From positions 36,524-100,523 of the forward strand of contig JBEKTP010000002.1 in the NCBI GenBank assembly GCA_049515915.1: 64,000 bases of DNA. The letters run 5' to 3'. Source of the DNA: Patescibacteria group bacterium (GTDB lineage Bacteria; Patescibacteriota; UBA1384; UBA12157; JAENIV01). The position numbers were made by a program, and so were the translations under genes. The stretch's first letter is position 1. Each line of letters begins with the position of its first letter. The notes below the pieces were generated by a model. It was not told where the DNA came from. It worked only from the letters and a program-made list of their open reading frames with translations, and did not search any database. Below are positions 1 to 64,000 of the stretch, in pieces.

Positions 1-336
1 CATCAAGAATTTAACGGATCATCGAGTTCGGAAATTAACGCTGGTAATATGTTACAATGGTCGGACGATGATTTGAAAATGAAATTCGGTGTTCTGGCGG
101 CTTATCACCTGCCCGGCGTAGGCCAAACGGATCTCAAAGCCGCCGGCAATTCGGTTGATATTTTCCGCCTCGTTTTAGACCACTATTTCGGCTACAATTT
201 ACCTTATTTACCCGAATGCTATTATGCTTATCCGAACGGACGCGTCCAACCCTTCCGCTACGAAAATATTAACGTTCAACTAACTGGCCAAGCCAATTCC
301 GTTTGTCCGGCCAATAGTGATTTTAATTCTCATTAA
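1..336 (+). CDS. C-terminal fragment of an unidentified protein; ORF is open from the window start
   Basis: Frame 1 has no stop between nt 1 and the stop at 334-336; product not recognised. Confidence 0.4.
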   Translation, partial: HQEFNGSSSSEINAGNMLQWSDDDLKMKFGVLAAYHLPGVGQTDLKAAGNSVDIFRLVLDHYFGYNLPYLPECYYAYPNGRVQPFRYENINVQLTGQANSVCPANSDFNSH

Positions 337-341
337 TTAAT

Positions 342-566
342 TTATTTCTTTCGCAGAAGTTCGATTTCTAAGATGATATAACCGATTCCTAAAATCACCA
401 CTCCGCCCATAACTTTGAAAAACGGAAAAGCCAATGTCGTGCCTAAACCAAAGGCCGTAATCAGCCACGACGCCAGGCCAATAGCGCAGACAATCGCGCC
501 GAATAAAATCAAAGCCAAACCAACCCCCAAAAAAGAGATTTTGTTGTAATCTCTTTTGCTAAACAT
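342..566 (-). CDS. small membrane protein (two hydrophobic helices), unknown function
   Basis: 74-aa ORF, strongly hydrophobic with G/A-rich helices. Confidence 0.4.
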   Translation of the reverse strand: MFSKRDYNKISFLGVGLALILFGAIVCAIGLASWLITAFGLGTTLAFPFFKVMGGVVILGIGYIILEIELLRKK

Positions 567-647
567 TTTTGCCTCCTTACTAAATCAAAATATTTCGAAT
601 GCTTCTTTTATTTATTATATCCGATTTTCCTTTCAAATCTCAAATTT

Positions 648-713
648 TTTTAAAACAAAAAAGAGGCAGTTCTTAAAGCGGACTAAATAGAATTACCACC
701 TTAGAGAACTGCC
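648..713 (-). terminator. rho-independent terminator for the 725..1030 gene
   Basis: Perfect 9-bp stem GGCAGTTCT/AGAACTGCC (665-713) followed on the minus strand by TCTTTTTTGTTTTA. Confidence 0.5.
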
Positions 714-724
714 CCTTTGGCTGT

Positions 725-1030
725 TTACTCTTCTTCCTTTTCTTTGCCATGCCAGCCATGCATGCCGTGCTTTTCTTTCCAATCCATTTTCATATCGCTC
801 TCGATTGCCATATCAAGCATCTTCTTTAAAACCTCTTTAACTTTGGCCTCTTCCATCCCCTTTTCTTTGAGCGAGTGTTTGACTTTGGCGATGCCAAACA
901 TTATTTTTTTGGCACCCCACATCACATGCTCATCAACCATATCCTTGTCGAGCCCCAGCTCTTTCCACTTCTTCATCATTTCTTCTTTAGCTTTTTCGTC
1001 CATCATTTTAATCACCTCCCTTCTTAGCAA
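725..1030 (-). CDS. small K/E-rich hypothetical protein with a His/Trp/Gly C-terminal tail
   Basis: 101-aa ORF; the opposite-strand ORF 717..1037 is low-complexity; terminator lies downstream. Confidence 0.4.
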   Translation of the reverse strand: MLRREVIKMMDEKAKEEMMKKWKELGLDKDMVDEHVMWGAKKIMFGIAKVKHSLKEKGMEEAKVKEVLKKMLDMAIESDMKMDWKEKHGMHGWHGKEKEEE

Positions 1031-1107
1031 AATGTAATACGAGACTTTAGTGAAACTTCTTTCATTGAGGTCTTGGCAACAACTTTAAGACACGTTAAAA
1101 TTAAGAA

Positions 1108-2331
1108 GTGTTAAACATCAAAAATTATAATCTCAGAAGTAGTAGCGGCCGATCTCGAAAGCGGTTTACCTGGCCATTGATAATTCTCCTGCTTATTGCC
1201 TATATCGTGGTTGTTTTATTTTTGCCGCTTCCAAAATTAACTGCTCAAGGGGCCAATATCCCGCTCCCGGTTTCTTATCAAGCCTCTATTTCTTGGCCCG
1301 CCTATGGCCAAGCGGCCGTGGGCGCTCAAAATTACGGCGTTTTAGCCACGCACGGCAAGCAGGTCGGCACTCCGATTGCTAGCATCGCCAAAACGATGGT
1401 CGCTTTGGCGGTTTTAAAACAAAAACCGCTCAAACTTGACGAGCAAGGCCCTTCCGTCACAATGACAGCGAATGACGTGAAACTTTACTCGGCCGCTTTA
1501 GCTCAAAATGGCTCGGTCGTACCCGTTCAACTGGGCGAGAGCTTAACTGAATACCAACTCCTCCAGGCCCTGCTTGTTCCTTCAGGCGATAACATTGCCG
1601 ACTCTTTAGCCGATTGGGCCTACGGCTCGACAACTAATTATCTAAGTTTTGCTAATGAGCAGGTTGCCCAGTGGGGATTGAAAAACACCCATTTTGCCGA
1701 TGCGAGCGGCCTTTCCGCCCAAACGGTCAGCTCGGCCGAAGACTTGGTCATCTTAGGCGAAAAAATCCTCGCCGAACCGGTTTTAGCCCAGATCGTCAGC
1801 CAAGCCCAAGTGACTTTACCGATTATTGGGACGGCGCGAAATTATAATAGTATTTTAGGTCAGGAAAATATTATCGGCATTAAAACCGGTAATACGAACG
1901 AAGCCGGTGGTTGTTTTCTTTTTGCCGCCAAAACAAGTATCAACAACGAAGACGTGACGCTGATCGGAGCGATCTTAGATGCCACCAGTCGAAACCAAGC
2001 ATTGGCCGACACTAAAACTTTTTTGCGCACTAACGCCGGGAGCTTTCAGTTGGCCACCACCGTCTTGGCCGGTCAGGAAGTTGGTTCCTATCAGACGCCT
2101 TGGGGTAAAGAGATAAAGGTTACCGCCAAAAGCGACCTCTCAATCCTGACACTGGCGGGCGAACCGCTTTCGGTAAAAGCCAATTTCAACCCCATCACGA
2201 AAGCAACTAAAAAAGGAACAATAGTTGGCACAATTACCGCCACTTCAGGAGAAGCGACCGCCACGGTGCCAGCTGTGCTGGAAAGTACAATCTCCCGCCC
2301 ACCATTCTTTTGGCGTCTCTTTCATCCTTAA
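1108..2331 (+). CDS. dacA: D-alanyl-D-alanine carboxypeptidase (peptidase S11, PBP5/6-like)
   Basis: SxxK (ASIAKT), SGDN and KTGNT motifs in order; N-terminal membrane anchor. Confidence 0.8.
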   Translation: MLNIKNYNLRSSSGRSRKRFTWPLIILLLIAYIVVVLFLPLPKLTAQGANIPLPVSYQASISWPAYGQAAVGAQNYGVLATHGKQVGTPIASIAKTMVALAVLKQKPLKLDEQGPSVTMTANDVKLYSAALAQNGSVVPVQLGESLTEYQLLQALLVPSGDNIADSLADWAYGSTTNYLSFANEQVAQWGLKNTHFADASGLSAQTVSSAEDLVILGEKILAEPVLAQIVSQAQVTLPIIGTARNYNSILGQENIIGIKTGNTNEAGGCFLFAAKTSINNEDVTLIGAILDATSRNQALADTKTFLRTNAGSFQLATTVLAGQEVGSYQTPWGKEIKVTAKSDLSILTLAGEPLSVKANFNPITKATKKGTIVGTITATSGEATATVPAVLESTISRPPFFWRLFHP

Positions 2332-2373
2332 AATAATTTTCTCCACTTGTGATATAATTATAGATAGAAACCT

Positions 2374-3942
2374 TTGGAAGGGGCCATGTCATATCTCAAA
2401 CGCTTGGGCAAAGCCGATTTACACATCCATAGTAATTATTCCGACGCCAAAATGTCCGTCTCGGACATTTTAAATTACGCCGAAAATAAAACCGATCTTG
2501 ATATTATCGCCATCACCGACCACAACACGATTTCGGGCGCTCAAAATGCTCAAAAGATTGCTCTTGAAAAGAATCTACGGGTCAAAGTTATTGTGGGCGA
2601 AGAAATAAGTTGTCGAGAAGGCCACATTGTGGCCTTATTTTTAAAAAAAGAAATTCCTAAAGGATTAAGCCTTGATGAAGCAATTATGCGAATTAAAAAA
2701 CAAGGCGGCCTTGCAATCGCCCCTCATCCATTTTTCCGCACTCCACTTAAAGAAGATCATACAATTTTGATGAACGGAATCGGTTTAGAAAAACTGCTGA
2801 AGTTTAAGACTAAATTTGACGCCGTCGAGATAGCGAACGCCAATTTAGTTCTCGGAAAATCAAACCTTAAAGCGCAGCTTTTTAATCACCTCTTCATCCG
2901 TCAAAGCGAGCTCGGTTCTAGTGACGCTCATATAGTTGAGGCCATCGGCAAAAGTTTCACCGCTTTTGAAGGAAAAAGCCTTATCCGTCTTAAAAACGCC
3001 CTCAAAAACCATCAGACCGTCGCCTGCTCTAACCGATGGAAGATGGTAAATTTGTTCAAATACGGCTTTCTATTTTTACCGACCACTCTGATGTTATTTT
3101 CACGCATGCTGAACCGAAATTTCGTCGATTCAATTTTTAAAATTTCGGCCGTCACTCACCTCTTCACTCTCTTTTTGCTCCGCCAATTTAAAAATTTAGC
3201 CGTTTTATATCGATACAATCGCTTAAAATTTGCGGCCGCCAGTTTTTTGTTTTTAATTTTCGCTATCATTGCCATCTTTTCACCAAACGCTAAATTCCAA
3301 CTCGACCGCTCAACCGATTATCTTCAAGGAATCGGCGCTAATATCATTAAGGTTCACGCCGCTTCTGGCCTGGCCAAAGTCAAGCACGCCGAAATTTATA
3401 TTAATCCGCTGGATAATGAAATGGCCATCTTGATCGGGATTTTACTTTTTCTTATTATTATTTCGCTGAATCCCGAACCGCTCAACGGGTTAGGACAAGA
3501 CGCGCTCGCCGGGCCAAAAAGAATAACTTTGATGTTGGAAAAAAACCCAAGAAACAGACACATCCAAAAAATATTAAAGCTTTTAAAGCAAGAAAACGTC
3601 AAAGGTGTCGCCTACCATCGCTGTTTAACCTTGCCTTTTACCAATCGGCGAAAAGTCACTCAACTTATCAGTGTCGATGAAGCCGGCTGGCGGTTGATTT
3701 TGTGGGATATGGAGAAAAGTCCCAAAAATTTAAAACCAGAAGTTTTGGCCGAAAAAGTTTTAGACAATATAAGATTTAATTCAATTTTGGTGCTTCATCC
3801 CGGCTTAGATGAGAATCATCAGTCACTTGAGGCACTTAAAATAATCATCCAAGAACTCAAAAAACAAGGTTATCAATTCACTCATTCTGCCGATTTTATA
3901 TCGTTTAATCCATTCAAAACGGCCGAAAGTCTTAACTCTTAA
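2374..3942 (+). CDS. PHP-domain phosphoesterase fused to a polytopic membrane segment and a C-terminal polysaccharide-deacetylase-like region
   Basis: N-terminal DLHIHSNYSD...AITDHN PHP motifs; central hydrophobic helices; C-terminal VLHPGLDEN...ELKKQGYQF resembles the end of NodB-type deacetylases. Confidence 0.55.
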   Translation: MEGAMSYLKRLGKADLHIHSNYSDAKMSVSDILNYAENKTDLDIIAITDHNTISGAQNAQKIALEKNLRVKVIVGEEISCREGHIVALFLKKEIPKGLSLDEAIMRIKKQGGLAIAPHPFFRTPLKEDHTILMNGIGLEKLLKFKTKFDAVEIANANLVLGKSNLKAQLFNHLFIRQSELGSSDAHIVEAIGKSFTAFEGKSLIRLKNALKNHQTVACSNRWKMVNLFKYGFLFLPTTLMLFSRMLNRNFVDSIFKISAVTHLFTLFLLRQFKNLAVLYRYNRLKFAAASFLFLIFAIIAIFSPNAKFQLDRSTDYLQGIGANIIKVHAASGLAKVKHAEIYINPLDNEMAILIGILLFLIIISLNPEPLNGLGQDALAGPKRITLMLEKNPRNRHIQKILKLLKQENVKGVAYHRCLTLPFTNRRKVTQLISVDEAGWRLILWDMEKSPKNLKPEVLAEKVLDNIRFNSILVLHPGLDENHQSLEALKIIIQELKKQGYQFTHSADFISFNPFKTAESLNS

Positions 3943-5728
3943 TTTCTTTGACCGCCAAGAGCTCGTTAAAGCCAAGATTGGAAAGTATTTTCCCCCTAAG
4001 AATGGGGATTTTTAGTTGGCTTTGATAAACGCCTACCGCTTGAGATTTTACCTTGAGTGCATTTTCATCGAGGGGAAATTTTTGCCAGTCGCCGGCGCGA
4101 CGAGAAGAAATAGCCCAAATCAAATAACGATAAACTTTTCCTGGGAAATTCTCATTTACTAGAATTTGTTCCACTACTTGGCTCGTCATCCGATGATCGG
4201 GGTGCAGGTCGTGCGGATGAGGACAAAGGACAATATCGGGCGAGAACTTCTCGATCAATTCTTGAAAACTTTTTCTGAGACCGTCTCGAGCAAATCTCAA
4301 CCGACCGTCTCGATAATTTAAAAAAAATAAATCGGATTCTTTGACACCAAGATGGCTCGTCGCCTGACGAAACTCCCGAAAGCGCCGATCTTTTTGGTGA
4401 AGCATATTGCCGTCGGTGACCAAAACAATTTTTACTTTTGCTCCGGCTTTCACCGATTCATAAATAAAACCGCCCGCCCCGATTGATTCATCATCAGGAT
4501 GAGGGGCAAAAACTAAAACTTTTTCGTTTTTCCGCGGGAGGGCAATATCTCGATTGAGAGCCAGATGTTTTTTGACCAATCCAGCAAAGCAGACTTCAGT
4601 TTGACTTAAAACGTTCTTGATGCTATGTTTGGCCGCCAATTTTAACGAGGACTCGCCCATTTTTTTTCTGAGCTCGTCGTTTGATAAAATTCGGATAATT
4701 TTTTCGGCTAAATCATGGCTCTTTTTACTCTCAAAGAGCAAACCATTTTTTTGATCAAGAATTAATTCCGGCAAAGCGCCAGCGTTGGCCCCGACAATCG
4801 GCAAACCGACGGCCATCGCTTCCAGTGTCACTTTACTTTGAGTCTCATAACCGGCCGGGATGACAAACAAGGACGCCGCTTGATAAAGACGCGGCAAATC
4901 GCTCGAGTTAAACGGCACAAAACCTAAGAAGCTGACCTCTCTTTTCAGATTTTTCTTGGTCGCTAACTTTTTTAGATGCTTTAAATCTTGACCTTGACCC
5001 ACGATGGCAAAATGGACGTCAATTTTTTGGAGAACTATTGGCACCGCCTCAATCAAAGTCGTGAGGTTTTTATCAGCGTCAATCCGCCCAGTAAATAAAA
5101 TTAAGGGTTTTTGAGGGAGATGATATTTCGAGAAAATCTTGTTCGAATCCGTTTTAGCGGGCGAAAATCGCTTAGTGTCCACCCCGTTAGAGATAACTTC
5201 AATCGGTTGGCAGATTCCCCAAGATTGAAGGTCTTTTTTGACCGTTTCACTCGGGCATAAAATCAAATCGCAATGACTATAGAAACTTTTAAGATATTTT
5301 TTAACCACCAATCTTATGGGCGGGTGAAAAGCCCAAAGCCGTCGAACATAAGTTAAAAGAAAATCTAAATTGAAATGAACTGTCGCCACGATTGGAATGT
5401 TTTCTTTTTGAGCTGATTTTAAAAGACCGGTGCCGATATGGAGTGGATCATGAATATGGATGAGATCAGGTTTGATTTTTCTAACCGCTAAAAGAATTGA
5501 TTTCTTACTTCCCTTAGCCACCAATAAATCTTGCCGAAATAGATACGGGCTCGAGCGAAAGCGAACCACTTTAAATTTGAATTGGTCATCTCGCGCGGCT
5601 GGATTTTCAGGCGCAAAAACAAAAACCTCATGGCCTTTCGCGGAAAGATCGCCGGCTAAAGTTTCGGCCGCTAAAGCTACCCCCGAAACAAACGGGGCAA
5701 ATTGATCCGAGCCAATTATTATCTTCAT
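3932..5728 (-). CDS. bifunctional GT4 glycosyltransferase / LmbE (PIG-L) family N-acetylglucosaminyl deacetylase fusion
   Basis: N-terminal GT-B GT4 fold; C-terminal KVLVFAPHPDDESIGAGG PIG-L signature; 598 aa. Confidence 0.7.
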   Translation of the reverse strand: MKIIIGSDQFAPFVSGVALAAETLAGDLSAKGHEVFVFAPENPAARDDQFKFKVVRFRSSPYLFRQDLLVAKGSKKSILLAVRKIKPDLIHIHDPLHIGTGLLKSAQKENIPIVATVHFNLDFLLTYVRRLWAFHPPIRLVVKKYLKSFYSHCDLILCPSETVKKDLQSWGICQPIEVISNGVDTKRFSPAKTDSNKIFSKYHLPQKPLILFTGRIDADKNLTTLIEAVPIVLQKIDVHFAIVGQGQDLKHLKKLATKKNLKREVSFLGFVPFNSSDLPRLYQAASLFVIPAGYETQSKVTLEAMAVGLPIVGANAGALPELILDQKNGLLFESKKSHDLAEKIIRILSNDELRKKMGESSLKLAAKHSIKNVLSQTEVCFAGLVKKHLALNRDIALPRKNEKVLVFAPHPDDESIGAGGFIYESVKAGAKVKIVLVTDGNMLHQKDRRFREFRQATSHLGVKESDLFFLNYRDGRLRFARDGLRKSFQELIEKFSPDIVLCPHPHDLHPDHRMTSQVVEQILVNENFPGKVYRYLIWAISSRRAGDWQKFPLDENALKVKSQAVGVYQSQLKIPILRGKILSNLGFNELLAVKEIKS

Positions 5729-6717
5729 GCCAGTCTGAGAACCTTTTTATATTCAAGCAATGTTTTTTTGGCAATCGAAATCACGCTTTTTTCAGCGGCC
5801 AATTTCCTAGCATTTCTACCCAAACAGTCTCTTAATTTTTTATCTTTAATCAACCGCGTCAGATATCTTTCAAATTCGCGTTCATTTTTGGCTTTCAGAC
5901 AATTTTGGCCATGAACCAGCCATCCCTTATAGACCGGAATATCGCGCACTAAAATCGGCAAGCCGTAGGCAGCGGCCTCCACGACCGCCATCCCTTCATT
6001 TTCCTCAACAGACGGAAAAACAAAAATATCTAAACTGTTGAAGGCCTCGTCAATATGTTCGACATAGCCAGTAAATCTAATATTTTGAGGCAATTTTTTC
6101 GCGGAATTTTTAATCAAGGCGCCGCTAAGACTAAAAAGTCGCCCAAACCAGAGAAAGTTATTTCGGGGAAATTTCTCAGCTAAGTGGACAAAAGTATTGA
6201 CCCCTTTGCGCGGCATAACCAAGCCGACGGTCCCAACGACCACACCGCCATTTAATTTAAACTTCTTTTTGCCGGCCATGGCTTTGGCTTCGTCTTTGAA
6301 GTGTTTTGCCAAATCAACGGCGTTAGTGTGGACAACAATTTTTTCGGCCGGCAAACCATAACTTATCAGGATGGATTTGGTGTATTCGGTCGGTGAAAAA
6401 ATCAGGTCGGCTGAGCCATAAACATAAGTTAGATATTTTCTAAAAAATGGGATGACAAAAGGGATAGCTTTAAACATTTGGGCGGTATCTTCGACGGTTG
6501 TATGAGACCAAATAACAACTTTTTTACCCTGGCGCTTAGCTTTTTTCATCAAAAAAAGTGAGCGCGGCCAAGGCGAATTAAGCTGCAAAATATCGCACGA
6601 TTCATTATATCGAGTTGTAAAAGGAATACCTAACCTCTTCAAAATCACCTTCTGATTTTTATAAGAAGAAAGAATACCGCCGGAATGATAAAATTCTAAA
6701 TAAAGACAAATCTTCAT
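5725..6717 (-). CDS. glycosyltransferase family 4 (GT1/GT4 fold)
   Basis: EGMAVVEAAAYGLPILV E-x7-E motif; likely start is the ATG at 6717 (MKICLYLEF), abutting the DedA stop. Confidence 0.75.
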   Translation of the reverse strand: MKICLYLEFYHSGGILSSYKNQKVILKRLGIPFTTRYNESCDILQLNSPWPRSLFLMKKAKRQGKKVVIWSHTTVEDTAQMFKAIPFVIPFFRKYLTYVYGSADLIFSPTEYTKSILISYGLPAEKIVVHTNAVDLAKHFKDEAKAMAGKKKFKLNGGVVVGTVGLVMPRKGVNTFVHLAEKFPRNNFLWFGRLFSLSGALIKNSAKKLPQNIRFTGYVEHIDEAFNSLDIFVFPSVEENEGMAVVEAAAYGLPILVRDIPVYKGWLVHGQNCLKAKNEREFERYLTRLIKDKKLRDCLGRNARKLAAEKSVISIAKKTLLEYKKVLRLA

Positions 6718-7304
6718 CGGGAATTTTTCGATTTTACTCTTCTTGTTATCCAAATATAAACCAAAATGCCTAAAATGACCAGCCCCGCGACAGCCCAAGA
6801 TAAATCATGTGAATATCGGCTTAACCTTAAATAAAGTTGGGCAAAATAAAATCCAACCAAGAGAAAGAAAAGGGTTTTTGGCACGGTGGCCAAAAAATTA
6901 TACCAGATAAAATCCCAGAGCGGCATGGCCGCCATACCAGCGGCGACCAGAATCGGCCCGCCGACCGCCTGAGTCAGTTTACCAATAATTAAAGTGCGCG
7001 CTCCCTGATTACCAAAATGACTTTCGAGACGGTCGATTCGACTTTCCGTCAGACCAATCCACCGCCCCCATTTTTTCACAAATACCCGTCCGCCATAACG
7101 CCCGAAGGCGTAGTAAATGATGTCACCGACTAAATCAGCAAAGATAATGATGGGCAAAGCAATAAAAAAATTAAAAACACCAACCGAGGCAAGCGAGCCC
7201 GCCACTACCGTCACGATCGGCCCGGCCACCACCATCAAGGGGAATAAAATATAATATCGAAAGTGGACCAGCCACTGGGCAATTTGTGGTTCGGAAAAAT
7301 GCAT
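6714..7304 (-). CDS. DedA / SNARE-associated family membrane protein
   Basis: Multi-TM protein with GRYGGR...VGFYFAQ DedA-type motifs. Confidence 0.65.
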   Translation of the reverse strand: MHFSEPQIAQWLVHFRYYILFPLMVVAGPIVTVVAGSLASVGVFNFFIALPIIIFADLVGDIIYYAFGRYGGRVFVKKWGRWIGLTESRIDRLESHFGNQGARTLIIGKLTQAVGGPILVAAGMAAMPLWDFIWYNFLATVPKTLFFLLVGFYFAQLYLRLSRYSHDLSWAVAGLVILGILVYIWITRRVKSKNSR

Positions 7305-7435
7305 TGGCTCCTATCAAAAAGGATTTTGGCCTGGGTTTTTTGCGCCTCGTGATTAAATTATATCAAGGCCTGAAAAAAGTTTCAAACTTATTTGACGATT
7401 GTTACCAGCCAGACGACAATTTTTCAAAGGAAAGG

Positions 7436-7954
7436 TTAAGTCGAGGTGCCATTCGAGTTAGAACTGTTAGTACTTCCACTACCATTAAATCCGCCCGAGC
7501 CCGGGCTAAAGTTTGTCGGTCGCTGAAACTGACCGATAATAATCATCCGCGGCGTAATATCACTTGAAGTAGTGTCGCTCGCCATGACATTGATTTCATC
7601 TCCGACCTTAAGATCAGAAAGTGATAGCTGAGTCATCTGACCATTTTGTTGTTCCATAATTCGAGTCGAAGAGGAAATGTCGATATTTTTAGTTGAACCA
7701 TCGTCGGCTTTCATAACGATCGTTTGGCCATTGAGCGCGGTAATATTGCCGTGTAAAGGTTTAAAATTGTCCCGACTGCCGCCAAAGCGTCTTGAACCGC
7801 TCGATCCACTCTGGCTACCGCTATTGGCGGAAGCTTGTTGATTACTCGATTTTGAGGATTTGAATAATTCATAGCCGCCGAAAATTGCCGCGAGGATCAC
7901 GACAAAAATTAAAATTAAATAAGGCAGGTTCTTTTTAAAATCTTTTTTGCCCAT
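7436..7954 (-). CDS. membrane-anchored or secreted S/G/N-rich hypothetical protein
   Basis: N-terminal TM helix and low-complexity S/G tracts; ATG at 7954 or 7978. Confidence 0.45.
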   Translation of the reverse strand: MGKKDFKKNLPYLILIFVVILAAIFGGYELFKSSKSSNQQASANSGSQSGSSGSRRFGGSRDNFKPLHGNITALNGQTIVMKADDGSTKNIDISSSTRIMEQQNGQMTQLSLSDLKVGDEINVMASDTTSSDITPRMIIIGQFQRPTNFSPGSGGFNGSGSTNSSNSNGTST

Positions 7955-8071
7955 AAATCTTTCTTTAATATTAATCAAAAAATCTGGGTTAAATGTAACC
8001 CTATTTATAGATACGCTAATTAAGTTAAAAATATTTCAAAGAGTGGCTATGAACCCAAATATCTAGCTCGT

Positions 8072-8239
8072 TTAATAATTTTGGCCGATTTTATAGCCAA
8101 TATAGACACCCAAAAGAGCCCCGACGGTGCCGGTCAAAACTGAAGTGATTGAAAGCGAACTGACACCGAAAATAAGCGGCAGATAACCACCCACAAAAGA
8201 GCCGACAATCATCCCGACGCCAATAAATAACTTCTGCAT
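8072..8239 (-). CDS. GlsB/YeaQ/YmgE-family small membrane protein (transglycosylase-associated protein-like)
   Basis: 55-aa ORF absent from the track (MQKLFIGVGMIVGSFVGGYLPLIFG...); Gly-zipper helices typical of the family. Confidence 0.45.
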   Translation of the reverse strand: MQKLFIGVGMIVGSFVGGYLPLIFGVSSLSITSVLTGTVGALLGVYIGYKIGQNY

Positions 8240-8397
8240 AGTTCTATTCTATCATTAAATCTCTAAGCTTTTTTGATGGCTCCCCGACAATTCAAAATTT
8301 ATAGACCTACTAAACGATTATGAATACTGGAGGATAGTGAAGAGAAAGATGGCAGTGTTGCAATGGGCATAGAATTACTTATAATGCAAAATTAATT

Positions 8398-10008
8398 TTA
8401 TAGCTTGCTAAGCCAATTGGAAATATAAGCCAAAATTTTATCAAAAAAACTTGTTTGATTCATTCCGGTTGCCGGTAAAGCAGTGACGACAGATGTAGCG
8501 GGAGTAGACGTAATATCACCCGCGTATTTGATAATAACGGTGTTGTCGTTATTAATTGCACCGGTCGCCGTCACATTATTACCGAAATTATATTCACCGT
8601 TACCATCAATCATACCCACCGCATAAGCATTACCATTAGAGTCAACCGAAATACCATAAAGGTAGCAATCTTCCGGTGCAGTGACGGCTGAACTAGCCCA
8701 TTGAGCTACGCCACTGGAATTATATTTGATGACAAAACCGTTATTATCATCAGCATCACCGCCGCTCACGGTCACACCGCTACCAAAATTAAATTTCGTA
8801 TTGCTGCCAATCTCGCCCGCGGCATAAACATTGTCACTAGAGTCAACTGAGATACTGGTAAAATAGGAATCGCTTGGCGCCGCCGGCGTGGTTGATTTAG
8901 CCCACTGAGCCAGACCGCTGGAATTATATTTGACAATGATCGTATTGTCACCAGAGCCATCGCCGCCAGTTACCGTCGCGCCGTTACCAAAATCAAATTC
9001 GCTATTGCCGCCAATCTTACCGGCCGCATAGATATTATTATCAGAACCAACCACGATGCCGGTAAAAGTAGAATCGGCCGGCGCCGTGACAGCCGCTTTG
9101 GCCCACTGGGCGACGCCGGCTGAGCTGTATTTGATGATAACGGCGTTGTCGCTGGAATTATCTTTGCCAGTTACCGTCACGCCATTACCGAAATCATATT
9201 CGCCGCCGTCGCTGATGTAACCACCAATGTAAATATTATTATCAGCACTAACCGAAACACTATCAAACCATGCAATGCTTGGCGCCGTGATGGCGCTTTC
9301 GGCCCACTGGGCCGTGCCGCTGGAGTTATATTTAACGATGACGCCGTTATCCGTCGCACTATTACCAGTTACCGTTGCGCCGTTGCCGAAATCATATTGA
9401 GTATTGCCGTCAATATAGCCAACTGCGTAAATATTGTTATCAGGGCCAACCGAGATACCATTGAAACCAGAATCGCTTGGCGCGGTAGCGGCAGTTTTGG
9501 CCCACTGGGCGACGCCGGCTGAGCTGTATTTGATGATAACGGCGTTGTCGTTTCCAGCATCGCCGCCAGTTACCGTTGCGCCGTTGCCGAAATTAAATTC
9601 AACGTTGCCGTTGATGTAACCACCGACGCAGATACTATTATCAGGACCAATCGCGAGAGCACTAAAAAAGGAGCTACCTGGCGCCGTGGAGGCGGTTTCG
9701 GCCCACTGGGTTACGCCGCTAGAGTTGTACTTAACGATGACACCATTATCAGTTGCATTATTGCCAGTTACCGTCACGCCATTACCGAAATCAAATTCGC
9801 CGTTGCCGTTAATATGGCCGGCGGCATAGATATTGTTTCTGGAGTCAACCGCCGTCGCAAAAAAATCGGAACCGGCTGGCGCTGTCACAGTTGTTTCGGC
9901 CCACTGAGGATCACCCGGTGTTGAAGCGGCTAGTGCTATCCCCGACCGAGACAAAAACAAAGTTAACATAAATAGATCAATTAAAACCAAGGTTAGATTT
10001 TTTTTCAT
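8398..10008 (-). CDS. secreted SBBP-type beta-propeller repeat surface protein with C-terminal LPATG motif
   Basis: About nine ~55-aa repeats (QWA..TAP..SxF..ISVDSDNNIYAAG.I.GN.EFDFGNG.TVTG...DN.VIIKYNSSG); signal peptide from the ATG at 10008 (MKKNLTLVLIDLF); ends ...TALPATGMNQ... Confidence 0.65.
   Translation of the reverse strand: MKKNLTLVLIDLFMLTLFLSRSGIALAASTPGDPQWAETTVTAPAGSDFFATAVDSRNNIYAAGHINGNGEFDFGNGVTVTGNNATDNGVIVKYNSSGVTQWAETASTAPGSSFFSALAIGPDNSICVGGYINGNVEFNFGNGATVTGGDAGNDNAVIIKYSSAGVAQWAKTAATAPSDSGFNGISVGPDNNIYAVGYIDGNTQYDFGNGATVTGNSATDNGVIVKYNSSGTAQWAESAITAPSIAWFDSVSVSADNNIYIGGYISDGGEYDFGNGVTVTGKDNSSDNAVIIKYSSAGVAQWAKAAVTAPADSTFTGIVVGSDNNIYAAGKIGGNSEFDFGNGATVTGGDGSGDNTIIVKYNSSGLAQWAKSTTPAAPSDSYFTSISVDSSDNVYAAGEIGSNTKFNFGSGVTVSGGDADDNNGFVIKYNSSGVAQWASSAVTAPEDCYLYGISVDSNGNAYAVGMIDGNGEYNFGNNVTATGAINNDNTVIIKYAGDITSTPATSVVTALPATGMNQTSFFDKILAYISNWLSKL
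8480..9960 (-). repeat. intragenic tandem coding repeats (~165-bp units) in the SBBP gene, including exact ~50-bp duplicates
   Basis: 9101-9152 and 9501-9552 are identical (gcccactgggcgacgccggctgagctgtatttgatgataacggcgttgtcg); periodic reuse of ccactgggc...ttatatttgac blocks. Confidence 0.7.
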
Positions 10009-10106
10009 TATTCCCTTCAAAAATCTAAAAACTATTGCACATATATTATATACCAAAGCTCTATAAAAACAAAAAACGGCCACCCATTTGCCGCGATTTT
10101 CGAAAT

Positions 10107-10383
10107 TGGCTCCCCGGGTCCGATTCGAACGGACAACATGCTCCTTACACTGATCTCCTAATTGCTTAAGAGGGTGGACTATCTCATCGCCATCTCTTTT
10201 GATTTAGGCGTAGGGCATATAGTCTCTGAACCTTCAACGATGTTACCATCGAAGCTTGGCTGCGGATTACCCTTTGATTACTCTTGGGGTTTCCCGACAA
10301 TTAACCCTATTTTTCAATCCGCCTTTCAGCGGAAAGCTGCAATATTCTTACAGGGAGCCGCTCTACCGTTGAGCTACCGGGGA
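10107..10383 (-). tRNA. tRNA (most likely Asn, anticodon GUU) interrupted by a group I intron in the anticodon loop
   Basis: Exon 1 (10383..10350) forms acceptor, D arm and anticodon stem; exon 2 (10147..10107) gives anticodon stem GGAGC, T arm and CCA; U1-A72 with G73 fits Asn; the alternative reading is Thr(UGU). Confidence 0.7.
10148..10349 (-). ncRNA. group I self-splicing intron (~202 nt) within the tRNA
   Basis: Conserved P (AAUUGUCGGGAAACCCC), Q (AAUCCGCAGC), R (GUUCAGAGACUAUA) and S (GAGAUAGUCC) elements in canonical order; candidate P1 CUGU/GCAG with U:G at the 5' splice site; intron ends in G. Confidence 0.7.
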
Positions 10384-10426
10384 ATAATACTTTATATCTT
10401 AAATCATAACCACAGAATGGTCAACC

Positions 10427-11611
10427 TTATCTTAAATAATCTTTTAATTTATCGGCTTTTTCGGACTTTCGCAGTTTTTGCAATGATTTGGCCTCAATCT
10501 GGCGAATCCGTTCCCGCGTCACCCCAAATTCCTTGCCGACTTCTTCGAGCGTGTGAGTGCGACCGTCTTCCAAGCCAAATCTCATCTTTAAAATCTTTTG
10601 CTCGCGAGGGGACAAAAAAATCAGCGATTCACCGACATGACCTTTCATCAATTGATAAATGGCGTTTTCCTCGGGCGAGAGAGATTCTTTATCTTCGATA
10701 AAATCGCCCAGCCGCGAATCGTCTTCTTCACCGACCGGCGTTTCCAAGCTGACCGTTTCTTGAGAAATTTTTAAAATATGTTCCACTTTTTCGACCGGAA
10801 TACTCATCTCAGCGGCAATTTCTTCCGGTAATGGTTCGCGGCCTAAATCCTGAACCAGCTGTCTTTGAGTTCGAATCATTTTATTGATGGTTTCAACCAT
10901 ATGAACCGGGATTCGGATAGTGCGGGCCTGATCAGCAATGGCCCGGGTAATCGCCTGGCGAATCCACCACGTCGCGTAGGTCGAAAATTTATAGCCTTTA
11001 CGATAGTCAAATTTTTCAACCGCCCGTAAGAGTCCGGTGTTACCTTCTTGGATTAAATCGAGCAAAGAAAGTCCTCGCCCAATATATTTTTTGGCGATGG
11101 AAACCACCAATCGCAGATTGGCTTCAGCTAATTTTCGCTTCGCCGTCTCGTCCCCTGCCTCAATTCGTTTGGCTAACCGCACCTCGTCTTCAGTTTTTAG
11201 CAAAGAAATCCGGCCGATTTCTCTTAGATACATTCGAACCGAATCATCGGAAATATCTTTGATTTCGCTGGCTTTTTGTGTCGCTTCTGTCTCGATTTCT
11301 AAAAGCCTTTTTCCTTCGCGCACATCAATGCCCTGAACCGAAAACTCGTCATATAAAGCATCGAGTAAAGAAATTTTTTGTTCAGGAAAAGGAAAAGCTT
11401 GAAGAATTTCCTGATAGGTGACAAAACCGTGCTGGCGACCTTTATCCAACAATTTATCGAGCCCGCTCGGGAATTTTACCATCACATCTTTTTGGGATCT
11501 TCGAGCTTGAGCGATTTTTGATATTTTAACCACTTTCGAAGCTAAAACACGGGCTCTCGAATTTTTTCTTAAACGAGAAATCTCAGTTTTAAGATTTTTA
11601 TTTAATGGCAT
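10427..11611 (-). CDS. rpoD: RNA polymerase primary sigma factor (sigma-70 family)
   Basis: Regions 2-4 conserved: [53 protein letters not shown]. Confidence 0.9.
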
Positions 11612-13313
11612 CCTGAAACTCCTTCATTAAAACCTTTAACTTAGTTACATCGTGAGCGTTTTCGGCTTTCTTGATTTCCTCTGCATAATGACTTTTTAAA
11701 GACTCGCGCCGATGTTCTTTAAGATGAGTAATTAACTCTTCGAAATCTTCTTGTTCTTTTTCCGATTCGGCCTTATAAAGCTCATCTGCTTTTAAAACTA
11801 TCTGGGAAATCTCATTTTTTAGGCTACGCTCAGCCCGGTCTAAAAGAATCTTTAAGGTGATCTGATTGTCTTTATTATACTCTGAAAAAAGGAGATTGTA
11901 AATCTCTTTTTCCCGGGAATCGGCAAAGTCCTCCGGCCTAATTTTTCCTTTAATTTGCGCCAGTTTTCCAGGCTCACGTAAAACAATAGCCAAAAGCAGC
12001 GTCATCGGCGCCAAATTTTCTTTCTTCGTACTTTCTTTTTTTTGAGGATTGGTCTTATTTCCTTGCGCTTTCGAGAGCGCCGCAAAAATAATTTCCTCTT
12101 TAACTCCTAATTTATGGGCTAAAAGATTAATGTAATGGGCTTGCTCAACCGAGTCGGGAATAATTTTTATAATCGGTAATAATTCTTTGGCGATTTCTTT
12201 TTTTTCTTGCGCTGTGAGGATTTCACCTTTTCTATTTTTGAATGACAGACCGAAATACCATTCGACGACCGGCAAAGCGGTCTTGACGGCTTTCCGCCAA
12301 CGCTCGGGGGAATTGGCAATCATTTCGCCAGGATCTTTAAATCCACCCAAGTCAACCATTTTCACATTAAAACCTTCTTGGATAGCCATTTCATAAGCTT
12401 TCTTGGCCGTGGCTAACCCTGCTGTATCGCCGTCAAAAGCGAAAGTGATATTCGGGGTGTAACGATAGAGAATTTGTAAATGCTCGTCGGTCAGAGCCGT
12501 ACCAGAGGTGGCTACCACATTTTGGATCCCCGCTTGAAACGAGGCAATAACATCCATCTGTCCTTCAACTACCACCGCCACTTTCTCTTGTTTAATCGCT
12601 GCTTTAGCTTGATCAAGATTATAAAGCAATCGACCTTTATGAAAAATAATTGTGTCGGCAGTGTTGAGATACTTCGGCTGCTGATCGGCTGCCGTCACTC
12701 GCCCTGTAAAAGCAATGACGTGACCCATGGTGTCACGAATGGGAAAAATGATGCGACGAAAAAAGCGATCAGGGCGGCCAGCTTCGGTAATTTCTTTTTC
12801 GCTAAAACCTTTATCAAGGAGAAATTTTTTGAGTGCCCGAGATGATGGCGCGTAGCCGATTTGAAAATCTTTAATCGTCTGATCAGTTAATTTACGATCT
12901 TTAAGATATTTCAGCGCCGATTTGCCCGCCGGATGAGAAATGAGAATTTTATGAAAAACCCGAGCCGCCAGATCATTGATTTTATAAAGCCGGGTTTTAC
13001 GGTCGGTCTGAATCTGATCCGCTTTGAGATTACGCCGAGATAATTTAACCCCCGCCTGTTCGGCCAGCATCTCGAGCGCCTCACGAAATTCCAAATTTTC
13101 CATCTTCATGACAAAAGTAAAAACATCCCCTCCAAAATTGCACCCGAAGCAATGAAAAATTTGCTTTTCGGGAGAAACCATCAGCGAAGCGGTTTTTTCC
13201 TGATGAAAAGGGCAAATGGCTTTATAATTGACGCCGGCTTTTTTGAGTGTGACGTAATGGGAAATAAACTCCACGATATCAATCCGACGCTTGATTTCTT
13301 CTACTTCATCCAT
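11598..13313 (-). CDS. dnaG: DNA primase
   Basis: [11 protein letters not shown]...FHCFGC zinc ribbon; [16 protein letters not shown]; ORF is open to 13559 but the start is probably the ATG at 13313 ([16 protein letters not shown]). Confidence 0.85.
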
Positions 13314-13401
13314 GTTATTTCTCCCAAGTCTCTTAGAATACCTTTTTGAGTATATCAAAAGACTTCTCAAAGACAACTTTTGCTTAATTATAGAGAAAAC
13401 A

Positions 13402-13429
13402 TTGGTAGCCAGGCACTTCGTGATATAAT
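13402..13429 (+). promoter_or_regulatory. sigma-70-like promoter (TTGGTA-16-TATAAT) for the 13465 gene
   Basis: Hexamer match read directly from the sequence. Confidence 0.4.
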
Positions 13430-13464
13430 TAAATGGAATTATTTCATTTAGCTTAGGAGAAATT

Positions 13465-14592
13465 ATGCTCAAAAAAATTCTTGTCTTCGGACTTTTCGTG
13501 ATTTTAGTTATCCCGTCGGTAGCGGTCGCCGCCGAGTTTCGCACTTCAAAAAATGGCATGGTAGAAGTTGGCCAAACTGAGACGGCTAAAAATCTCTATC
13601 TTATCGCTCAAACGGTGAACTCCGAGGCCGCCGTCAGCGGAGATCTCGTCGCCTTTGCCTCTAATTTAAATATTAACGGGCCGGTTGAAAATGAATTAAC
13701 GGCCGCCGGTTCCTCTATTAACATTAAAAGCGATATCGGAACCAACACCCGATTGGCCGGCAACTCAATTAATTTCGAAGGAACAACTGGTCAAGATTTA
13801 ATGGTGGCCGCAAATACCATCACTTTGTCAAAAAACTCCCAAATTGGCGGCGATCTGGCCTTAGCTGGCAGCACGATGGAAATAGACGGCACTGTTTTGG
13901 GTAATGCTTGGATTTATGGCGGGTCAATCACCCTTAACGGTACTATTAACGGAAACGTCAAAATCAATAAATCTAGCAGTTTTACTCTTGGCGATAACGC
14001 TGTCATCAATGGTAATTTGACCTACTCTGCACCCGGCCAAGCGAAAATTTCGCCGAATGCTAAAGTTTTAGGCGCGATTAGTTTCACTCAGACAAAATCA
14101 GGCCGAACCTATTTCGGGAAAACCTTCGGCTTCCTCACCTTGTACAGTTTAATTGCTTCCTTTTTGCTCTTGATCGTCTTGGTTTACGTTTTTCCCAAGT
14201 CCATTCACACCTACTTAGAAAAAAGCTTTCATAAATTCTGGGCCAATCTGGGCTGGGGATTCGTCGCACTCATTATCTTACCGATCGCTTTAATTATTCT
14301 GATGCTCAGCGTTATCGGGCTAAAAATTGCCATTACAATTGGGTTAATCTATCTTGTAAGCTTTATTATTATCTCGATGATAACTCCGCTTTTCATCGGT
14401 ACTCTCTTGATTAAATGGGTTGAACGCCAAGGATACCAAGCCAATTGGCTGGTGATCATTGTCGGGCTAGTGGCCAGCTTCGTCATCGATTTAGTGCCGG
14501 TGATTGGACCACTGATTCTCTTCGGATTCTTCCTTGTGGCTTTAGGACAATTAATTCAAAACTCCGCCACCTATCTTAGGGCCCAGCGATAA
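13465..14592 (+). CDS. signal-peptide protein with a beta-helical (bactofilin-like) repeat domain and a C-terminal 4-TM anchor
   Basis: Repeated G.L...A..I.L.G.V.GN beta-helix pattern; C-terminal hydrophobic helices. Confidence 0.45.
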   Translation: MLKKILVFGLFVILVIPSVAVAAEFRTSKNGMVEVGQTETAKNLYLIAQTVNSEAAVSGDLVAFASNLNINGPVENELTAAGSSINIKSDIGTNTRLAGNSINFEGTTGQDLMVAANTITLSKNSQIGGDLALAGSTMEIDGTVLGNAWIYGGSITLNGTINGNVKINKSSSFTLGDNAVINGNLTYSAPGQAKISPNAKVLGAISFTQTKSGRTYFGKTFGFLTLYSLIASFLLLIVLVYVFPKSIHTYLEKSFHKFWANLGWGFVALIILPIALIILMLSVIGLKIAITIGLIYLVSFIIISMITPLFIGTLLIKWVERQGYQANWLVIIVGLVASFVIDLVPVIGPLILFGFFLVALGQLIQNSATYLRAQR

Positions 14593-14654
14593 TTTAGATC
14601 AAAACTCTCTTTAAAAACGTCTTGGACACTAATTGATAATAAAATTACTCGATG

Positions 14655-14822
14655 TTATTCTTCGTCTTTATTTTCCCCCTGCCAGCCGCCATACTCATCG
14701 TGCCAGGCCTTATGCTCTTCTTCAGTCATTTCTGACTCGCGCATAAACTTATCGTGCTCTTTTTGACCCCACGGCTTGGTTTTCGCTTTAAGTTTTCCAA
14801 TGATCTTCGGATCTTTTTTCAT
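14655..14822 (-). CDS. small K/E-rich hypothetical protein (55 aa), possible paralog of the 725..1030 product
   Basis: ORF below the track cutoff: MKKDPKIIGKLKAKTKPWGQKEHDKFMRESEMTEEEHKAWHDEYGGWQGENKDEE; its W-H..GGW.GE tail resembles the WKEKHGMHGWHGKEKEEE tail of the other gene. Confidence 0.3.
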   Translation of the reverse strand: MKKDPKIIGKLKAKTKPWGQKEHDKFMRESEMTEEEHKAWHDEYGGWQGENKDEE

Positions 14823-14941
14823 TTTTTGCCTTATCTTAATCCTTGCAAACTACGATTAAAATTTAATCGATGTTTGTTAAATTCTACCTGTAAAAGGTTC
14901 CAAACTGCTGTTGGCGGAACGCTGGGGTCTAGAACCTTTCA

Positions 14942-15688
14942 TTAGTTCCATTTGGTTAAAATCTCTTCGCGCTGGAAGGTGGCGAGGGAGAGAAAATAAA
15001 GCACAAGAGCGAGCGCAAATACGATCGCGGAAATAATCCAAAGATTGGTTGTGTTTAAAGTGTAAACGCCGATTTCACTGAGCACGTAAATCGCCATAAA
15101 CGGCAAAAGCGACAGGGAGCCGAATTGTTGGGCCGAGCGGATGTCGTTGAATTTGGCCGAAATCAAAACATTAATTTCAATCGCCGCAATACAAACCAGC
15201 GGCGCCAAAACAAGCAGAATTATCCACATCTCGGGGTTGGGATAATAAGTGTGGCCAAACGCTTTAGCGGTGACTTTATTCATTAAAATCATAAAGATGG
15301 TCCCGCCAATCCAAGTGGAAAGGATGGTTGGAATAAATGTTGCGAGGCCTTTGCCGATGATGATTTCCGCATCCGTGGTTGGCGTTGCCAAGAGCGGTTC
15401 CAAACTTTTCTGAACTTTTTCGCCGACAAAACTGTATGAGGCGATAGCCATCGGCAAAACGGCCGCGCCGATGGCGAAGAAGAATGCAAAAGCGGTCAAA
15501 ACGTTGGAGAAAGCCGCCAGGGTGGCTCCGGCGGGCGTGTGCGAATGACTTGTGGCATATTTGATAATCAGCGGCAGACCGACAGAGACGAAAATTTCAA
15601 AACCAACCATTGAATAAATAATCGCTTTGCGGTGGCGAAAAGTTTTAAAATCTTTTGTCGCGACAATCCAGGCTTTTGATAATCTCAT
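14942..15688 (-). CDS. ABC-2 type transporter permease
   Basis: Six-TM permease translationally coupled to the upstream ATPase. Confidence 0.65.
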   Translation of the reverse strand: MRLSKAWIVATKDFKTFRHRKAIIYSMVGFEIFVSVGLPLIIKYATSHSHTPAGATLAAFSNVLTAFAFFFAIGAAVLPMAIASYSFVGEKVQKSLEPLLATPTTDAEIIIGKGLATFIPTILSTWIGGTIFMILMNKVTAKAFGHTYYPNPEMWIILLVLAPLVCIAAIEINVLISAKFNDIRSAQQFGSLSLLPFMAIYVLSEIGVYTLNTTNLWIISAIVFALALVLYFLSLATFQREEILTKWN

Positions 15689-16605
15689 TTTTCCTCCACA
15701 ATTTTCAAATAAGCCTCCTCTAAGTCTGGGTTAAGTTGAGAAATGGATTCTATTTGGCCGCCGGCTAAAACAATCGTCTTAGCAATCATGGCATTCTCCT
15801 TTTCGGGATCATCCACATCAATTGTGATTTCATTGCCTTTGATTTGAAGATTCTTTAAATTTAGTTTTTTAAGAGCTGCCAAAACTGCATCGGTAACTTT
15901 TTCCATTTTGATTGCGGTCTTGGCGCCCCAAATAGATTTTTTCAGCTCTTCTGGTGTGTTAATCGCCAGTAGCTTAGTTTTAATAATGCCGATGCGATCA
16001 CAAATGCGCTGGGCTTCGTCAAGGTTGTGAGTATTTAAGAAAATTGTCTTGCCTTCGTCTTTGAGTTTTAAAATAAAATCGCGAACCACTTTGGCGGCTT
16101 CCGGATCCAAATTGGCGGTCGGCTCGTCCATAAACAAAATTTTCGGGTCGTGGATGAGTGCACGGGCCAGCGCCACTTTTTGTTTCATGCCTTTGGAAAA
16201 ACCGCCGACGGCCTGATTGCGCTGCTCCCACAAATCAAACATTTTTAAAATCTTTTCGATGTTTTTGCCAATCTGTTCCTTGGGAACTTCGTATAATTTA
16301 GCGAAAAACTCGAGGTTTTCCCAAGCCGTCAGTTCTTCATAAAGGCCGACGTTATCGGGTACCAAACCGATCATTTTGCGGATTTTCAAGGAGTTTTTCA
16401 GGTCGGCCACATTTAAACCATCGATTTTTGCTTCGCCGCTGGTTATAGAAATCAGATCGGCCAACATTCGAATCGTCGTGGTTTTGCCGGCGCCGTTTGG
16501 CCCCAAAAAGCCAAAAATTTCGCCTTCGGCCACTTCGAAAGTAAGTCCATCAACGGCGGTAAAATCCCCAAATTTTTTAGTTAGATTTTTGGCTTGAATC
16601 ATCAT
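15685..16605 (-). CDS. ABC transporter ATP-binding protein
   Basis: Walker A GPNGAGKTT; signature FSKGMKQK; Walker B LFMDEPTANLD. Confidence 0.85.
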   Translation of the reverse strand: MMIQAKNLTKKFGDFTAVDGLTFEVAEGEIFGFLGPNGAGKTTTIRMLADLISITSGEAKIDGLNVADLKNSLKIRKMIGLVPDNVGLYEELTAWENLEFFAKLYEVPKEQIGKNIEKILKMFDLWEQRNQAVGGFSKGMKQKVALARALIHDPKILFMDEPTANLDPEAAKVVRDFILKLKDEGKTIFLNTHNLDEAQRICDRIGIIKTKLLAINTPEELKKSIWGAKTAIKMEKVTDAVLAALKKLNLKNLQIKGNEITIDVDDPEKENAMIAKTIVLAGGQIESISQLNPDLEEAYLKIVEEK

Positions 16606-16633
16606 ATTTTTTATAATAAGTTCTAAACTTCAG

Positions 16634-16724
<91 letters not shown>

Positions 16725-16796
16725 ACTATTAAAATATTACCATATTTATATGGTTCAAGAAAGAGCAAAAGGATTTCCCCGTATCTTTTATGTAGT

Positions 16797-19700
16797 TCAT
16801 TCCTTATCGATGATATCGGAAAGCATGATTTTCTTTTCGACCGAAGCAATCAGTTTGCGAGTTTTAACGACCGAATCCGGCGAAACGGAAACCGAAGTCG
16901 CCCCTTCTTTAACCATCAGTTCGGCGATTTCCGGATAAGTCGTCGCCGCCTGACCGCAAATCGAACAAGTGATATTGTGGGCACGGCAGGCCTTAATCAC
17001 ATGGGCAATCGACAAGGTCACTGCCTCATCTCGTTCGTCAAATTCAGCCGCCATCGTTTCATTATCACGGTCAATCCCTAAAGTAAGTTGGGTCAAATCA
17101 TTTGAGCCAATCGAAATGCCATCGATGCCTTCCTCGATAAATTTATTGATTAAAATCACGTTCGAAGGAATCTCACACATCATCCAAAGTCGGAAGTCCG
17201 GGCCTTGTTTTAAACCCGAATCGGCGATCAAAGCTTTGACTTTTCTGAGCTCGTCGATAGTTCGGACAAACGGAATCATCAGCCATAAATTTTTGCTATT
17301 TTTACGGACTTTTTTAATCGCTTCCAATTCCAGCTTAAATAAATCCGGTTCTCTAATATAGCGGCTGGCGCCGCGATAACCGATCATCGGATTATTTTCA
17401 ACCGGCTCGATATCCTTGCCGCCCTCTAGGTTCCGGTATTCATTCGTTTTAAAGTCAGTCGCCCGATAGACCACCGGCCGCGGGAAAAATGCTTGGCAGG
17501 TCATCAGCAACCCTTCTTCGAGCTTACTAATATAGATGCTGGTCTTGCCTTCATTAACCAAGGCACGCGGGTGCTTGCCGATTTCAGCGATCATAAATTC
17601 CGCCCGCATCAGTCCGACGCCGTCGCAAGGCAATTTGGCCACTTTTTCGGCGGCCGAAGGCTCACCCAAATTAACATAGACTTTGGTGGCGGTGATTGGG
17701 ACCTCCTCGGCAAAACCACCCATGTCATCTTGATGGGCCGGTGCCTCTTCGCGAGAGACTTTGCCTTTATAAACCAGGCCTTTAGCGCCATCAACCGAGA
17801 CCACTTGGCCCATCGTTAAGGTATGAGTGGCGGTGCCGGAACCGACAACACAAGGAATCCCGAGCTCTCGGGAAACTATTGCTGCATGGCTTGTTTGTCC
17901 CCCGGTGTCGGTGACAATTGCCGCTGCTTTTTTCATGGCCGGTACATAGTCGGGCGAGGTCATTTCAGTAACTAAAACATCACCCTTTTTTACTTCATCA
18001 ATTTGATCGGGAGAATGAATAATTTTGACTGGCCCCGATGCCAACCCGATCGAAGCGGCTAGACCTTTCAAAATGACATTTGCTTTTGACTCTTCCTGCC
18101 CAGACTCCGGCGTTTCACCTTTTTGATTTTTAATATTTGATTTTTGATCTATCGTCGTAATCGGTCTCGACTGGACAAAATAAATATCTTTACCTTCAAT
18201 CGCCCACTCCGTATCTTGCGGAAAGTGGTAGTGATTTTCGATTTGTCTACCAAACTCGGCGACTCGTTTGATTTCTTCGTCGGAAAGTTTTTGTAATTTT
18301 TGTTCGTTTTTTAGCAAACTGACATGTTTATCGGCATTGCCCACTTTAGCAATTTTCCAAGGTTGCACATTAACTTCTTTAATTTCAATTTTCTGATCTT
18401 CTTTGTTAACAACATAACGGTCAGGAGTGACCGAACCAGAAACAATCGCTTCACCTAAACCAAATCCTGCCTCGATCACAATTTTGCTTTTATCATTGTC
18501 AACCGGATTGATCGTAAACATAATGCCAGACTTTTCAGACTGGATCATCTTTTGGATGGGAATGGCAATACCCACTTTCATATGATCAAAATTGTTAATC
18601 TTACGATAATAGATTGCCCGGGCCTCAAATAACGATGCCCACGACATTTTCACTGCTTTGACAACTTCGGTGCTCCCAGAGACATTTAAAAATGTTTTCT
18701 GCTGCCCCGCAAAAGAAGCCGAATTATGAGTAAAAATTCCGCCGAGACCAGCAGCAAAATTTTCATTTCCTGGCACAGAAAAGTCATAAACATCACCACA
18801 ATACTCAACCGGTTTAACTTCTTTAATTTCATCCCATAATACATCACGATCAAATATTCGATCAAATCCTCTAATATGGTACTGATCGAGAATTTGTTTA
18901 AATCTATTCTTGCTTAATCGTCCCGTGATCAAACCTTTATTCCAAGGAGCGGCTCCTTTTAAAAATCTTCCGGCCGCGTCATACCAAATATGGGTCTTGA
19001 TTTTTTCCTTATTCACCTGCTTTAAATAAAAAGAATGATGACATTTTTGACAATAAAATCTTAATCTGTTTTTATAACAACCCGATTTTTTTAATATAGT
19101 TTGACATTTCTGACAGCGGTAATGATACCTTTGTTCCTGTGGTAATCCTTCGATGAATTTTTGTCTGATTTGATAAGCAATTGTTTTCGAGACATCGATA
19201 TTTTCTTTAAATTCTTGATGATTACTCTTTTTCATATACTGTTCAACTAACATTTGTAATTTTTCTTTCTTATTTGGATGACTAAAGTTAACTCGCTCTT
19301 GAAAATTCTTAAAATCGGCATGAAGAATATAAATTGTTTGAGAATTATTTTTTTGCGTGAGAGAGAATCTCAAGCCTAATCTTTCAAGAAGTTTCACAAT
19401 TCCACCAATTAATAACGGGGAAGTCGAAGTATAACTTAAACTCGTATCAACCCCTCCATCTCCATCAAAACAACCTTGGAGAAACTCACCGATTAATTTT
19501 TCATTTAAGCTAAAAACAAAATCTGGTACCTTTTTAATCGAGCACGATCTTCCCTTGCCAATTTGAGCGGTCGGCTTTCCGGTTAGTTCATGAAGTAACC
19601 TGACAAGAGATTTGCAGTAAACCCTGATAGAACCTTTATTGATCTTTTGATTATGGTAGAGTCCTAATGATCGTAAAAAGTCCATAATTCTTCGCCGAAT

Positions 19701-20669
19701 AATAAGATTACTGCTCGTGACAACAACACAATTATTCTTATAAGTACATCCTTCAGCAACATAAATACCCAGAAAATAAAGCAGATCACCATTAATGATG
19801 ATTCGATTGGAGAGTGAATGCTGAATGCTCCAATTCATTGATTGATTGGTAATTTGAAGATAACCCGCTTTTTCAACGACATCGGCCCCTTGAACATAAT
19901 CCTTCACAACAAGATATTTTTGTTCTGCTCCTAGATTAGGGAGTTTTTTAATACAAGGTACCCGGCCATCTCTAATATTTTCGACAGCAATAGTCTTGGG
20001 CAACAAAGTCTCATTATCTAAAATAAGAGCTGAATGATTAGAACTAATCGTAATTTCTCGGCCAGTAGCGGTTTTTATTTTATAAAGTTTTTTATTGTTA
20101 ACGGGATGACGATAAAAATTGCTCACTTTCTTCCAAGTAATTCGACCATCTTTCATTGAGGGAATTCGAACCTTGCAAGCTAGATTTCCATCACTATCGA
20201 CCGTTCGACGATAGATATCTTTTATGGGTGAAAAAACCACCCGATCATTGATTTTGGCTATAATCTGCTCGTCTTCAGACACACTCGGTAGATCTTCAGC
20301 CGTGGCTGAAGATCTCACGGCTACAAAAATACTTGAGGCCTGAGTTGTGTAGAGCTTTTTATAAGCGGCGCTAATTTCGCTTTCTAAAGATTTTGGCATC
20401 GGCTCAGAAAGAATTTCTTTTTGGATATTGCTAGCCGTTTTATTTAACTCTTTCGAATTATTGACATCAAGATTTTTTAAAAGTTTATTAATGGTGATAT
20501 CCAAATTAGTGCTTTTGAGAAAATTAAAGTAAGCGGTGGAAGTAACAATAAAACCCGGCGGCACGGGCAAGCCCGCTCGGGTAAGTTCGCCTAAATTCGC
20601 GCCCTTACCGCCGACCAAACCAACGTCACCCTTGCCGACTTCCTTAAACCAAACAATATTTTTCGTCAA
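16797..20669 (-). CDS. ppsA: phosphoenolpyruvate synthase (pyruvate, water dikinase) interrupted by an intein
   Basis: N-terminal PEP/pyruvate-binding domain; phospho-His GGQTSHAAIVSRELGIPCVVG; C-terminal PEP-utilising domain; the VRSSATAEDLP / SASFAGQQ motif is split by ~521 aa. Confidence 0.85.
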   Translation of the reverse strand: MTKNIVWFKEVGKGDVGLVGGKGANLGELTRAGLPVPPGFIVTSTAYFNFLKSTNLDITINKLLKNLDVNNSKELNKTASNIQKEILSEPMPKSLESEISAAYKKLYTTQASSIFVAVRSSATAEDLPSVSEDEQIIAKINDRVVFSPIKDIYRRTVDSDGNLACKVRIPSMKDGRITWKKVSNFYRHPVNNKKLYKIKTATGREITISSNHSALILDNETLLPKTIAVENIRDGRVPCIKKLPNLGAEQKYLVVKDYVQGADVVEKAGYLQITNQSMNWSIQHSLSNRIIINGDLLYFLGIYVAEGCTYKNNCVVVTSSNLIIRRRIMDFLRSLGLYHNQKINKGSIRVYCKSLVRLLHELTGKPTAQIGKGRSCSIKKVPDFVFSLNEKLIGEFLQGCFDGDGGVDTSLSYTSTSPLLIGGIVKLLERLGLRFSLTQKNNSQTIYILHADFKNFQERVNFSHPNKKEKLQMLVEQYMKKSNHQEFKENIDVSKTIAYQIRQKFIEGLPQEQRYHYRCQKCQTILKKSGCYKNRLRFYCQKCHHSFYLKQVNKEKIKTHIWYDAAGRFLKGAAPWNKGLITGRLSKNRFKQILDQYHIRGFDRIFDRDVLWDEIKEVKPVEYCGDVYDFSVPGNENFAAGLGGIFTHNSASFAGQQKTFLNVSGSTEVVKAVKMSWASLFEARAIYYRKINNFDHMKVGIAIPIQKMIQSEKSGIMFTINPVDNDKSKIVIEAGFGLGEAIVSGSVTPDRYVVNKEDQKIEIKEVNVQPWKIAKVGNADKHVSLLKNEQKLQKLSDEEIKRVAEFGRQIENHYHFPQDTEWAIEGKDIYFVQSRPITTIDQKSNIKNQKGETPESGQEESKANVILKGLAASIGLASGPVKIIHSPDQIDEVKKGDVLVTEMTSPDYVPAMKKAAAIVTDTGGQTSHAAIVSRELGIPCVVGSGTATHTLTMGQVVSVDGAKGLVYKGKVSREEAPAHQDDMGGFAEEVPITATKVYVNLGEPSAAEKVAKLPCDGVGLMRAEFMIAEIGKHPRALVNEGKTSIYISKLEEGLLMTCQAFFPRPVVYRATDFKTNEYRNLEGGKDIEPVENNPMIGYRGASRYIREPDLFKLELEAIKKVRKNSKNLWLMIPFVRTIDELRKVKALIADSGLKQGPDFRLWMMCEIPSNVILINKFIEEGIDGISIGSNDLTQLTLGIDRDNETMAAEFDERDEAVTLSIAHVIKACRAHNITCSICGQAATTYPEIAELMVKEGATSVSVSPDSVVKTRKLIASVEKKIMLSDIIDKE
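18723..20285 (-). mobile_element. intein (~521 aa) with LAGLIDADG homing endonuclease and C4 zinc ribbon, inserted in ppsA
   Basis: Begins SVSEDEQ... just after AEDLP and ends ...GIFTHN with Ser at +1; block B TISSNH; LAGLIDADG-like LGIYVAEG and GCFDGDGG; C-terminal VYDFSV...IFTHN; CQKC..CQKC ribbon. Confidence 0.8.
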
Positions 20670-20791
20670 AGCCCCTCCCCTAGAATTTTCAAATCTTAAT
20701 TCTCACTTAATGTTCCAATTTTCAAACTTTAACTAATTGATTCATCAAAAAAATAAATGAAAAATGTAAATTATAAACTGATAATTGGAAC

Positions 20792-21211
20792 TTATCTCTT
20801 CAATATTTTGTATATTACGCCTGTCGAAAATCCTCTTCGCGATAAGAATGCCGCCTGATGATTAAAATCTGCCTTACAATATCGCCCTTTTGATTCTATC
20901 GCCTTCCTTGCCAGCTCTTCTTCGTTTTGATCGCCCAAAGCCGCTTCAATATCACTTTCCGATATCCCAAGTTTTTTTAATTCCAACTTCAAAAGATATG
21001 AACCGGAAGGTTTGAGTAGGTTTCTGTCCCTTACCCACATTTTAGCAAATTCGGCATCATCTAACAATTTATTCCGTTTGAGAACCGTGATAACTTTCTC
21101 AATTTCGCTATCGGATATCTTTTTGGTTCTCAGCTTTTGCCCGATTTCAAAAGTAGTCCGTGGTCGAAATTTTAAAAAGTGGAGAGCGATTTGAAGAGGA
21201 TCTTTTCCCAT
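20792..21211 (-). CDS. recX: RecX-family recombination regulator
   Basis: 139-aa three-repeat helical protein of RecX type, placed near recA. Confidence 0.55.
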   Translation of the reverse strand: MGKDPLQIALHFLKFRPRTTFEIGQKLRTKKISDSEIEKVITVLKRNKLLDDAEFAKMWVRDRNLLKPSGSYLLKLELKKLGISESDIEAALGDQNEEELARKAIESKGRYCKADFNHQAAFLSRRGFSTGVIYKILKR

Positions 21212-21276
21212 AACAATATTTTAAAGCTCAAAATCCAAAGGTCAAATTTTTTGACATTTGTCATTCGGATTTTCGG

Positions 21277-21993
21277 TCACTCTATTTTCTCTAACTTAGC
21301 TTGGAAAACCAAACGTTTCCAATCTGTATACGGTGGGTCGCAGGTATAAAAGGTCAACATCCAGTCATCAACATTTTGAAATAAGCTAGTGTCAGTCGGC
21401 GAAACTGTCTGGCTCTTAAAAACCTGATAATCATAGTTTTTACCTTCGTAATTAATTGTCACCATATCGCCAACGGATACATCGCGCAGTTTAAAAAAAA
21501 CCTTAGCGTAAGGATTATTGGGATTTAAATCGGTGTTATGGCCCGCTAAAACGACATTACCTTTTTGATTTGGCCAAACCGAGTCGGGATGATGACCGAT
21601 TCCTTTGGAAAGTGAATCCTCGCCGATGCCTTCAATAATCGGTGCGTTGATTTCAATTTTGGAATTTTTTAAATAAAAAGTGGCCACGCCGGCAATGGGC
21701 GAGGGAGATACCGAGAGCGTGGGCGAGGGCAAGCTCTCGCCTAAAATTTGAGAACCGTTTTGGTGATTGATAGCACTTTTAATCCAATAATTGAGCCATG
21801 GTTCGGCGATAATGACAAAAACGGTGACAATCCAGAAGGTTAAAACAATTTGAGCGACGCGATAAAAATAGTAGACGTTCGAGTTCGGAGACGCTTTTCG
21901 GCTCTTTTTGAGAATTGACTCAACTTCTTTCAAATCGAGAACATTATTAGGATTTGATTTATCCGGCCGGCCAATTGTATCAAATGATTTCAT
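21277..21993 (-). CDS. sortase (transpeptidase)
   Basis: N-terminal TM anchor; catalytic His in VVLAGHNT, Cys in LTFYTCDP, Arg in WKRLV. Confidence 0.75.
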   Translation of the reverse strand: MKSFDTIGRPDKSNPNNVLDLKEVESILKKSRKASPNSNVYYFYRVAQIVLTFWIVTVFVIIAEPWLNYWIKSAINHQNGSQILGESLPSPTLSVSPSPIAGVATFYLKNSKIEINAPIIEGIGEDSLSKGIGHHPDSVWPNQKGNVVLAGHNTDLNPNNPYAKVFFKLRDVSVGDMVTINYEGKNYDYQVFKSQTVSPTDTSLFQNVDDWMLTFYTCDPPYTDWKRLVFQAKLEKIE

Positions 21994-22002
21994 AATAAAT
22001 AT

Positions 22003-22100
22003 AAAATTTAAATCTCAAATCTCAAAATTACAATCTAAAGTTTAAAATTTTAGATTTTACACTGTCATTTTGCATTTTGAGATTTACATTTTGAGATTCG
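22003..22100 (-). terminator. long AT-rich palindromic element (AATCTCAAAAT...ATTTTGAGATT) between the SLH-protein gene and sortase; probable terminator or operator
   Basis: Nested inverted repeats aatctcaaa/tttgagatt and aatctaaa/tttagatt, followed on the minus strand by a T-rich run. Confidence 0.35.
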
Positions 22101-22102
22101 AC

Positions 22103-23581
22103 TTATCTGATTCTTTTTCCCAGCCAGTATCGGAGTCCGAATAATCCTGAGAGAATCCCGGCGCCCGCCAACGGGATTTCGGCGCCGGTTTTGGCACTAT
22201 TCGTCGTTGTGCCTGATCCTGTTCCGGTATTGCCGGAATTGGTATTGGTCGTCGGAGAAAGAGTGGGTGAAGTCACGCTGGGCGAGGTGGTAGAGGTATT
22301 GATAAAAGCGTTATAGATAAAAGCCGCTAAAACCGCGCGGGTGATTTGCTGGCTGGGACAATAGAGCAGCCCTCCGGAGCTATCGGTGCCGCAACCTTTA
22401 GTGTAGCCGGCCTGATAGATAGCATTGATTTCGGCATAGCCGAAATCGCCCGGCTTGACGTCGCTGAAAACCTGAGTGCCGGTGCTATTTAAAGGCAAGT
22501 TTTTGGCCCGGGCGATGACCACGGCCGCCGTCGCGCGATTAGCAATTGCATCATTGCCGCTGGTCGCCACATCGGGGCGAAAAGTGCCGTCGCCGAAACC
22601 TTGCATTATGCCCGCCTTATTTAGGCCCTCAATTTCTTGATAAGCCCAATAGCCAATCGGCACATCGGAAAAAGTCGGGGTCGGATTATTGAAAAGGTTA
22701 TTCGTCGCTCGTCCGATCGCCACGGCCACCATCGCTCGATCGGCCAAATCATCTGGTTTAAATTCCAAGGGGTAACCGATCATATAGCCTTGAGCATTGT
22801 CGTATTCGATATATTTATAAGCGACATTGGTCACCGCCACGTCGTCAAAGGTCGGCGTGGCCGGCCCGGCCGGCACCGCCGCATCAGAGCCGGCTTTGGC
22901 TAGGGCAATGGTAACCGCCAAGTCAGCCCGGGTCGCCGCTTGATCGGGCTTAAAGGTGCCATCGGGATAACCGGTCATTAAGCCGTGCTGGGTGGCATAA
23001 TAAATGTAGTTGAAAGCTACATTGGTGGTGGTCACATCCGAAAAAGGTGAGGTGACATTGCCTGGATTGGGAACACTCGTCTTACCGCCGGCCACCGCAC
23101 TGGCAATAAAAATAGCTAAATCCGAACGCGTCGCCGCTTGATCGGGCTTAAAGGTGCCATCGGGATAACCGTCCAACCATCCCGCCGCCTTTAATCCCTC
23201 AATATATTGATAAGCCCAATAGGTAGTGGGGACGTCGGAAAATGTCGGGGCCGTCGGGTTGGCCGTTTTGCCGTAGGCCTTGCCGATAGCCGTCGCCACA
23301 TCGGCGCGAGTAGCATTTTGGTCGGGTTTAAATTCATGATAACCGATCATCCAGCCTTTTTGGTTAACGGCTTCAATCTGATTGAAAGCCCAGTATTGGC
23401 CTTGATAATTATTATTAGGATCGCCCATCGGGACGTCAGAAAAAGTTTGAGTCAGCGTGGTGGCAGGCGTTGCCGCTTTTGGTTTGATTTGACCGTTTTT
23501 ATAATTCCACCAGAAAAAAATCCCGGCGGCTAAAACAACGACGACCAGAATTGAAAGATATATCCAAGTTTTTTGACTCAT
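22103..23581 (-). CDS. cell-surface protein with six SLH (S-layer homology) repeats, S/T-rich stalk and C-terminal hydrophobic/basic sorting-like tail
   Basis: Six copies of FSDVP..WAY.YIEGL..AGI..GYPDGTFKPD...TRAD.A; N-terminal signal anchor; C-terminus ...EIPLAGAGILSGLFGLRYWLGKRIR. Confidence 0.65.
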   Translation of the reverse strand: MSQKTWIYLSILVVVVLAAGIFFWWNYKNGQIKPKAATPATTLTQTFSDVPMGDPNNNYQGQYWAFNQIEAVNQKGWMIGYHEFKPDQNATRADVATAIGKAYGKTANPTAPTFSDVPTTYWAYQYIEGLKAAGWLDGYPDGTFKPDQAATRSDLAIFIASAVAGGKTSVPNPGNVTSPFSDVTTTNVAFNYIYYATQHGLMTGYPDGTFKPDQAATRADLAVTIALAKAGSDAAVPAGPATPTFDDVAVTNVAYKYIEYDNAQGYMIGYPLEFKPDDLADRAMVAVAIGRATNNLFNNPTPTFSDVPIGYWAYQEIEGLNKAGIMQGFGDGTFRPDVATSGNDAIANRATAAVVIARAKNLPLNSTGTQVFSDVKPGDFGYAEINAIYQAGYTKGCGTDSSGGLLYCPSQQITRAVLAAFIYNAFINTSTTSPSVTSPTLSPTTNTNSGNTGTGSGTTTNSAKTGAEIPLAGAGILSGLFGLRYWLGKRIR

Positions 23582-23707
23582 CGGCCCCTCCTCAAAGGCG
23601 CGCCCAACATCGAAACTTGGCGCAATAAATAAATGCTACTTACATCATAAAAAAGTATTCGATAGATGTCAAATAAAATGCAAAAAATAAAGATTAAAGC
23701 TTAAAAT

Positions 23708-24766
23708 TTATTTTTCAGACTGTTTTCTAATTATCTCTTCTATTTCCTTGGCAATCTTGGGATTTTCAGCCAAGAACTGTTTGGCTCCCTCGCGGCCCTG
23801 GCCCAACTTTTCTTGACCAAATTGATACCAGGCGCCGGTTTTAGAAATGACGTCTAGTTTCGTTCCTAAATCCAAAATATCGCCTTCTTTCGAGATACCA
23901 TGGCCAAACATCAAGTCAAACTCAGCTACTTTAAACGGCGGCGCCACCTTATTTTTGACGACTTTAACTTTCAACCGATTGCCGATGGGATTGTCGCCTT
24001 CTTTGATTTGCTCAATCCGACGAATATCCAACCTTATAGTCGCATAAAATTTCAACGCCATACCGCCGGTCGTCGTTTCCGGATTGCCAAACATGACGCC
24101 GATTTTCATTCTTAATTGATTGATAAAAATGATGACCGCCTTTGAGCGCGAAATGGCGCCGGTCAGTTTCCGGAGCGCTTGAGACATCAACCGTGCCTGC
24201 ATTCCCATCATGGCATCCCCCATCTCACCCTCGATTTCCGCCCGCGGCACCAACGCGGCCACCGAGTCAATGACAATAATATCAACGGCGTTGGAACGTA
24301 CAAGCGTTTCAGCGATCTCCAGTGCCTGTTCGCCCGTGTCCGGTTGGGAAATTAAAAGATCCTCAACATTAATGCCAATGTTTTTGGCATATTCCGGATC
24401 AAAAGCGTGCTCGGCATCAATAAAGGCAGCAATGCCTCCTTTTTTTTGAGCTTCCGCAATAGCATGAAGAGCCACCGTCGTCTTGCCCACCGATTCAGGA
24501 CCGAAAACTTCAATAATACGGCCGCGCGGTAAACCTCCCACCCCCAAAGCCAAATCCATCGAAAGCGAACCAGTTGAAATGACATCCAAAATCAAACTTT
24601 TTTTCTCACCGAATTTCATAATGGCTCCGGAACCAAACTGGCGTTCAATTTGATTTAAAGCCATCTCAAGAGCTTCTTCCCTACCTTTATCCATCGTGCG
24701 CCCGCCAGGCAGAGCCCCAGTGGATCTGCCTCCCGAGCGGTGCCCCTTTTCATCTTTTGAAGCCAT
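23708..24766 (-). CDS. recA: recombinase RecA
   Basis: GPESVGKTT Walker A and L1/L2 loop motifs; the probable start is the ATG at 24694 ([21 protein letters not shown]), but the upstream in-frame 24-aa extension is kept in the ORF. Confidence 0.9.
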
Positions 24767-24847
24767 TATTGCCTTTCAATCCCCCAAAATTAGATTACTG
24801 ATTTCAGGTTATAGGTCTCAGCCAGAAAAATAAAACTGACACCTTTT

Positions 24848-25549
24848 TCAAAATTCGGCCAAAACTTGAATCACTTTGTCCGATTCTTTTTTGACACGGT
24901 TGGTGGAGGAAACTTCAATATTATTGATGCCCGGCTCAAGGCGAACCATTTGTTTAAAGTTGCCTAAATTATCAATATAAACCGTTTGATCGTTAATTCT
25001 TAGACTGCAACCGATATCAGTTTTGCCATCGACTTCCACACTATCCTGCCGCACGACCGTCTGGGTTGACGGAGCGCTAATTTCAAGATTAGGGGGCGCC
25101 AGAAAATGGCGAATCGAATAAAAAATATAGCCGCCCAGAACCACTAACAATAAAACGCCGCCCAGAATCGCCAAAACACGCGGGGTTAAAAAAAACCTTT
25201 CACTTTTAATCCGGGCTTTAATCGGCAGAACTTGTTCACCCGCCGATCCCTTTTCCCGACGGTATTCCAATAAAATTTCGTCCTTAGGTAAATCCAAAAG
25301 GTCAGCGTATTTAGAAAGAAATCCTAAAGCATAGACATCGGCTGGCAACGCCAAATAGTCACCAATCTCGAAGGCTTGCAAATATTTCAGCCTGACTTTG
25401 GTTTCTTCTTCCGCCTGCTCTAAAGTCAGTTTTTTCTTTTTTCGAGCCGCTTTGAGGCGTTTCCCTAAAGTCTTGTCAAGACGTAATTTTTTACGAAAAA
25501 AAATCTGAGCCACGCTCTCATTGTTAAGCGGGAATACCAAGACTGTCAA
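24848..25549 (-). CDS. rodZ: RodZ-like cytoskeleton protein (XRE-type HTH, TM helix, extracellular DUF4115-like domain)
   Basis: N-terminal HTH LGKRLKAARKKKKLTLEQAEEETKVRLKYLQAFE, single TM, C-terminal beta domain. Confidence 0.55.
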   Translation of the reverse strand: MTVLVFPLNNESVAQIFFRKKLRLDKTLGKRLKAARKKKKLTLEQAEEETKVRLKYLQAFEIGDYLALPADVYALGFLSKYADLLDLPKDEILLEYRREKGSAGEQVLPIKARIKSERFFLTPRVLAILGGVLLLVVLGGYIFYSIRHFLAPPNLEISAPSTQTVVRQDSVEVDGKTDIGCSLRINDQTVYIDNLGNFKQMVRLEPGINNIEVSSTNRVKKESDKVIQVLAEF

Positions 25550-25580
25550 GCCGTGGACGAACGTTCTCCCTCAGTCAGTT

Positions 25581-26174
25581 TCAAATTAAGTGAAGAGTTC
25601 TGAGAAAAGTAAGATAAAAATTAAAGTTATTTAAGATGCCGACAAGAATGGTTGCAATAATTAAGAATGGAATTAAATTGAGACGGATTGATTTATGAGC
25701 AAAAGCCACAATAATAATTTGAATCAAAATCATTAAAAGCAAAGCACCGATAAGGACGATCAAAACATCCGGATAGCCGGCCACCAAGGTAGTCGCGAAA
25801 ACAACCCAAAGGTCAGATTTTTTAAATAACGGCCTTTTGAACAATTTATAAACGATAACAGCCACGACGGTAAAAGAAACGGCAACTAAAACATAAACCA
25901 AAAAGGTTTGAGCAATATACCACAGGTTGCTCTTTAGAAAACTCGGCGTTTTAAGAAGGTATGGCCCGAACGTTGAGTGCTTAGTAACCCAATAAAAAAT
26001 GAACATTTTGGCGAGCATTTGAAAAGCAAAAATGCCAAAGACTAAAAAAGTAGCTCTTCGAGCAGTTTTAAGACCAATACCCTTCTTAAAAAACTCCAGC
26101 CAAAGAAGCCATAAAAACGTTAAAATTGCGATGATAAACGGTACCCAAAAAACGACTCGGTAAAGCCAAATCAA
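25581..26174 (-). CDS. polytopic membrane protein with only two Asp residues; possible minimal prepilin peptidase (A24-like)
   Basis: Six to seven TM helices; Asp only in KKSDLW and GYPDV; adjacent to a pilin-like gene; assignment is inference. Confidence 0.3.
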   Translation of the reverse strand: MIWLYRVVFWVPFIIAILTFLWLLWLEFFKKGIGLKTARRATFLVFGIFAFQMLAKMFIFYWVTKHSTFGPYLLKTPSFLKSNLWYIAQTFLVYVLVAVSFTVVAVIVYKLFKRPLFKKSDLWVVFATTLVAGYPDVLIVLIGALLLMILIQIIIVAFAHKSIRLNLIPFLIIATILVGILNNFNFYLTFLRTLHLI

Positions 26175-26183
26175 TTTAATCCC

Positions 26184-26705
26184 CTACGGTAAAATTGTTA
26201 AATTTGTTCCATATTCATAAAGAGAAGAATTATTGCCGCCGTCAGACGATTCTTTGGTTATATAATCAGAACTTTCGAAGGCGCAATCAAGCTCGTAGGT
26301 TTTTGTTTTAGGATCAACGCCAAAACGATAATAAAGATTTTTCGACTTATTGTTAGTGGGGTCAACGGGCAGTGATGAGAGCGGTGAGCCAGAGGAGACG
26401 AGATTAAAATCAATCGGAATCCAACCGGTCCCGTTTATCTTTTCTCTGGTCGAGCTAGTGCCTTGCGTCGAATCGTAAATCACCCCGGCGCTTAAGCCGT
26501 TAAAGTTATGATTATCGGCTAAATATAAATTAATGGCCGAACCAATAGAAGTGAGATCCAAAATTCTTTGGGAATCGCGTGATTTTTCGGCAATCTGAGC
26601 CGGTTTAACCACTAAAATGATAATGACGAGCGCCACTGCGATGATAGCCACAGCTATTATCAACTCCAGCCAAGCGACGCCTCGAGCCTTTGGCCCTTCG
26701 GCCAT
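26184..26705 (-). CDS. type IV pilin-like (pseudopilin) protein
   Basis: Class III signal ...ARG|VAWLELIIAVAIIAVALVI with Glu at +5 and an N-terminal hydrophobic helix. Confidence 0.55.
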   Translation of the reverse strand: MAEGPKARGVAWLELIIAVAIIAVALVIIILVVKPAQIAEKSRDSQRILDLTSIGSAINLYLADNHNFNGLSAGVIYDSTQGTSSTREKINGTGWIPIDFNLVSSGSPLSSLPVDPTNNKSKNLYYRFGVDPKTKTYELDCAFESSDYITKESSDGGNNSSLYEYGTNLTILP

Positions 26706-26743
26706 ACCGTCTCCTTTTTCATAACAATCTTACTAACACTAAC

Positions 26744-27136
26744 TCATTCTTGTTGAGCTTTTCGCTCCGCCAAAAAATTTTCAACCTTATCCACCACCTG
26801 TTGAGGCGTGACATCGGCTTTAACTAAATAATCAATCGCGCCAAGTTTAAAGCACTCAAAAACCGCGTCTTCCTGACCAAAATTGGTCAGTAAGATGACC
26901 GGGGTGTTAACCGTTACTGGTTGACTCCGCATTTTTTTAAACATGGCTAAACCGTCGAGCTTCGGCAACATAATATCAAGTAAAATAAGATCGGGTTTTT
27001 CGGAGGTCGCTTTTTCCAAACCTTCCAAACCATCGTAGGCAACCGCTACGTCATACCCATCCGCTAAGAATTTTCTTTCATACATTTTCACCAAAGTGAC
27101 GTCATCTTCCACTAAAAGCAATTTGGCCTTAGCCAT
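26744..27136 (-). CDS. stand-alone response-regulator receiver domain (CheY-like)
   Basis: LLLVEDD...DLILLDIMLPKLDG...K receiver motifs; no output domain. Confidence 0.8.
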   Translation of the reverse strand: MAKAKLLLVEDDVTLVKMYERKFLADGYDVAVAYDGLEGLEKATSEKPDLILLDIMLPKLDGLAMFKKMRSQPVTVNTPVILLTNFGQEDAVFECFKLGAIDYLVKADVTPQQVVDKVENFLAERKAQQE

Positions 27137-27185
27137 TTTTCTCCTTCGGTTGTATTGTATGTTATTTTAGTTTACTACTCAAACT

Positions 27186-29276
27186 TTAGACCGTCGGCGA
27201 GCTAAAACAAAAATCCGAACCTTTTCCTTCGACGGACGAAACTCTAATTTCGCCACCCATCATCTCGACTAGTTTCTTGGTAATCCAAAGCCCCAAGCCG
27301 GTGCCGGTAATCGTCCGGGTTTTATCAGTTTTAACCCGATAAAACTTAGCAAATAATTTCTTTTGTTCTTCAGGACTAATGCCATAACCCGTATCTTTGA
27401 CGTGGCAAAAAACTTTACCTTCTTTTTTTTCAAGGGCAATTTCAACTTTGCCGGCCGCTGTGTATTTAATAGCGTTACCGATTAAATTAATCAAAACTTG
27501 TCGGACTCTTTCTGGGTCAGCTTTAACCTTGTATTTGTCATCGGAATTTCCAATTTCGGATTTTAATTCTAAGCCCTTATCCTTGGCTTGAATCGAAAGC
27601 TCCTTAATTACCTCAGAAACCAGTTTGCCTAAATCCATAGGCACCGGCTTAATCTGAATCCGGCCCTCCTCGATCCGGCCGACATTTAGAAGATCATCGA
27701 CCAAATCAGCTAAACGCTGATTAATTTTGACCACTTCTTCAATCATCTCTTTCGTTTCCGGATTAACCCGACCGGTGTCGCCTTGCAAAATCATATCCAA
27801 ATAGCCTTTAATACCCGTAATCGGAGTACGCAGTTCGTGAGTGGCAATGGAAACAAGTTCCCGCTTCATCTGTTCAACTTCCAAGTCTTTAGAAATATTG
27901 CGGAAAACAACGATGGCCCCTATCACTTTATCCACGCTGTCGCGAATGGCGGCACAGGAAACCCAAGCCGGAAAATTTTCGCCGTGGCGATTAGAGAGAT
28001 AAACTTCCTGCAATGTTTCCGGCTGCCCGGAGGAGAGAACTTTATTGACTGGCAATTTGTCTTCGGACAAAGGAAATTCATGCTTGTCAGTAAATTTCAA
28101 CATATCTTTGACCGATTTACCGAGTGTTTCTTCTTCCAGAAACCCCAAAATATTTTCGCCCTCGGAATTTAGAAGGATAATTTTTTGATCCTGGTCGCAA
28201 GCCAAGACCCCTTCGCCAATCGAAGAAAGTAGAGCACTATCTTTTTTATGCTCTTCTTCAATCTCTTGATACATATAAGAGGAATTAACGACGACCGCCG
28301 CCTGTGATGAGAGAATGGCAAAAAGCCTTAAATCATCATTAGTGAAATTATGAGGGTTTTTCGACATGACGTGAATCACCCCCAATGTTTGGGATTTAAC
28401 TTTCAGTGGCGCGGCGATCAGACTTTTGACGCCATCAATGCCCGCGCGAGAGAGAACCTTACCTGTTTCGGTATCAATCTCACTTTCCAACTGCGGGACG
28501 CCTTTACAGAAAGCTTGCCCAGTAATTCCCTCGTCGGAGCGCATCCTTAGATCGGTAATCTGCTCGTCTGTTAACTTATAAGCCGGTTTGACCGAATGAA
28601 GGAGTTTATCTTGATGATTAAATAACGTAATGACACCGCGGTCGCCCCGGAGCATCCTCACAATTAAAGCGAGGATAGACGAAAGAGTTTCTTCAAAATT
28701 AAAAACGGTCGAAATGCTCCGCGAAAGTTCGTTTAGGGCCGAGAGCTCGGCCATTTTTTTCCGATTGTCAATGAGAAGTTCGGTCGAGCGAATACTGGCA
28801 ATCGCAATGGCCGCTTGATTAGCCACCGTCGAAATGAGATCAATATCTTTCTGAGAAAACTGTCTCGGCTTAAAATTAAAAAAGCTAATCACACCAAGGA
28901 TTTGGTCATGGGTAATCATCGGCACGGTGATTAAAGAGTGAAAGCCACCCTGGGCTAAAATTTTACTGGCAATTTGAGAAGTTTTTAGATCGGTAATGAC
29001 GGTTGGCTGACGTGTTTTAACCACGCCCCAAGAGACGCCGCCTTCCCGAGCCGAAATCGGCAATTCTTTCATCATATGCTCCGGCATCCCCACGGCGGTT
29101 CGCCGAATCATTTTATCCCCCTCTAAAGTCATGATCGTGCCGGCATCAAGGGCCAGTGCTTTGACTACTGTTTTAATCAACGGTTCCCAAAGACTCTCTA
29201 AATCATGCGCCTCAGCCGCAATTTTTGAGATCTCATAAAGCGAATCTAAAACAACTTTATTATCCTGTCCATCCAT
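27186..29276 (-). CDS. sensor histidine kinase with GAF and PAS sensory domains
   Basis: H-box ATHELRTPITGIKGY; C-terminal HATPase_c with GLGL G2 box; N-terminal GAF-like and PAS repeats. Confidence 0.8.
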   Translation of the reverse strand: MDGQDNKVVLDSLYEISKIAAEAHDLESLWEPLIKTVVKALALDAGTIMTLEGDKMIRRTAVGMPEHMMKELPISAREGGVSWGVVKTRQPTVITDLKTSQIASKILAQGGFHSLITVPMITHDQILGVISFFNFKPRQFSQKDIDLISTVANQAAIAIASIRSTELLIDNRKKMAELSALNELSRSISTVFNFEETLSSILALIVRMLRGDRGVITLFNHQDKLLHSVKPAYKLTDEQITDLRMRSDEGITGQAFCKGVPQLESEIDTETGKVLSRAGIDGVKSLIAAPLKVKSQTLGVIHVMSKNPHNFTNDDLRLFAILSSQAAVVVNSSYMYQEIEEEHKKDSALLSSIGEGVLACDQDQKIILLNSEGENILGFLEEETLGKSVKDMLKFTDKHEFPLSEDKLPVNKVLSSGQPETLQEVYLSNRHGENFPAWVSCAAIRDSVDKVIGAIVVFRNISKDLEVEQMKRELVSIATHELRTPITGIKGYLDMILQGDTGRVNPETKEMIEEVVKINQRLADLVDDLLNVGRIEEGRIQIKPVPMDLGKLVSEVIKELSIQAKDKGLELKSEIGNSDDKYKVKADPERVRQVLINLIGNAIKYTAAGKVEIALEKKEGKVFCHVKDTGYGISPEEQKKLFAKFYRVKTDKTRTITGTGLGLWITKKLVEMMGGEIRVSSVEGKGSDFCFSSPTV

Positions 29277-29701
29277 TATGCCTCTTTATTTTTCAAAACT
29301 TGGTTGACACTTTGAACCAGTTCTTGAAGCGAAGTTTTGTACTTAATGAGATATTTTTTAACGCCCAGTTTTTTTCCCTCTTCCATAAAAAGATCGGTGG
29401 TGCCAAGATTAGTTATGACAATTACTTTGATTGACGCTAACTCGGCATTGTCTCGCAGATTATGAATAAAACTAAACCCATCCATTCCCGGCATCATAAT
29501 GTCGAGTAAAATCAAATCGGGCAATTCTTGCTTGGCGATCGTCAGTCCTGCGCCGCCGGTCGAAGCCGTAAAAACTTTATAGCCAAGCTGCCCGAGCTCC
29601 CTTTTATACAAATCCAAGATCGATAAATCGTCTTCGACGATAAGAATCTTTTGTTCTTCCATCCCCACTCCTTTTGGATTTTTTACCTGAGTAGTTCTCA
29701 A
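29276..29701 (-). CDS. stand-alone response-regulator receiver domain
   Basis: KILIVEDD...DLILLDIMMPGMDG receiver motifs. Confidence 0.8.
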   Translation of the reverse strand: MRTTQVKNPKGVGMEEQKILIVEDDLSILDLYKRELGQLGYKVFTASTGGAGLTIAKQELPDLILLDIMMPGMDGFSFIHNLRDNAELASIKVIVITNLGTTDLFMEEGKKLGVKKYLIKYKTSLQELVQSVNQVLKNKEA

Positions 29702-29705
29702 CTAA

Positions 29706-30455
29706 TTACTTAAAAGCTCTTAAGGCAAAACTAAAGGTCGAGCCTTGGCCGACGGCGGAATTTTCCAACCAGACTTTGCCTCCTTGGGCTTCGGCCAAAC
29801 GTTTTGAAAGGTAAAGCCCGATGCCCGTCCCGCGCTCTTGACCGGTTAAAGTTAAGTTTCCTTTTGAAAATAACTGAAAAATTCTTTCCTGGTCTTCCTT
29901 TTGAATGCCAATACCGCTATCTTGGACATCGGCAACAATCCAACTAGGTGTTTGACGCAATGATACCGTTATCTGGCCCTTTTCATGGGTAAACTTAATG
30001 GCGTTAAGTGTTAGTGTCAATAAGACTTCGCGGACTCGATCCGGATCTCCCCGAACCAAAAGTTTCTCTTTGGCAGGCACGAATTGAAGACTAATATTTT
30101 TATCTTTAGCCCGAATATCACAATCTTTTACCACCTGGTCGGCTTGAGCGGCAAAATCAACTTTACTAAGTTTAAATTCGAATTCTTTCTCTTGGATCTT
30201 GGCGATTTTGAGCATTCGACTGACTAAACGAATCAAACGGTCGTTGGCGACGTAAGCTTGAGCTAAATATTCTTTCGCTTTGGCCGGAATCGAGCCGCTA
30301 TCGCCTTCTAAAACCATTGAAAGATAGCCTTTAACCTCTGTCATCGGCGTTCGGAGTTCATGCGACATGACCGATAAGAACTCCTGCTTTTCGGCTTCAA
30401 GCATGATTTTTAATCTCTTAATTTCTTCCAGGCTCTGATTAGCTTCGGTCATCAT
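29706..30455 (-). CDS. short histidine kinase (HisKA and HATPase only, no sensor domain)
   Basis: H-box MSHELRTPMTEVKGY; N, G1 and G2 boxes GTGIGL. Confidence 0.75.
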   Translation of the reverse strand: MMTEANQSLEEIKRLKIMLEAEKQEFLSVMSHELRTPMTEVKGYLSMVLEGDSGSIPAKAKEYLAQAYVANDRLIRLVSRMLKIAKIQEKEFEFKLSKVDFAAQADQVVKDCDIRAKDKNISLQFVPAKEKLLVRGDPDRVREVLLTLTLNAIKFTHEKGQITVSLRQTPSWIVADVQDSGIGIQKEDQERIFQLFSKGNLTLTGQERGTGIGLYLSKRLAEAQGGKVWLENSAVGQGSTFSFALRAFK

Positions 30456-32622
30456 ACCTCACATTCTCGTCCTCTTCCTGGCTTGGAAAATCTGGCGGGC
30501 CAGGTAACTTTTCCGGCTCTGAGCTTAAACCAGACGGTGACTGATAGGGCGGAAAATTGGGCGGGGATTGATAAGGCGGAGAGGATTGGCGGATTGGCGC
30601 GGTCGTCTGGTGACGCTCATGCTCAAGGGCGATCGGATCCATCATGACATCGCGCGGTTTAGCACCGTCCGGCGGGCCAACTATGCCGTCCTGCTCTAAA
30701 ATATCCAGTAGCCGCGCCGCCCGGGCATAACCAATCCGCAAGCGCCGCTGCAAGAGTGAGGCCGAAGCTTTGCCGGCCATCACCACCGTTTCTTTGGCTT
30801 CTTGGTAGAGTTCATCCGAGCCGGAGAGTTCGCCGCCGGGACCGTGAGAAGAGGTGGTGTGATAATTAAGAATCGATTCATCGTAAATGGCCGTCGCCTT
30901 GCTTTTTAAGAAATCGGTCACTTTCTCGACGTCTTTATCGGTGACCAAAACGCCTTGAATGCGTTTCGGCTTGCCCAACTCGTTGCCAATATAAAGCATG
31001 TCGCCGCGCCCCAACAATCGTTCGGCGCCGGAAAGATCCAAAATCGTCCGCGAGTCAACTTGGGAAGCGACCGCAAACGCAATGCGGTTGGTAATATTAG
31101 CTTTAATCAGACCGGTAATCACGTCCACCGACGGGCGCTGCGTGGCGACAACCAAATGGATGCCAACCGCCCGCGCCATCTGCGCCAACCTGACTACCGC
31201 CGCTTCCACTTCATTAGCCGCCTGAGCCATCAAATCGGCCAACTCGTCGATGAAAATAACAATGTAGGGCAATTTGCCGTTCGTCGGACTGGCGTTATAG
31301 GCTTCGATATTGCGTCGGCCGCCTTCCTGAAACAAGCGAAAGCGGCGATCCATTTCGGCGACCGTCCATTTTAAAGCCGAAATAGTTTTATCGACATCGT
31401 GAACAACCGGCGTCAAAAGATGCGGAATGCCGTTGAACTGAGTAAATTCCACCCTTTTCGGATCAACTAAAATCAACCGCAAATCCTGTGGTGAATTTTG
31501 ATAAAGCAACGCCAAAATCATCGAATTAATACAAACCGACTTGCCCGAACCGGTCGCTCCAGCAATCAAAAGGTGAGGCATGGTTTTAATGTCCACCACA
31601 AAAGGTGAACCAGCGACGTCGCGCCCTAAAGCGATGGTGAGGTTAGATTTGGCTTTAGACTTTTCGAAATCCTCCGATTCAAGAAGCTCGCGTAAGGTGA
31701 CAATCGCCTTGACTTTGTTGGGGATTTCAATGCCGACGGCCGACTTACCCGGAATAGGCGCTTCGATACGAATCGGGTGAGCGGCCAGGGCCAAAGCTAA
31801 ATCGTTTTGGCGCGCCGTAATTTGGGTCAATTTGACCCCCTCAGCCGGTTTTAAAGTGTATTGAGTGACCGTCGGACCGATGTTAACATCACCCATGGCC
31901 ACATCCATGCCAAAATCTTTAAGGGTTTTTTGAACAATTTCCACGTTTTTCGAGATATTGCCAGAAGTCGCTTTGGAAGTGCTGCCGTCGAGTAAATCAA
32001 TCGGCGGAAATTCCCAACTTGCGCCGCCAGATAAAGGCGGATAAGACGCCGGATAAGGCGATTGGCCGCGCGGCAAAGTTGTAAAAACACTTGCCCTCGG
32101 CTCATTGACCGTCACGCCCTCGCCGCTCGAACGTCCCAACCGTTCCCACAAAGCTTTAAGCGACGTGTTGAAAGCAATGAGAATAGAGACAATCGCTAAG
32201 ACGAAAACGACAATCAAACCGGCGAACGGACCCAAAAAGCCGTTGAAAAGATGTCGGATGCCCAAGCCCACACCGCCGCCAAGCGAGCCGAAAATGGCCG
32301 GCACAAAAATCAAAGATAAAATGGCGCCGATGACTGAAGAGGGCTTCAGCGGAAAGCGGTTGGGCATCAACAAGGCCGCCCCATAACCCATAAAAATAAA
32401 GGGAATCAGATAGCCGATAATTCCCCAGCCGTTAATTGACTCACGAATAAAAAAACGGCCAAAAGAACCGGCGAAGTTGAACATACCCAAAAAAGTGATC
32501 AAACCCAAGAGCAACAAAATCACCGCCACAATATCGCGAGTCGTGTCGGGATTAAGCGTCCAGTCCAACGATTCCCAAATTGAAAGCCGCTGGCCTTTGC
32601 GTCTATATTTTCGTTTAGCCAT
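30439..32622 (-). CDS. ftsK: DNA translocase FtsK/SpoIIIE
   Basis: N-terminal TM region, Walker A AGATGSGKS, C-terminal gamma winged-helix domain; ORF is open to 32694 but the start is probably the ATG at 32622 (MAKRKYRRKGQRLSIW). Confidence 0.85.
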   Translation of the reverse strand: MAKRKYRRKGQRLSIWESLDWTLNPDTTRDIVAVILLLLGLITFLGMFNFAGSFGRFFIRESINGWGIIGYLIPFIFMGYGAALLMPNRFPLKPSSVIGAILSLIFVPAIFGSLGGGVGLGIRHLFNGFLGPFAGLIVVFVLAIVSILIAFNTSLKALWERLGRSSGEGVTVNEPRASVFTTLPRGQSPYPASYPPLSGGASWEFPPIDLLDGSTSKATSGNISKNVEIVQKTLKDFGMDVAMGDVNIGPTVTQYTLKPAEGVKLTQITARQNDLALALAAHPIRIEAPIPGKSAVGIEIPNKVKAIVTLRELLESEDFEKSKAKSNLTIALGRDVAGSPFVVDIKTMPHLLIAGATGSGKSVCINSMILALLYQNSPQDLRLILVDPKRVEFTQFNGIPHLLTPVVHDVDKTISALKWTVAEMDRRFRLFQEGGRRNIEAYNASPTNGKLPYIVIFIDELADLMAQAANEVEAAVVRLAQMARAVGIHLVVATQRPSVDVITGLIKANITNRIAFAVASQVDSRTILDLSGAERLLGRGDMLYIGNELGKPKRIQGVLVTDKDVEKVTDFLKSKATAIYDESILNYHTTSSHGPGGELSGSDELYQEAKETVVMAGKASASLLQRRLRIGYARAARLLDILEQDGIVGPPDGAKPRDVMMDPIALEHERHQTTAPIRQSSPPYQSPPNFPPYQSPSGLSSEPEKLPGPPDFPSQEEDENVRYDDRS

Positions 32623-32659
32623 AGCCCTACCTTGTGATTTCTTTAAGTTATTAATATTA

Positions 32660-32790
32660 TAACACTCTATGTGAAATTTCGAAATTCGAAACAAATTCTA
32701 AATTTTAATGTTTTAAATTCTAAACGTTTGGAATTTGGGATTTGTTATTTAGATATTGTTTCGGATTTCGGATTTAGAGCTTCAGATTTA
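32660..32790. promoter_or_regulatory. AT-rich region with near-palindromic TTTCGAAATTCGAAA and TTTCGGATTTCGGATTT repeats upstream of ftsK
   Basis: Repeat units aaattcgaaa / tttcggattt / aaattctaaa seen directly; function unknown. Confidence 0.3.
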
Positions 32791-32805
32791 CGAAAAAACC
32801 GCTCT

Positions 32806-32940
32806 TTAGGCGGTTTTTTCAATCGTGTCTCGATGAAACTCGGTTAGTTTCCCTGTTTCAGGATCAAATTCGGCTTGAATCTGTTCTGGTGTTTCTGAAT
32901 TATCAATTTCCTGATTAATGTCTTGAATTGTTTCAGTCAT
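32806..32940 (-). CDS. small acidic hypothetical protein (44 aa) with DPET..FHR motif
   Basis: MTETIQDINQEIDNSETPEQIQAEFDPETGKLTEFHRDTIEKTA; its stop is embedded in the terminator hairpin AAAAAACCGC-TCTTTAG-GCGGTTTTTT (32795..32822). Confidence 0.35.
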   Translation of the reverse strand: MTETIQDINQEIDNSETPEQIQAEFDPETGKLTEFHRDTIEKTA

Positions 32941-32983
32941 GTTCCCTCCTACTATCTTTGTTTTTGTTTTATATTTATATTAT

Positions 32984-33199
32984 TTAAGCGGCTTTTCTTC
33001 CTTGTTCTTGTTCACCGCGATGAAATCTGATTACTTCCTTTGTTTCAGGATCGTAAGTTCCCTCATCGCTTTCCGGCACTTGTTTAACGACCCTGATTTT
33101 TCCGTGCGATGTTGCTAATTCCTCTTCGGTATAATCTGGTTCAATCTCCGCGGCTCTTTCTTCCTCTAAACTCATCACTCCACCTTCTTTTGATCTCAT
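32984..33199 (-). CDS. small acidic hypothetical protein (71 aa), paralog of the neighbouring 44-aa ORF
   Basis: Shares ...YDPETKEVIRFHRGEQ with ...FDPETGKLTEFHRD in the neighbour. Confidence 0.4.
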   Translation of the reverse strand: MRSKEGGVMSLEEERAAEIEPDYTEEELATSHGKIRVVKQVPESDEGTYDPETKEVIRFHRGEQEQGRKAA

Positions 33200-33263
33200 T
33201 TCCTCTCCTTTAGTAATCTATTATTAAATCATTATATCAGAAATTTTGTCTTAAGTCAATGGG

Positions 33264-33494
33264 CTAATTATTAGCGTACCAGTTTCCGGTTGATTTGCTC
33301 ACCTGTTCTTAACTATTCTATCCTCCCAAGCAGGAGGATAGACAACATTTTGCTCTTTTAAGAATGTTTGATTGGAACAAAATAAAAGCGTAAATAAGCC
33401 TGATAACCTGTAAGAAAATTCATCTTAAAAGCACAGAATGACAGCAAAATACATCAAAAAAAGCAACCGATAACTAGTACGCTAATCGATAATT
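33264..33494. repeat. ~230-bp element bounded by ~23-nt imperfect terminal inverted repeats (MITE-like), with an internal perfect 9-bp stem hairpin
   Basis: Left AATTAT-TAGCGTACCAGTT versus right reverse complement AATTATCGATTAGCGTACTAGTT; internal CTATCCTCC-CAAGCA-GGAGGATAG; no ORF inside. Confidence 0.45.
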
Positions 33495-33504
33495 TGGCTA
33501 ACAA

Positions 33505-33530
33505 AAACCGCCGCGGTTTTCCTACCGCGG
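33505..33530 (-). terminator. rho-independent terminator for the 33522..34190 gene
   Basis: Perfect 9-bp GC stem CCGCCGCGG/CCGCGGCGG followed on the minus strand by TTTTTGTT. Confidence 0.5.
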
Positions 33531-34190
33531 CGGGGTACTCTTTACCCTGAGCTGGGTCGAAGGGTCGCTTTCGCCATACGGCGGCTCAAAGAGCCAGCCT
33601 AAGCGCTCTTGCCACTTAGCCTCATAAGCCGCTCGCTTTTCTTTATAAAGAGCGGCGTCGATTGCCATTGGTAGTGGCACCCGAAAAGTCCGAAAGCCAA
33701 GCAGCAGTCGCCAGCAGTGTTCGACGTAGAACAGGTCGGAGATGAGCGGACTCACTTTGACAACCTTGCCGGCTGCTTGGGCCGCCTGGGCAAACTTGCT
33801 GACGCAATCGTTAAAGTGAAAACCACCTACCACTAACTCTTCTTCGGGAATCGCCCGGACGAGCCTGTTCCAATCAGGATATTTCTTTCTGGCCCATTTG
33901 CCATATTTGCCGTTGGGCAAGACAATGACGCCGGAATCAATCACCTGATCTTCCGGGCTAAGGCCGAAGTTCTTGGCAAGGTCCGAGACTTTCCCATCCT
34001 CGTCCCGGTGAACAATGACGGCTACTCGATATCCCCTTTTCCTAAGAAAGGCCACTGCCCTCGAGGGGATAACGAACATCTTTTCCAGCTGCTCCAGCGA
34101 TATCTCCGAATCGTAAAGCCGGATACGCGCCTCGTTTTCTTCGTGAGCCGTAATGACTGCGTGCGGAAAAAGTAAGACGAGCGCTTTCAT
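33522..34190 (-). CDS. hypothetical protein in a GC-rich island
   Basis: 222-aa ORF with clearly higher GC than flanking genes; no recognisable motif. Confidence 0.45.
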   Translation of the reverse strand: MKALVLLFPHAVITAHEENEARIRLYDSEISLEQLEKMFVIPSRAVAFLRKRGYRVAVIVHRDEDGKVSDLAKNFGLSPEDQVIDSGVIVLPNGKYGKWARKKYPDWNRLVRAIPEEELVVGGFHFNDCVSKFAQAAQAAGKVVKVSPLISDLFYVEHCWRLLLGFRTFRVPLPMAIDAALYKEKRAAYEAKWQERLGWLFEPPYGESDPSTQLRVKSTPPR

Positions 34191-34276
34191 CTCTTTCGCC
34201 TCCCTTTAAGGCAAACGTATTATATCAGCGAAGAGTAAAGATTTCAACCCTCGCATTAAGCTTTTTGGCGTGGGAG

Positions 34277-34305
34277 TTGACAAGGCAAATGGTCTTTGGT
34301 ACCAT
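34277..34305 (+). promoter_or_regulatory. sigma-70-like promoter TTGACA-17-TACCAT with TG extension, upstream of the 34437 ORF
   Basis: Hexamers read from the sequence. Confidence 0.35.
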
Positions 34306-34436
34306 ATTGAGGTCAGAAAAACCCCAGCACAATAGCTTCCTGACTTATTGAACTACGTTCAATCACGCAGGAGTGCTGTCTGCGGGGCAAGCAAGGATCT
34401 GACCCTTGAGGCCAGATTTTTGTTTTAGACACATCT

Positions 34437-34715
34437 TTGGGCGGGAGGGAAAGGTTGACTTACGACGATATCTTCAACGCCGCGAGAATCGAACAGCACA
34501 TTTCAGCAAAAGGAGAAGAAACGATCGTCGAACCCGAATCGGTGGCTCAAGAACTCGGAATCGAACCCGAGAAAGCAAGAAAAGCGCTCGACATTCACGT
34601 CGGCCTCAAATCGATGCGGCGAAAAGGAAAGGCCTACGCTTTTCCCCGCCAACTTCCTCGCCAAGATCCCCATCACGAGGCGGCTCGTAACATGCTGCCT
34701 CATCTTCACCCCTGA
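34437..34715 (+). CDS. hypothetical small protein in a GC-rich island
   Basis: 92-aa ORF preceded by GGGAGGG; may initiate at an in-frame TTG. Confidence 0.4.
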   Translation: MGGRERLTYDDIFNAARIEQHISAKGEETIVEPESVAQELGIEPEKARKALDIHVGLKSMRRKGKAYAFPRQLPRQDPHHEAARNMLPHLHP

Positions 34716-34722
34716 TTTCCCC

Positions 34723-34757
34723 GTTGAGTTGTCAGCCCGTCTGCCGAAAGGTAGGCG
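34723..34757 (+). terminator. rho-independent terminator with GAAA tetraloop
   Basis: 12-bp stem AGCCCGTCTGCC/GGTAGGCGGGCT with two G:U pairs, followed by TTTTCTT. Confidence 0.5.
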
Positions 34758-34864
34758 GGCTTTTCTTATCATAAACACCGGCGTGATATCAAAAACCGCT
34801 CAAGCGGCAAAGGTAATTAACGAAATTCAATAGCAAAGATCTAAAAAATGAATTCGACAAAGAT

Positions 34865-36382
34865 TTATTCCCATTCCATCGTGGCCGGCGGTTTATTGGT
34901 AATATCATAAACAACACGATTGATAGCGGGGATTTCATTGGTAATTCGGGTCGAGATTTTTTCTAAAATCGGATAAGGAATCTTCGAAAAATTAGCGGTC
35001 ATCGCATCTTCTGATTCAATAATCCTTAAAACAATTGGGTGTTTATAGCTTCGCTCATCGCCTTGAATACCCACACTTTTAACTGGCAAAAGCACGGCAA
35101 AACTCATCCAAATCTTCTGCCAGTAGGGACTTTCGCGGAGTTCTTCCTCAATAATTCGGCCGGCCTCTCTTACAATTTTCGCTTTTTCTTGAGTGACTTC
35201 TCCTACAATCCGAACCGCCAGACCTGGGCCAGGAAAAACCTGCCGGCTTAATAATTCATGAGGAAGTTTTATTTGCCGAGCAATTGCTCTGACCTCATCT
35301 TTATACAGATCCTTCAACGGCTCATAAATTTTTAATTTTAAATTAGGGGGCAATCCGCCCACATTATGATGAGACTTTATACTTGAGGAGTTCTTGGTTA
35401 TTCCGCTTTCAATGCGATCTGGATAAATTGTTCCCTGAATAAGATAAGTAGCCTTAAGAGTCCGGGCGATTTTTTCAAAAATTTTAATAAAAAGATGACC
35501 AATGATTTTTCTTTTCAGCTCGGGTGAAGCGACCCCTTTTAGCTTTTTAAAATATTGGTGGCTGGCATCAATAATCACCAGTTTTAGATCAAAATGCGAG
35601 AAGATTTTCTTGAAATTTTCCGTTTCACCGTAACGCATCAAACCAGTGTCAACATAAACCGCAGTTAAATTTTTGCCGATGGCTTTACTGACCAAAATGG
35701 CAGCTACCGAAGAATCAATGCCGCCGGAAAGACCAATAATCGCTTTTTTGTTCTTTAAGATAGTTTTTGCTTCTAAAATGATCGCCGTTTTGTTTATCAG
35801 GAGATTTTTTTTAGATTTAATCTTACAAATGCCCACAAAATTTTTAAGGATTTCCTGGCCAGCTTTCGTGTGGGTGACCTCTGGATGAAATTGGACCCCG
35901 TAGATTTTTTCGATCGTATTTTCAATCGCCGCCATTTTGGTCTTATCTGTTTTGGCGACGATTTTAAAATCTTTTGGTAATCTTTCGACAACGTCGCGAT
36001 GGTTCATCCAGACATTCTGCTCCGGTTTTAAACCCCTAAATAAATCACTTTTAACATCTAATTTTAATTTGGTCGGACCATATTCGCCCGCTTTGCCCGG
36101 ACTCACCTTCCCACCTAAAATATGGGCGATTAACTGATGACCATAACAAATACCCAGCACCGGCAGTTTTGCCTGAAGTATCTTTTTGGTCACAACCGGC
36201 GCATTTTTAGCGTAAACCGAATAAGCCCCGCCGGAAAGGATAATTCCTTTAAAATTTTTTAAACTTTCCAAGGTAATCTTATCTGCAGACACAATAGAAT
36301 TTTCAATTCCAAGGTCTCTTAGACGACGGGCAATGAGATGACAATATTGGCCACCGAAATCGATTATAATAATTGTTTCCAT
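34865..36382 (-). CDS. guaA: GMP synthase (glutamine-hydrolysing)
   Basis: Class I GATase motif GICYGHQL; PP-loop SGGIDSSV; C-terminal dimerisation domain. Confidence 0.9.
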   Translation of the reverse strand: METIIIIDFGGQYCHLIARRLRDLGIENSIVSADKITLESLKNFKGIILSGGAYSVYAKNAPVVTKKILQAKLPVLGICYGHQLIAHILGGKVSPGKAGEYGPTKLKLDVKSDLFRGLKPEQNVWMNHRDVVERLPKDFKIVAKTDKTKMAAIENTIEKIYGVQFHPEVTHTKAGQEILKNFVGICKIKSKKNLLINKTAIILEAKTILKNKKAIIGLSGGIDSSVAAILVSKAIGKNLTAVYVDTGLMRYGETENFKKIFSHFDLKLVIIDASHQYFKKLKGVASPELKRKIIGHLFIKIFEKIARTLKATYLIQGTIYPDRIESGITKNSSSIKSHHNVGGLPPNLKLKIYEPLKDLYKDEVRAIARQIKLPHELLSRQVFPGPGLAVRIVGEVTQEKAKIVREAGRIIEEELRESPYWQKIWMSFAVLLPVKSVGIQGDERSYKHPIVLRIIESEDAMTANFSKIPYPILEKISTRITNEIPAINRVVYDITNKPPATMEWE

Positions 36383-36849
36383 TTTTACCTTTCTTACAAG
36401 GGTCTTTTCGTAAGATTAACATATCGATACCTTTTTTCAAGCCAAACCTTTCGACAATTCTCAGGGTAACTTCTCAATAAACTCGAAATAAAACAAAAAG
36501 AGCGATCGAGAATGACCCAATATTATTTTAAATTAATGATCATCTGTCGCTCTTTTTGATACTACCGTCTCGATGTTGCTGCAAACATCGACAAACCATT
36601 GGCAAACGAGTGCATCCTACCATCCTAAAATAAGATAGTAAGAAAAAGTTCACCAATCTTGCCGTATGATGCTAAGGTGCAATTGTTCCCTTTTGTCTTT
36701 GTTTCCCCTCTTTGCAGAATAATGCGAATATCAGTTAATAACTAAAAAACGGCAAGAAGAAAGTGTTTGAGTTTCTCTCCAGCACTTACCTCTCGTCGCT
36801 TCTTCCCCTCCTTGTTAAAGTACTTTTGATTTTCTGAATCAATCATAAC

Positions 36850-36878
36850 ATGGAAATTTTGGCTTGTCAAGCGTCGAA
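36850..36878 (-). promoter_or_regulatory. strong sigma-70-like promoter TTGACA-17-TATGAT on the minus strand, ~460 nt upstream of guaA
   Basis: Hexamers and spacer read from the reverse complement of 36850-36878. Confidence 0.4.
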
Positions 36879-36937
36879 TCTGTAAGGGCCCACTTGACAA
36901 ACATAAAATCTAGATTAAGATATCACAATTTTATCTG

Positions 36938-36971
36938 TTTAAAAACAACTGGCCGCGTCATCGACGCGGCC
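36938..36971 (-). terminator. rho-independent terminator for the 36995..37537 gene
   Basis: Perfect 9-bp stem GGCCGCGTC/GACGCGGCC with a 3-nt loop, followed on the minus strand by AGTTGTTTTTAAAC. Confidence 0.5.
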
Positions 36972-36994
36972 ATTCGAACCGTTCGGGCGTGGCT

Positions 36995-37537
36995 TCACGC
37001 TGCTACCGCCCGAGAATTGTCTTCGAGAATCCACACCATGAGAGCAGTCCAGTGCAGTTGGTCAGCCAGGTCGTCGCAAGTTCTGTAGAGCAGAACGGGT
37101 TCTGCCTCCTCTGCAAATTCGTAACGTCGAACCCCATAAGGACTATCATCGTCCAGCCGGACGTGATCGAGTAGCATCTTGATAAGTCTTGGCCACTCGA
37201 TCGGGAAAGTTGTTCGGCTCGACTCGGGCAAATCGTAATCTTCGATTAGTAACAGGCGATCAACGTCGAGACGCAGAGCGCTGCAGTTACCGACGCCATC
37301 CTTCGTATAGACGGTCAGAGCTTGGCTAGCAGCAAGCCGAAAGAGAATCTCGGAAAGCTTCATCCGCGCAACCAGCATTCGCCGGGCTTTTCGGCACCGG
37401 TCAACTAACTTAACGAGCTGCGCCATTGCCATTAGCAGCCATACTGCCAACAGAGCCAGACCGATTTTCATCCGCGCTCCTCCCGCTTGTTTGACCGAAA
37501 AAGCCAAGGACGTGCTCGCCGAAGGGCTCGCCATCAA
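36995..37537 (-). CDS. hypothetical membrane protein in a GC-rich island
   Basis: 180-aa ORF with a hydrophobic N-terminus; its first ~40 codons overlap the preceding ORF in another frame. Confidence 0.35.
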   Translation of the reverse strand: MMASPSASTSLAFSVKQAGGARMKIGLALLAVWLLMAMAQLVKLVDRCRKARRMLVARMKLSEILFRLAASQALTVYTKDGVGNCSALRLDVDRLLLIEDYDLPESSRTTFPIEWPRLIKMLLDHVRLDDDSPYGVRRYEFAEEAEPVLLYRTCDDLADQLHWTALMVWILEDNSRAVAA

Positions 37538-37952
37538 TCATCGGCAAGACCAACGAGCCCAAAAGTGAACCATAGCCGAGCAAGAAAAGAAGGACGACAC
37601 CAACCGCTGATTTCTTCTCTTCGCCAAAGAAGATCGGAATAGCCAAGAGACCACAGACGAGCCAGCTGAGGGCGAGGATGACCCGAAACCAGATCGCCTC
37701 ATACGGCAGTCGGAACCGACCGAAGAGGACGACCGACTCGACGATCAAGGGTAGTACGAAGAGCAGCGCAAACCACCAAAGAGCATGACGACGGTGACGG
37801 GCCTTTTCATCATCTTTTTGGCGCCGATCACTCACTCTTCTCTGAGCAGCCGAATCCATGATTTCCTCCCGACGAGACATAATGGCGCGGTCTTCTACAA
37901 ACGAACTCATCGCTCCTACTCTCTGCTTATTACAGACGAAACAAAATTGCAA
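37410..37952 (-). CDS. hypothetical membrane protein in a GC-rich island
   Basis: 180-aa ORF with three or four TM helices; low-complexity C-terminus overlaps the next ORF. Confidence 0.35.
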   Translation of the reverse strand: MQFCFVCNKQRVGAMSSFVEDRAIMSRREEIMDSAAQRRVSDRRQKDDEKARHRRHALWWFALLFVLPLIVESVVLFGRFRLPYEAIWFRVILALSWLVCGLLAIPIFFGEEKKSAVGVVLLFLLGYGSLLGSLVLPMIDGEPFGEHVLGFFGQTSGRSADENRSGSVGSMAANGNGAAR

Positions 37953-37960
37953 GTGATATG

Positions 37961-37995
37961 CAAAAACCCCGTCGACAATGCCCCGGGGTTTTTGC
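37961..37995 (-). terminator. bidirectional rho-independent terminator downstream of RNase J
   Basis: AAAAACCCCG-N12-CGGGGTTTTT, a perfect 10-bp stem flanked by A and T runs. Confidence 0.6.
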
Positions 37996-38027
37996 TCTCT
38001 AACTATTTAATTATCCGACCATCTATT

Positions 38028-39749
38028 TTAAACTTCGATGATAACCGGAATAATCATTGGTTTACGTTCGGTTTCGGCGAAGAGAAAATCGCCGATTTCC
38101 TGGCGCAGCGACTTTTTAATATAATCCCAGTTGGCTGGATATTTTTCGTTATGACGGGCAAACATTTTTTTAACTTCTTGACGGGCTTTGTAAACCAAAT
38201 CTTCGCGCTCGCGCATGTAAATAAAGCCGCGCGAAATAATGTCCGGCGAAGTAATAATTTTACCGGTTTCGTGATCGACGGTTAAAATAACGACAAAAAT
38301 TCCGTCTTTGGCCATCGCCTGACGATCTCGAAGAACAATATTACCAACATCGCCAATCCCTAAGCCGTCCACTAAAACATAGGAAGCGTCGGCTTTTTCT
38401 TGAGAAAGTCGAGCCTTGCCATTTTGGATTTCTAAAATCTGACCATCTTCCATCACAAAGATATGATCTTCGGCAATCCCTAGCTCCTGGGCCAATCGGC
38501 CGTGCAAAACAAGATGCCGAAATTCGCCGTGAATGGGCATAAAATATTCCGGATGAACTGAACGAATAACTAAAGCTAGCTCATCACGTTTGGCGTGACC
38601 GGAAGAGTGAACTCTTTGAGATTCAGACCCGTAAAAGACATCCGCGCCGAGACGGAAAAGATTATTTAAATTATCTTGAACGGTTCGTTCATTGCCCGGA
38701 ATGGCGGAGGCGGAAATGACGACGGTATCGCCTTTTTTAATCTGGACCTGTTTATGTTCGCCGCTGGCCATCCGCGTTAAGGCCGAATATTCTTCGCCTT
38801 GAGAACCGGTGCAAAGAATCACGAGTTGATTGTCGGGAATGTGATTTAAGCGGCGGATATCCACCATAATATGGCGCGGCACTTTCAGATAGCCCAAATT
38901 CATGGCGATGTCGATGGCTTTATCCATCGAACGGCCCGAAACCGCCACTTTACGGTGAGCGCGCAAAGCGGCATTCAAAACTCCCTGAATACGATCAAGT
39001 GAGGAAGCAAAAGAGGTGACGACGATGCGGCCTTTGACCTTGCGAAAAATCGAGGTGATCGTATCATGAACAACGCTTTCCGAAATATGAGAGGTTTTAT
39101 ACTCGACATTGGTTGACTCCAAAAGTAAGAGCTTGACGTTCTGCTGACCGAGTTCTTTTAATCTCTCAATTACTAATCGAGTTTCTACCTTATTGGGGTC
39201 AAGGCGAAAGTCAGAAATATGGACGACTTTGCCTTCAGGAGTATCAATAATTAGACCAACGTCATCTAAGAAAGTGTGGGAAAAAGGCATAAATTCAATT
39301 TTAAAAACGCCTAACTGAATCTTGTCGCCTGGCTTGACGACCCGAATGTTGGGGGAAAGCTCATTTTCCTTCATTTTGGCGTCAATATAGCCGGCCGTCA
39401 GCTTCGTGCAATAAATCGGCGCTTGGATTTTCGGCCAAAGATAAGGAATCGCGCCGATGTGATCCTCGTGGCCGTGAGTAAAAATAATCCCTCGAATTTT
39501 ATTTTTTCTTTCTTCGAGATAAGAAATATTCGGAATAATATAATCAACGCCCAGCATTTCGCCGCGCGGGAACATAATGCCGACATCAACAATAATAATG
39601 TCGTCGCCGTATTCGTAGGCGGTCATATTCTTACCGATTTCGCCGTTACCGCCCAAAGGGATAACCCTCAATCGTGGTGTAAAGGCGCGGAAAATTTTGA
39701 TCGGTCGATTTTCCGTGTTGTTCTGGGGTAAAGTGGCAATGTTATTCAT
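38028..39749 (-). CDS. rnj: ribonuclease J (MBL / beta-CASP)
   Basis: HxHxDH motif FTHGHEDHIGAIPYL, beta-CASP motifs, C-terminal domain; 573 aa. Confidence 0.85.
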   Translation of the reverse strand: MNNIATLPQNNTENRPIKIFRAFTPRLRVIPLGGNGEIGKNMTAYEYGDDIIIVDVGIMFPRGEMLGVDYIIPNISYLEERKNKIRGIIFTHGHEDHIGAIPYLWPKIQAPIYCTKLTAGYIDAKMKENELSPNIRVVKPGDKIQLGVFKIEFMPFSHTFLDDVGLIIDTPEGKVVHISDFRLDPNKVETRLVIERLKELGQQNVKLLLLESTNVEYKTSHISESVVHDTITSIFRKVKGRIVVTSFASSLDRIQGVLNAALRAHRKVAVSGRSMDKAIDIAMNLGYLKVPRHIMVDIRRLNHIPDNQLVILCTGSQGEEYSALTRMASGEHKQVQIKKGDTVVISASAIPGNERTVQDNLNNLFRLGADVFYGSESQRVHSSGHAKRDELALVIRSVHPEYFMPIHGEFRHLVLHGRLAQELGIAEDHIFVMEDGQILEIQNGKARLSQEKADASYVLVDGLGIGDVGNIVLRDRQAMAKDGIFVVILTVDHETGKIITSPDIISRGFIYMREREDLVYKARQEVKKMFARHNEKYPANWDYIKKSLRQEIGDFLFAETERKPMIIPVIIEV

Positions 39750-39835
39750 TAAAACCTTTCAAGTTTTAGACAATCGAGATAAACCAGATAAACAAGTAGG
39801 CTTAGTTATCTGATTCTCTTGATTATCTCAGTTAT

Positions 39836-40402
39836 CTATTTTGCATCGATTTGACGCAAAATCTCTGGTATTTTTTTAAAGTCATCAATCATCGTATTTT
39901 TTAAGCTTTGCTGGTAAATGCCGGCGGCTGGGTGATACAAAAGCATGTAAACCTGACCGGCCTTTTTGTAAGCCTTGCCGTGAACCTCAGAGATTGATTT
40001 AATCTGAGGAAAAAATAATCTCATCGAGTGGCGGCCTAAAGTCACAATCAGTTTCGGCTTAATCAGCTTAATCTGATCGAAAAGATAATTACTGGTGCAA
40101 ACACCAACTTCTTCATCTAAAGGATCACGGTTGTTGGGCGGGCGGCATTTGACGACATTGGTAATAAAAACATCTTCCCTTTTGAAACCGGCCGCCGCGA
40201 GCATCTCATCTAAGAATTTACCGGCATCACCGACGAACGGCCGACCCATCTTATCTTCTGTTGAGCCGGGTCCTTCGCCGATAAAAAGAATTTGGGTCGA
40301 AGGATTGCCTTCGCCCGGCACGGCCTGAGTCCGCCCCCGATGAAGCGCGCATTTAGTGCATACCTTAACTTCTTGAGCGATTTCCTCTAACGTTCTCATC
40401 AA
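39836..40402 (-). CDS. udg: uracil-DNA glycosylase, family 4
   Basis: GEGPGSTEDKMGRPFVGDAGKFL motif A and CxxC iron-sulfur cluster ligands. Confidence 0.8.
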   Translation of the reverse strand: MMRTLEEIAQEVKVCTKCALHRGRTQAVPGEGNPSTQILFIGEGPGSTEDKMGRPFVGDAGKFLDEMLAAAGFKREDVFITNVVKCRPPNNRDPLDEEVGVCTSNYLFDQIKLIKPKLIVTLGRHSMRLFFPQIKSISEVHGKAYKKAGQVYMLLYHPAAGIYQQSLKNTMIDDFKKIPEILRQIDAK

Positions 40403-40592
40403 TCAAAAACTCCGTTTAGACCAATAGATGATTGGACAAATAGATGAAGATAGATTCAACTCTATTTCTCTAATAATCCATTAAACTCGCTAATCAGCGA
40501 TATTTTTTGAGATCCATTTCGATGTTGATTATATTATAGCACGAAATGGTTTTAATGTCAATGATGTTAAAAATGTTTTTTGGAAAGTGGAG

Positions 40593-40619
40593 CGCTGCCC
40601 TCGTCAGACGAGGGCAGCG
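40593..40619 (-). terminator. strong GC hairpin (11-13 bp stem) downstream of the 40638 gene
   Basis: CGCTGCCCTCGTC-AGA-GACGAGGGCAGCG; T run is weak. Confidence 0.35.
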
Positions 40620-40637
40620 CGTGGGGAAAGGCCGGCT

Positions 40638-40994
40638 TCACTTGACAGATTCTCGATGAGATTGCCACTGGATGTAGCCGGCGACCGACATGTAATTGGT
40701 GGCCTCCGTGAAAGGTACCAACTCGCCAACTGATACGAAACTCGCTCCGAGATCAGACGGTTTCCAGCCATTGACCGGATATATTGGCTGGAGCATGTAG
40801 CACTCCTTGACCTCAGCGTTGGTCCACCATGTCCCTGTGTTCTGGTGAACCCGCAATCGGAGATCACCTCCCAGCGACATGTAGTGAGACGCCGCCGTAA
40901 ACGGCTGGGCGGCCGGCGCGCATGGGTGTGTGGCCGCGTCAGCGACCGACACCACAATCACAAGAAGAACAACCAAAACAAGTACGACCCGCAT
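40638..40994 (-). CDS. small secreted W/Y-rich hypothetical protein in a GC-rich island
   Basis: Signal peptide MRVVLVLVVLLVIVVSVADA; the overlapping alternate frame 40604..40957 is Arg-rich junk. Confidence 0.4.
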   Translation of the reverse strand: MRVVLVLVVLLVIVVSVADAATHPCAPAAQPFTAASHYMSLGGDLRLRVHQNTGTWWTNAEVKECYMLQPIYPVNGWKPSDLGASFVSVGELVPFTEATNYMSVAGYIQWQSHRESVK

Positions 40995-41122
40995 CGGGAT
41001 CCTCCTGGGTACAACGATATCCGACGGATAAATATATCATAACGCGACCTGTTTGTCAATCATAGACATCAAAAAACGCCCCAGAAACTGAAATAGTTTA
41101 AGCGTTTTTTGAGCTTACCAAA

Positions 41123-41998
41123 TTATTGGAAATCTAAAGTGACCGACTTCGTTCCGCCCGATGTAATGGTTATGGTATAGGGCAGCGGACTGCCGTTAAC
41201 TAACTTAAGATTATAGGAACCGCCCGTCACCGTCGAGACTACATTGCCGCCGGTGATTTGATATGTTCCAACCGGCAAAGACAATGATATTGTCACCGGA
41301 CCAGGTTGGTTGCCTGAATAACGACCAATCCCAGTAAATTGATGTTCGCCGCTCGGAGAAAGATTGAGATTGACCGTGCAGACGCCGCCGGCATGGACAG
41401 CCATACACGCCATATCTCTCACCCCGTTAGCCGTCACATACAGCGATCCGCTAAGTGTGCCAGTGCCTGTACCGCCCGTGCCGCCAGTAGTACCAGTTGG
41501 CTGGAGCGCGAAATTTTGCGTCACAATAGAACCATTAGCCGCCTTTGGCCAACTCGCCCCACTAACTGTTTGGGCTGTATAGCCAGTCGCCGAAGCCGTA
41601 ATATTATAGGTAAAGACAATGGTTTTTTTTGTCGCTCTGACCGAGAATGGTCCATATTTCACATTAACACTATAAGTTGTGCTGGTTATCAGATTGAGAC
41701 TGTATGAGCCGTTAGTACCAGTTTTTACGGACTCATTTGTACCACTATAAAGACTGGTACTATTTGTGCATTGTACGGCCACGCCGGCACCGCTAATCGG
41801 TTTTTCTGTTACCTTGTTAGTCACTATGCCAGAAAGAACAGCGGTCGTACTGGAAACGCCCGGGCTAAGCGTTTGAGCCGAACTTACAATCGAGCCGTTG
41901 GCATAAGCCCACATGAAAGTCCCGACGGCCACCACAAAAACGCCGCCCAAAGTCCACAAGAGTGTTCTTGTTCTTTTGTTTTGAAGCCAATGATCCAT
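41123..41998 (-). CDS. secreted or membrane-anchored protein with CarboxypepD_reg-like beta-sandwich and G/T-rich linker
   Basis: N-terminal anchor, ISGAGVAVQCTNSTSLYSGTNESVKTGTNGSYSL fold signature, GGTGGTGTGT linker. Confidence 0.45.
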   Translation of the reverse strand: MDHWLQNKRTRTLLWTLGGVFVVAVGTFMWAYANGSIVSSAQTLSPGVSSTTAVLSGIVTNKVTEKPISGAGVAVQCTNSTSLYSGTNESVKTGTNGSYSLNLITSTTYSVNVKYGPFSVRATKKTIVFTYNITASATGYTAQTVSGASWPKAANGSIVTQNFALQPTGTTGGTGGTGTGTLSGSLYVTANGVRDMACMAVHAGGVCTVNLNLSPSGEHQFTGIGRYSGNQPGPVTISLSLPVGTYQITGGNVVSTVTGGSYNLKLVNGSPLPYTITITSGGTKSVTLDFQ

Positions 41999-42079
41999 TT
42001 TTCGCCTCCTTAAGAAACATTACCAAAAGATAATTCCTCTTGGATTACACATTTATTATGAATCGATGCCTTACCAATG

Positions 42080-42874
42080 TCAAATTTGAATCGCTAGAAG
42101 ATCTTTCGCCAAAATTACTTCGCCCTTGAAATATTTTTTGGCATCGGCTTTTGGGTTGTACTTTTGTAAATAAACCGGCGCTATGTGGGTGATGACCAGC
42201 TTTTTGACCCCATTTTCAGCGGCGAATTTCCCCGCCCGTGTGCCAGTAAAATGGGTTTTGGGATTAACTTCATCTGGCCAAGCGGCCTCGACAATAGCCA
42301 AATCAGCGTTCGCTATCGCCTTGGCCAATCCTTCTGATTCAACGCTGTCACCGGAATAAGCAAAGATTTTATTTTCTGATTCTAAACGATAACAAAACGC
42401 TTTAATATCAAGATTATGTTTAGCCAAAAATGACGAGACTTTAGTCTTATCGATTTCGATTCTTTCGCTGGCTGATAATTCTTTAATTTCCAGATTCTTA
42501 AGTTCTGGATTTTCGCCGATTATATCGACTATCTTTTTGATATTTTCTGATGTACTCGCTGGCCCAAAAATCTTCAAGGGTTTTTGGCGAACCGGCCACA
42601 AACCATGATCAGCCGGCGGCGAAATGGTGACCTGAAGTAAAGCGATTAAATCATTGATATGGTCGCCGTGCCAGTGAGAAATAAAAACCGCGTCAATTTG
42701 GTTGACATGGACTCCGATTTTTAAGAGTTGATCAACTGCCCCTCGTCCAAAATCAAAACAGAGATTTTGGCCATTTGTTTGAACCAAATATGTCGCCGAA
42801 TGTCTCTCCAACTCCGGTTGATAAGTTCCGCTACCCAATATTGTCAATTTCATATGGTTCCTTAATTTTGCCAA
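42080..42874 (-). CDS. MBL-fold metallo-hydrolase (RNase Z-like)
   Basis: LTILGSGT...HSATYL...IDAVFISHWHGDHINDL matches the RNase Z N-terminal pattern. Confidence 0.55.
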   Translation of the reverse strand: MAKLRNHMKLTILGSGTYQPELERHSATYLVQTNGQNLCFDFGRGAVDQLLKIGVHVNQIDAVFISHWHGDHINDLIALLQVTISPPADHGLWPVRQKPLKIFGPASTSENIKKIVDIIGENPELKNLEIKELSASERIEIDKTKVSSFLAKHNLDIKAFCYRLESENKIFAYSGDSVESEGLAKAIANADLAIVEAAWPDEVNPKTHFTGTRAGKFAAENGVKKLVITHIAPVYLQKYNPKADAKKYFKGEVILAKDLLAIQI

Positions 42875-42990
42875 GCACGCTATTTGAGATTTGTAAAGTA
42901 CGATAATTAAAATTTAAACTTTAATTATATCTTTACATTATTTTTAAACTTTGTTAAGCTCTGGCTAATTCCGCCACGGGAGAAAAAGCC

Positions 42991-43365
42991 ATGGCTTCTT
43001 TAGTCTCACGCGAGGACTACGAGCGTAGGGAGCTGGCTTCGGCCGCCGCCCTCGAGCTGGACAAAATCAGACTGGGTCAACTCGGCCAGATAAGAGGAAG
43101 CGTCGAGAAACTGGTCGCCTGGTTCGAAGAGAACTTCCGATCAGTCAGCCTGATCGAGCCAACCCAGACAGAATGTCTGTGGAAGGTCCTGACGAAGACA
43201 GGATATCTTTCGGAGAATGTCCAACAGATCGCTGATTTGATTGAGGCTGTTGGGCAAATCCAAATCATCCTGCGCGGGATCATCGCCGAACCCGTTTCCG
43301 CGCGGAAATCCATCCCCACGATCGAGAAGATGCGCGACTTCTGCCTCGCCCTCTGCCGCGCCTGA
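42991..43365 (+). CDS. hypothetical protein in a GC-rich island
   Basis: 124-aa ORF with high GC; no recognisable motif. Confidence 0.4.
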   Translation: MASLVSREDYERRELASAAALELDKIRLGQLGQIRGSVEKLVAWFEENFRSVSLIEPTQTECLWKVLTKTGYLSENVQQIADLIEAVGQIQIILRGIIAEPVSARKSIPTIEKMRDFCLALCRA

Positions 43366-43403
43366 CCGGCTAGGATTAGTATCTATTTTTGCATCGCCGA
43401 CCC

Positions 43404-43438
43404 AAAAGAGCCCTTGGCTTTCGCCTCGGGCTCTTTTT
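43404..43438. terminator. bidirectional rho-independent terminator between the island gene and pnp
   Basis: AAAAGAGCCC-N14-GGGCTCTTTTT, a perfect 10-bp stem with A and T flanks. Confidence 0.55.
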
Positions 43439-43484
43439 CGTATTATCTTTTTGTATTTTTGTACGATTTTGTAGTTCGTAGTCG

Positions 43485-45590
43485 TTATTCTTTGGCCGCT
43501 TTAATCGATAGCGAAACTCTTCCCCGCTCTTTATCGACTTCCATCACTTTCACTTTCACAATATCGCCAATCTTTAACTTATCCGATACTTTTTCGATTC
43601 GTTCCGGCGCAATTTGGGAAATATGGACCATCCCGTCTTTATTCGGCAGAATCTGAACAATGGCGCCAATTTCATTGCCGCGCATTCTATCTTTAAGAAT
43701 TGAGGTCACTGGACCTTCATAAATATTGCCGACCACCGCTTCTTGCGTCATCCCATCAATATAATCCATGGCTTTTTTGCTCATCACCGAATCAGTGGAG
43801 GCCACCGTCACCGTGCCGTCATCGTCAATATCGATACTGGTGATTTCTTTGCCGCCGCAATCTTCAATCAGTTTTCGGATATTTTTGCCGCCCGGACCGA
43901 TGATTTCGCCAATTTTATCAACCGCAATATGCAACGTTTGAATTCGCGGCGCAAACTTGGAAAGTTCTTTCTTCGGTTCTCTAATAATACCGGTGATTTT
44001 TTCGAGCAAAAAGTCGTTGGCCACGCGGGCTTTTTCGATTGCCTCGATTAAAATCTCGATAGCAATCCCTTTGAGTTTGGTATCGAGCTGAATGGCGGTA
44101 ATGCCTTTTTGGGTGGCCGTGATTTTGAAATCCATATCGCCGGCAAAGTCTTCAATGCCTTGGATGTCAGTAAGAATTTTGTGCTTTTTGCCGTCTTCCG
44201 AAGTAATCAAGCCCATGGCGATGCCAGAAACCGGCGCCGAAATGGGTACGCCCGCGTCCATCAACGCCAAGGTCGAGCCGCAAGTTGAAGCCATCGAAGA
44301 CGAACCGTTGGATGAGAGAACTTCTGAAACCACCCGAACGGTATATGGAAAGTCTTCTCGCGATGGAATCACTGGCAGCAAGGCTCGCTCCGCCAAAGCG
44401 CCGTGACCGATCTCGCGACGGGAAACCGAACGCATCGGCCGGACTTCGCCCGTTGAAAACGGCGGAAAGTTGTAGTGATGCATATATCGCTTGGTGCCTT
44501 CTTCTTCCATTGTTTCGATCGTCTGTTCCATCCCTGGCGAACCTAAGGTGACGATCGATAACACTTGAGTTTGGCCGCGGGTGAACAAGCCCGAACCATG
44601 GGTTCGCGGCAGTAAGCCGACTTCCATCGAAATGGGGCGGATTTCATCGAGCTTGCGACCATCGGGACGCAATTCCTTCGCCAAAATCGCCTGGCGGACT
44701 TCTTTCTCGAGGATTTTGCCGAACGCTTCCTTCAGTTCGATTTGTTTATAATTTCCTTCAAAATTTTCCAACACTTCTTTTTCAAAAGCCGAGATTTGCT
44801 CTTCGCGCTTTTGTTTGTCGATTTCAGAGACGACTGGACCCAATTTTTCGCCAAGATATTTTTTGACTTCGGCGACGATTTCCGATTCGCCAGGCTGTTT
44901 GGCAGTTTGTTTAGTTTCGGAAGCCAGCTCTTTTTGAATTTCAAGACCGGCTTGCAAAGCGGCATGGCCGAATTTAATCGCTTCACCCATTATTTTTTCG
45001 TCGATTTCTTTCGCCCCCGCTTCGAGCATCATGACTTTATCTTTAGTACCAGCCACCACTAAATCGAGAGTGGTTTTTTCAAGCTGGTCGTGGGTCGGAT
45101 TGACAACGAAATTGCCGTCAATTTGGCCGACGCGGACAGCTGAAACCGGCCCTTCAAACGGTGCCGCCGACTGCATCAACGCCGCCGAGGCGGCAATGAT
45201 TGAGACAACGTCAGGATCGTTTTCGTTATCGTAAGACAAAACGGTGATGACGACTTGAACATCATTCTTATAGCCCTTGGGGAAGAGTGGTCGAATCGGG
45301 CGGTCGATTAAGCGGCAAGCCAAAATGGCTGCATCGGACGGGCGGCCTTCGCGTTTAATAAAGCGCGAGCCAGAGATTTTACCAGCGGCATACAAACGTT
45401 CTTCATAATCAATTAATAAAGGGAAGAAATCGACATCTTCGCGCGGTTCTTCGGTACAAACGGCGGTGGCCAAAACAACCGTGTCGCCATAGCGGACGGT
45501 CACTGAGCCCGAAGCCAGAGAAGCCAATTTCCCGGTTTCGATAATCAGCTCTTTTTCACCAAGAGTGGTTTTGAATTCTTTTTTCATCAT
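43485..45590 (-). CDS. pnp: polyribonucleotide nucleotidyltransferase (PNPase)
   Basis: Two RNase PH domains plus KH and S1 C-terminal domains; 701 aa. Confidence 0.9.
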   Translation of the reverse strand: MMKKEFKTTLGEKELIIETGKLASLASGSVTVRYGDTVVLATAVCTEEPREDVDFFPLLIDYEERLYAAGKISGSRFIKREGRPSDAAILACRLIDRPIRPLFPKGYKNDVQVVITVLSYDNENDPDVVSIIAASAALMQSAAPFEGPVSAVRVGQIDGNFVVNPTHDQLEKTTLDLVVAGTKDKVMMLEAGAKEIDEKIMGEAIKFGHAALQAGLEIQKELASETKQTAKQPGESEIVAEVKKYLGEKLGPVVSEIDKQKREEQISAFEKEVLENFEGNYKQIELKEAFGKILEKEVRQAILAKELRPDGRKLDEIRPISMEVGLLPRTHGSGLFTRGQTQVLSIVTLGSPGMEQTIETMEEEGTKRYMHHYNFPPFSTGEVRPMRSVSRREIGHGALAERALLPVIPSREDFPYTVRVVSEVLSSNGSSSMASTCGSTLALMDAGVPISAPVSGIAMGLITSEDGKKHKILTDIQGIEDFAGDMDFKITATQKGITAIQLDTKLKGIAIEILIEAIEKARVANDFLLEKITGIIREPKKELSKFAPRIQTLHIAVDKIGEIIGPGGKNIRKLIEDCGGKEITSIDIDDDGTVTVASTDSVMSKKAMDYIDGMTQEAVVGNIYEGPVTSILKDRMRGNEIGAIVQILPNKDGMVHISQIAPERIEKVSDKLKIGDIVKVKVMEVDKERGRVSLSIKAAKE

Positions 45591-45623
45591 TCATTCTAGG
45601 CACGAGTTCGTAGAACAAGTAGC

Positions 45624-45645
45624 GATACAAAATAACTTTTGTATC
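45624..45645 (-). promoter_or_regulatory. rpsO-pnp intergenic hairpin (probable rpsO terminator or pnp leader processing site)
   Basis: Perfect stem GATACAAAA-TAAC-TTTTGTATC. Confidence 0.4.
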
Positions 45646-45678
45646 ATTATCTGCCCTACTGGTCGCGCATAATTTAAT

Positions 45679-45933
45679 TTATTTTTTAAGGCTTAAATCC
45701 TTGATTAATTTATCGTAGATTTTCGGGTCGCTTTTTCTTAAATAATTCAGCAAGCGGCGGCGTTTACCCACCATAATCAGCAAGCCCCGGCGGGAATCGG
45801 AATCTTTAGCGTGCTTTTTTAGATGTTTAGCTAAATCGGCAATTTTTTCGGTTAGCAAAACTACTTGAACATCGGCCGAACCAGTATCTTTTTTATGGGT
45901 TTGGTATTTTTTAATTAATTCAGTCGTTGTCAT
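45679..45933 (-). CDS. rpsO: 30S ribosomal protein S15
   Basis: S15 family sequence from MTTTELIKKYQ...; ORF is open to 45981 but the start is probably the ATG at 45933. Confidence 0.85.
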   Translation of the reverse strand: MTTTELIKKYQTHKKDTGSADVQVVLLTEKIADLAKHLKKHAKDSDSRRGLLIMVGKRRRLLNYLRKSDPKIYDKLIKDLSLKK

Positions 45934-46041
45934 TAATATTTTCCCTGATGTTAATTTAGCACATTTTTTGCCAAAAGGCAAGATAATTTCTCATTACTAA
46001 TTAAGAATTGGAGCAGGGAAAATTATTTAGAAATTAGAAAT

Positions 46042-47196
46042 TTACCCCGTTTTTCGGTTTTGATAATGCCGGAGCTTCGCCAAAATTTCTTCCTCATGTA
46101 AAGCTAAAGTGGCGTCAGGCAACTGAAACGCGGCCGCCGCTTCATGACCACCACCGCCGAATAGCTTCGCCATGACCGAGACATCAACTCCCTGACCGAT
46201 CGCGCGTAACGAGCCATGTAAACCTTCCTGATGTTCGGCCAACAAAAGCGCGAAATCCACATCCGGAGCACTCTTTAAAAGTTCATCAATAACGCCACTG
46301 GTTTCCGACTCCGTTGCACCCGTTTCGACAAAATCGTCTTTTTTAACTTTGGCCCAAATAAACCGGTGCTCTAAATCCGGCTCGATCGATTCCAAAACTT
46401 TTCCCCAAAGCTTCAAAGTGGACAAAGGTTTAGTCTTAAAGATATGGCGGATAATTTCTTGTTGTCGGGCCCCCGCCGCCACCAATTGCGCCGCCACTGT
46501 CAGTGACTTTGGAGTGGTGTTAGCATTCTGGAAACTGCCGGTGTCCGTGATAATACCAGTGAGTAAAGCCGTGGCGATATCCTCATCGAGCAACGGTTTT
46601 TCCCGCGCCAGTGACTCCATCAAAGAAACCAGGATTTCAGAGGTGGAGGTGGCCGTCAAATCCACCCAGTTGATTTTACCAAAGAAATCATTGCCCGAAT
46701 GATGATCGATATTGACGACCGGCGTTTCGTAAAACAACGAAGTTTGCCCTTCGTACAAGGGACCCAGCCGCTCGAGATCTGGCGAATCTAAAACGATAAT
46801 GAGGTCGTATTTAAAGGCACCGTAAGTGAAGCTAACATCTTCATTTTTAAATGTTCCGGACGAGGGCGTAACAACAATATTGAGCTTATTTTCCTCGGGA
46901 ATGTGTTTATAGCCCAACCGATCAACTTTGGTTTTGGCCGTGTTAATGGTGATGACAAAATCCTTGGTGCCAGAAAAAGACTTGGTCAACTCCGTAATAT
47001 TTGGCAAAAATCCTAAAGCGACCGGCGGTTGTTCGGGCGCTACCGCCGTCACGTCTTTACCCAGCTTTTTTAAAACCAAAGACAATGCTAAAAGAGAACC
47101 AAGCGCGTCGCCATCGGGATTAACATGAGTCAGGACCAAAATTCGCTCGGCACTTTTAATTTGTTCAGTTGTTTGTTGCTTGGGAGTCAGTTCCAT
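46042..47196 (-). CDS. nrnA: DHH/DHHA1 phosphoesterase (NrnA-like oligoribonuclease / pAp phosphatase)
   Basis: DHH motif HVNPDGDALGS; DHHA1 GGGH. Confidence 0.7.
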   Translation of the reverse strand: MELTPKQQTTEQIKSAERILVLTHVNPDGDALGSLLALSLVLKKLGKDVTAVAPEQPPVALGFLPNITELTKSFSGTKDFVITINTAKTKVDRLGYKHIPEENKLNIVVTPSSGTFKNEDVSFTYGAFKYDLIIVLDSPDLERLGPLYEGQTSLFYETPVVNIDHHSGNDFFGKINWVDLTATSTSEILVSLMESLAREKPLLDEDIATALLTGIITDTGSFQNANTTPKSLTVAAQLVAAGARQQEIIRHIFKTKPLSTLKLWGKVLESIEPDLEHRFIWAKVKKDDFVETGATESETSGVIDELLKSAPDVDFALLLAEHQEGLHGSLRAIGQGVDVSVMAKLFGGGGHEAAAAFQLPDATLALHEEEILAKLRHYQNRKTG

Positions 47197-47285
47197 TTTT
47201 GATCAATAATCGTTTTTAATAGCTTTTAATGATAGCAAATCATCAGATGTCATGTCAAGAGTCGAGAGGATAAATTACCCGGATG

Positions 47286-47314
47286 TTTACAACTCATCGC
47301 TAATCTGATAAAAT
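47286..47314 (+). promoter_or_regulatory. sigma-70-like promoter TTTACA-17-TAAAAT upstream of rpsT
   Basis: Hexamers and spacing read from the sequence. Confidence 0.45.
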
Positions 47315-47367
47315 CAAATAGAATCTACAAGTTAGAATGCTTTGTCATTCTCAATTTTAGGAGAACA

Positions 47368-47679
47368 ATGCCTATTACTAAATCTGCTAAAAAATCACTC
47401 AAGGTTTCGGAGATCAAACGGGAGCACAATAAGGTGCTTAAAATCGAATTGGAAAAAGCCATCAAAAAGGTTTCGGCTTCGAATATTAATGAAGTTATTT
47501 CTAAAATCGACAAAGCGGCCAAAGTCAAGATCATTTCCAAAAACAAAGCCGCTCGAATAAAATCAGCTTTGAGTAAAAAATTCGGCACACCGAAAAACGT
47601 TAAAGTTAAAAGCGAAAAAGTCAATGCCCCAACCAAAATGAAAAAAGGAGCGGTCAAAAATTCCTCTCCTAAAAAATAA
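47368..47679 (+). CDS. rpsT: 30S ribosomal protein S20 with K-rich C-terminal extension
   Basis: N-terminal ...SAKKSLKVSEIKREHNK... and HKNKAARIKS S20 pattern. Confidence 0.75.
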   Translation: MPITKSAKKSLKVSEIKREHNKVLKIELEKAIKKVSASNINEVISKIDKAAKVKIISKNKAARIKSALSKKFGTPKNVKVKSEKVNAPTKMKKGAVKNSSPKK

Positions 47680-47743
47680 TCGTCCTTTTTCTAGTTACCG
47701 TTTTTAGTTTTGCGTTTTTTAGTTTTAAATTTTCTTTAGGAGG

Positions 47744-48325
47744 GTGATGAATTCCAAACCGGCCAAGACCAATCTCTCCACTATCCAGAAACTTATTTAT
47801 GGGACGGGCTGTTTTTATGAGCTCACTAAATGGATTATCATTATTTTAGTCATCGGTATTTTAATCCATTTTTTTGTCGGTACTCTCTTTATTGTCGACG
47901 GCGCGAGTATGGAACCCAACTTTCATTCCGGCGAATATATCGTCGTTGACCGCTGGCAGTATAATTTTGGTAAACCGGCTCGCGGCGATGTGGTCGTCCT
48001 GCGTTTTCCGGGTGATCCGCAACAAACCAAATACATCAAAAGAGTCATCGGCTTGCCGGGCGAGAAAATTGAGATTTGGCACGGCTCCATTTACATCAAC
48101 GGCAAAATCCTCAACGAATCTTATATTCCAGCTGATGTTAAAACGCTGCCCGATTCAACGCGGCAATTACAGTCGGACGATTATTTTCTCTTAGGCGATA
48201 ACCGGGACAATTCTTCCGACTCAAGAATTTGGGGCGTTTGCCCCAAAAGAGATCTAATTGGCAAAGCCTGGTTAGTTTTATATCCGTTCTCAGACAAAGG
48301 CTTAGTACCAATAGCAAAGTACTAA
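47744..48325 (+). CDS. lepB: signal peptidase I
   Basis: SMEPN (Ser), KRVIGLPGE (Lys box), GDNRDNSSDSR box E; GGAGGG RBS. Confidence 0.85.
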   Translation: MMNSKPAKTNLSTIQKLIYGTGCFYELTKWIIIILVIGILIHFFVGTLFIVDGASMEPNFHSGEYIVVDRWQYNFGKPARGDVVVLRFPGDPQQTKYIKRVIGLPGEKIEIWHGSIYINGKILNESYIPADVKTLPDSTRQLQSDDYFLLGDNRDNSSDSRIWGVCPKRDLIGKAWLVLYPFSDKGLVPIAKY

Positions 48326-48370
48326 AAAATCACGTTTTATGCTCCAGAGGTAACAACTCAAACTGAAACA

Positions 48371-49891
48371 TTATTCCGTAATTGGATCGTGAGAATGAGC
48401 CAAATGCCTTGAAACATATCCAATAATGGGAAATAATCCGTTGGCGAAATCTTCAATGGTCGTGGCTCGGTTAGGCATTTCATACCAATCGGGAACCGAA
48501 AACGGTTCTTTTTTAAAGCGCTTAATCCAATCAACTTCTGAACCCAAAACGATGGCATAGGGCAGATATTCATTTAATTTACCACCCAAAACATCACTCG
48601 CCGGGGCCGATTCTCTCAGACTCAAATATTGACGAAAAGCCATCCATTCGCGCGCTTTCTCAATGCCCGCACCGGTCAGAGCCGGCATATAAGGTGAAGT
48701 TCTGATAATTAAAGCAGCGGCGGCCATGCCACCGAGCCAAAAAATCAGGGCGTATTTCGGGTCAAGTCCGCCAATCGCCCCATAGAGAAAGCCCAAAAAA
48801 CTAAGAAAGAAAAGCCCAATACCGACATTACGGTAGGCCAGATGAACGCGTGAAGGATTTTTTACAAAATAACCTTTTTCGGTCGCCAAATCATATAATC
48901 CGACGTAGAAGTCGGCAATTTTCCGCGAAAAAATATGGCGGCCAATCCGCATTTCGACATCATCAACCGTACTTTTATAGTTCTTAGGCAGAAAAATCTT
49001 CGAAAGCAACGCTTTCTCAAAATTAGAAAGTCCTTGAGTTGTATCTAAATCAGTAAATCGGCGTTTGCCAAAATTAAATTCGCCTTTACCGTCATTAATA
49101 ATGAAAATGTAACCGCGCTCCGCTAAATCAATCAATGTACCAGCAATTTCTCGGGGCCCGACGGCGCCGTCAATTACTACACCGGCCAGCGCCGGCGGCA
49201 CGCGATCGGGCAACTTAGAGAGCAAAGCCTTCGAAAAAATATTTTGTTTGGCCCGGCGGCGCCAATAGATAAAGGCCAGAATTAAAAAAGTGACTACCGG
49301 TAGCGTCACGGCTAAATAAATCCAAGATTTAACGGCCACTAATTCCACGGCCAGCTCCCACTTTTTCCAGAACGGCACTTGAATTAACCCTTTGGGCAGA
49401 CGGGCGACAATCGTCACCGTTGAGCCAGGCGAAATATCCGAGACTTGATAGACTAAAGTTTGGGGATCAGTCGTATAGGCAAGGGTATCTCCCACCCCAT
49501 GAACGGCATAAATAATTTGGCGAATGTTCTGAGCGTCAACCGCACTGGGAAGATGTACCGTCGCCTGATAGGCGCTGACATATTGACTGGGATTATTAAA
49601 GGCAATAAGATCAAACTCATCGTAATTTTGATAATAATTAATGGCATTATTTTCTTTTTTGCCATCAATAGTCACCTTGCCGTCTTTCGCGATGACAATG
49701 TCGGTGTTAATTTGGTCAGAGAACTCCGTTGTGGAGCTATCATACAAAACCGCCGCTTTGGGCCGGGTCTGATTTTTCCAGATTAAATAGACGCCAATTC
49801 CCACGACAAAAATTACCAAAAAGAGAAGAAATTTTTTTCGGTCAAAGCTTAAATCTCGAACAATTGACTTTATAATTTGCCAAGTACTCAA
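48371..49891 (-). CDS. large polytopic membrane protein, hypothetical (possibly DUF2207-like)
   Basis: N-terminal TM, extracytoplasmic domain, central cluster of TM helices; family assignment uncertain. Confidence 0.45.
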   Translation of the reverse strand: MSTWQIIKSIVRDLSFDRKKFLLFLVIFVVGIGVYLIWKNQTRPKAAVLYDSSTTEFSDQINTDIVIAKDGKVTIDGKKENNAINYYQNYDEFDLIAFNNPSQYVSAYQATVHLPSAVDAQNIRQIIYAVHGVGDTLAYTTDPQTLVYQVSDISPGSTVTIVARLPKGLIQVPFWKKWELAVELVAVKSWIYLAVTLPVVTFLILAFIYWRRRAKQNIFSKALLSKLPDRVPPALAGVVIDGAVGPREIAGTLIDLAERGYIFIINDGKGEFNFGKRRFTDLDTTQGLSNFEKALLSKIFLPKNYKSTVDDVEMRIGRHIFSRKIADFYVGLYDLATEKGYFVKNPSRVHLAYRNVGIGLFFLSFLGFLYGAIGGLDPKYALIFWLGGMAAAALIIRTSPYMPALTGAGIEKAREWMAFRQYLSLRESAPASDVLGGKLNEYLPYAIVLGSEVDWIKRFKKEPFSVPDWYEMPNRATTIEDFANGLFPIIGYVSRHLAHSHDPITE

Positions 49892-49915
49892 AGCCCCTCC
49901 GCTTGGTTTATCGGA

Positions 49916-50863
49916 CTATTTTCTCGTTAACTTAAACACCAGCAGCTCCAATGCTACTCTGCCTTCCATTTTACCAGTTTTTATTTTGGTATCAAAGTCT
50001 GAGAGAAGTTGATAGATCTTTTTAAGCGCTGAAAACTCATACTTTCCAACCAGTACCAGCGTCTTTTGGGCGACGTAAGGATGCAGGCCCACTTTTTTGG
50101 CGATTGCCCAGCGGTTGATTCGTCCCTTCGAACGCTCAATAAGGTCTTTAACGATTAAAAGATTGCGATATTCGAGGACAATCATCGACAAGATGTAGGG
50201 TTCGGCTTTACCTTCACGCAAAAGTTTATTCAGCTCCTTAGCGGCCGCCTGAGTATTTTTGGCGGCGATTTCATCCATTAAGTTAAAAATATTTGATTGC
50301 ACCTGCGGCTGAACTAAAAGTTCGATGTTTTCAACGGTGATTTTAGGATCGTAACTGACGAGTTTATCAAGTTCGGCTGACATTCGCCAAAGATCATTAC
50401 CGATATAGGCAATCAATTTGTCGGTGGCTCCCATTTCACATTTCGCTTTTCGCACCTCAACCTCTCTTTGAACCCATCTTCTCAAGCCCTCGCCTTCCAG
50501 TGATTTAAACTCCTGCGATATTTTAGGCTGATTTAGCTTTTTAAAAAGCGATGTCCTTTTATCCGGGTTTCCTTCTTGAGTGATAACAAACACCGTGGTT
50601 TTAGGAACTTTCGAGAGAAACTCGGTTACTTTGTCGATAACATCTTTTTTAGCGGAAAATAAATTATTGACCATCACGAGGCGTGATTTGGCAAGAAAGG
50701 GTATGGCGAGAGTTTGACGAACGATATCATCGAATGACATCAATACAGCATCTAACATGGCCAAATTAGTATCACCCAAAGAAGCCGAGATGAAACGTTC
50801 TTTCAGCGCTTTCACCTTTTGGTTTAAGCGATAATTATCTTCACCGTATAAAAATAATATCAT
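49916..50863 (-). CDS. holA: DNA polymerase III delta subunit
   Basis: N-terminal LYGEDNYRL pattern and alpha-helical C-terminal domain; 315 aa. Confidence 0.6.
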   Translation of the reverse strand: MILFLYGEDNYRLNQKVKALKERFISASLGDTNLAMLDAVLMSFDDIVRQTLAIPFLAKSRLVMVNNLFSAKKDVIDKVTEFLSKVPKTTVFVITQEGNPDKRTSLFKKLNQPKISQEFKSLEGEGLRRWVQREVEVRKAKCEMGATDKLIAYIGNDLWRMSAELDKLVSYDPKITVENIELLVQPQVQSNIFNLMDEIAAKNTQAAAKELNKLLREGKAEPYILSMIVLEYRNLLIVKDLIERSKGRINRWAIAKKVGLHPYVAQKTLVLVGKYEFSALKKIYQLLSDFDTKIKTGKMEGRVALELLVFKLTRK

Positions 50864-50936
50864 CTGGTTGACTTTCCTTTAACGATATCATACCATGTGT
50901 TAAATTATTTATAGCAAGCGCTCTTTGGAGGTCGAC

Positions 50937-51737
50937 ATGCCAGAGGTGCCGATTCGGTTGATGCACGGTGATCAGTTCCGTCTGCTGACAAGCGCCCGAG
51001 TCATCGGAGATTTAGTGCTCGGACTCCTGGACTTCCCGCCTTACCCCCACCTCGGATTTGCCGACCATATGCCCGGCAACCCTTTTTTCCCGGGGGTGAT
51101 GAAGCTCTCCGCGATGTTCCAGCTCGTCCAGACTTTCTGCGCGGAGGCAACGCAAGGAAAGCTTTTCCCGATCTTGACGGGAATCCCACTAGTAAGATTC
51201 TACAAAGTGACCAAACCAGGAGAGGTCACCGTTCAGGCCAACGTCTTTCAAGATGGCTACGGCGGCGTGGCCACCTGTACGGTCAATGCCAACAGCAAAG
51301 AGCGTGCTTCGGCGATTTTCACCTTCGACATGAGCACCACGAGACCGCCGGAGACGATTCTGCCGCTACCACTTGAGCAAATCAACATCAAGATGGCGCA
51401 AGGTTTGATCAGCGGAGTCTTCAACTACAAAGGAAACGAGGTACTTCCGCTGGCTCATCTGGAAGTCATCCCGTTCCCGCTCGTCCTCGAGGCTCTCTGC
51501 CAGAACACGATTCAAGTGGGCTACAATATCGCCAGTCTGGCGAACGCCCTCTTCGTCGTCACTTACCTGAGGGACACTGTCTTTCACGGCACTGCCTCCA
51601 AAGGCATGCTCAACCTGCGCTCGAAAGTCGAATGGACCGAGAAGCGCGGTCTAGTCCATGCCGTCGCCAGCTGTGGCGAGTGGCAGCCGATCGTCTCGGG
51701 CGATTTCGGCTTCGCCATTCTTAACCCCAAACATTAG
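50937..51737 (+). CDS. FabA/FabZ-like (hotdog fold) dehydratase-family protein, apparently double-hotdog, in a GC-rich island
   Basis: LMHGDQFRLL...GFADHMPGNPFFPGVMKLSAMFQ matches the FabZ HxxxGxxxxP catalytic motif; GGAGG RBS 5 nt upstream of ATG 50937 (the track ORF starts at TTG 50925). Confidence 0.5.
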   Translation: MPEVPIRLMHGDQFRLLTSARVIGDLVLGLLDFPPYPHLGFADHMPGNPFFPGVMKLSAMFQLVQTFCAEATQGKLFPILTGIPLVRFYKVTKPGEVTVQANVFQDGYGGVATCTVNANSKERASAIFTFDMSTTRPPETILPLPLEQINIKMAQGLISGVFNYKGNEVLPLAHLEVIPFPLVLEALCQNTIQVGYNIASLANALFVVTYLRDTVFHGTASKGMLNLRSKVEWTEKRGLVHAVASCGEWQPIVSGDFGFAILNPKH

Positions 51738-51766
51738 CCGGCCCGCCCGGACCAAACTTGTCGAAC

Positions 51767-51800
51767 CGCCCGCTCGAAAGAGCGGGCGTTGTCATTTTTA
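51767..51800 (+). terminator. rho-independent terminator with GAAA tetraloop
   Basis: CGCCCGCTC-GAAA-GAGCGGGCG followed by TTGTCATTTTT. Confidence 0.6.
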
Positions 51801-51809
51801 GAGCATTTT

Positions 51810-52418
51810 TTACTTACTTTTAAGCGCTTTGGCTTTCCCCCATTCCTTTTCAAACCCGAGTTTTTCAACCCACAAGTTCAAATATTTTGCATCGATATTT
51901 CCTGCCTCTAAAACGGTTACGATATCTTCCAGTTGCCGATCTGATTGGCTTATCTGATACCATCTTAATTTAGCAATAATTAGGTCTTCGGGCGAAATAA
52001 TTTTGATAAGTTTGTTACCAATTTTTTTCTTTTGGGCACGTTTAATTTCTAATTTTTGATGTTCGATTTGGCCAATCACAAAAAAATCGGCCTTCAGGCC
52101 GTATTCTGGCTCAATCAGATTAAATTCGCCTTTATTTTTGTAGGCCAAAAGCGCTGTTTCTTTATCAATATAGCCAACCTTAAATTTCTTTAATAAAGCC
52201 ACTACGAGTTCCTCAACTTTTTTCTCGCTGCCGATCTCAACAACAATATCTAAATCGGCCGTGTAGCGAGGCCGGCCCCAAACGGAAACGGCAATGCCGC
52301 CCGAAACAGCATATTCAATTTTAAGCTCGTCGAGGATCTGACTTATTTCGACGAGAAATTTTTTGATGGTCATTATTCGCGTTCTTTTTGAGTTCTTTAG
52401 CAAAGGAAAAAAAATCAT
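51810..52418 (-). CDS. nucleotidyltransferase-fold (Pol-beta superfamily) protein
   Basis: hGS...DhD signature within YAVSGGIAVSVWGRPRYTADLDIVVE; start may be the internal ATG at 52373. Confidence 0.5.
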   Translation of the reverse strand: MIFFPLLKNSKRTRIMTIKKFLVEISQILDELKIEYAVSGGIAVSVWGRPRYTADLDIVVEIGSEKKVEELVVALLKKFKVGYIDKETALLAYKNKGEFNLIEPEYGLKADFFVIGQIEHQKLEIKRAQKKKIGNKLIKIISPEDLIIAKLRWYQISQSDRQLEDIVTVLEAGNIDAKYLNLWVEKLGFEKEWGKAKALKSK

Positions 52419-52488
52419 CCACGATGGTGATTTTTTTATCCGCCGACATTTTTTTATAGATTTTATCTTGAATAGCTTGCGCGTTCAT
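52321..52488 (-). CDS. small K-rich hypothetical ORF overlapping the nucleotidyltransferase start (uncertain)
   Basis: Track ORF starts at TTG 52527; internal ATG at 52488 with AAGG 4 nt upstream; overlaps the NTase gene out of frame. Confidence 0.2.
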   Translation of the reverse strand: MNAQAIQDKIYKKMSADKKITIVDDFFSFAKELKKNANNDHQKISRRNKSDPRRA

Positions 52489-52566
52489 AGCCTTATCATA
52501 CAGCAGGCCGCATAATTTACAAATCAAACCTGTTTGTTCTCACTTACGAAATGAGGTCTAGATGGT

Positions 52567-53469
52567 TCAGAGCAATTTTTGCTGGGGATTTTCGCGTTTG
52601 GGCTCTGGTAAACGATTAATAAGAGAACGAAAACCATATTTTTTAAAGATATTGACGACTTTGTCATAATCGAAATCATGGATTTTAGCGTCGGGAAGTT
52701 TGAAATCAATATCTAAATCAGTGATAATTTTTGATAATTTTTGGCTCAAAAATGCTTGCTCTTTGTTATCATTTAATAAGGTCCGTATTTTCCCGCTAAT
52801 TTTTTCAATATTTTTATAAATATTTTCTAAATTTTTATAATCGATGATAAGTTTGGCCGCGGTTTTTTCCCCAATTCCCGGCACGCCGGGGATGTTATCA
52901 GAAGCATCGCCTTTGAGCGCCTTAAAATCTACAAACTGCGATGGCGCCAGACCATACCTTTCTTCAACCTTTTCGATATCATACATTATTGCCTGATTAA
53001 CACCCCTTGCCATCGAATAAACTTTCGTTTGTTTATCAACCAACTGCAATGTATCCAAATCCCCAGTGACTATTATATATTCTAATTTTGATTTTTGATT
53101 CTTGATTTTTGATATTAGCGAAGCTATGACGTCTTCTCCTTCAAATCCTTCCTTATCGAAAACCGGGATATTGAAAGTTTTCAAAACTTCCCGAACATAC
53201 GGAACTTGAGTCATTAAATCTTCTGGGGTCGGCGCCCGGTGAGCTTTATACTCGACATATTGTTCATGCCGTACTGTTTTGGTCGGTAAATCAAAACCGA
53301 CCGCCAAGTATTCTGGCTCTAGTTTATCGATCGCTGATAACAACGCGCTCGTAAACCCGTAGACCGCATTGAGTTGGACGCCTTCTTTATTCGTCAAAGG
53401 CGGCAAGGCATGATAGGCCCGGAAGATGAGGGCAAAAGCATCAATTAAAACCAAACGGTTCTTAATCAC
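52567..53469 (-). CDS. stand-alone 5'-3' exonuclease (Pol I N-terminal domain / FEN-like)
   Basis: LVLIDAFALIFRAYHA..., acidic-residue clusters and H3TH motif; 300 aa with no polymerase domain. Confidence 0.8.
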   Translation of the reverse strand: MIKNRLVLIDAFALIFRAYHALPPLTNKEGVQLNAVYGFTSALLSAIDKLEPEYLAVGFDLPTKTVRHEQYVEYKAHRAPTPEDLMTQVPYVREVLKTFNIPVFDKEGFEGEDVIASLISKIKNQKSKLEYIIVTGDLDTLQLVDKQTKVYSMARGVNQAIMYDIEKVEERYGLAPSQFVDFKALKGDASDNIPGVPGIGEKTAAKLIIDYKNLENIYKNIEKISGKIRTLLNDNKEQAFLSQKLSKIITDLDIDFKLPDAKIHDFDYDKVVNIFKKYGFRSLINRLPEPKRENPQQKLL

Positions 53470-54782
53470 TATTCTTCTCGTCTTTTCATTAAGAGTTCTT
53501 TAGCGACTTTTTTATCGGACCAAGGAACTTTTTCGTGACCCACTACCATACACTCTTCCGCGCCTTTACCAGTAATGATAACGATATCGTCTTTGACAGC
53601 CAAGCTGAAGGCTTTTTCGATCGCTTCGCGGCGATCTAAAATCTTAAAGAAACTTTCGCCACCCATTTTTTGGCCGCGGCCCGCTCCCCGCGGCACTCCA
53701 GCGGCCACCTCTTCAATAATTTTAACCGGATCTTCGGTATACGGATCCTCGTTGGTCAAGATTACCACATCGGCAAACCGCCCAGCAATGGCGCCCATAA
53801 TCGGCCTTTTCGACCGATCACGGTCGCCGCAGGCACCTAAAACCGCGATGATTTTGCCCCGTCGTGAGGCCGCCAAAGTCGAATATATTTTTTCCAAAGC
53901 GTCCGGCGAGTGGGCGTAATCGATAATTACCGCAAACGACTGGCCCATGTCCACCGTTTCCATCCGGCCAGGGATATTGTCGATACCTTCCAGCGCGTCT
54001 TTGACGACGTTGAGATGGATATTAAGGTCGTAAGCCACCGAGAGCGCGGCCACGGCATTATAGATATTGAACTTGCCCGGTAATTTAAGATTAATCGCCA
54101 CTTGACTTTCGGGCGTAATAACCGTAAACATACTGCCGGTCGCCTCCAAAATAATTTTTTTAGCCAAAATGTCCGGTCGGGCCGGCCGATCTTTTTCCCC
54201 TCCTTCGGCGCCATAAGTAATCGTTTTAGGCATCGGAATTCGGATAAAATAACTGGCTGATTTATCGTCAATGTTGATAATGCCCGTTTGGCACTCGGCA
54301 AAGATTCTGGCTTTGGCAGCGCGGTATTCTTCCTGGGTTTTATGATAGTCCAGATGATCATGGGTAATGTTGGTAATCACGGCAATTTTGGGTTTAATTG
54401 ACCAAATTCTTTCTTGGACGATGGCGTGAGAAGTTGTCTCTAAAACCAGGAAATGGCAACCGGCGTTGACCGCCTCCCGAATAAACTTTTGTAAGCTAAA
54501 CGGCGAAACGGTTGTCATTTTGGTTTTGTTCGTCCACTCTTTTTTATTGATGCGAAAATTAATCGTCGTCGCCAAGGCCACCTTATAATTGGCCTGTTCT
54601 AAAATTTTCGCAATCATATTGCAGGTGGTCGTTTTACCGTTGGTGCCAGTCACCATAATTACTCGAAGATTTTTCGCCGGCTCTCGATAAATGAGGGCGG
54701 CCAAAATCCCCCGGGCCTTGTGCGTCCAGAGGATGAAGGAAGGAGGCAAAATTTTACGTAGATAATCTTTGATCGAATCCAT
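53469..54782 (-). CDS. murE: Mur ligase (MurE-like UDP-MurNAc-tripeptide synthetase)
   Basis: VTGTNGKTTT P-loop and Mur ligase central and C-terminal domains; MurE versus MurF not resolved. Confidence 0.65.
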   Translation of the reverse strand: MDSIKDYLRKILPPSFILWTHKARGILAALIYREPAKNLRVIMVTGTNGKTTTCNMIAKILEQANYKVALATTINFRINKKEWTNKTKMTTVSPFSLQKFIREAVNAGCHFLVLETTSHAIVQERIWSIKPKIAVITNITHDHLDYHKTQEEYRAAKARIFAECQTGIINIDDKSASYFIRIPMPKTITYGAEGGEKDRPARPDILAKKIILEATGSMFTVITPESQVAINLKLPGKFNIYNAVAALSVAYDLNIHLNVVKDALEGIDNIPGRMETVDMGQSFAVIIDYAHSPDALEKIYSTLAASRRGKIIAVLGACGDRDRSKRPIMGAIAGRFADVVILTNEDPYTEDPVKIIEEVAAGVPRGAGRGQKMGGESFFKILDRREAIEKAFSLAVKDDIVIITGKGAEECMVVGHEKVPWSDKKVAKELLMKRREE

Positions 54783-55702
54783 TATTTTCTTCTTCTTTGC
54801 TCGGCTATTTTAAATAACTTATACCAAAATGGTTTATAAACCAGGTCGTAGCTACCAACGATGTTCACCTTCTCGCCACCAAATTGTTCTTTAAAGCGAG
54901 TGATACCAGTATATTTGTGATTTTCCTGACCGGGCGGGGCAATCGCCAACAAATCATACTTTTGACAACCTCGCTTCTTCGCTGCGCAAATTGCTTCGTA
55001 GTGAGCCAAATACGGCGCCATCACATGGCGATAATCCACTGAGGAAGCACCGTAAAGAAAAGTCGCCACGCCATCGTAGTAGGTAATAATCAAGCCGGCA
55101 ACAGGCACCTTTTCGAACCGGGCAATGAGCAAATCGGCCCGGCCAGCAGCGTAAAGTCGCGTCAATAAATCCTGAAAATATTTCTTTGACCGAATCTCAA
55201 AATGCTGATTTTCGGAAGTTTGACGAAATAAATTATAAAATACATCGATATTTTCGAGTAAATTTTCTTCAGAAATGCGCTCAACCTTGACTTTGGACTT
55301 TTGGGCAACCTTGATATTGTAGCGGCCTTTCGGCTTCATCTGAGCGAGAATTTCATCTTCGGATTTGGAGATGTCAATGATTTGACGCCACTCCGGCTGA
55401 AGTTCCTCAAATGCTTTAATGAAGCCATTTTGTTTTAAATTTTTGATAATTTCGGGGCGATTTTCGTCAAGAATCTCTAGCCTGAAAAATATGGAAGAAA
55501 AATTTTTCGCAATTTTTTGTATATTTTGTAAAAAATTTTGTAAATTCGCAATCGATTGATATTCTAATTCGGGGACATACAAAAAAGAAAAACCGAGCGG
55601 TAATGACTTCCCAAGAACTTTGATCCCGGCGATATCAAAAACCTTCCAGCCCTGCTTCTCTTTCAGGCTGGCCCATTCGTCCGTCTGTAGCAATGAATGC
55701 AT
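54782..55702 (-). CDS. FemABX-family peptidoglycan branch aminoacyltransferase (putative)
   Basis: N-terminal QTDEWASLKEKQGWKV pattern typical of Fem/MurM proteins; translationally coupled to the Mur ligase. Confidence 0.5.
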   Translation of the reverse strand: MHSLLQTDEWASLKEKQGWKVFDIAGIKVLGKSLPLGFSFLYVPELEYQSIANLQNFLQNIQKIAKNFSSIFFRLEILDENRPEIIKNLKQNGFIKAFEELQPEWRQIIDISKSEDEILAQMKPKGRYNIKVAQKSKVKVERISEENLLENIDVFYNLFRQTSENQHFEIRSKKYFQDLLTRLYAAGRADLLIARFEKVPVAGLIITYYDGVATFLYGASSVDYRHVMAPYLAHYEAICAAKKRGCQKYDLLAIAPPGQENHKYTGITRFKEQFGGEKVNIVGSYDLVYKPFWYKLFKIAEQRRRK

Positions 55703-55891
55703 GATTTTATTTTACTATTTTGGAGTTAAAACCGCAATTTAAACGGGTTAGGACGTCCTCTCGTAGAGGCGCTGGATTAATCGTATTTGCCGAAACATCA
55801 AGTCCAATAATTGGCCGCATACCACTTCACCTTTCCCTTAAATTGTGGTTTAATATTACTACCAAACTTATCTTATTTCAAGAGTGAGAGC

Positions 55892-56905
55892 ATGCCTAAA
55901 TCCAAACCGATAAAAATCTTAGCCATTGAAACCTCCTGTGACGAAACGGCCGCGGCGGTTATTGAAAAAACCGACAGCGATTTAGAAATTATTTCCAATG
56001 TCGTTACCTCCCAGATAGAAATTCATAAAAAATATGGCGGTGTTTTTCCGGAACACGCCTCCAGAGCGCATGTGGAAAAAATTATTCCCGTGGTGGAAGA
56101 AGCGTTGGGGAATATTGATCCCGATATTATTGCTGTAACCATCGGCCCAGGTCTTATCGGTTCCTTACTCGTCGGTATTAATTTTGCTAAAACGCTTGCA
56201 TTTGCCCAAAAGAAACTTATTATCGGTGTAAACCATTGGCTTGGGCACATCTATTCGAATTGGGCAGAGAAACCGTATCCGATATTTCCCGCTTTGATCC
56301 TTATCGTTTCTGGTGGCCACACCGGTTTAGTTTTAATGGAGTCGCCCAACGATATTGAGCCTCTCGGCGAAACTTTAGATGACGCCGCCGGCGAAGCGTT
56401 CGACAAAGTGGCAAAACTATTAAACCTCAGTTATCCGGGCGGCCCCGCCATTTCTAAAGCGGCCAAAAAAGGCAATCCAAAAACTTATAATTTTCCGCGG
56501 TCAATGCTCGATCAAAAAAACTATAATTTTTCATTTTCCGGTTTAAAAACAGCTATTTTATATGAAACTAAAAAACTGCAGAAAATGTCATTGAAAAATA
56601 AAGCTGATTTTGCGGCCAGTTTTCAGCAAGCGGTGATCGATATCTTAATCGGCAAAACCATTCAAGCCGCTTATGAATTCAAACCAAAATCGATATGTCT
56701 TTGTGGCGGCGTTTCGGCGAATAAAGAACTTAGAGAACAAATGAAAAAAGCAGTTGCTAAACTGCCCTGGAAAACTTCTTATCATGTACCGCCGATTAAA
56801 CTTTCCACCGACAATGCGGCCATGATCGGCATCGCCGCGGCTTATTATTTAGATGATGCTACCACACACGATAAAATATCAGCTGACTCAAATTTGAAAC
56901 TTTAA
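55892..56905 (+). CDS. tsaD: tRNA N6-adenosine threonylcarbamoyltransferase TsaD (Kae1/YgjD)
   Basis: ILAIETSCDETAAAV, SGGHT and metal-binding His motifs; ORF is open to 55811 but the start is probably the ATG at 55892. Confidence 0.85.
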   Translation: MPKSKPIKILAIETSCDETAAAVIEKTDSDLEIISNVVTSQIEIHKKYGGVFPEHASRAHVEKIIPVVEEALGNIDPDIIAVTIGPGLIGSLLVGINFAKTLAFAQKKLIIGVNHWLGHIYSNWAEKPYPIFPALILIVSGGHTGLVLMESPNDIEPLGETLDDAAGEAFDKVAKLLNLSYPGGPAISKAAKKGNPKTYNFPRSMLDQKNYNFSFSGLKTAILYETKKLQKMSLKNKADFAASFQQAVIDILIGKTIQAAYEFKPKSICLCGGVSANKELREQMKKAVAKLPWKTSYHVPPIKLSTDNAAMIGIAAAYYLDDATTHDKISADSNLKL

Positions 56906-56921
56906 AAAAATATGCTATAAT
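56894..56921 (+). promoter_or_regulatory. sigma-70-like promoter TTGAAA-16-TATAAT ending 6 nt before the hicB ATG (leaderless transcript likely)
   Basis: -10 TATAAT at 56916-56921; ATG at 56928. Confidence 0.4.
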
Positions 56922-56927
56922 TTGGCC

Positions 56928-57137
56928 ATGAAAATGAGTCAGTTTAATTTTCCAATTATTATCGAAAAAGACGAAGACGGGTTTTATGTTGCTTCAACGC
57001 CCGTCATTTCTGGTTGTTATACTCAAGGGAAAACCCATAAAGAAGCACTTAAAAGAATCCAAGAAGCAATCGAACTTCATTTAGAAGCCCGCCAGATTAA
57101 AATTGACTTTCTTCCTCAAAGCCAATTAAAAGTATAA
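56928..57137 (+). CDS. hicB: HicB-family antitoxin
   Basis: ...IEKDEDGFYVASTPVISGCYTQGKTHKEALKRIQEAIELHLE is the typical HicB/UPF0150 fold; the track ORF starts at TTG 56922. Confidence 0.7.
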   Translation: MKMSQFNFPIIIEKDEDGFYVASTPVISGCYTQGKTHKEALKRIQEAIELHLEARQIKIDFLPQSQLKV

Positions 57138-57374
57138 ATGAGTCCTCTTTTACCGTCATTGCGCGCCAAAGATTTAGTTAAGACCGTTCGTAAGTGCAGT
57201 TTTTATTTTGTCCGTCAAAAGGGCAGCCACCAAATTTATAAACACCCTGACGGCCGTTGGGTAACAATCCCGATTCATCCCGGCGAGAATATCGGCCGCG
57301 GTTTATTAAGAAAGATCTTAAACGATCTCGAAATAAACCCAAAAGAATTTTTGAGATTGTTAAAAAGAAAGTAA
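57138..57374 (+). CDS. hicA: HicA-family mRNA interferase toxin
   Basis: KDLVKTVRKCSFYFVRQKGSHQIYKHPDGRWVTIPIHPGENIGRGLLRKILNDL; start codon abuts the hicB stop. Confidence 0.7.
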   Translation: MSPLLPSLRAKDLVKTVRKCSFYFVRQKGSHQIYKHPDGRWVTIPIHPGENIGRGLLRKILNDLEINPKEFLRLLKRK

Positions 57375-57430
57375 TTTCTTCAAAGCCAACCATAATTGAA
57401 ACTCTAACTTGAAAATGTTAGTCTTAGCTT

Positions 57431-59512
57431 ATGAAAGAAATTCCAAGCACATATGATCCAAAGGCAACTGAAGATCGTGTATATTCAATGTGGGAGAAAT
57501 CGGGCGCTTTTACGCCGAAAATCAAAGAAGGCAGAAAGCCTTTCGTTATTGTGATTCCCCCACCCAATGTGACCGGATCTTTACATATGGGCCATGCTCT
57601 TAATAATACGATTCAAGATATTTTGATAAGACGTTCGCGCATGAAAGGCGTTCCCACTCTTTGGATTCCAGGCACCGACCACGCGGGAATCGCCACTCAA
57701 AATGTCGTGGAAAAAGCACTCCAAAAAGAAGGCAAATCCCGCCACGATCTTGGCCGCGAAGAATTTGTCAAGCGGGTTTGGCAGTGGAAAGAGGAATACG
57801 GCCATATTATTATCGACCAGCTCAAAAAACTCGGCTGTTCCTGTGACTGGACGCGCGAGCGCTTTACCATGGATAACGATTATTCCGAGGCCGTTAACAC
57901 TGCTTTTAAACACTACTATAAAAAGGGGTGGATTTATCAAGGTGAGCGGGTGATTAACTGGTGTGTCCGCTGCCAAACCGCTTTGTCCGATATTGAGCTC
58001 GAACATAAAGAAGTCGAAGGAAATCTGTGGTTTATCAAGTATCCGGTAAAAGATTCTAAAGATTTTATCACCGTTGCCACTACTCGGCCGGAAACGATGC
58101 TCGGCGATACGGCCGTGGCCGTCAACCCGAAAGACAAACGATATAAAGATTTGATTGACAAGGTAGCTGTCGTTCCGATTATCAACCGCGAGGTGCCGAT
58201 TATCGCCGATGAAATCGTGGATATGAAGTTTGGCACCGGCGCCGTCAAAGTTACCCCGGCCCATGATATGAATGATGCCGAAATAGGTATTCGCCATCAC
58301 CTCAAAGCCATTAAAGTGATTAATGAGCTTGGTAAAATCACCGAAGAAGGTGGCAAATACGCCGGGCGAAAAATAGCCGAAGCCCGTGAAAATATTGCCA
58401 ATGAGCTCGAAAAGACAGGTTTAATTGAAAAAACCGAAAAATATCTCCATGAAGTGCCACACTGTTACCGCTGCGGACGTCAAGTTGAACAGCTTCTTTC
58501 CAAGCAATGGTTCGTCAAAATGTCGGAATTAATTAAGCCCGCCATTGCCGCCATTGAAAAAGATGAAATCAAAATCACCCCGGTGCGCTGGAAAAAAGTT
58601 TATCTTGATTGGATGAACAATATCCGCGACTGGTGCATATCAAGACAAATCTGGTGGGGTCACAAAATCCCCATCGAAGGTACTAAAGATGTTTTGGACA
58701 CCTGGTTTTCATCGGCCCTTTGGCCCTTCGCCACTCTTGGTTGGCCGAAAGAAACCGAGGATTTAAAGTATTTTTACCCCACCGCGATATTATCGACGGC
58801 CCGCGATATTAACATGCTTTGGGTGGTGAGAATGATTTTTTCCGGGCTAGAGTTTATGAAAGAAAAACCGTTTTCCGATATTTACGTTCACCCGACAATT
58901 TTTAATATTGAAGGTAAACGGATGTCCAAATCGCTTGGCACTGGCGTCGATCCGCTGGAATTAATCGATAAATACGGCACCGATGCAGTTCGTTTCGGCT
59001 TAACTTATATCAACACCGGCACACAGGATATTAAGTTTGACGAAAATGCCATTTTGGCCGGTAAAAAATTTGCGAATAAAATTTGGAACATCAGCCGATT
59101 TGTTTTGCAACAAATCGGAAATTCAAAATTCGAAGCACTAAATCCGAAACAAATCCCAAATCCTAAATCACAAACTGATAAAATAATATTAATTAAACTC
59201 AACCAAATCATCCAATCCACCGATGAAAATCTTGATAATTTCCACTTTGGCCAAGCGGCGCACGAGCTTTATGATTTTATCTGGCACGACTTGGCCGACG
59301 TTTATATCGAAAATTCTAAATCCCAAATTCTAAATCCTAAGCTTAAGGAAAATACAAATGAGATTCTACTTTATGTTCTTATTGATACCTTGAAACTTCT
59401 CCACCCCTTGATGCCTTTTATCACCGAAGAAATCTGGCAAAACCTTTACGTCAACAAATTGGTGGCAGAAAAAATTTTAATCACCGCCGTCTGGCCGACC
59501 ACCATTTCCTAA
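57431..59512 (+). CDS. valS: valyl-tRNA synthetase, short form lacking the C-terminal coiled-coil
   Basis: PPPNVTGSLHMGHALNNTIQD HIGH region; CP1 editing domain TTRPETMLGDTAV; KMSKSLGT; 693 aa. Confidence 0.85.
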   Translation: MKEIPSTYDPKATEDRVYSMWEKSGAFTPKIKEGRKPFVIVIPPPNVTGSLHMGHALNNTIQDILIRRSRMKGVPTLWIPGTDHAGIATQNVVEKALQKEGKSRHDLGREEFVKRVWQWKEEYGHIIIDQLKKLGCSCDWTRERFTMDNDYSEAVNTAFKHYYKKGWIYQGERVINWCVRCQTALSDIELEHKEVEGNLWFIKYPVKDSKDFITVATTRPETMLGDTAVAVNPKDKRYKDLIDKVAVVPIINREVPIIADEIVDMKFGTGAVKVTPAHDMNDAEIGIRHHLKAIKVINELGKITEEGGKYAGRKIAEARENIANELEKTGLIEKTEKYLHEVPHCYRCGRQVEQLLSKQWFVKMSELIKPAIAAIEKDEIKITPVRWKKVYLDWMNNIRDWCISRQIWWGHKIPIEGTKDVLDTWFSSALWPFATLGWPKETEDLKYFYPTAILSTARDINMLWVVRMIFSGLEFMKEKPFSDIYVHPTIFNIEGKRMSKSLGTGVDPLELIDKYGTDAVRFGLTYINTGTQDIKFDENAILAGKKFANKIWNISRFVLQQIGNSKFEALNPKQIPNPKSQTDKIILIKLNQIIQSTDENLDNFHFGQAAHELYDFIWHDLADVYIENSKSQILNPKLKENTNEILLYVLIDTLKLLHPLMPFITEEIWQNLYVNKLVAEKILITAVWPTTIS

Positions 59513-59570
59513 TTGATAATTGCCGTCCGGCTTGATATATTGAATATATAAACCCAACAAAGGAGGGTTA

Positions 59571-60389
59571 ATGTTTTCGATTAAAAAAATATTCCATTAT
59601 TTTCTTATATTTGTCCTCTTCGTGCCGATTTTTTTCCCCGGCGGTAATTTGGCGATTCCGAAAGCCCAGGCGGCGACTTCCAACCAACAAAGCACTGGCT
59701 CTAACCAAACCAACGCCACCCATCAAGATCCTAAGCCGGTCACCGCTAGCTGCGGTAATGGTTGTATTAATAGCGGATATACTGTCTATTTACAATGCCC
59801 AACCACCACTGACATCAACAACGCCACCGCAACTGACAGCACTCATTACCAATTATCTCTCAATTGGAGTATTAGCTTTACTCCAGAAGATAATGAATAT
59901 ATCAATTCTGCCCATGTCAATTGGACCGGCGATCCCAATGATTATTCGAACCTCGATGTTCAAAAGCTCTCAGGCACAAAAACCGGGACGGCGACACAAC
60001 AGCTTGTTTTAGATCATGGATATATGCCCGATATCGAAGTTGACGTATACAGTACGAATACAGGCACGCGTGAAGGAGTGATTGTTTCCAATATTTGTCA
60101 ATTTACTAAATATTCCAACCTGCTTCAAAATGGCTCAGGCAATCAAAACTCGGGTGGCAATCTCGGCACTGGCGGCGCCGTCAACAATGGCAGCACTGGC
60201 AGTAACTGCACATGCAAACTTAGCTCTGTCTCCACCATCCTTTCTGCATTTATGGATCCTGTTTGCAACATAATGTGTGTTTTTATCAATGCCATTATGG
60301 ATATCATTGACGATACAATTGGCAACTGGCTAACGACGGCGATTCAAGCCCAAGCGTGGCCACGGCCACTGGCGATAAAATATCCGTAA
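59571..60389 (+). CDS. secreted Cys-containing hypothetical protein with hydrophobic C-terminal segment
   Basis: Signal peptide ending AQAAT; N/T/S-rich; C-terminal LSSVSTILSAFMDPVCNIMCVFINAIMDII. Confidence 0.5.
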   Translation: MFSIKKIFHYFLIFVLFVPIFFPGGNLAIPKAQAATSNQQSTGSNQTNATHQDPKPVTASCGNGCINSGYTVYLQCPTTTDINNATATDSTHYQLSLNWSISFTPEDNEYINSAHVNWTGDPNDYSNLDVQKLSGTKTGTATQQLVLDHGYMPDIEVDVYSTNTGTREGVIVSNICQFTKYSNLLQNGSGNQNSGGNLGTGGAVNNGSTGSNCTCKLSSVSTILSAFMDPVCNIMCVFINAIMDIIDDTIGNWLTTAIQAQAWPRPLAIKYP

Positions 60390-60407
60390 AAAATATATAA
60401 ATTAAGT

Positions 60408-63400
60408 ATGTCAAACAAAACCAACCGTCAATGGGCGAAAGTTTTTTTGGCGGCCGTGATGGCGGTCGGTTTATTGTTGATAATTTTTGCTCCGACTGTC
60501 GCCCACGCCGCCGCCAGCGATATTCGCGACAGTTTGATTTCCACCGGCAACGGCCCTTACAAAGATTCTGTCATGCTCGGTTGGCGAATCTGTTTGGGGC
60601 TGGCCGATGTTTTTGTCACTTTAATTTTGGTTTTTTTGGCTGTCGTCAATATTGCCCACATCCAATACGATACCTACAATCTCAAGAAAACTTTGCCCTG
60701 GCTGATTATTGGCGTCATTTTAGCTAATTTCAGCCTGGTCATTTGCCGGATGTTTGTTGACGCCGCCAATGTTTTAACCAACACTTTTGCCACCAGTAAT
60801 ATTGTTACAAATATTCTCAAACCGCTTTATGTAAACTTAGGCTTGAACTATTTGGCCGGCGCGACAGCAACTGTTGGGCTGGCGAGTCTGGTCGGGTCAT
60901 TGGGAACACTAACAGTCGCCATGGGCATTATGACTTTGATTCTTCTTTTTCTGCCCTTAATCGGTCTTTTAATTTTATTGTTTTTACTTTATATCCGCAT
61001 CGCTTTAGTCCTCTTTTTAGCGATAATTGCGCCAATCGCCTTTGTCATGCTCGCCTTTCCGGTTACCCAAACCTATTTTAAACAATGGTGGTCCTGGTTT
61101 TTAAAATGGACCTTTATGAAACCGATCTGTTTTTTCCTTTTGTGGGCCGCCGTGACACTCGGCAAACCGCCAACCAGTGGAATTACAATGGTCAGCTTCT
61201 TAATTACCTTGGCTTTATGCTATCTCTCTCTTATTGCTCCTTTCAAACTCGGTGGCGCCATCATGGCCGGCTGGGGCAGGGTTGGTCGCTATATCACCCA
61301 AACCAACAAAGGCGGGGCGGTCACCAACTGGGCCGGCCGCCGTAAAGACCAGTCGGGCGCGGAGCTAAAAACGAAATTTCCTCGTCTTTTTGCCGGCGCG
61401 GAAAAAGATCGTTTAGTGACCGAACAAATGCAAAAAACGGCCGACAGCCGCGTCAAGCAGCAAGCCTGGAAAAGCCCTGATCTTGTCGCTCAGACCGAAA
61501 AAGCTGAAACTGAAGAGTCTAAACTTAAAGACTTGATGAATAAGCAGATGAAAGCTTTTGAAACTGGTGAAATGAAAATGAATTGGCTTTTGCGGCTCAA
61601 GCTCGCCCAGATTGAGTGGAACGGTGTTCGACCGAAGATTCAAAAGAAAACCTCCGGACAAATGGCCAGCGAGAAATTCGATACTGCGGCGGCACTCGAA
61701 CTTTCGACTAAACAACTCGAAGCGCACCGCAAAGACGCGACTTGGGATGCTATTATCAACGCCGGGCGGGGCGACCGAGAGCTGGACCAACGAATGGAAG
61801 ATCTTAAGAAGGCTGGCGCAAGCCTCCAAACTATCGACGTTGACAAAAACGGAAAAATCAACCCTGTTACTAAATATAAATACAAAATCGATGAAAAAAC
61901 CGGGGAAGTTGAAAAAGACGCTCAGGGTAATCCAGTTTTTGATACAGATCTTCAAGGTAACAAGATTTTAGAAGTCGCTACGTATCATGATTACATGGAG
62001 CAAGCGGCTTTTGTCAGCATGCAAGCCTTATCTGAACAAGACCCCACTAAAAAGAAAAATTATTTTGACTCAGCCGCGGAGATACGAAAACGGGCTGCCG
62101 ATTTCGCCCGCCAGCATCAAAAAACTGTCGACGGTAAAACTATTCACTATGACGCTTTTATGGATAAAAACCAATTTGGCCGAATTTATTCTATCACGAC
62201 CGCTCATCTCTTGGAAGAAGTTTCCACAAATACCCTGAATGAAAATGTTCACACCATGGTTGATCGTTTCTATAACGGCGGCTATGGCTGGCGCAATAAC
62301 CGTGGCAGCCACAAAGATTTGATTAACGTGGCGAGAGGCGATTACTCAGAAGTTGGAACGACCGCCATTGCACCCGCCGTAGCGGAATTTAGAACCTTCC
62401 TTGATTTCATCGGCCGTAAAGGCGGCAAAGACCGAGGTCGGTTTTTTGCCGCTTTTCTAGAAGCCATTGACGGCGGAGAAGTTTACGGCGACGACAATAA
62501 AGGCAAACTTTTAGAATCTCTGCTAAACAAAGAAAATTCCATTCGCCAAGGCGCTTCCGACGAATTCTTGGCTGAAGCGGTTGCCAGTGCCGCCCGGCGT
62601 GGGGTAGCCTCCTTTGCCGGCCTTAATTTTGCCCAATATGGGATAACGACAGGATCTCAGCCCACGAACGTTCTTGATATACTAAAACAACATGGAATTA
62701 ATTCAATCGATCAAATCAAGGCTCATCCAGAGATTTTTCGCCAACTTGACTTGACACCTTCTAACGCCACTCGTGCTCAAAGAAATATGCTCGACGGCAT
62801 GGCCGATCTTTTAGAAGAATCGGAAAATTTCTGCGGCCAGGGCAACCCCGTCGCTTATACGGTTAGAACCAAGAACCGCAACCACGACGATTGGTTTAAA
62901 GATTTTGCCCCGATCGAGAGTAAAGACGTCAAAAGAGTACTTAAAAGAAGATCCGAAAAGTTTGCTCACGACGAGGTTGTAAACGAACAATCATCTGCTC
63001 TCACTTCGAGCTCCCCTGAACAAATTATATCTTCAGCCAATAATGATCCCATTAAAGCAAGTCAAAAATATAGCGAGGCTGGAGCTAATTTAGCCACCCA
63101 AGAAAACCTTCAGATGGATTATTTTAAAATGGGCAGCCAGCCTATTGATCCTACGATTTTCAGAAATCAACTCGTCCAGGCCATCACCCAATCCGCCGCC
63201 ACCTCTTTTACCGGTTTACAAAATGAGCTTCAGCAAGCTTTCACCGGTCTTCAAGTGACGATGCCGGACATCGATACTCCCCAAGCAGTGGCTACCTTTA
63301 AACAGGAAGTCGCCGCTACTCAACAGGGGCTTAAAAATTACGCCAGTGTAACTAGTATGGCTCAGGCGGCCGATGTCCGCCAATACACTGGAGTTACACC

Positions 63401-63893
63401 AAACGAAACTATCGCCCAGCTTACCGACAGCGTCAGTAAACTGGATGCCGCCGTTCAAAAATTCAACGATGTCAGCGACAATATTCAATCGGCTGATCCT
63501 AATCAGGATATGCCTGAATCAGCTAAAAACCAATTACTTGATGCTTTAGCCGAAAGAGGAGCAGTGACCCCTTTGACTCGGCAAGCCCTTAGTACGGACG
63601 AGATGAAACTTCGCGCCGTCGCGGAAAAAATGATTATCGGCCTAAGGGGCGCAATTAATGCCCGCGGAGATAACGACAGACCATGGACCGAGGAAGAACT
63701 TTTGAGAGGAATATTAAAGGCGCAACGTTCAATTGATACTAGCTTAAATCAACCGACCGGTGAGGCTAACCAACCACCAAGCGGAGGACAAGCGCCGTCC
63801 ACTGGTGGGCAACAAAATCCGACACCGCCGACAACTCCAGCTAAACCGGGCGGAACCACCCAACCAATATCAGAGGCTGATCAGGAAGAGTAA
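60408..63893 (+). CDS. large membrane protein with an N-terminal VirB6/TrbL-like polytopic domain (~300 aa) and an ~850-aa hydrophilic extension ending in a P/T/G/Q-rich tail
   Basis: Signal peptide plus six to seven TM helices with a VirB6-like hydrophobicity pattern; starts 18 nt after the secreted-protein gene. Confidence 0.45.
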   Translation: MSNKTNRQWAKVFLAAVMAVGLLLIIFAPTVAHAAASDIRDSLISTGNGPYKDSVMLGWRICLGLADVFVTLILVFLAVVNIAHIQYDTYNLKKTLPWLIIGVILANFSLVICRMFVDAANVLTNTFATSNIVTNILKPLYVNLGLNYLAGATATVGLASLVGSLGTLTVAMGIMTLILLFLPLIGLLILLFLLYIRIALVLFLAIIAPIAFVMLAFPVTQTYFKQWWSWFLKWTFMKPICFFLLWAAVTLGKPPTSGITMVSFLITLALCYLSLIAPFKLGGAIMAGWGRVGRYITQTNKGGAVTNWAGRRKDQSGAELKTKFPRLFAGAEKDRLVTEQMQKTADSRVKQQAWKSPDLVAQTEKAETEESKLKDLMNKQMKAFETGEMKMNWLLRLKLAQIEWNGVRPKIQKKTSGQMASEKFDTAAALELSTKQLEAHRKDATWDAIINAGRGDRELDQRMEDLKKAGASLQTIDVDKNGKINPVTKYKYKIDEKTGEVEKDAQGNPVFDTDLQGNKILEVATYHDYMEQAAFVSMQALSEQDPTKKKNYFDSAAEIRKRAADFARQHQKTVDGKTIHYDAFMDKNQFGRIYSITTAHLLEEVSTNTLNENVHTMVDRFYNGGYGWRNNRGSHKDLINVARGDYSEVGTTAIAPAVAEFRTFLDFIGRKGGKDRGRFFAAFLEAIDGGEVYGDDNKGKLLESLLNKENSIRQGASDEFLAEAVASAARRGVASFAGLNFAQYGITTGSQPTNVLDILKQHGINSIDQIKAHPEIFRQLDLTPSNATRAQRNMLDGMADLLEESENFCGQGNPVAYTVRTKNRNHDDWFKDFAPIESKDVKRVLKRRSEKFAHDEVVNEQSSALTSSSPEQIISSANNDPIKASQKYSEAGANLATQENLQMDYFKMGSQPIDPTIFRNQLVQAITQSAATSFTGLQNELQQAFTGLQVTMPDIDTPQAVATFKQEVAATQQGLKNYASVTSMAQAADVRQYTGVTPNETIAQLTDSVSKLDAAVQKFNDVSDNIQSADPNQDMPESAKNQLLDALAERGAVTPLTRQALSTDEMKLRAVAEKMIIGLRGAINARGDNDRPWTEEELLRGILKAQRSIDTSLNQPTGEANQPPSGGQAPSTGGQQNPTPPTTPAKPGGTTQPISEADQEE

Positions 63894-63912
63894 TCATTAT
63901 CGTTCTCCTGCC

Positions 63913-63941
63913 TTGACAAAAAGATATTTTTTTGTTATTAT
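63913..63941 (+). promoter_or_regulatory. sigma-70-like promoter TTGACA-17-TATTAT pointing out of the window
   Basis: Hexamers and a 17-nt spacer read directly. Confidence 0.45.
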
Positions 63942-64000
63942 TTGATGTTTTCAAAAATCACCACCCTAATTCCTCATTACGGTTTTTGAGATGCATCTTT

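Follow-up and report, generated by a model that had tools for sequence, protein, structure and literature searches.

Seven GC-rich genes of atypical composition between housekeeping operons of a Patescibacteria chromosome

Results

Gene content and GC profile of the window

The window analysed here, a 64-kb stretch of DNA, comes from the chromosome of an uncultivated bacterium of the Patescibacteria (CPR). It was compared with contig fragments of at most 20 kb from relatives, labelled L###, of which L081 is from the same species. The window carries a conserved backbone, pnp-udg-rnj-ftsK-HK-RR and holA-exo, with a class of GC-rich genes in its gaps (Table 1). The flanking genes named in a preliminary description of this DNA were confirmed with Pfam: ftsK, guaA, RNase J, UDG, an MBL-fold protein, PNPase, holA and a 5′-3′ exonuclease.

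That description had singled out five segments (33230–34860, 36383–37960, 40560–42000, 42990–43480 and 50925–51800; segments 1 to 5) with about 55% GC or more on a background of about 35–40%. The background figure did not hold, as the computed mean of the window is 43.9% (SD 5.7%, 300-nt windows). Segments 1 to 5 have 48.3, 47.5, 50.2, 53.0 and 56.6% GC, which places them at the 90th, 85th, 97th, 94th and 100th percentiles of windows of the same length; the proposed level thus applies to segment 5, while the set as a whole spans 48–57%. In a scan of the window, the highest GC lies inside ftsK at the 1.5-kb scale and in an SLH-domain gene at 0.5 kb. The GC-rich cores of the segments are real ORFs, but the limits drawn around segments 1 and 2 take in AT-rich DNA: a MITE in segment 1 (33230–33500, 33.9% GC) and the 450-nt guaA leader in segment 2 (36383–36990, 38% GC). 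Within segment 3 lies o291, a gene with host-like codon usage.

Table 1 Features at the rnj/ftsK and udg/pnp gaps and the holA junction (positions in the window; promoters and terminators are predicted).
Feature	Position	Strand	Details
MITE-like element	33262–33492		~230 nt; 34% GC; TIRs 33270–33296 and 33460–33486
o222 intrinsic terminator	33508–33533	−	10-bp G/C stem, T-runs on both sides; dG −22.2 kcal/mol, z −4.1
o222	33522–34190	−	222 aa; GC 54%, GC3 62%; putative isochorismatase-like (cysteine hydrolase fold)
Back-to-back sigma70-like promoters	34219–34305		between o222 and o92
Promoter TTGAAA-17-TATAAT	34247–34219	−	toward o222
Promoter TTGACA-17-TACCAT	34277–34305	+	toward o92
o92	34437–34715	+	92 aa; family unassigned; GC-rich class; predicted structured 130-nt leader 34306–34436
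o92 intrinsic terminator	34734–34761	+	12-bp stem; dG −25 kcal/mol, z −6.3
guaA (GMP synthase)	34865–36382	−	host-like, 39.7% GC; Pfam
Intrinsic terminator of o180b-o180a unit	36950–36972	−	dG −21 kcal/mol
o180a	36995–37471	−	158 aa from ATG (ORF to 37537); N-terminal hydrophobic segment; GC-rich class
o180b	37410–37910	−	166 aa from ATG (ORF to 37952); predicted multi-pass membrane protein; GC-rich class
rnj terminator	37960–37995	−	bidirectional; at island boundary; dG −22.6 kcal/mol
Hairpin 3′ of o118	40595–40621	−	13-bp G/C stem, without clean U-tract; dG −28 kcal/mol, z −7.5
o118	40638–40994	−	118 aa; GC 56%, GC3 64%; signal-peptide-like N-terminus; own promoter 41059–41031
o291	41123–41998	−	N-terminal TM segment and CarboxypepD_reg (PF13620, 36.9 bits); outside GC-rich class
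MBL-fold protein (RNase Z-like / Apyc1-like)	42080–42874	−	host-like composition; Pfam; divergent partner of o124
o124	42991–43365	+	124 aa; family unassigned; GC 56%, GC3 70%; promoter 42884–42913; terminator 43404–43438 common to pnp
o270	50925–51737	+	270 aa; GC 56%, GC3 71%; promoter 50868–50896; terminator 51767–51788

A compositional class of seven genes

Inside the segments, seven ORFs (o222, o92, o180a, o180b, o118, o124 and o270) constitute a distinct codon-usage class. These are the GC-rich cores, with 52–56% GC and a GC3 of 55–71% (host median about 44%), and o270 is the most GC-rich gene of the window. The class was defined with the codon index S3|W2, the fraction of G or C at position 3 where position 2 is A or T. 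This index was 0.52–0.74 in the seven ORFs (0.56 for o180b) versus 0.22–0.45 in all other window ORFs of at least 100 amino acids (0.38 for o291), and the codon tables of class and host differ only in codons with A or T at position 2. The pooled dinucleotide signature of the class was separated from that of host genes by δ* = 183, compared with a null of 45 ± 16 and a null maximum of 126; ftsK and the SLH gene gave δ* = 45 despite their similar raw GC. The atypical composition proposed earlier, followed up here by a codon-usage check, thus marks a genuine class by both measures.

The raw GC of ftsK and the SLH gene could suggest ordinary compositional noise, and GC-rich DNA yields long overlapping ORFs (34406–34778 and 36995–37952) that might be spurious products of non-coding sequence. 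We regard this as a highly improbable account. The codon index and the signature cleanly split the class from ftsK and the SLH gene, and GC by codon position is coding-like, with GC2 the lowest position in each class gene, as in coding sequence. Ratios of pN/pS range from 0.07 to about 0.5 in class genes versus 0–0.15 in core genes: 0.07 for o270, 0.26 for o222 (against L081), 0.33–0.39 for o180a, 0.35 for o118 (against L173) and 0.49 for o180b. Genes were also called independently in other assemblies, including o92 (L081 5916–6176, 97.8% identical) and a 161-aa gene at the place of o180a in L081, and orthologues of some members are conserved (see below). The class ORFs are real genes under purifying selection with homologues elsewhere.

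Several candidate causes of the GC offset were rejected. Strand or orientation was ruled out, since class genes occur on either strand. Translational selection for expression was ruled out by the ribosomal protein genes S15 and S20, in which GC3 and the codon index are both low. Selection on mRNA structure was also set aside: folding z-scores, terminators included, were −1.2 for o124, −2.5 for o270 and −2.5 for o222, and only the o92 transcript stood out (−4.6).

Predicted products of the orphan genes

The class genes had been described as lacking any recognisable family, except for a FabZ-like hotdog. Searches of all orphans against Pfam, NCBIfam, PHROGs and PADLOC indeed gave weak matches or none, and the hotdog assignment of o270 was upheld, but a fold could be assigned to a second orphan, o222. 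The quality of its AlphaFold2 model is moderate (pLDDT 62), and the best 50 matches in a Foldseek search of the PDB were all isochorismatase, nicotinamidase or amidase folds (E from 5e-4, TM 0.34–0.49). The o222 family comprises 95 representatives. G123, F124 and C129 are invariant, the last within the motif VVGGFHxxDCV (50 members), and C129 aligns with the CV motif of PDB 2a67. The protein itself has no Pfam match at E ≤ 0.1, and 9 of 50 relatives match PF00857 (E ≤ 0.01). We therefore predict that o222 is a divergent isochorismatase-like hydrolase. It resembles the PF00857 cysteine hydrolases in its modelled three-layer alpha/beta sandwich and its G-x-x-x-D-C-V motif with an invariant Cys; unlike them, it falls below every Pfam threshold, and two residues of the Asp-Lys-Cys triad, the catalytic Lys and the Asp that usually closes strand 1, were not found.

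The o270 protein contains a FabA/FabZ-type hotdog domain (PF07977, 31.7 bits; cut-off 23 bits) together with a further hotdog-like half (ApeI-like), and Foldseek matched FabZ and TesB structures. It is thus like the FabZ/FabA dehydratases and ApeI-like proteins in having an N-terminal hotdog above the Pfam cut-off. It differs from FabZ in being twice as long, in its second hotdog-like half and in belonging to a family restricted to this clade, and as it scores far under the NCBIfam FabZ equivalog cut-offs it is not a FabZ orthologue. On inspection of the sequences, an invariant Ser (S62) appears to stand where FabZ has its catalytic Glu. Among the other orphans, o92 has no Pfam or PDB sequence match, a PDB sequence search with o124 gave no match, and the sole profile match of o180b is a weak one to DUF7937. 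Rfam gave no credible match for island 1, island 2 or the guaA leader.

Hairpins, promoters and transcription units

The preliminary description had bracketed the segments with seven stable GC hairpins, viewed as private to the inserted genes and foreign in style. All seven are present; their dG lies between −21 and −28 kcal/mol and their z between −4 and −7.5. Six of them have the G/C stem-loop, the U-tract and the position just 3′ of a stop codon that characterise intrinsic terminators, whereas 40595–40621 lacks a clean U-tract. Their private and foreign character was not borne out: 37960–37995 belongs to rnj, 43404–43438 is shared with pnp, and the style is the host's own, with equally strong GC hairpins found 3′ of rnj in relatives that lack these islands. 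The promoters and terminators of the class genes are likewise of host type. Each class gene is predicted to form its own short transcription unit, or part of one, with a sigma70-type promoter and a strong hairpin.

Mobility signatures

The element at 33262–33492 is MITE-like, as judged by its TIRs (85% complementary), its presence/absence polymorphism and an autonomous partner: it is missing from the same-species contig L081, and an autonomous relative with a weak Mutator/IS256-type transposase is found in L173 (5700–6838). It abuts island 1 and carries none of the GC-rich genes. The IS/MITE family is active and polymorphic at two island edges, one at this element and the other at window position 40563, as seen in L173.

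Such activity, together with the small, self-contained units arranged in series, would be expected if the class genes had been carried by a phage, plasmid, integron or insertion sequence of which the rest is now degraded. We nevertheless find this origin very unlikely. The IS/MITE itself is AT-rich and lies outside the GC-rich genes, and the window has no integrase, recombinase or transposase. PHROGs gave a single marginal match among all orphans (o270, E = 4.5e-4) and PADLOC none; scans of IMG/VR with the o222 family, o124, the o270 family and o118 recovered no relatives, nor did tblastn of o222 and o270 against PLSDB. The seven hairpins share no common sequence family, and the units are of mixed orientation. 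The only tRNA genes of the window are at 10.1 and 16.6 kb, with no tRNA target at the islands. A check for short direct repeats, which had been suggested as a mark of the island boundaries, returned only chance-level repeats besides the TIRs of the MITE.

Gene turnover and long-term residents in the gaps

The backbone and its variable gaps are visible in L001–L003, L088–L093 and L169–L174. Comparison with these relatives had been proposed as a check on acquisition, and its outcome was divided. Five of the seven genes, o222, o92, o180a, o180b and o118, are confined to the species: none was found in related contigs other than same-species ones. Across relatives the size of these genes' gaps runs from 0.13 to 5.3 kb, with unrelated content, some of which is also GC-rich. 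L169 and L172 carry GC-rich ORFans of 191 and 182 aa at the same position; on comparison, these two genes showed no homology to one another. GT, PIG-L and DedA genes fill the rnj/ftsK gap in L002 and are found at 3.9–7.3 kb in the window. Further, guaA is not between rnj and ftsK in L001, L002, L003, L090 or L091, and is thus itself a variable-gap occupant. The rnj/ftsK and udg/pnp gaps are hot spots of gene gain, loss and rearrangement in Patescibacteria. As the AT-rich guaA and MBL genes also occupy gaps, composition fails to separate foreign from native genes here.

Segments 4 and 5 behaved differently in the same comparison, with orthologues of o124 and o270 at the same junctions that are still GC-rich. 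For these two segments this is the very outcome that the preliminary description had named as contradicting its reading. The MBL-o124 pair is kept in L169, L171 and L172 (two distinct alleles), and the o124 orthologues beside MBL have 57–62% identity and 52–58% GC. GC3 of o124 is 0.54 in L171 and L172 versus 0.70 in the window, and its pS is 0.09 versus 0.30–0.49 for flanking genes. Orthologues of o270 lie at the same holA junction in L084, L085, L086, L087, L088, L174, L175 and L176, which represent five further lineages (six with the window). They share 49–67% amino acid identity and have 53–60% GC on backgrounds of 39–43%; over all six lineages the locus has 39–44% GC and the gene a GC3 of 0.59–0.71. 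Five lineages have a GC3 of 0.67–0.71, and the value of 0.59 comes from a lineage with a background about 4 points lower. Since GC3 dips only where the background is lower, the offset follows the background and does not decay. A third GC-rich resident, PlsX, has 59% GC in three relatives.

Synonymous sites in these comparisons are near saturation, as four-fold-site identity of core genes is 0.30–0.41 against a random expectation of 0.25–0.27. Three old members of the class, the window genes o270 and o124 and the PlsX gene of relatives, keep both their position and a GC excess of about 12–17 points at this distance; the pattern is documented for these three. Syntenic GC-rich genes of relatives differ from their own hosts by δ* of 172–223, as much as the window orphans do, while the window orphans are at δ* of 57–88 from those genes versus 174 from the host. 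It seems fairly likely that a GC-rich second compositional class, with 52–60% GC, runs through the whole clade, as judged from some 64 kb of this genome and the fragments of relatives. At both short and long range, synonymous divergence of class genes is below that of their flanks, which is consistent with synonymous constraint.

Discussion

Origin of the GC-rich genes

The GC patches are, in our judgement, probably seven small accessory genes lying between housekeeping operons and not one set of recently imported cassettes. In relatives that diverged long ago, o270 and o124 keep both their position and their GC excess; the high GC of these two genes is therefore an enduring property and no mark of recent import from a GC-rich donor. 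The preliminary description had envisaged repeated acquisition of small foreign cassettes; of this, the accessory units in gaps and the restriction of five genes to the species were retained, and recency was lost for segments 4 and 5.

In its full form, that model invokes repeated, recent arrival of small cassettes from a GC-rich donor, with a composition that has yet to ameliorate. It would explain the atypical composition and dinucleotide signature, the absence of five genes beyond the species, and the turnover of the gaps with unrelated GC-rich ORFans at one position in L169 and L172. In addition, a 35%-identical homologue of o222 from another CPR genome is host-like in composition, so that high GC is not inherent in the o222 family and may in this gene derive from a donor. 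We nonetheless consider the model unlikely, given that o270 and o124 occupy the same junctions, with GC just as high, in lineages whose synonymous divergence is near saturation. No GC-rich host or partner that could have served as donor was found: in a set of 5.8 billion proteins, every detectable homologue of o270 or o124 belongs to this clade and to syntenic contigs, and the closest homologues of o222 sit in Patescibacteria-like contigs. The host-type promoters and terminators, the lack of boundary repeats, integrase or tRNA target, and the AT-rich guaA and MBL genes in the same gaps also argue against it.

One or a few ancient transfers from a GC-rich source into the ancestor of the clade, followed by slow drift to host composition with no maintaining force, would account for a signature common to the class, and the lower GC3 of o124 in L171 and L172 could represent partial amelioration. 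This too strikes us as improbable: the o270 offset tracks the background across lineages, core four-fold sites are close to saturation, and the species-restricted members cannot be old residents of these gaps.

In the mechanism proposed here for the seven accessory genes, they would probably enter and leave the gaps through recombination inside the gene pool of Patescibacteria, and their GC-rich state would probably be kept up by a gene-specific, non-mutational force rather than being a decaying trace of a GC-rich donor. Selection on synonymous sites and GC-biased gene conversion are candidates for this force. We advance tentatively, as a possibility, the specific claim that a subset of genes is held about 12–17 GC points above the chromosome in this way, either by synonymous-site selection or by GC-biased gene conversion at recombination-prone gaps. 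The low synonymous divergence of o124 and o270 bears on this, as does an incongruent pattern in o270, for which L084 is nearer to the window than to L086 or L088, a pattern from which core genes differ. Together these could reflect later lateral exchange between lineages, and, if so, a cassette-exchange model would be revived.

Island predictors rely on atypical GC, which is routinely read as recent horizontal transfer. The same atypical composition in species-restricted and in long-resident genes means that composition can neither date nor prove transfer in this clade. An actively maintained offset would speak to the long-standing question of whether bacterial GC is set by mutation alone or also by selection or biased gene conversion, and if the force is gene-specific, these genomes would provide a natural two-compartment system for measuring base-composition forces in bacteria. 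The practical gains are a predicted fold for one orphan (o222) and two Patescibacteria gaps named as hot spots of gene turnover.

Comparison with known systems

Lawrence and Ochman are said to have described, in 1997, the amelioration of transferred genes, with atypical GC3 marking foreign DNA, a framework on which the preliminary description drew. The decay of GC3 toward the host that such a model leads one to expect is absent in o270 and PlsX and weakly seen in o124.

The window also recalls integron gene cassette arrays, with small single-gene units of unassigned function in series. It differs from them in having no attC-like repeat family and no intI, and in the units' own promoters, mixed orientation and interspersed housekeeping genes.

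Oliveira, Touchon and Rocha reportedly described 'genomic islets' in many bacteria in 2017, chromosomal hot spots where genes are gained and lost between core genes. The window is like them in that accessory genes occupy few core gaps, their content differs among close relatives and many are ORFans. Unlike such hot spots, it is without integrase, tRNA target or prophage remnants, and some of its occupants (o270 and o124) match the backbone in age. The occupants also exceed their host in GC, in contrast to accessory genes in general, which are as a rule AT-richer.

Within Patescibacteria, hundreds of composition-predicted islands and transfers have been described, exchanged mostly among Patescibacteria (PMC12455944, mSystems 2025). 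The window is like these islands in that its homologues fall within the clade. That study assumes that amelioration renders old transfers invisible; in the window, by contrast, the compositional contrast persists in syntenic orthologues.

A class of GC-rich genes in the window

The gene set of the window is typical of Patescibacteria/CPR, with ftsK, guaA, RNase J, UDG, PNPase, S15, S20, holA and a 5′-3′ exonuclease alongside genes for a Mur ligase, FemAB, TsaD, a sortase, an SLH-domain protein and an intein-containing pyruvate phosphate dikinase (PPDK). The nearest RNase J sequences in public genomes (79-82% identity) are from MAGs labelled Candidatus Saccharibacteria or Berkelbacteria, and the o124 protein of the window itself has been deposited under the label "Patescibacteria group bacterium". 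The preliminary description set five segments (islands 1-5) of ~55% GC or more against a background of 35-40% and suggested repeated acquisition of small foreign cassettes, perhaps from a GC-rich host or partner. The compositional anomaly is real but had been mis-measured: the background is ~44% (43.9% for the window), and the segments lie between the 85th and 100th percentiles of same-length windows. By raw GC they are not unique, because the maximum falls in ftsK at the 1.5-kb scale and in the SLH gene at the 0.5-kb scale. Their GC-rich cores match ORFs. Their boundaries took in AT-rich DNA, namely a MITE at 33230-33500 (34% GC) and the guaA leader region at 36383-36990 (38% GC).

Features of the window and of related contigs
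Feature	Contig	Position (strand)	GC (%)	GC3 (%)
Island 1	window	33230-34860	48.3	
Island 2	window	36383-37960	47.5	
Island 3	window	40560-42000	50.2	
Island 4	window	42990-43480	53.0	
Island 5	window	50925-51800	56.6	
o222	window	33522-34190 (-)	54	62
o92	window	34437-34715 (+)	about 52	55
o180a	window	36995-37471 (-)	53.5	57
o180b	window	37410-37910 (-)	54	57.5
o118	window	40638-40994 (-)	56	64
o124	window	42991-43365 (+)	56	70
o270	window	50925-51737 (+)	56	71
Doubtful 106-aa ORF	window	717-1037		
Glycosyltransferase/PIG-L/DedA set	window	3932-7304		
Glycosyltransferase/PIG-L/DedA set	L002	3405-5963		
tRNA-Asn(GTT) gene	window	10107-10383 (-)		
Group I intron	window	10155-10359		
PPDK gene	window	16797-20669 (-)		
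MITE	window	33262-33492		
Autonomous MITE relative	L173	5700-6838		
o92 leader	window	34306-34436 (+)		
guaA leader	window	36383-36870 (-)		
guaA leader promoter	window	36870-36842		
Lower-identity stretch	window	40564-45987		
Lower-identity stretch	L173	6839-12281		
FemAB/TsaD junction	window	55702-55811		
plsX	L084	14243-15166	59	66-68
plsX	L086	16747-17661	59	66-68
plsX	L088	14900-15814	59	66-68
GC-rich ORFan, 191 aa	L169	3917-4492		
GC-rich ORFan, 182 aa	L172	3799-4347		

Codon tables showed that host genes favour G/C at the third position after a G/C second position and A/T endings after an A/T second position (e.g. AAA, GAA, TTT, AAT, GAT, TAT), whereas the seven ORFs o222, o92, o180a, o180b, o118, o124 and o270 use G/C endings after both. 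The fraction of codons with G/C at position 3 when position 2 is A/T was 0.52-0.74 in the seven ORFs versus 0.22-0.45 in all other ORFs of at least 100 aa, the one exception being the doubtful 106-aa ORF (0.52). It was 0.45 for ftsK, 0.39 for the SLH gene and 0.38 for o291. The dinucleotide signature of the pooled seven differed from that of host genes by δ* = 183 (null 45 ± 16, maximum 126), compared with 45 for ftsK plus SLH. A GC-rich gene class is thus real, but its contrast had been overstated, its boundaries were loose and o291 was wrongly included. Over the whole window, host genes carry G/C at position 3 at ~0.55-0.70 after G/C and ~0.33 after A/T, and their dinucleotide ratios are extreme (AA/TT 1.41, CG 1.33, GC 1.23, AC/GT 0.70).

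Coding status and transcription signals

The seven GC-rich ORFs are genuine genes. GC2 is the lowest-GC codon position in every one, the reading frames are open in the same-species contigs L081 and L173 (~96% nucleotide identity to the window), and most are also annotated by gene callers in independent assemblies. Within-species pN/pS was 0.26 for o222, 0.33-0.39 for o180a, 0.49 for o180b, 0.35 for o118, 0.20 for o124 and 0.07 for o270; core genes gave 0-0.15 in the same comparison.

Each unit has a predicted sigma70-like promoter, several of them near-consensus with an extended -10 TG, and a hairpin terminator of -21 to -28 kcal/mol. In island 1 the genes o222 and o92 diverge from predicted promoters that stand back-to-back 30 nt apart, and island 2 is a two-gene unit, o180b-o180a, encoding predicted membrane/exported proteins. 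The terminators had been described as private to the islands and different in style from AT-rich host ones, but that at 37960-37995 terminates rnj, that at 43404-43438 is shared with pnp, and relatives without these islands carry GC hairpins of equal strength after rnj. The seven hairpins share no common sequence family, and no direct repeats were found at island boundaries.

Two leaders were also observed. That of o92 has two strong predicted hairpins (whole transcript z = -4.6 versus shuffles), and strains differ at just 3 of 279 nt in the coding part of o92, an unusually high conservation. The guaA leader (~450 nt) starts at a near-consensus promoter, contains hairpins, differs from L081 by only 1-2 positions per 100 nt and has no credible match in Rfam. 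It may represent a regulatory leader of a kind not characterised before.

Protein identities

The genes had been called orphans of no recognisable family, which holds for o92, o124, o118, o180a and o180b, but not for o222. An exhaustive profile search gave an o222 family of 95 representatives with the motif VVGGFHxxDCV, in which G123, F124 and C129 are invariant. Pfam Isochorismatase was matched by 9 of 50 family members, the profile reached isochorismatases in the PDB at E = 0.01, and the top 50 PDB matches of the AF2 model (pLDDT 62) were all isochorismatase/nicotinamidase/amidase folds. From profile and model, o222 is read as a probable divergent cysteine hydrolase, with its putative catalytic triad identified in part. 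For o270, previously noted as a FabZ-like hotdog, a FabA/FabZ-type domain scored above the Pfam cut-off but far below FabZ equivalog cut-offs, and is followed by a second hotdog-like half. The non-member o291 contains a CarboxypepD_reg domain.

Persistence of the GC excess in relatives

Orthologues of o124 and o270 (islands 4 and 5) occupy the same positions in other lineages with similar composition, which is the very pattern that the preliminary description had named as contrary to its cassette model. Among 5.8 billion proteins o270 has eight homologues, and all that could be placed adjoin holA. Gene and locus GC were 56.2 and 43.9% in the window, 58.1 and 42.1% in L084, 58.3 and 43.4% in L086, 59.9 and 43.1% in L088, 58.6 and 41.9% in L174, and 53.2 and 39.1% in L175. 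GC3 was 0.67-0.71 except in L175 (0.59), where the whole background is ~4 points lower. Homologues of o124 (57-62% identity) in L169, L171 and L172 adjoin the same MBL-fold gene in divergent orientation and have 52-58% GC. In three relatives a GC-rich plsX lies between FemAB and TsaD; the window's junction is only 109 nt, without plsX, which in this lineage is lost or elsewhere in the genome.

At four-fold sites of conserved residues, core genes of different lineages are 0.30-0.41 identical, close to the random value of 0.25-0.27; synonymous divergence is thus nearly saturated. Over such a distance, passive amelioration should have erased most of the GC3 excess of an import. The syntenic GC-rich genes are as deviant from their own hosts (δ* 172-223) as the window's orphans, and the orphan signature lies at δ* 57-88 from them versus 174 from the host. 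Since the excess is kept across near-saturated lineages with a common signature, GC-richness in this clade is a long-lived class property, in old residents and species-restricted genes alike.

Proteins of the class evolve faster than their neighbours: among L084, L086 and L088, identity was 55-73% for o270 and 57-70% for PlsX versus 76-91% for neighbours. Synonymous change, in contrast, is lower than in flanks and core genes. Within the species, pS was 0.09 for o124, flanked by MBL (0.49) and pnp (0.30), 0.047 for o270 (flanks 0.14-0.21) and 0.05-0.07 for o180a and o180b (versus 0.10-0.24); between lineages, four-fold identity was 0.55 for o270 (window/L084) and 0.65 for o124 (window/L169), against the 0.30-0.41 of core genes. 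This fits constraint on synonymous sites, which would maintain GC too. It also fits later lateral exchange of class genes between lineages, hinted at because o270 similarity groups L084 with the window, unlike core genes.

Gene turnover in backbone gaps

Relatives share the backbone pnp-udg-rnj-ftsK-HK-RR-GAF/PAS and, further along, S15-DHH-S20-S26-DUF2207-holA-[o270]-exo-Mur-FemAB-(PlsX)-TsaD. Two gaps hold insertions in the window. The rnj/ftsK gap spans 5.3 kb (o180b, o180a, guaA, o92, o222, o71), compared with 0.17 kb in L003, 0.64 in L090, 2.3 in L001, about 2.8 in L091 and 5.3 in L002, and the relatives' content is unrelated to the window's. The udg/pnp gap spans 3.1 kb (o118, o291, MBL, o124), compared with 0.13 kb in L088, 0.67 kb in L090 and 1.15 kb in L174. 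Beyond the species, no related contig has a homologue of o222, o92, o180a, o180b, o118 or o291. Inserts and backbone cannot be told apart by composition, because AT-rich guaA and MBL also fill gaps. Part of the variation is rearrangement of native genes, since the glycosyltransferase, PIG-L deacetylase and DedA/VTT genes filling the rnj/ftsK gap in L002 lie elsewhere in the window (~30 kb away, the first two fused into a single ORF). Turnover within the GC-rich class is also real: the GC-rich ORFans that L169 and L172 have between a TrmB gene and pnp, on the same strand, are unrelated to each other.

The AT-rich MITE (230 nt, 27-nt terminal inverted repeats) is absent from L081. A 1.1-kb autonomous relative in L173, inserted at window position 40563/40564, has a 346-aa ORF that weakly matches an InsA zinc ribbon and Mutator/IS256-type transposases; each of the two insertions sits immediately upstream of the -35 box of a strong minus-strand promoter. 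Between S15 and DHH, L173 has a further insertion, of the IS481 family. A group I intron (Rfam, 82 bits) occupies the anticodon loop of a tRNA-Asn(GTT) gene that was missed by a standard tRNA scan and found by ARAGORN with introns allowed, and the PPDK intein has a LAGLIDADG homing endonuclease. The stretch carrying o118, o291, MBL, o124, pnp and S15 is 86.6% identical between the window and L173, with many indels (flanks 96%; o124 itself 96%), and looks like a recombination mosaic; the L173 MBL gene may be degraded.

Origin of the GC-rich class

No source outside the clade was visible in PHROGs, PADLOC, IMG/VR or PLSDB: PHROGs gave a single marginal match (o270, E = 4.5e-4), PADLOC no match, IMG/VR no relatives of four genes/families and PLSDB no relatives. 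No integrase was found in the window. The sole distant o222 homologue with readable DNA, in another CPR genome, has host-like composition. Repeated acquisition of small foreign cassettes is contradicted in two of the five segments, and in the remaining three it is unproven. The genes are better described as a persistent GC-rich class of accessory genes that extends across the clade and is located in gene-turnover gaps. The GC-rich state would be held by a gene-specific force, either synonymous selection or biased gene conversion, which we favour with moderate confidence over an un-ameliorated foreign origin. A published survey found that transfers into Patescibacteria come mostly from other Patescibacteria (PMC12455944), a pattern compatible with the present observations.
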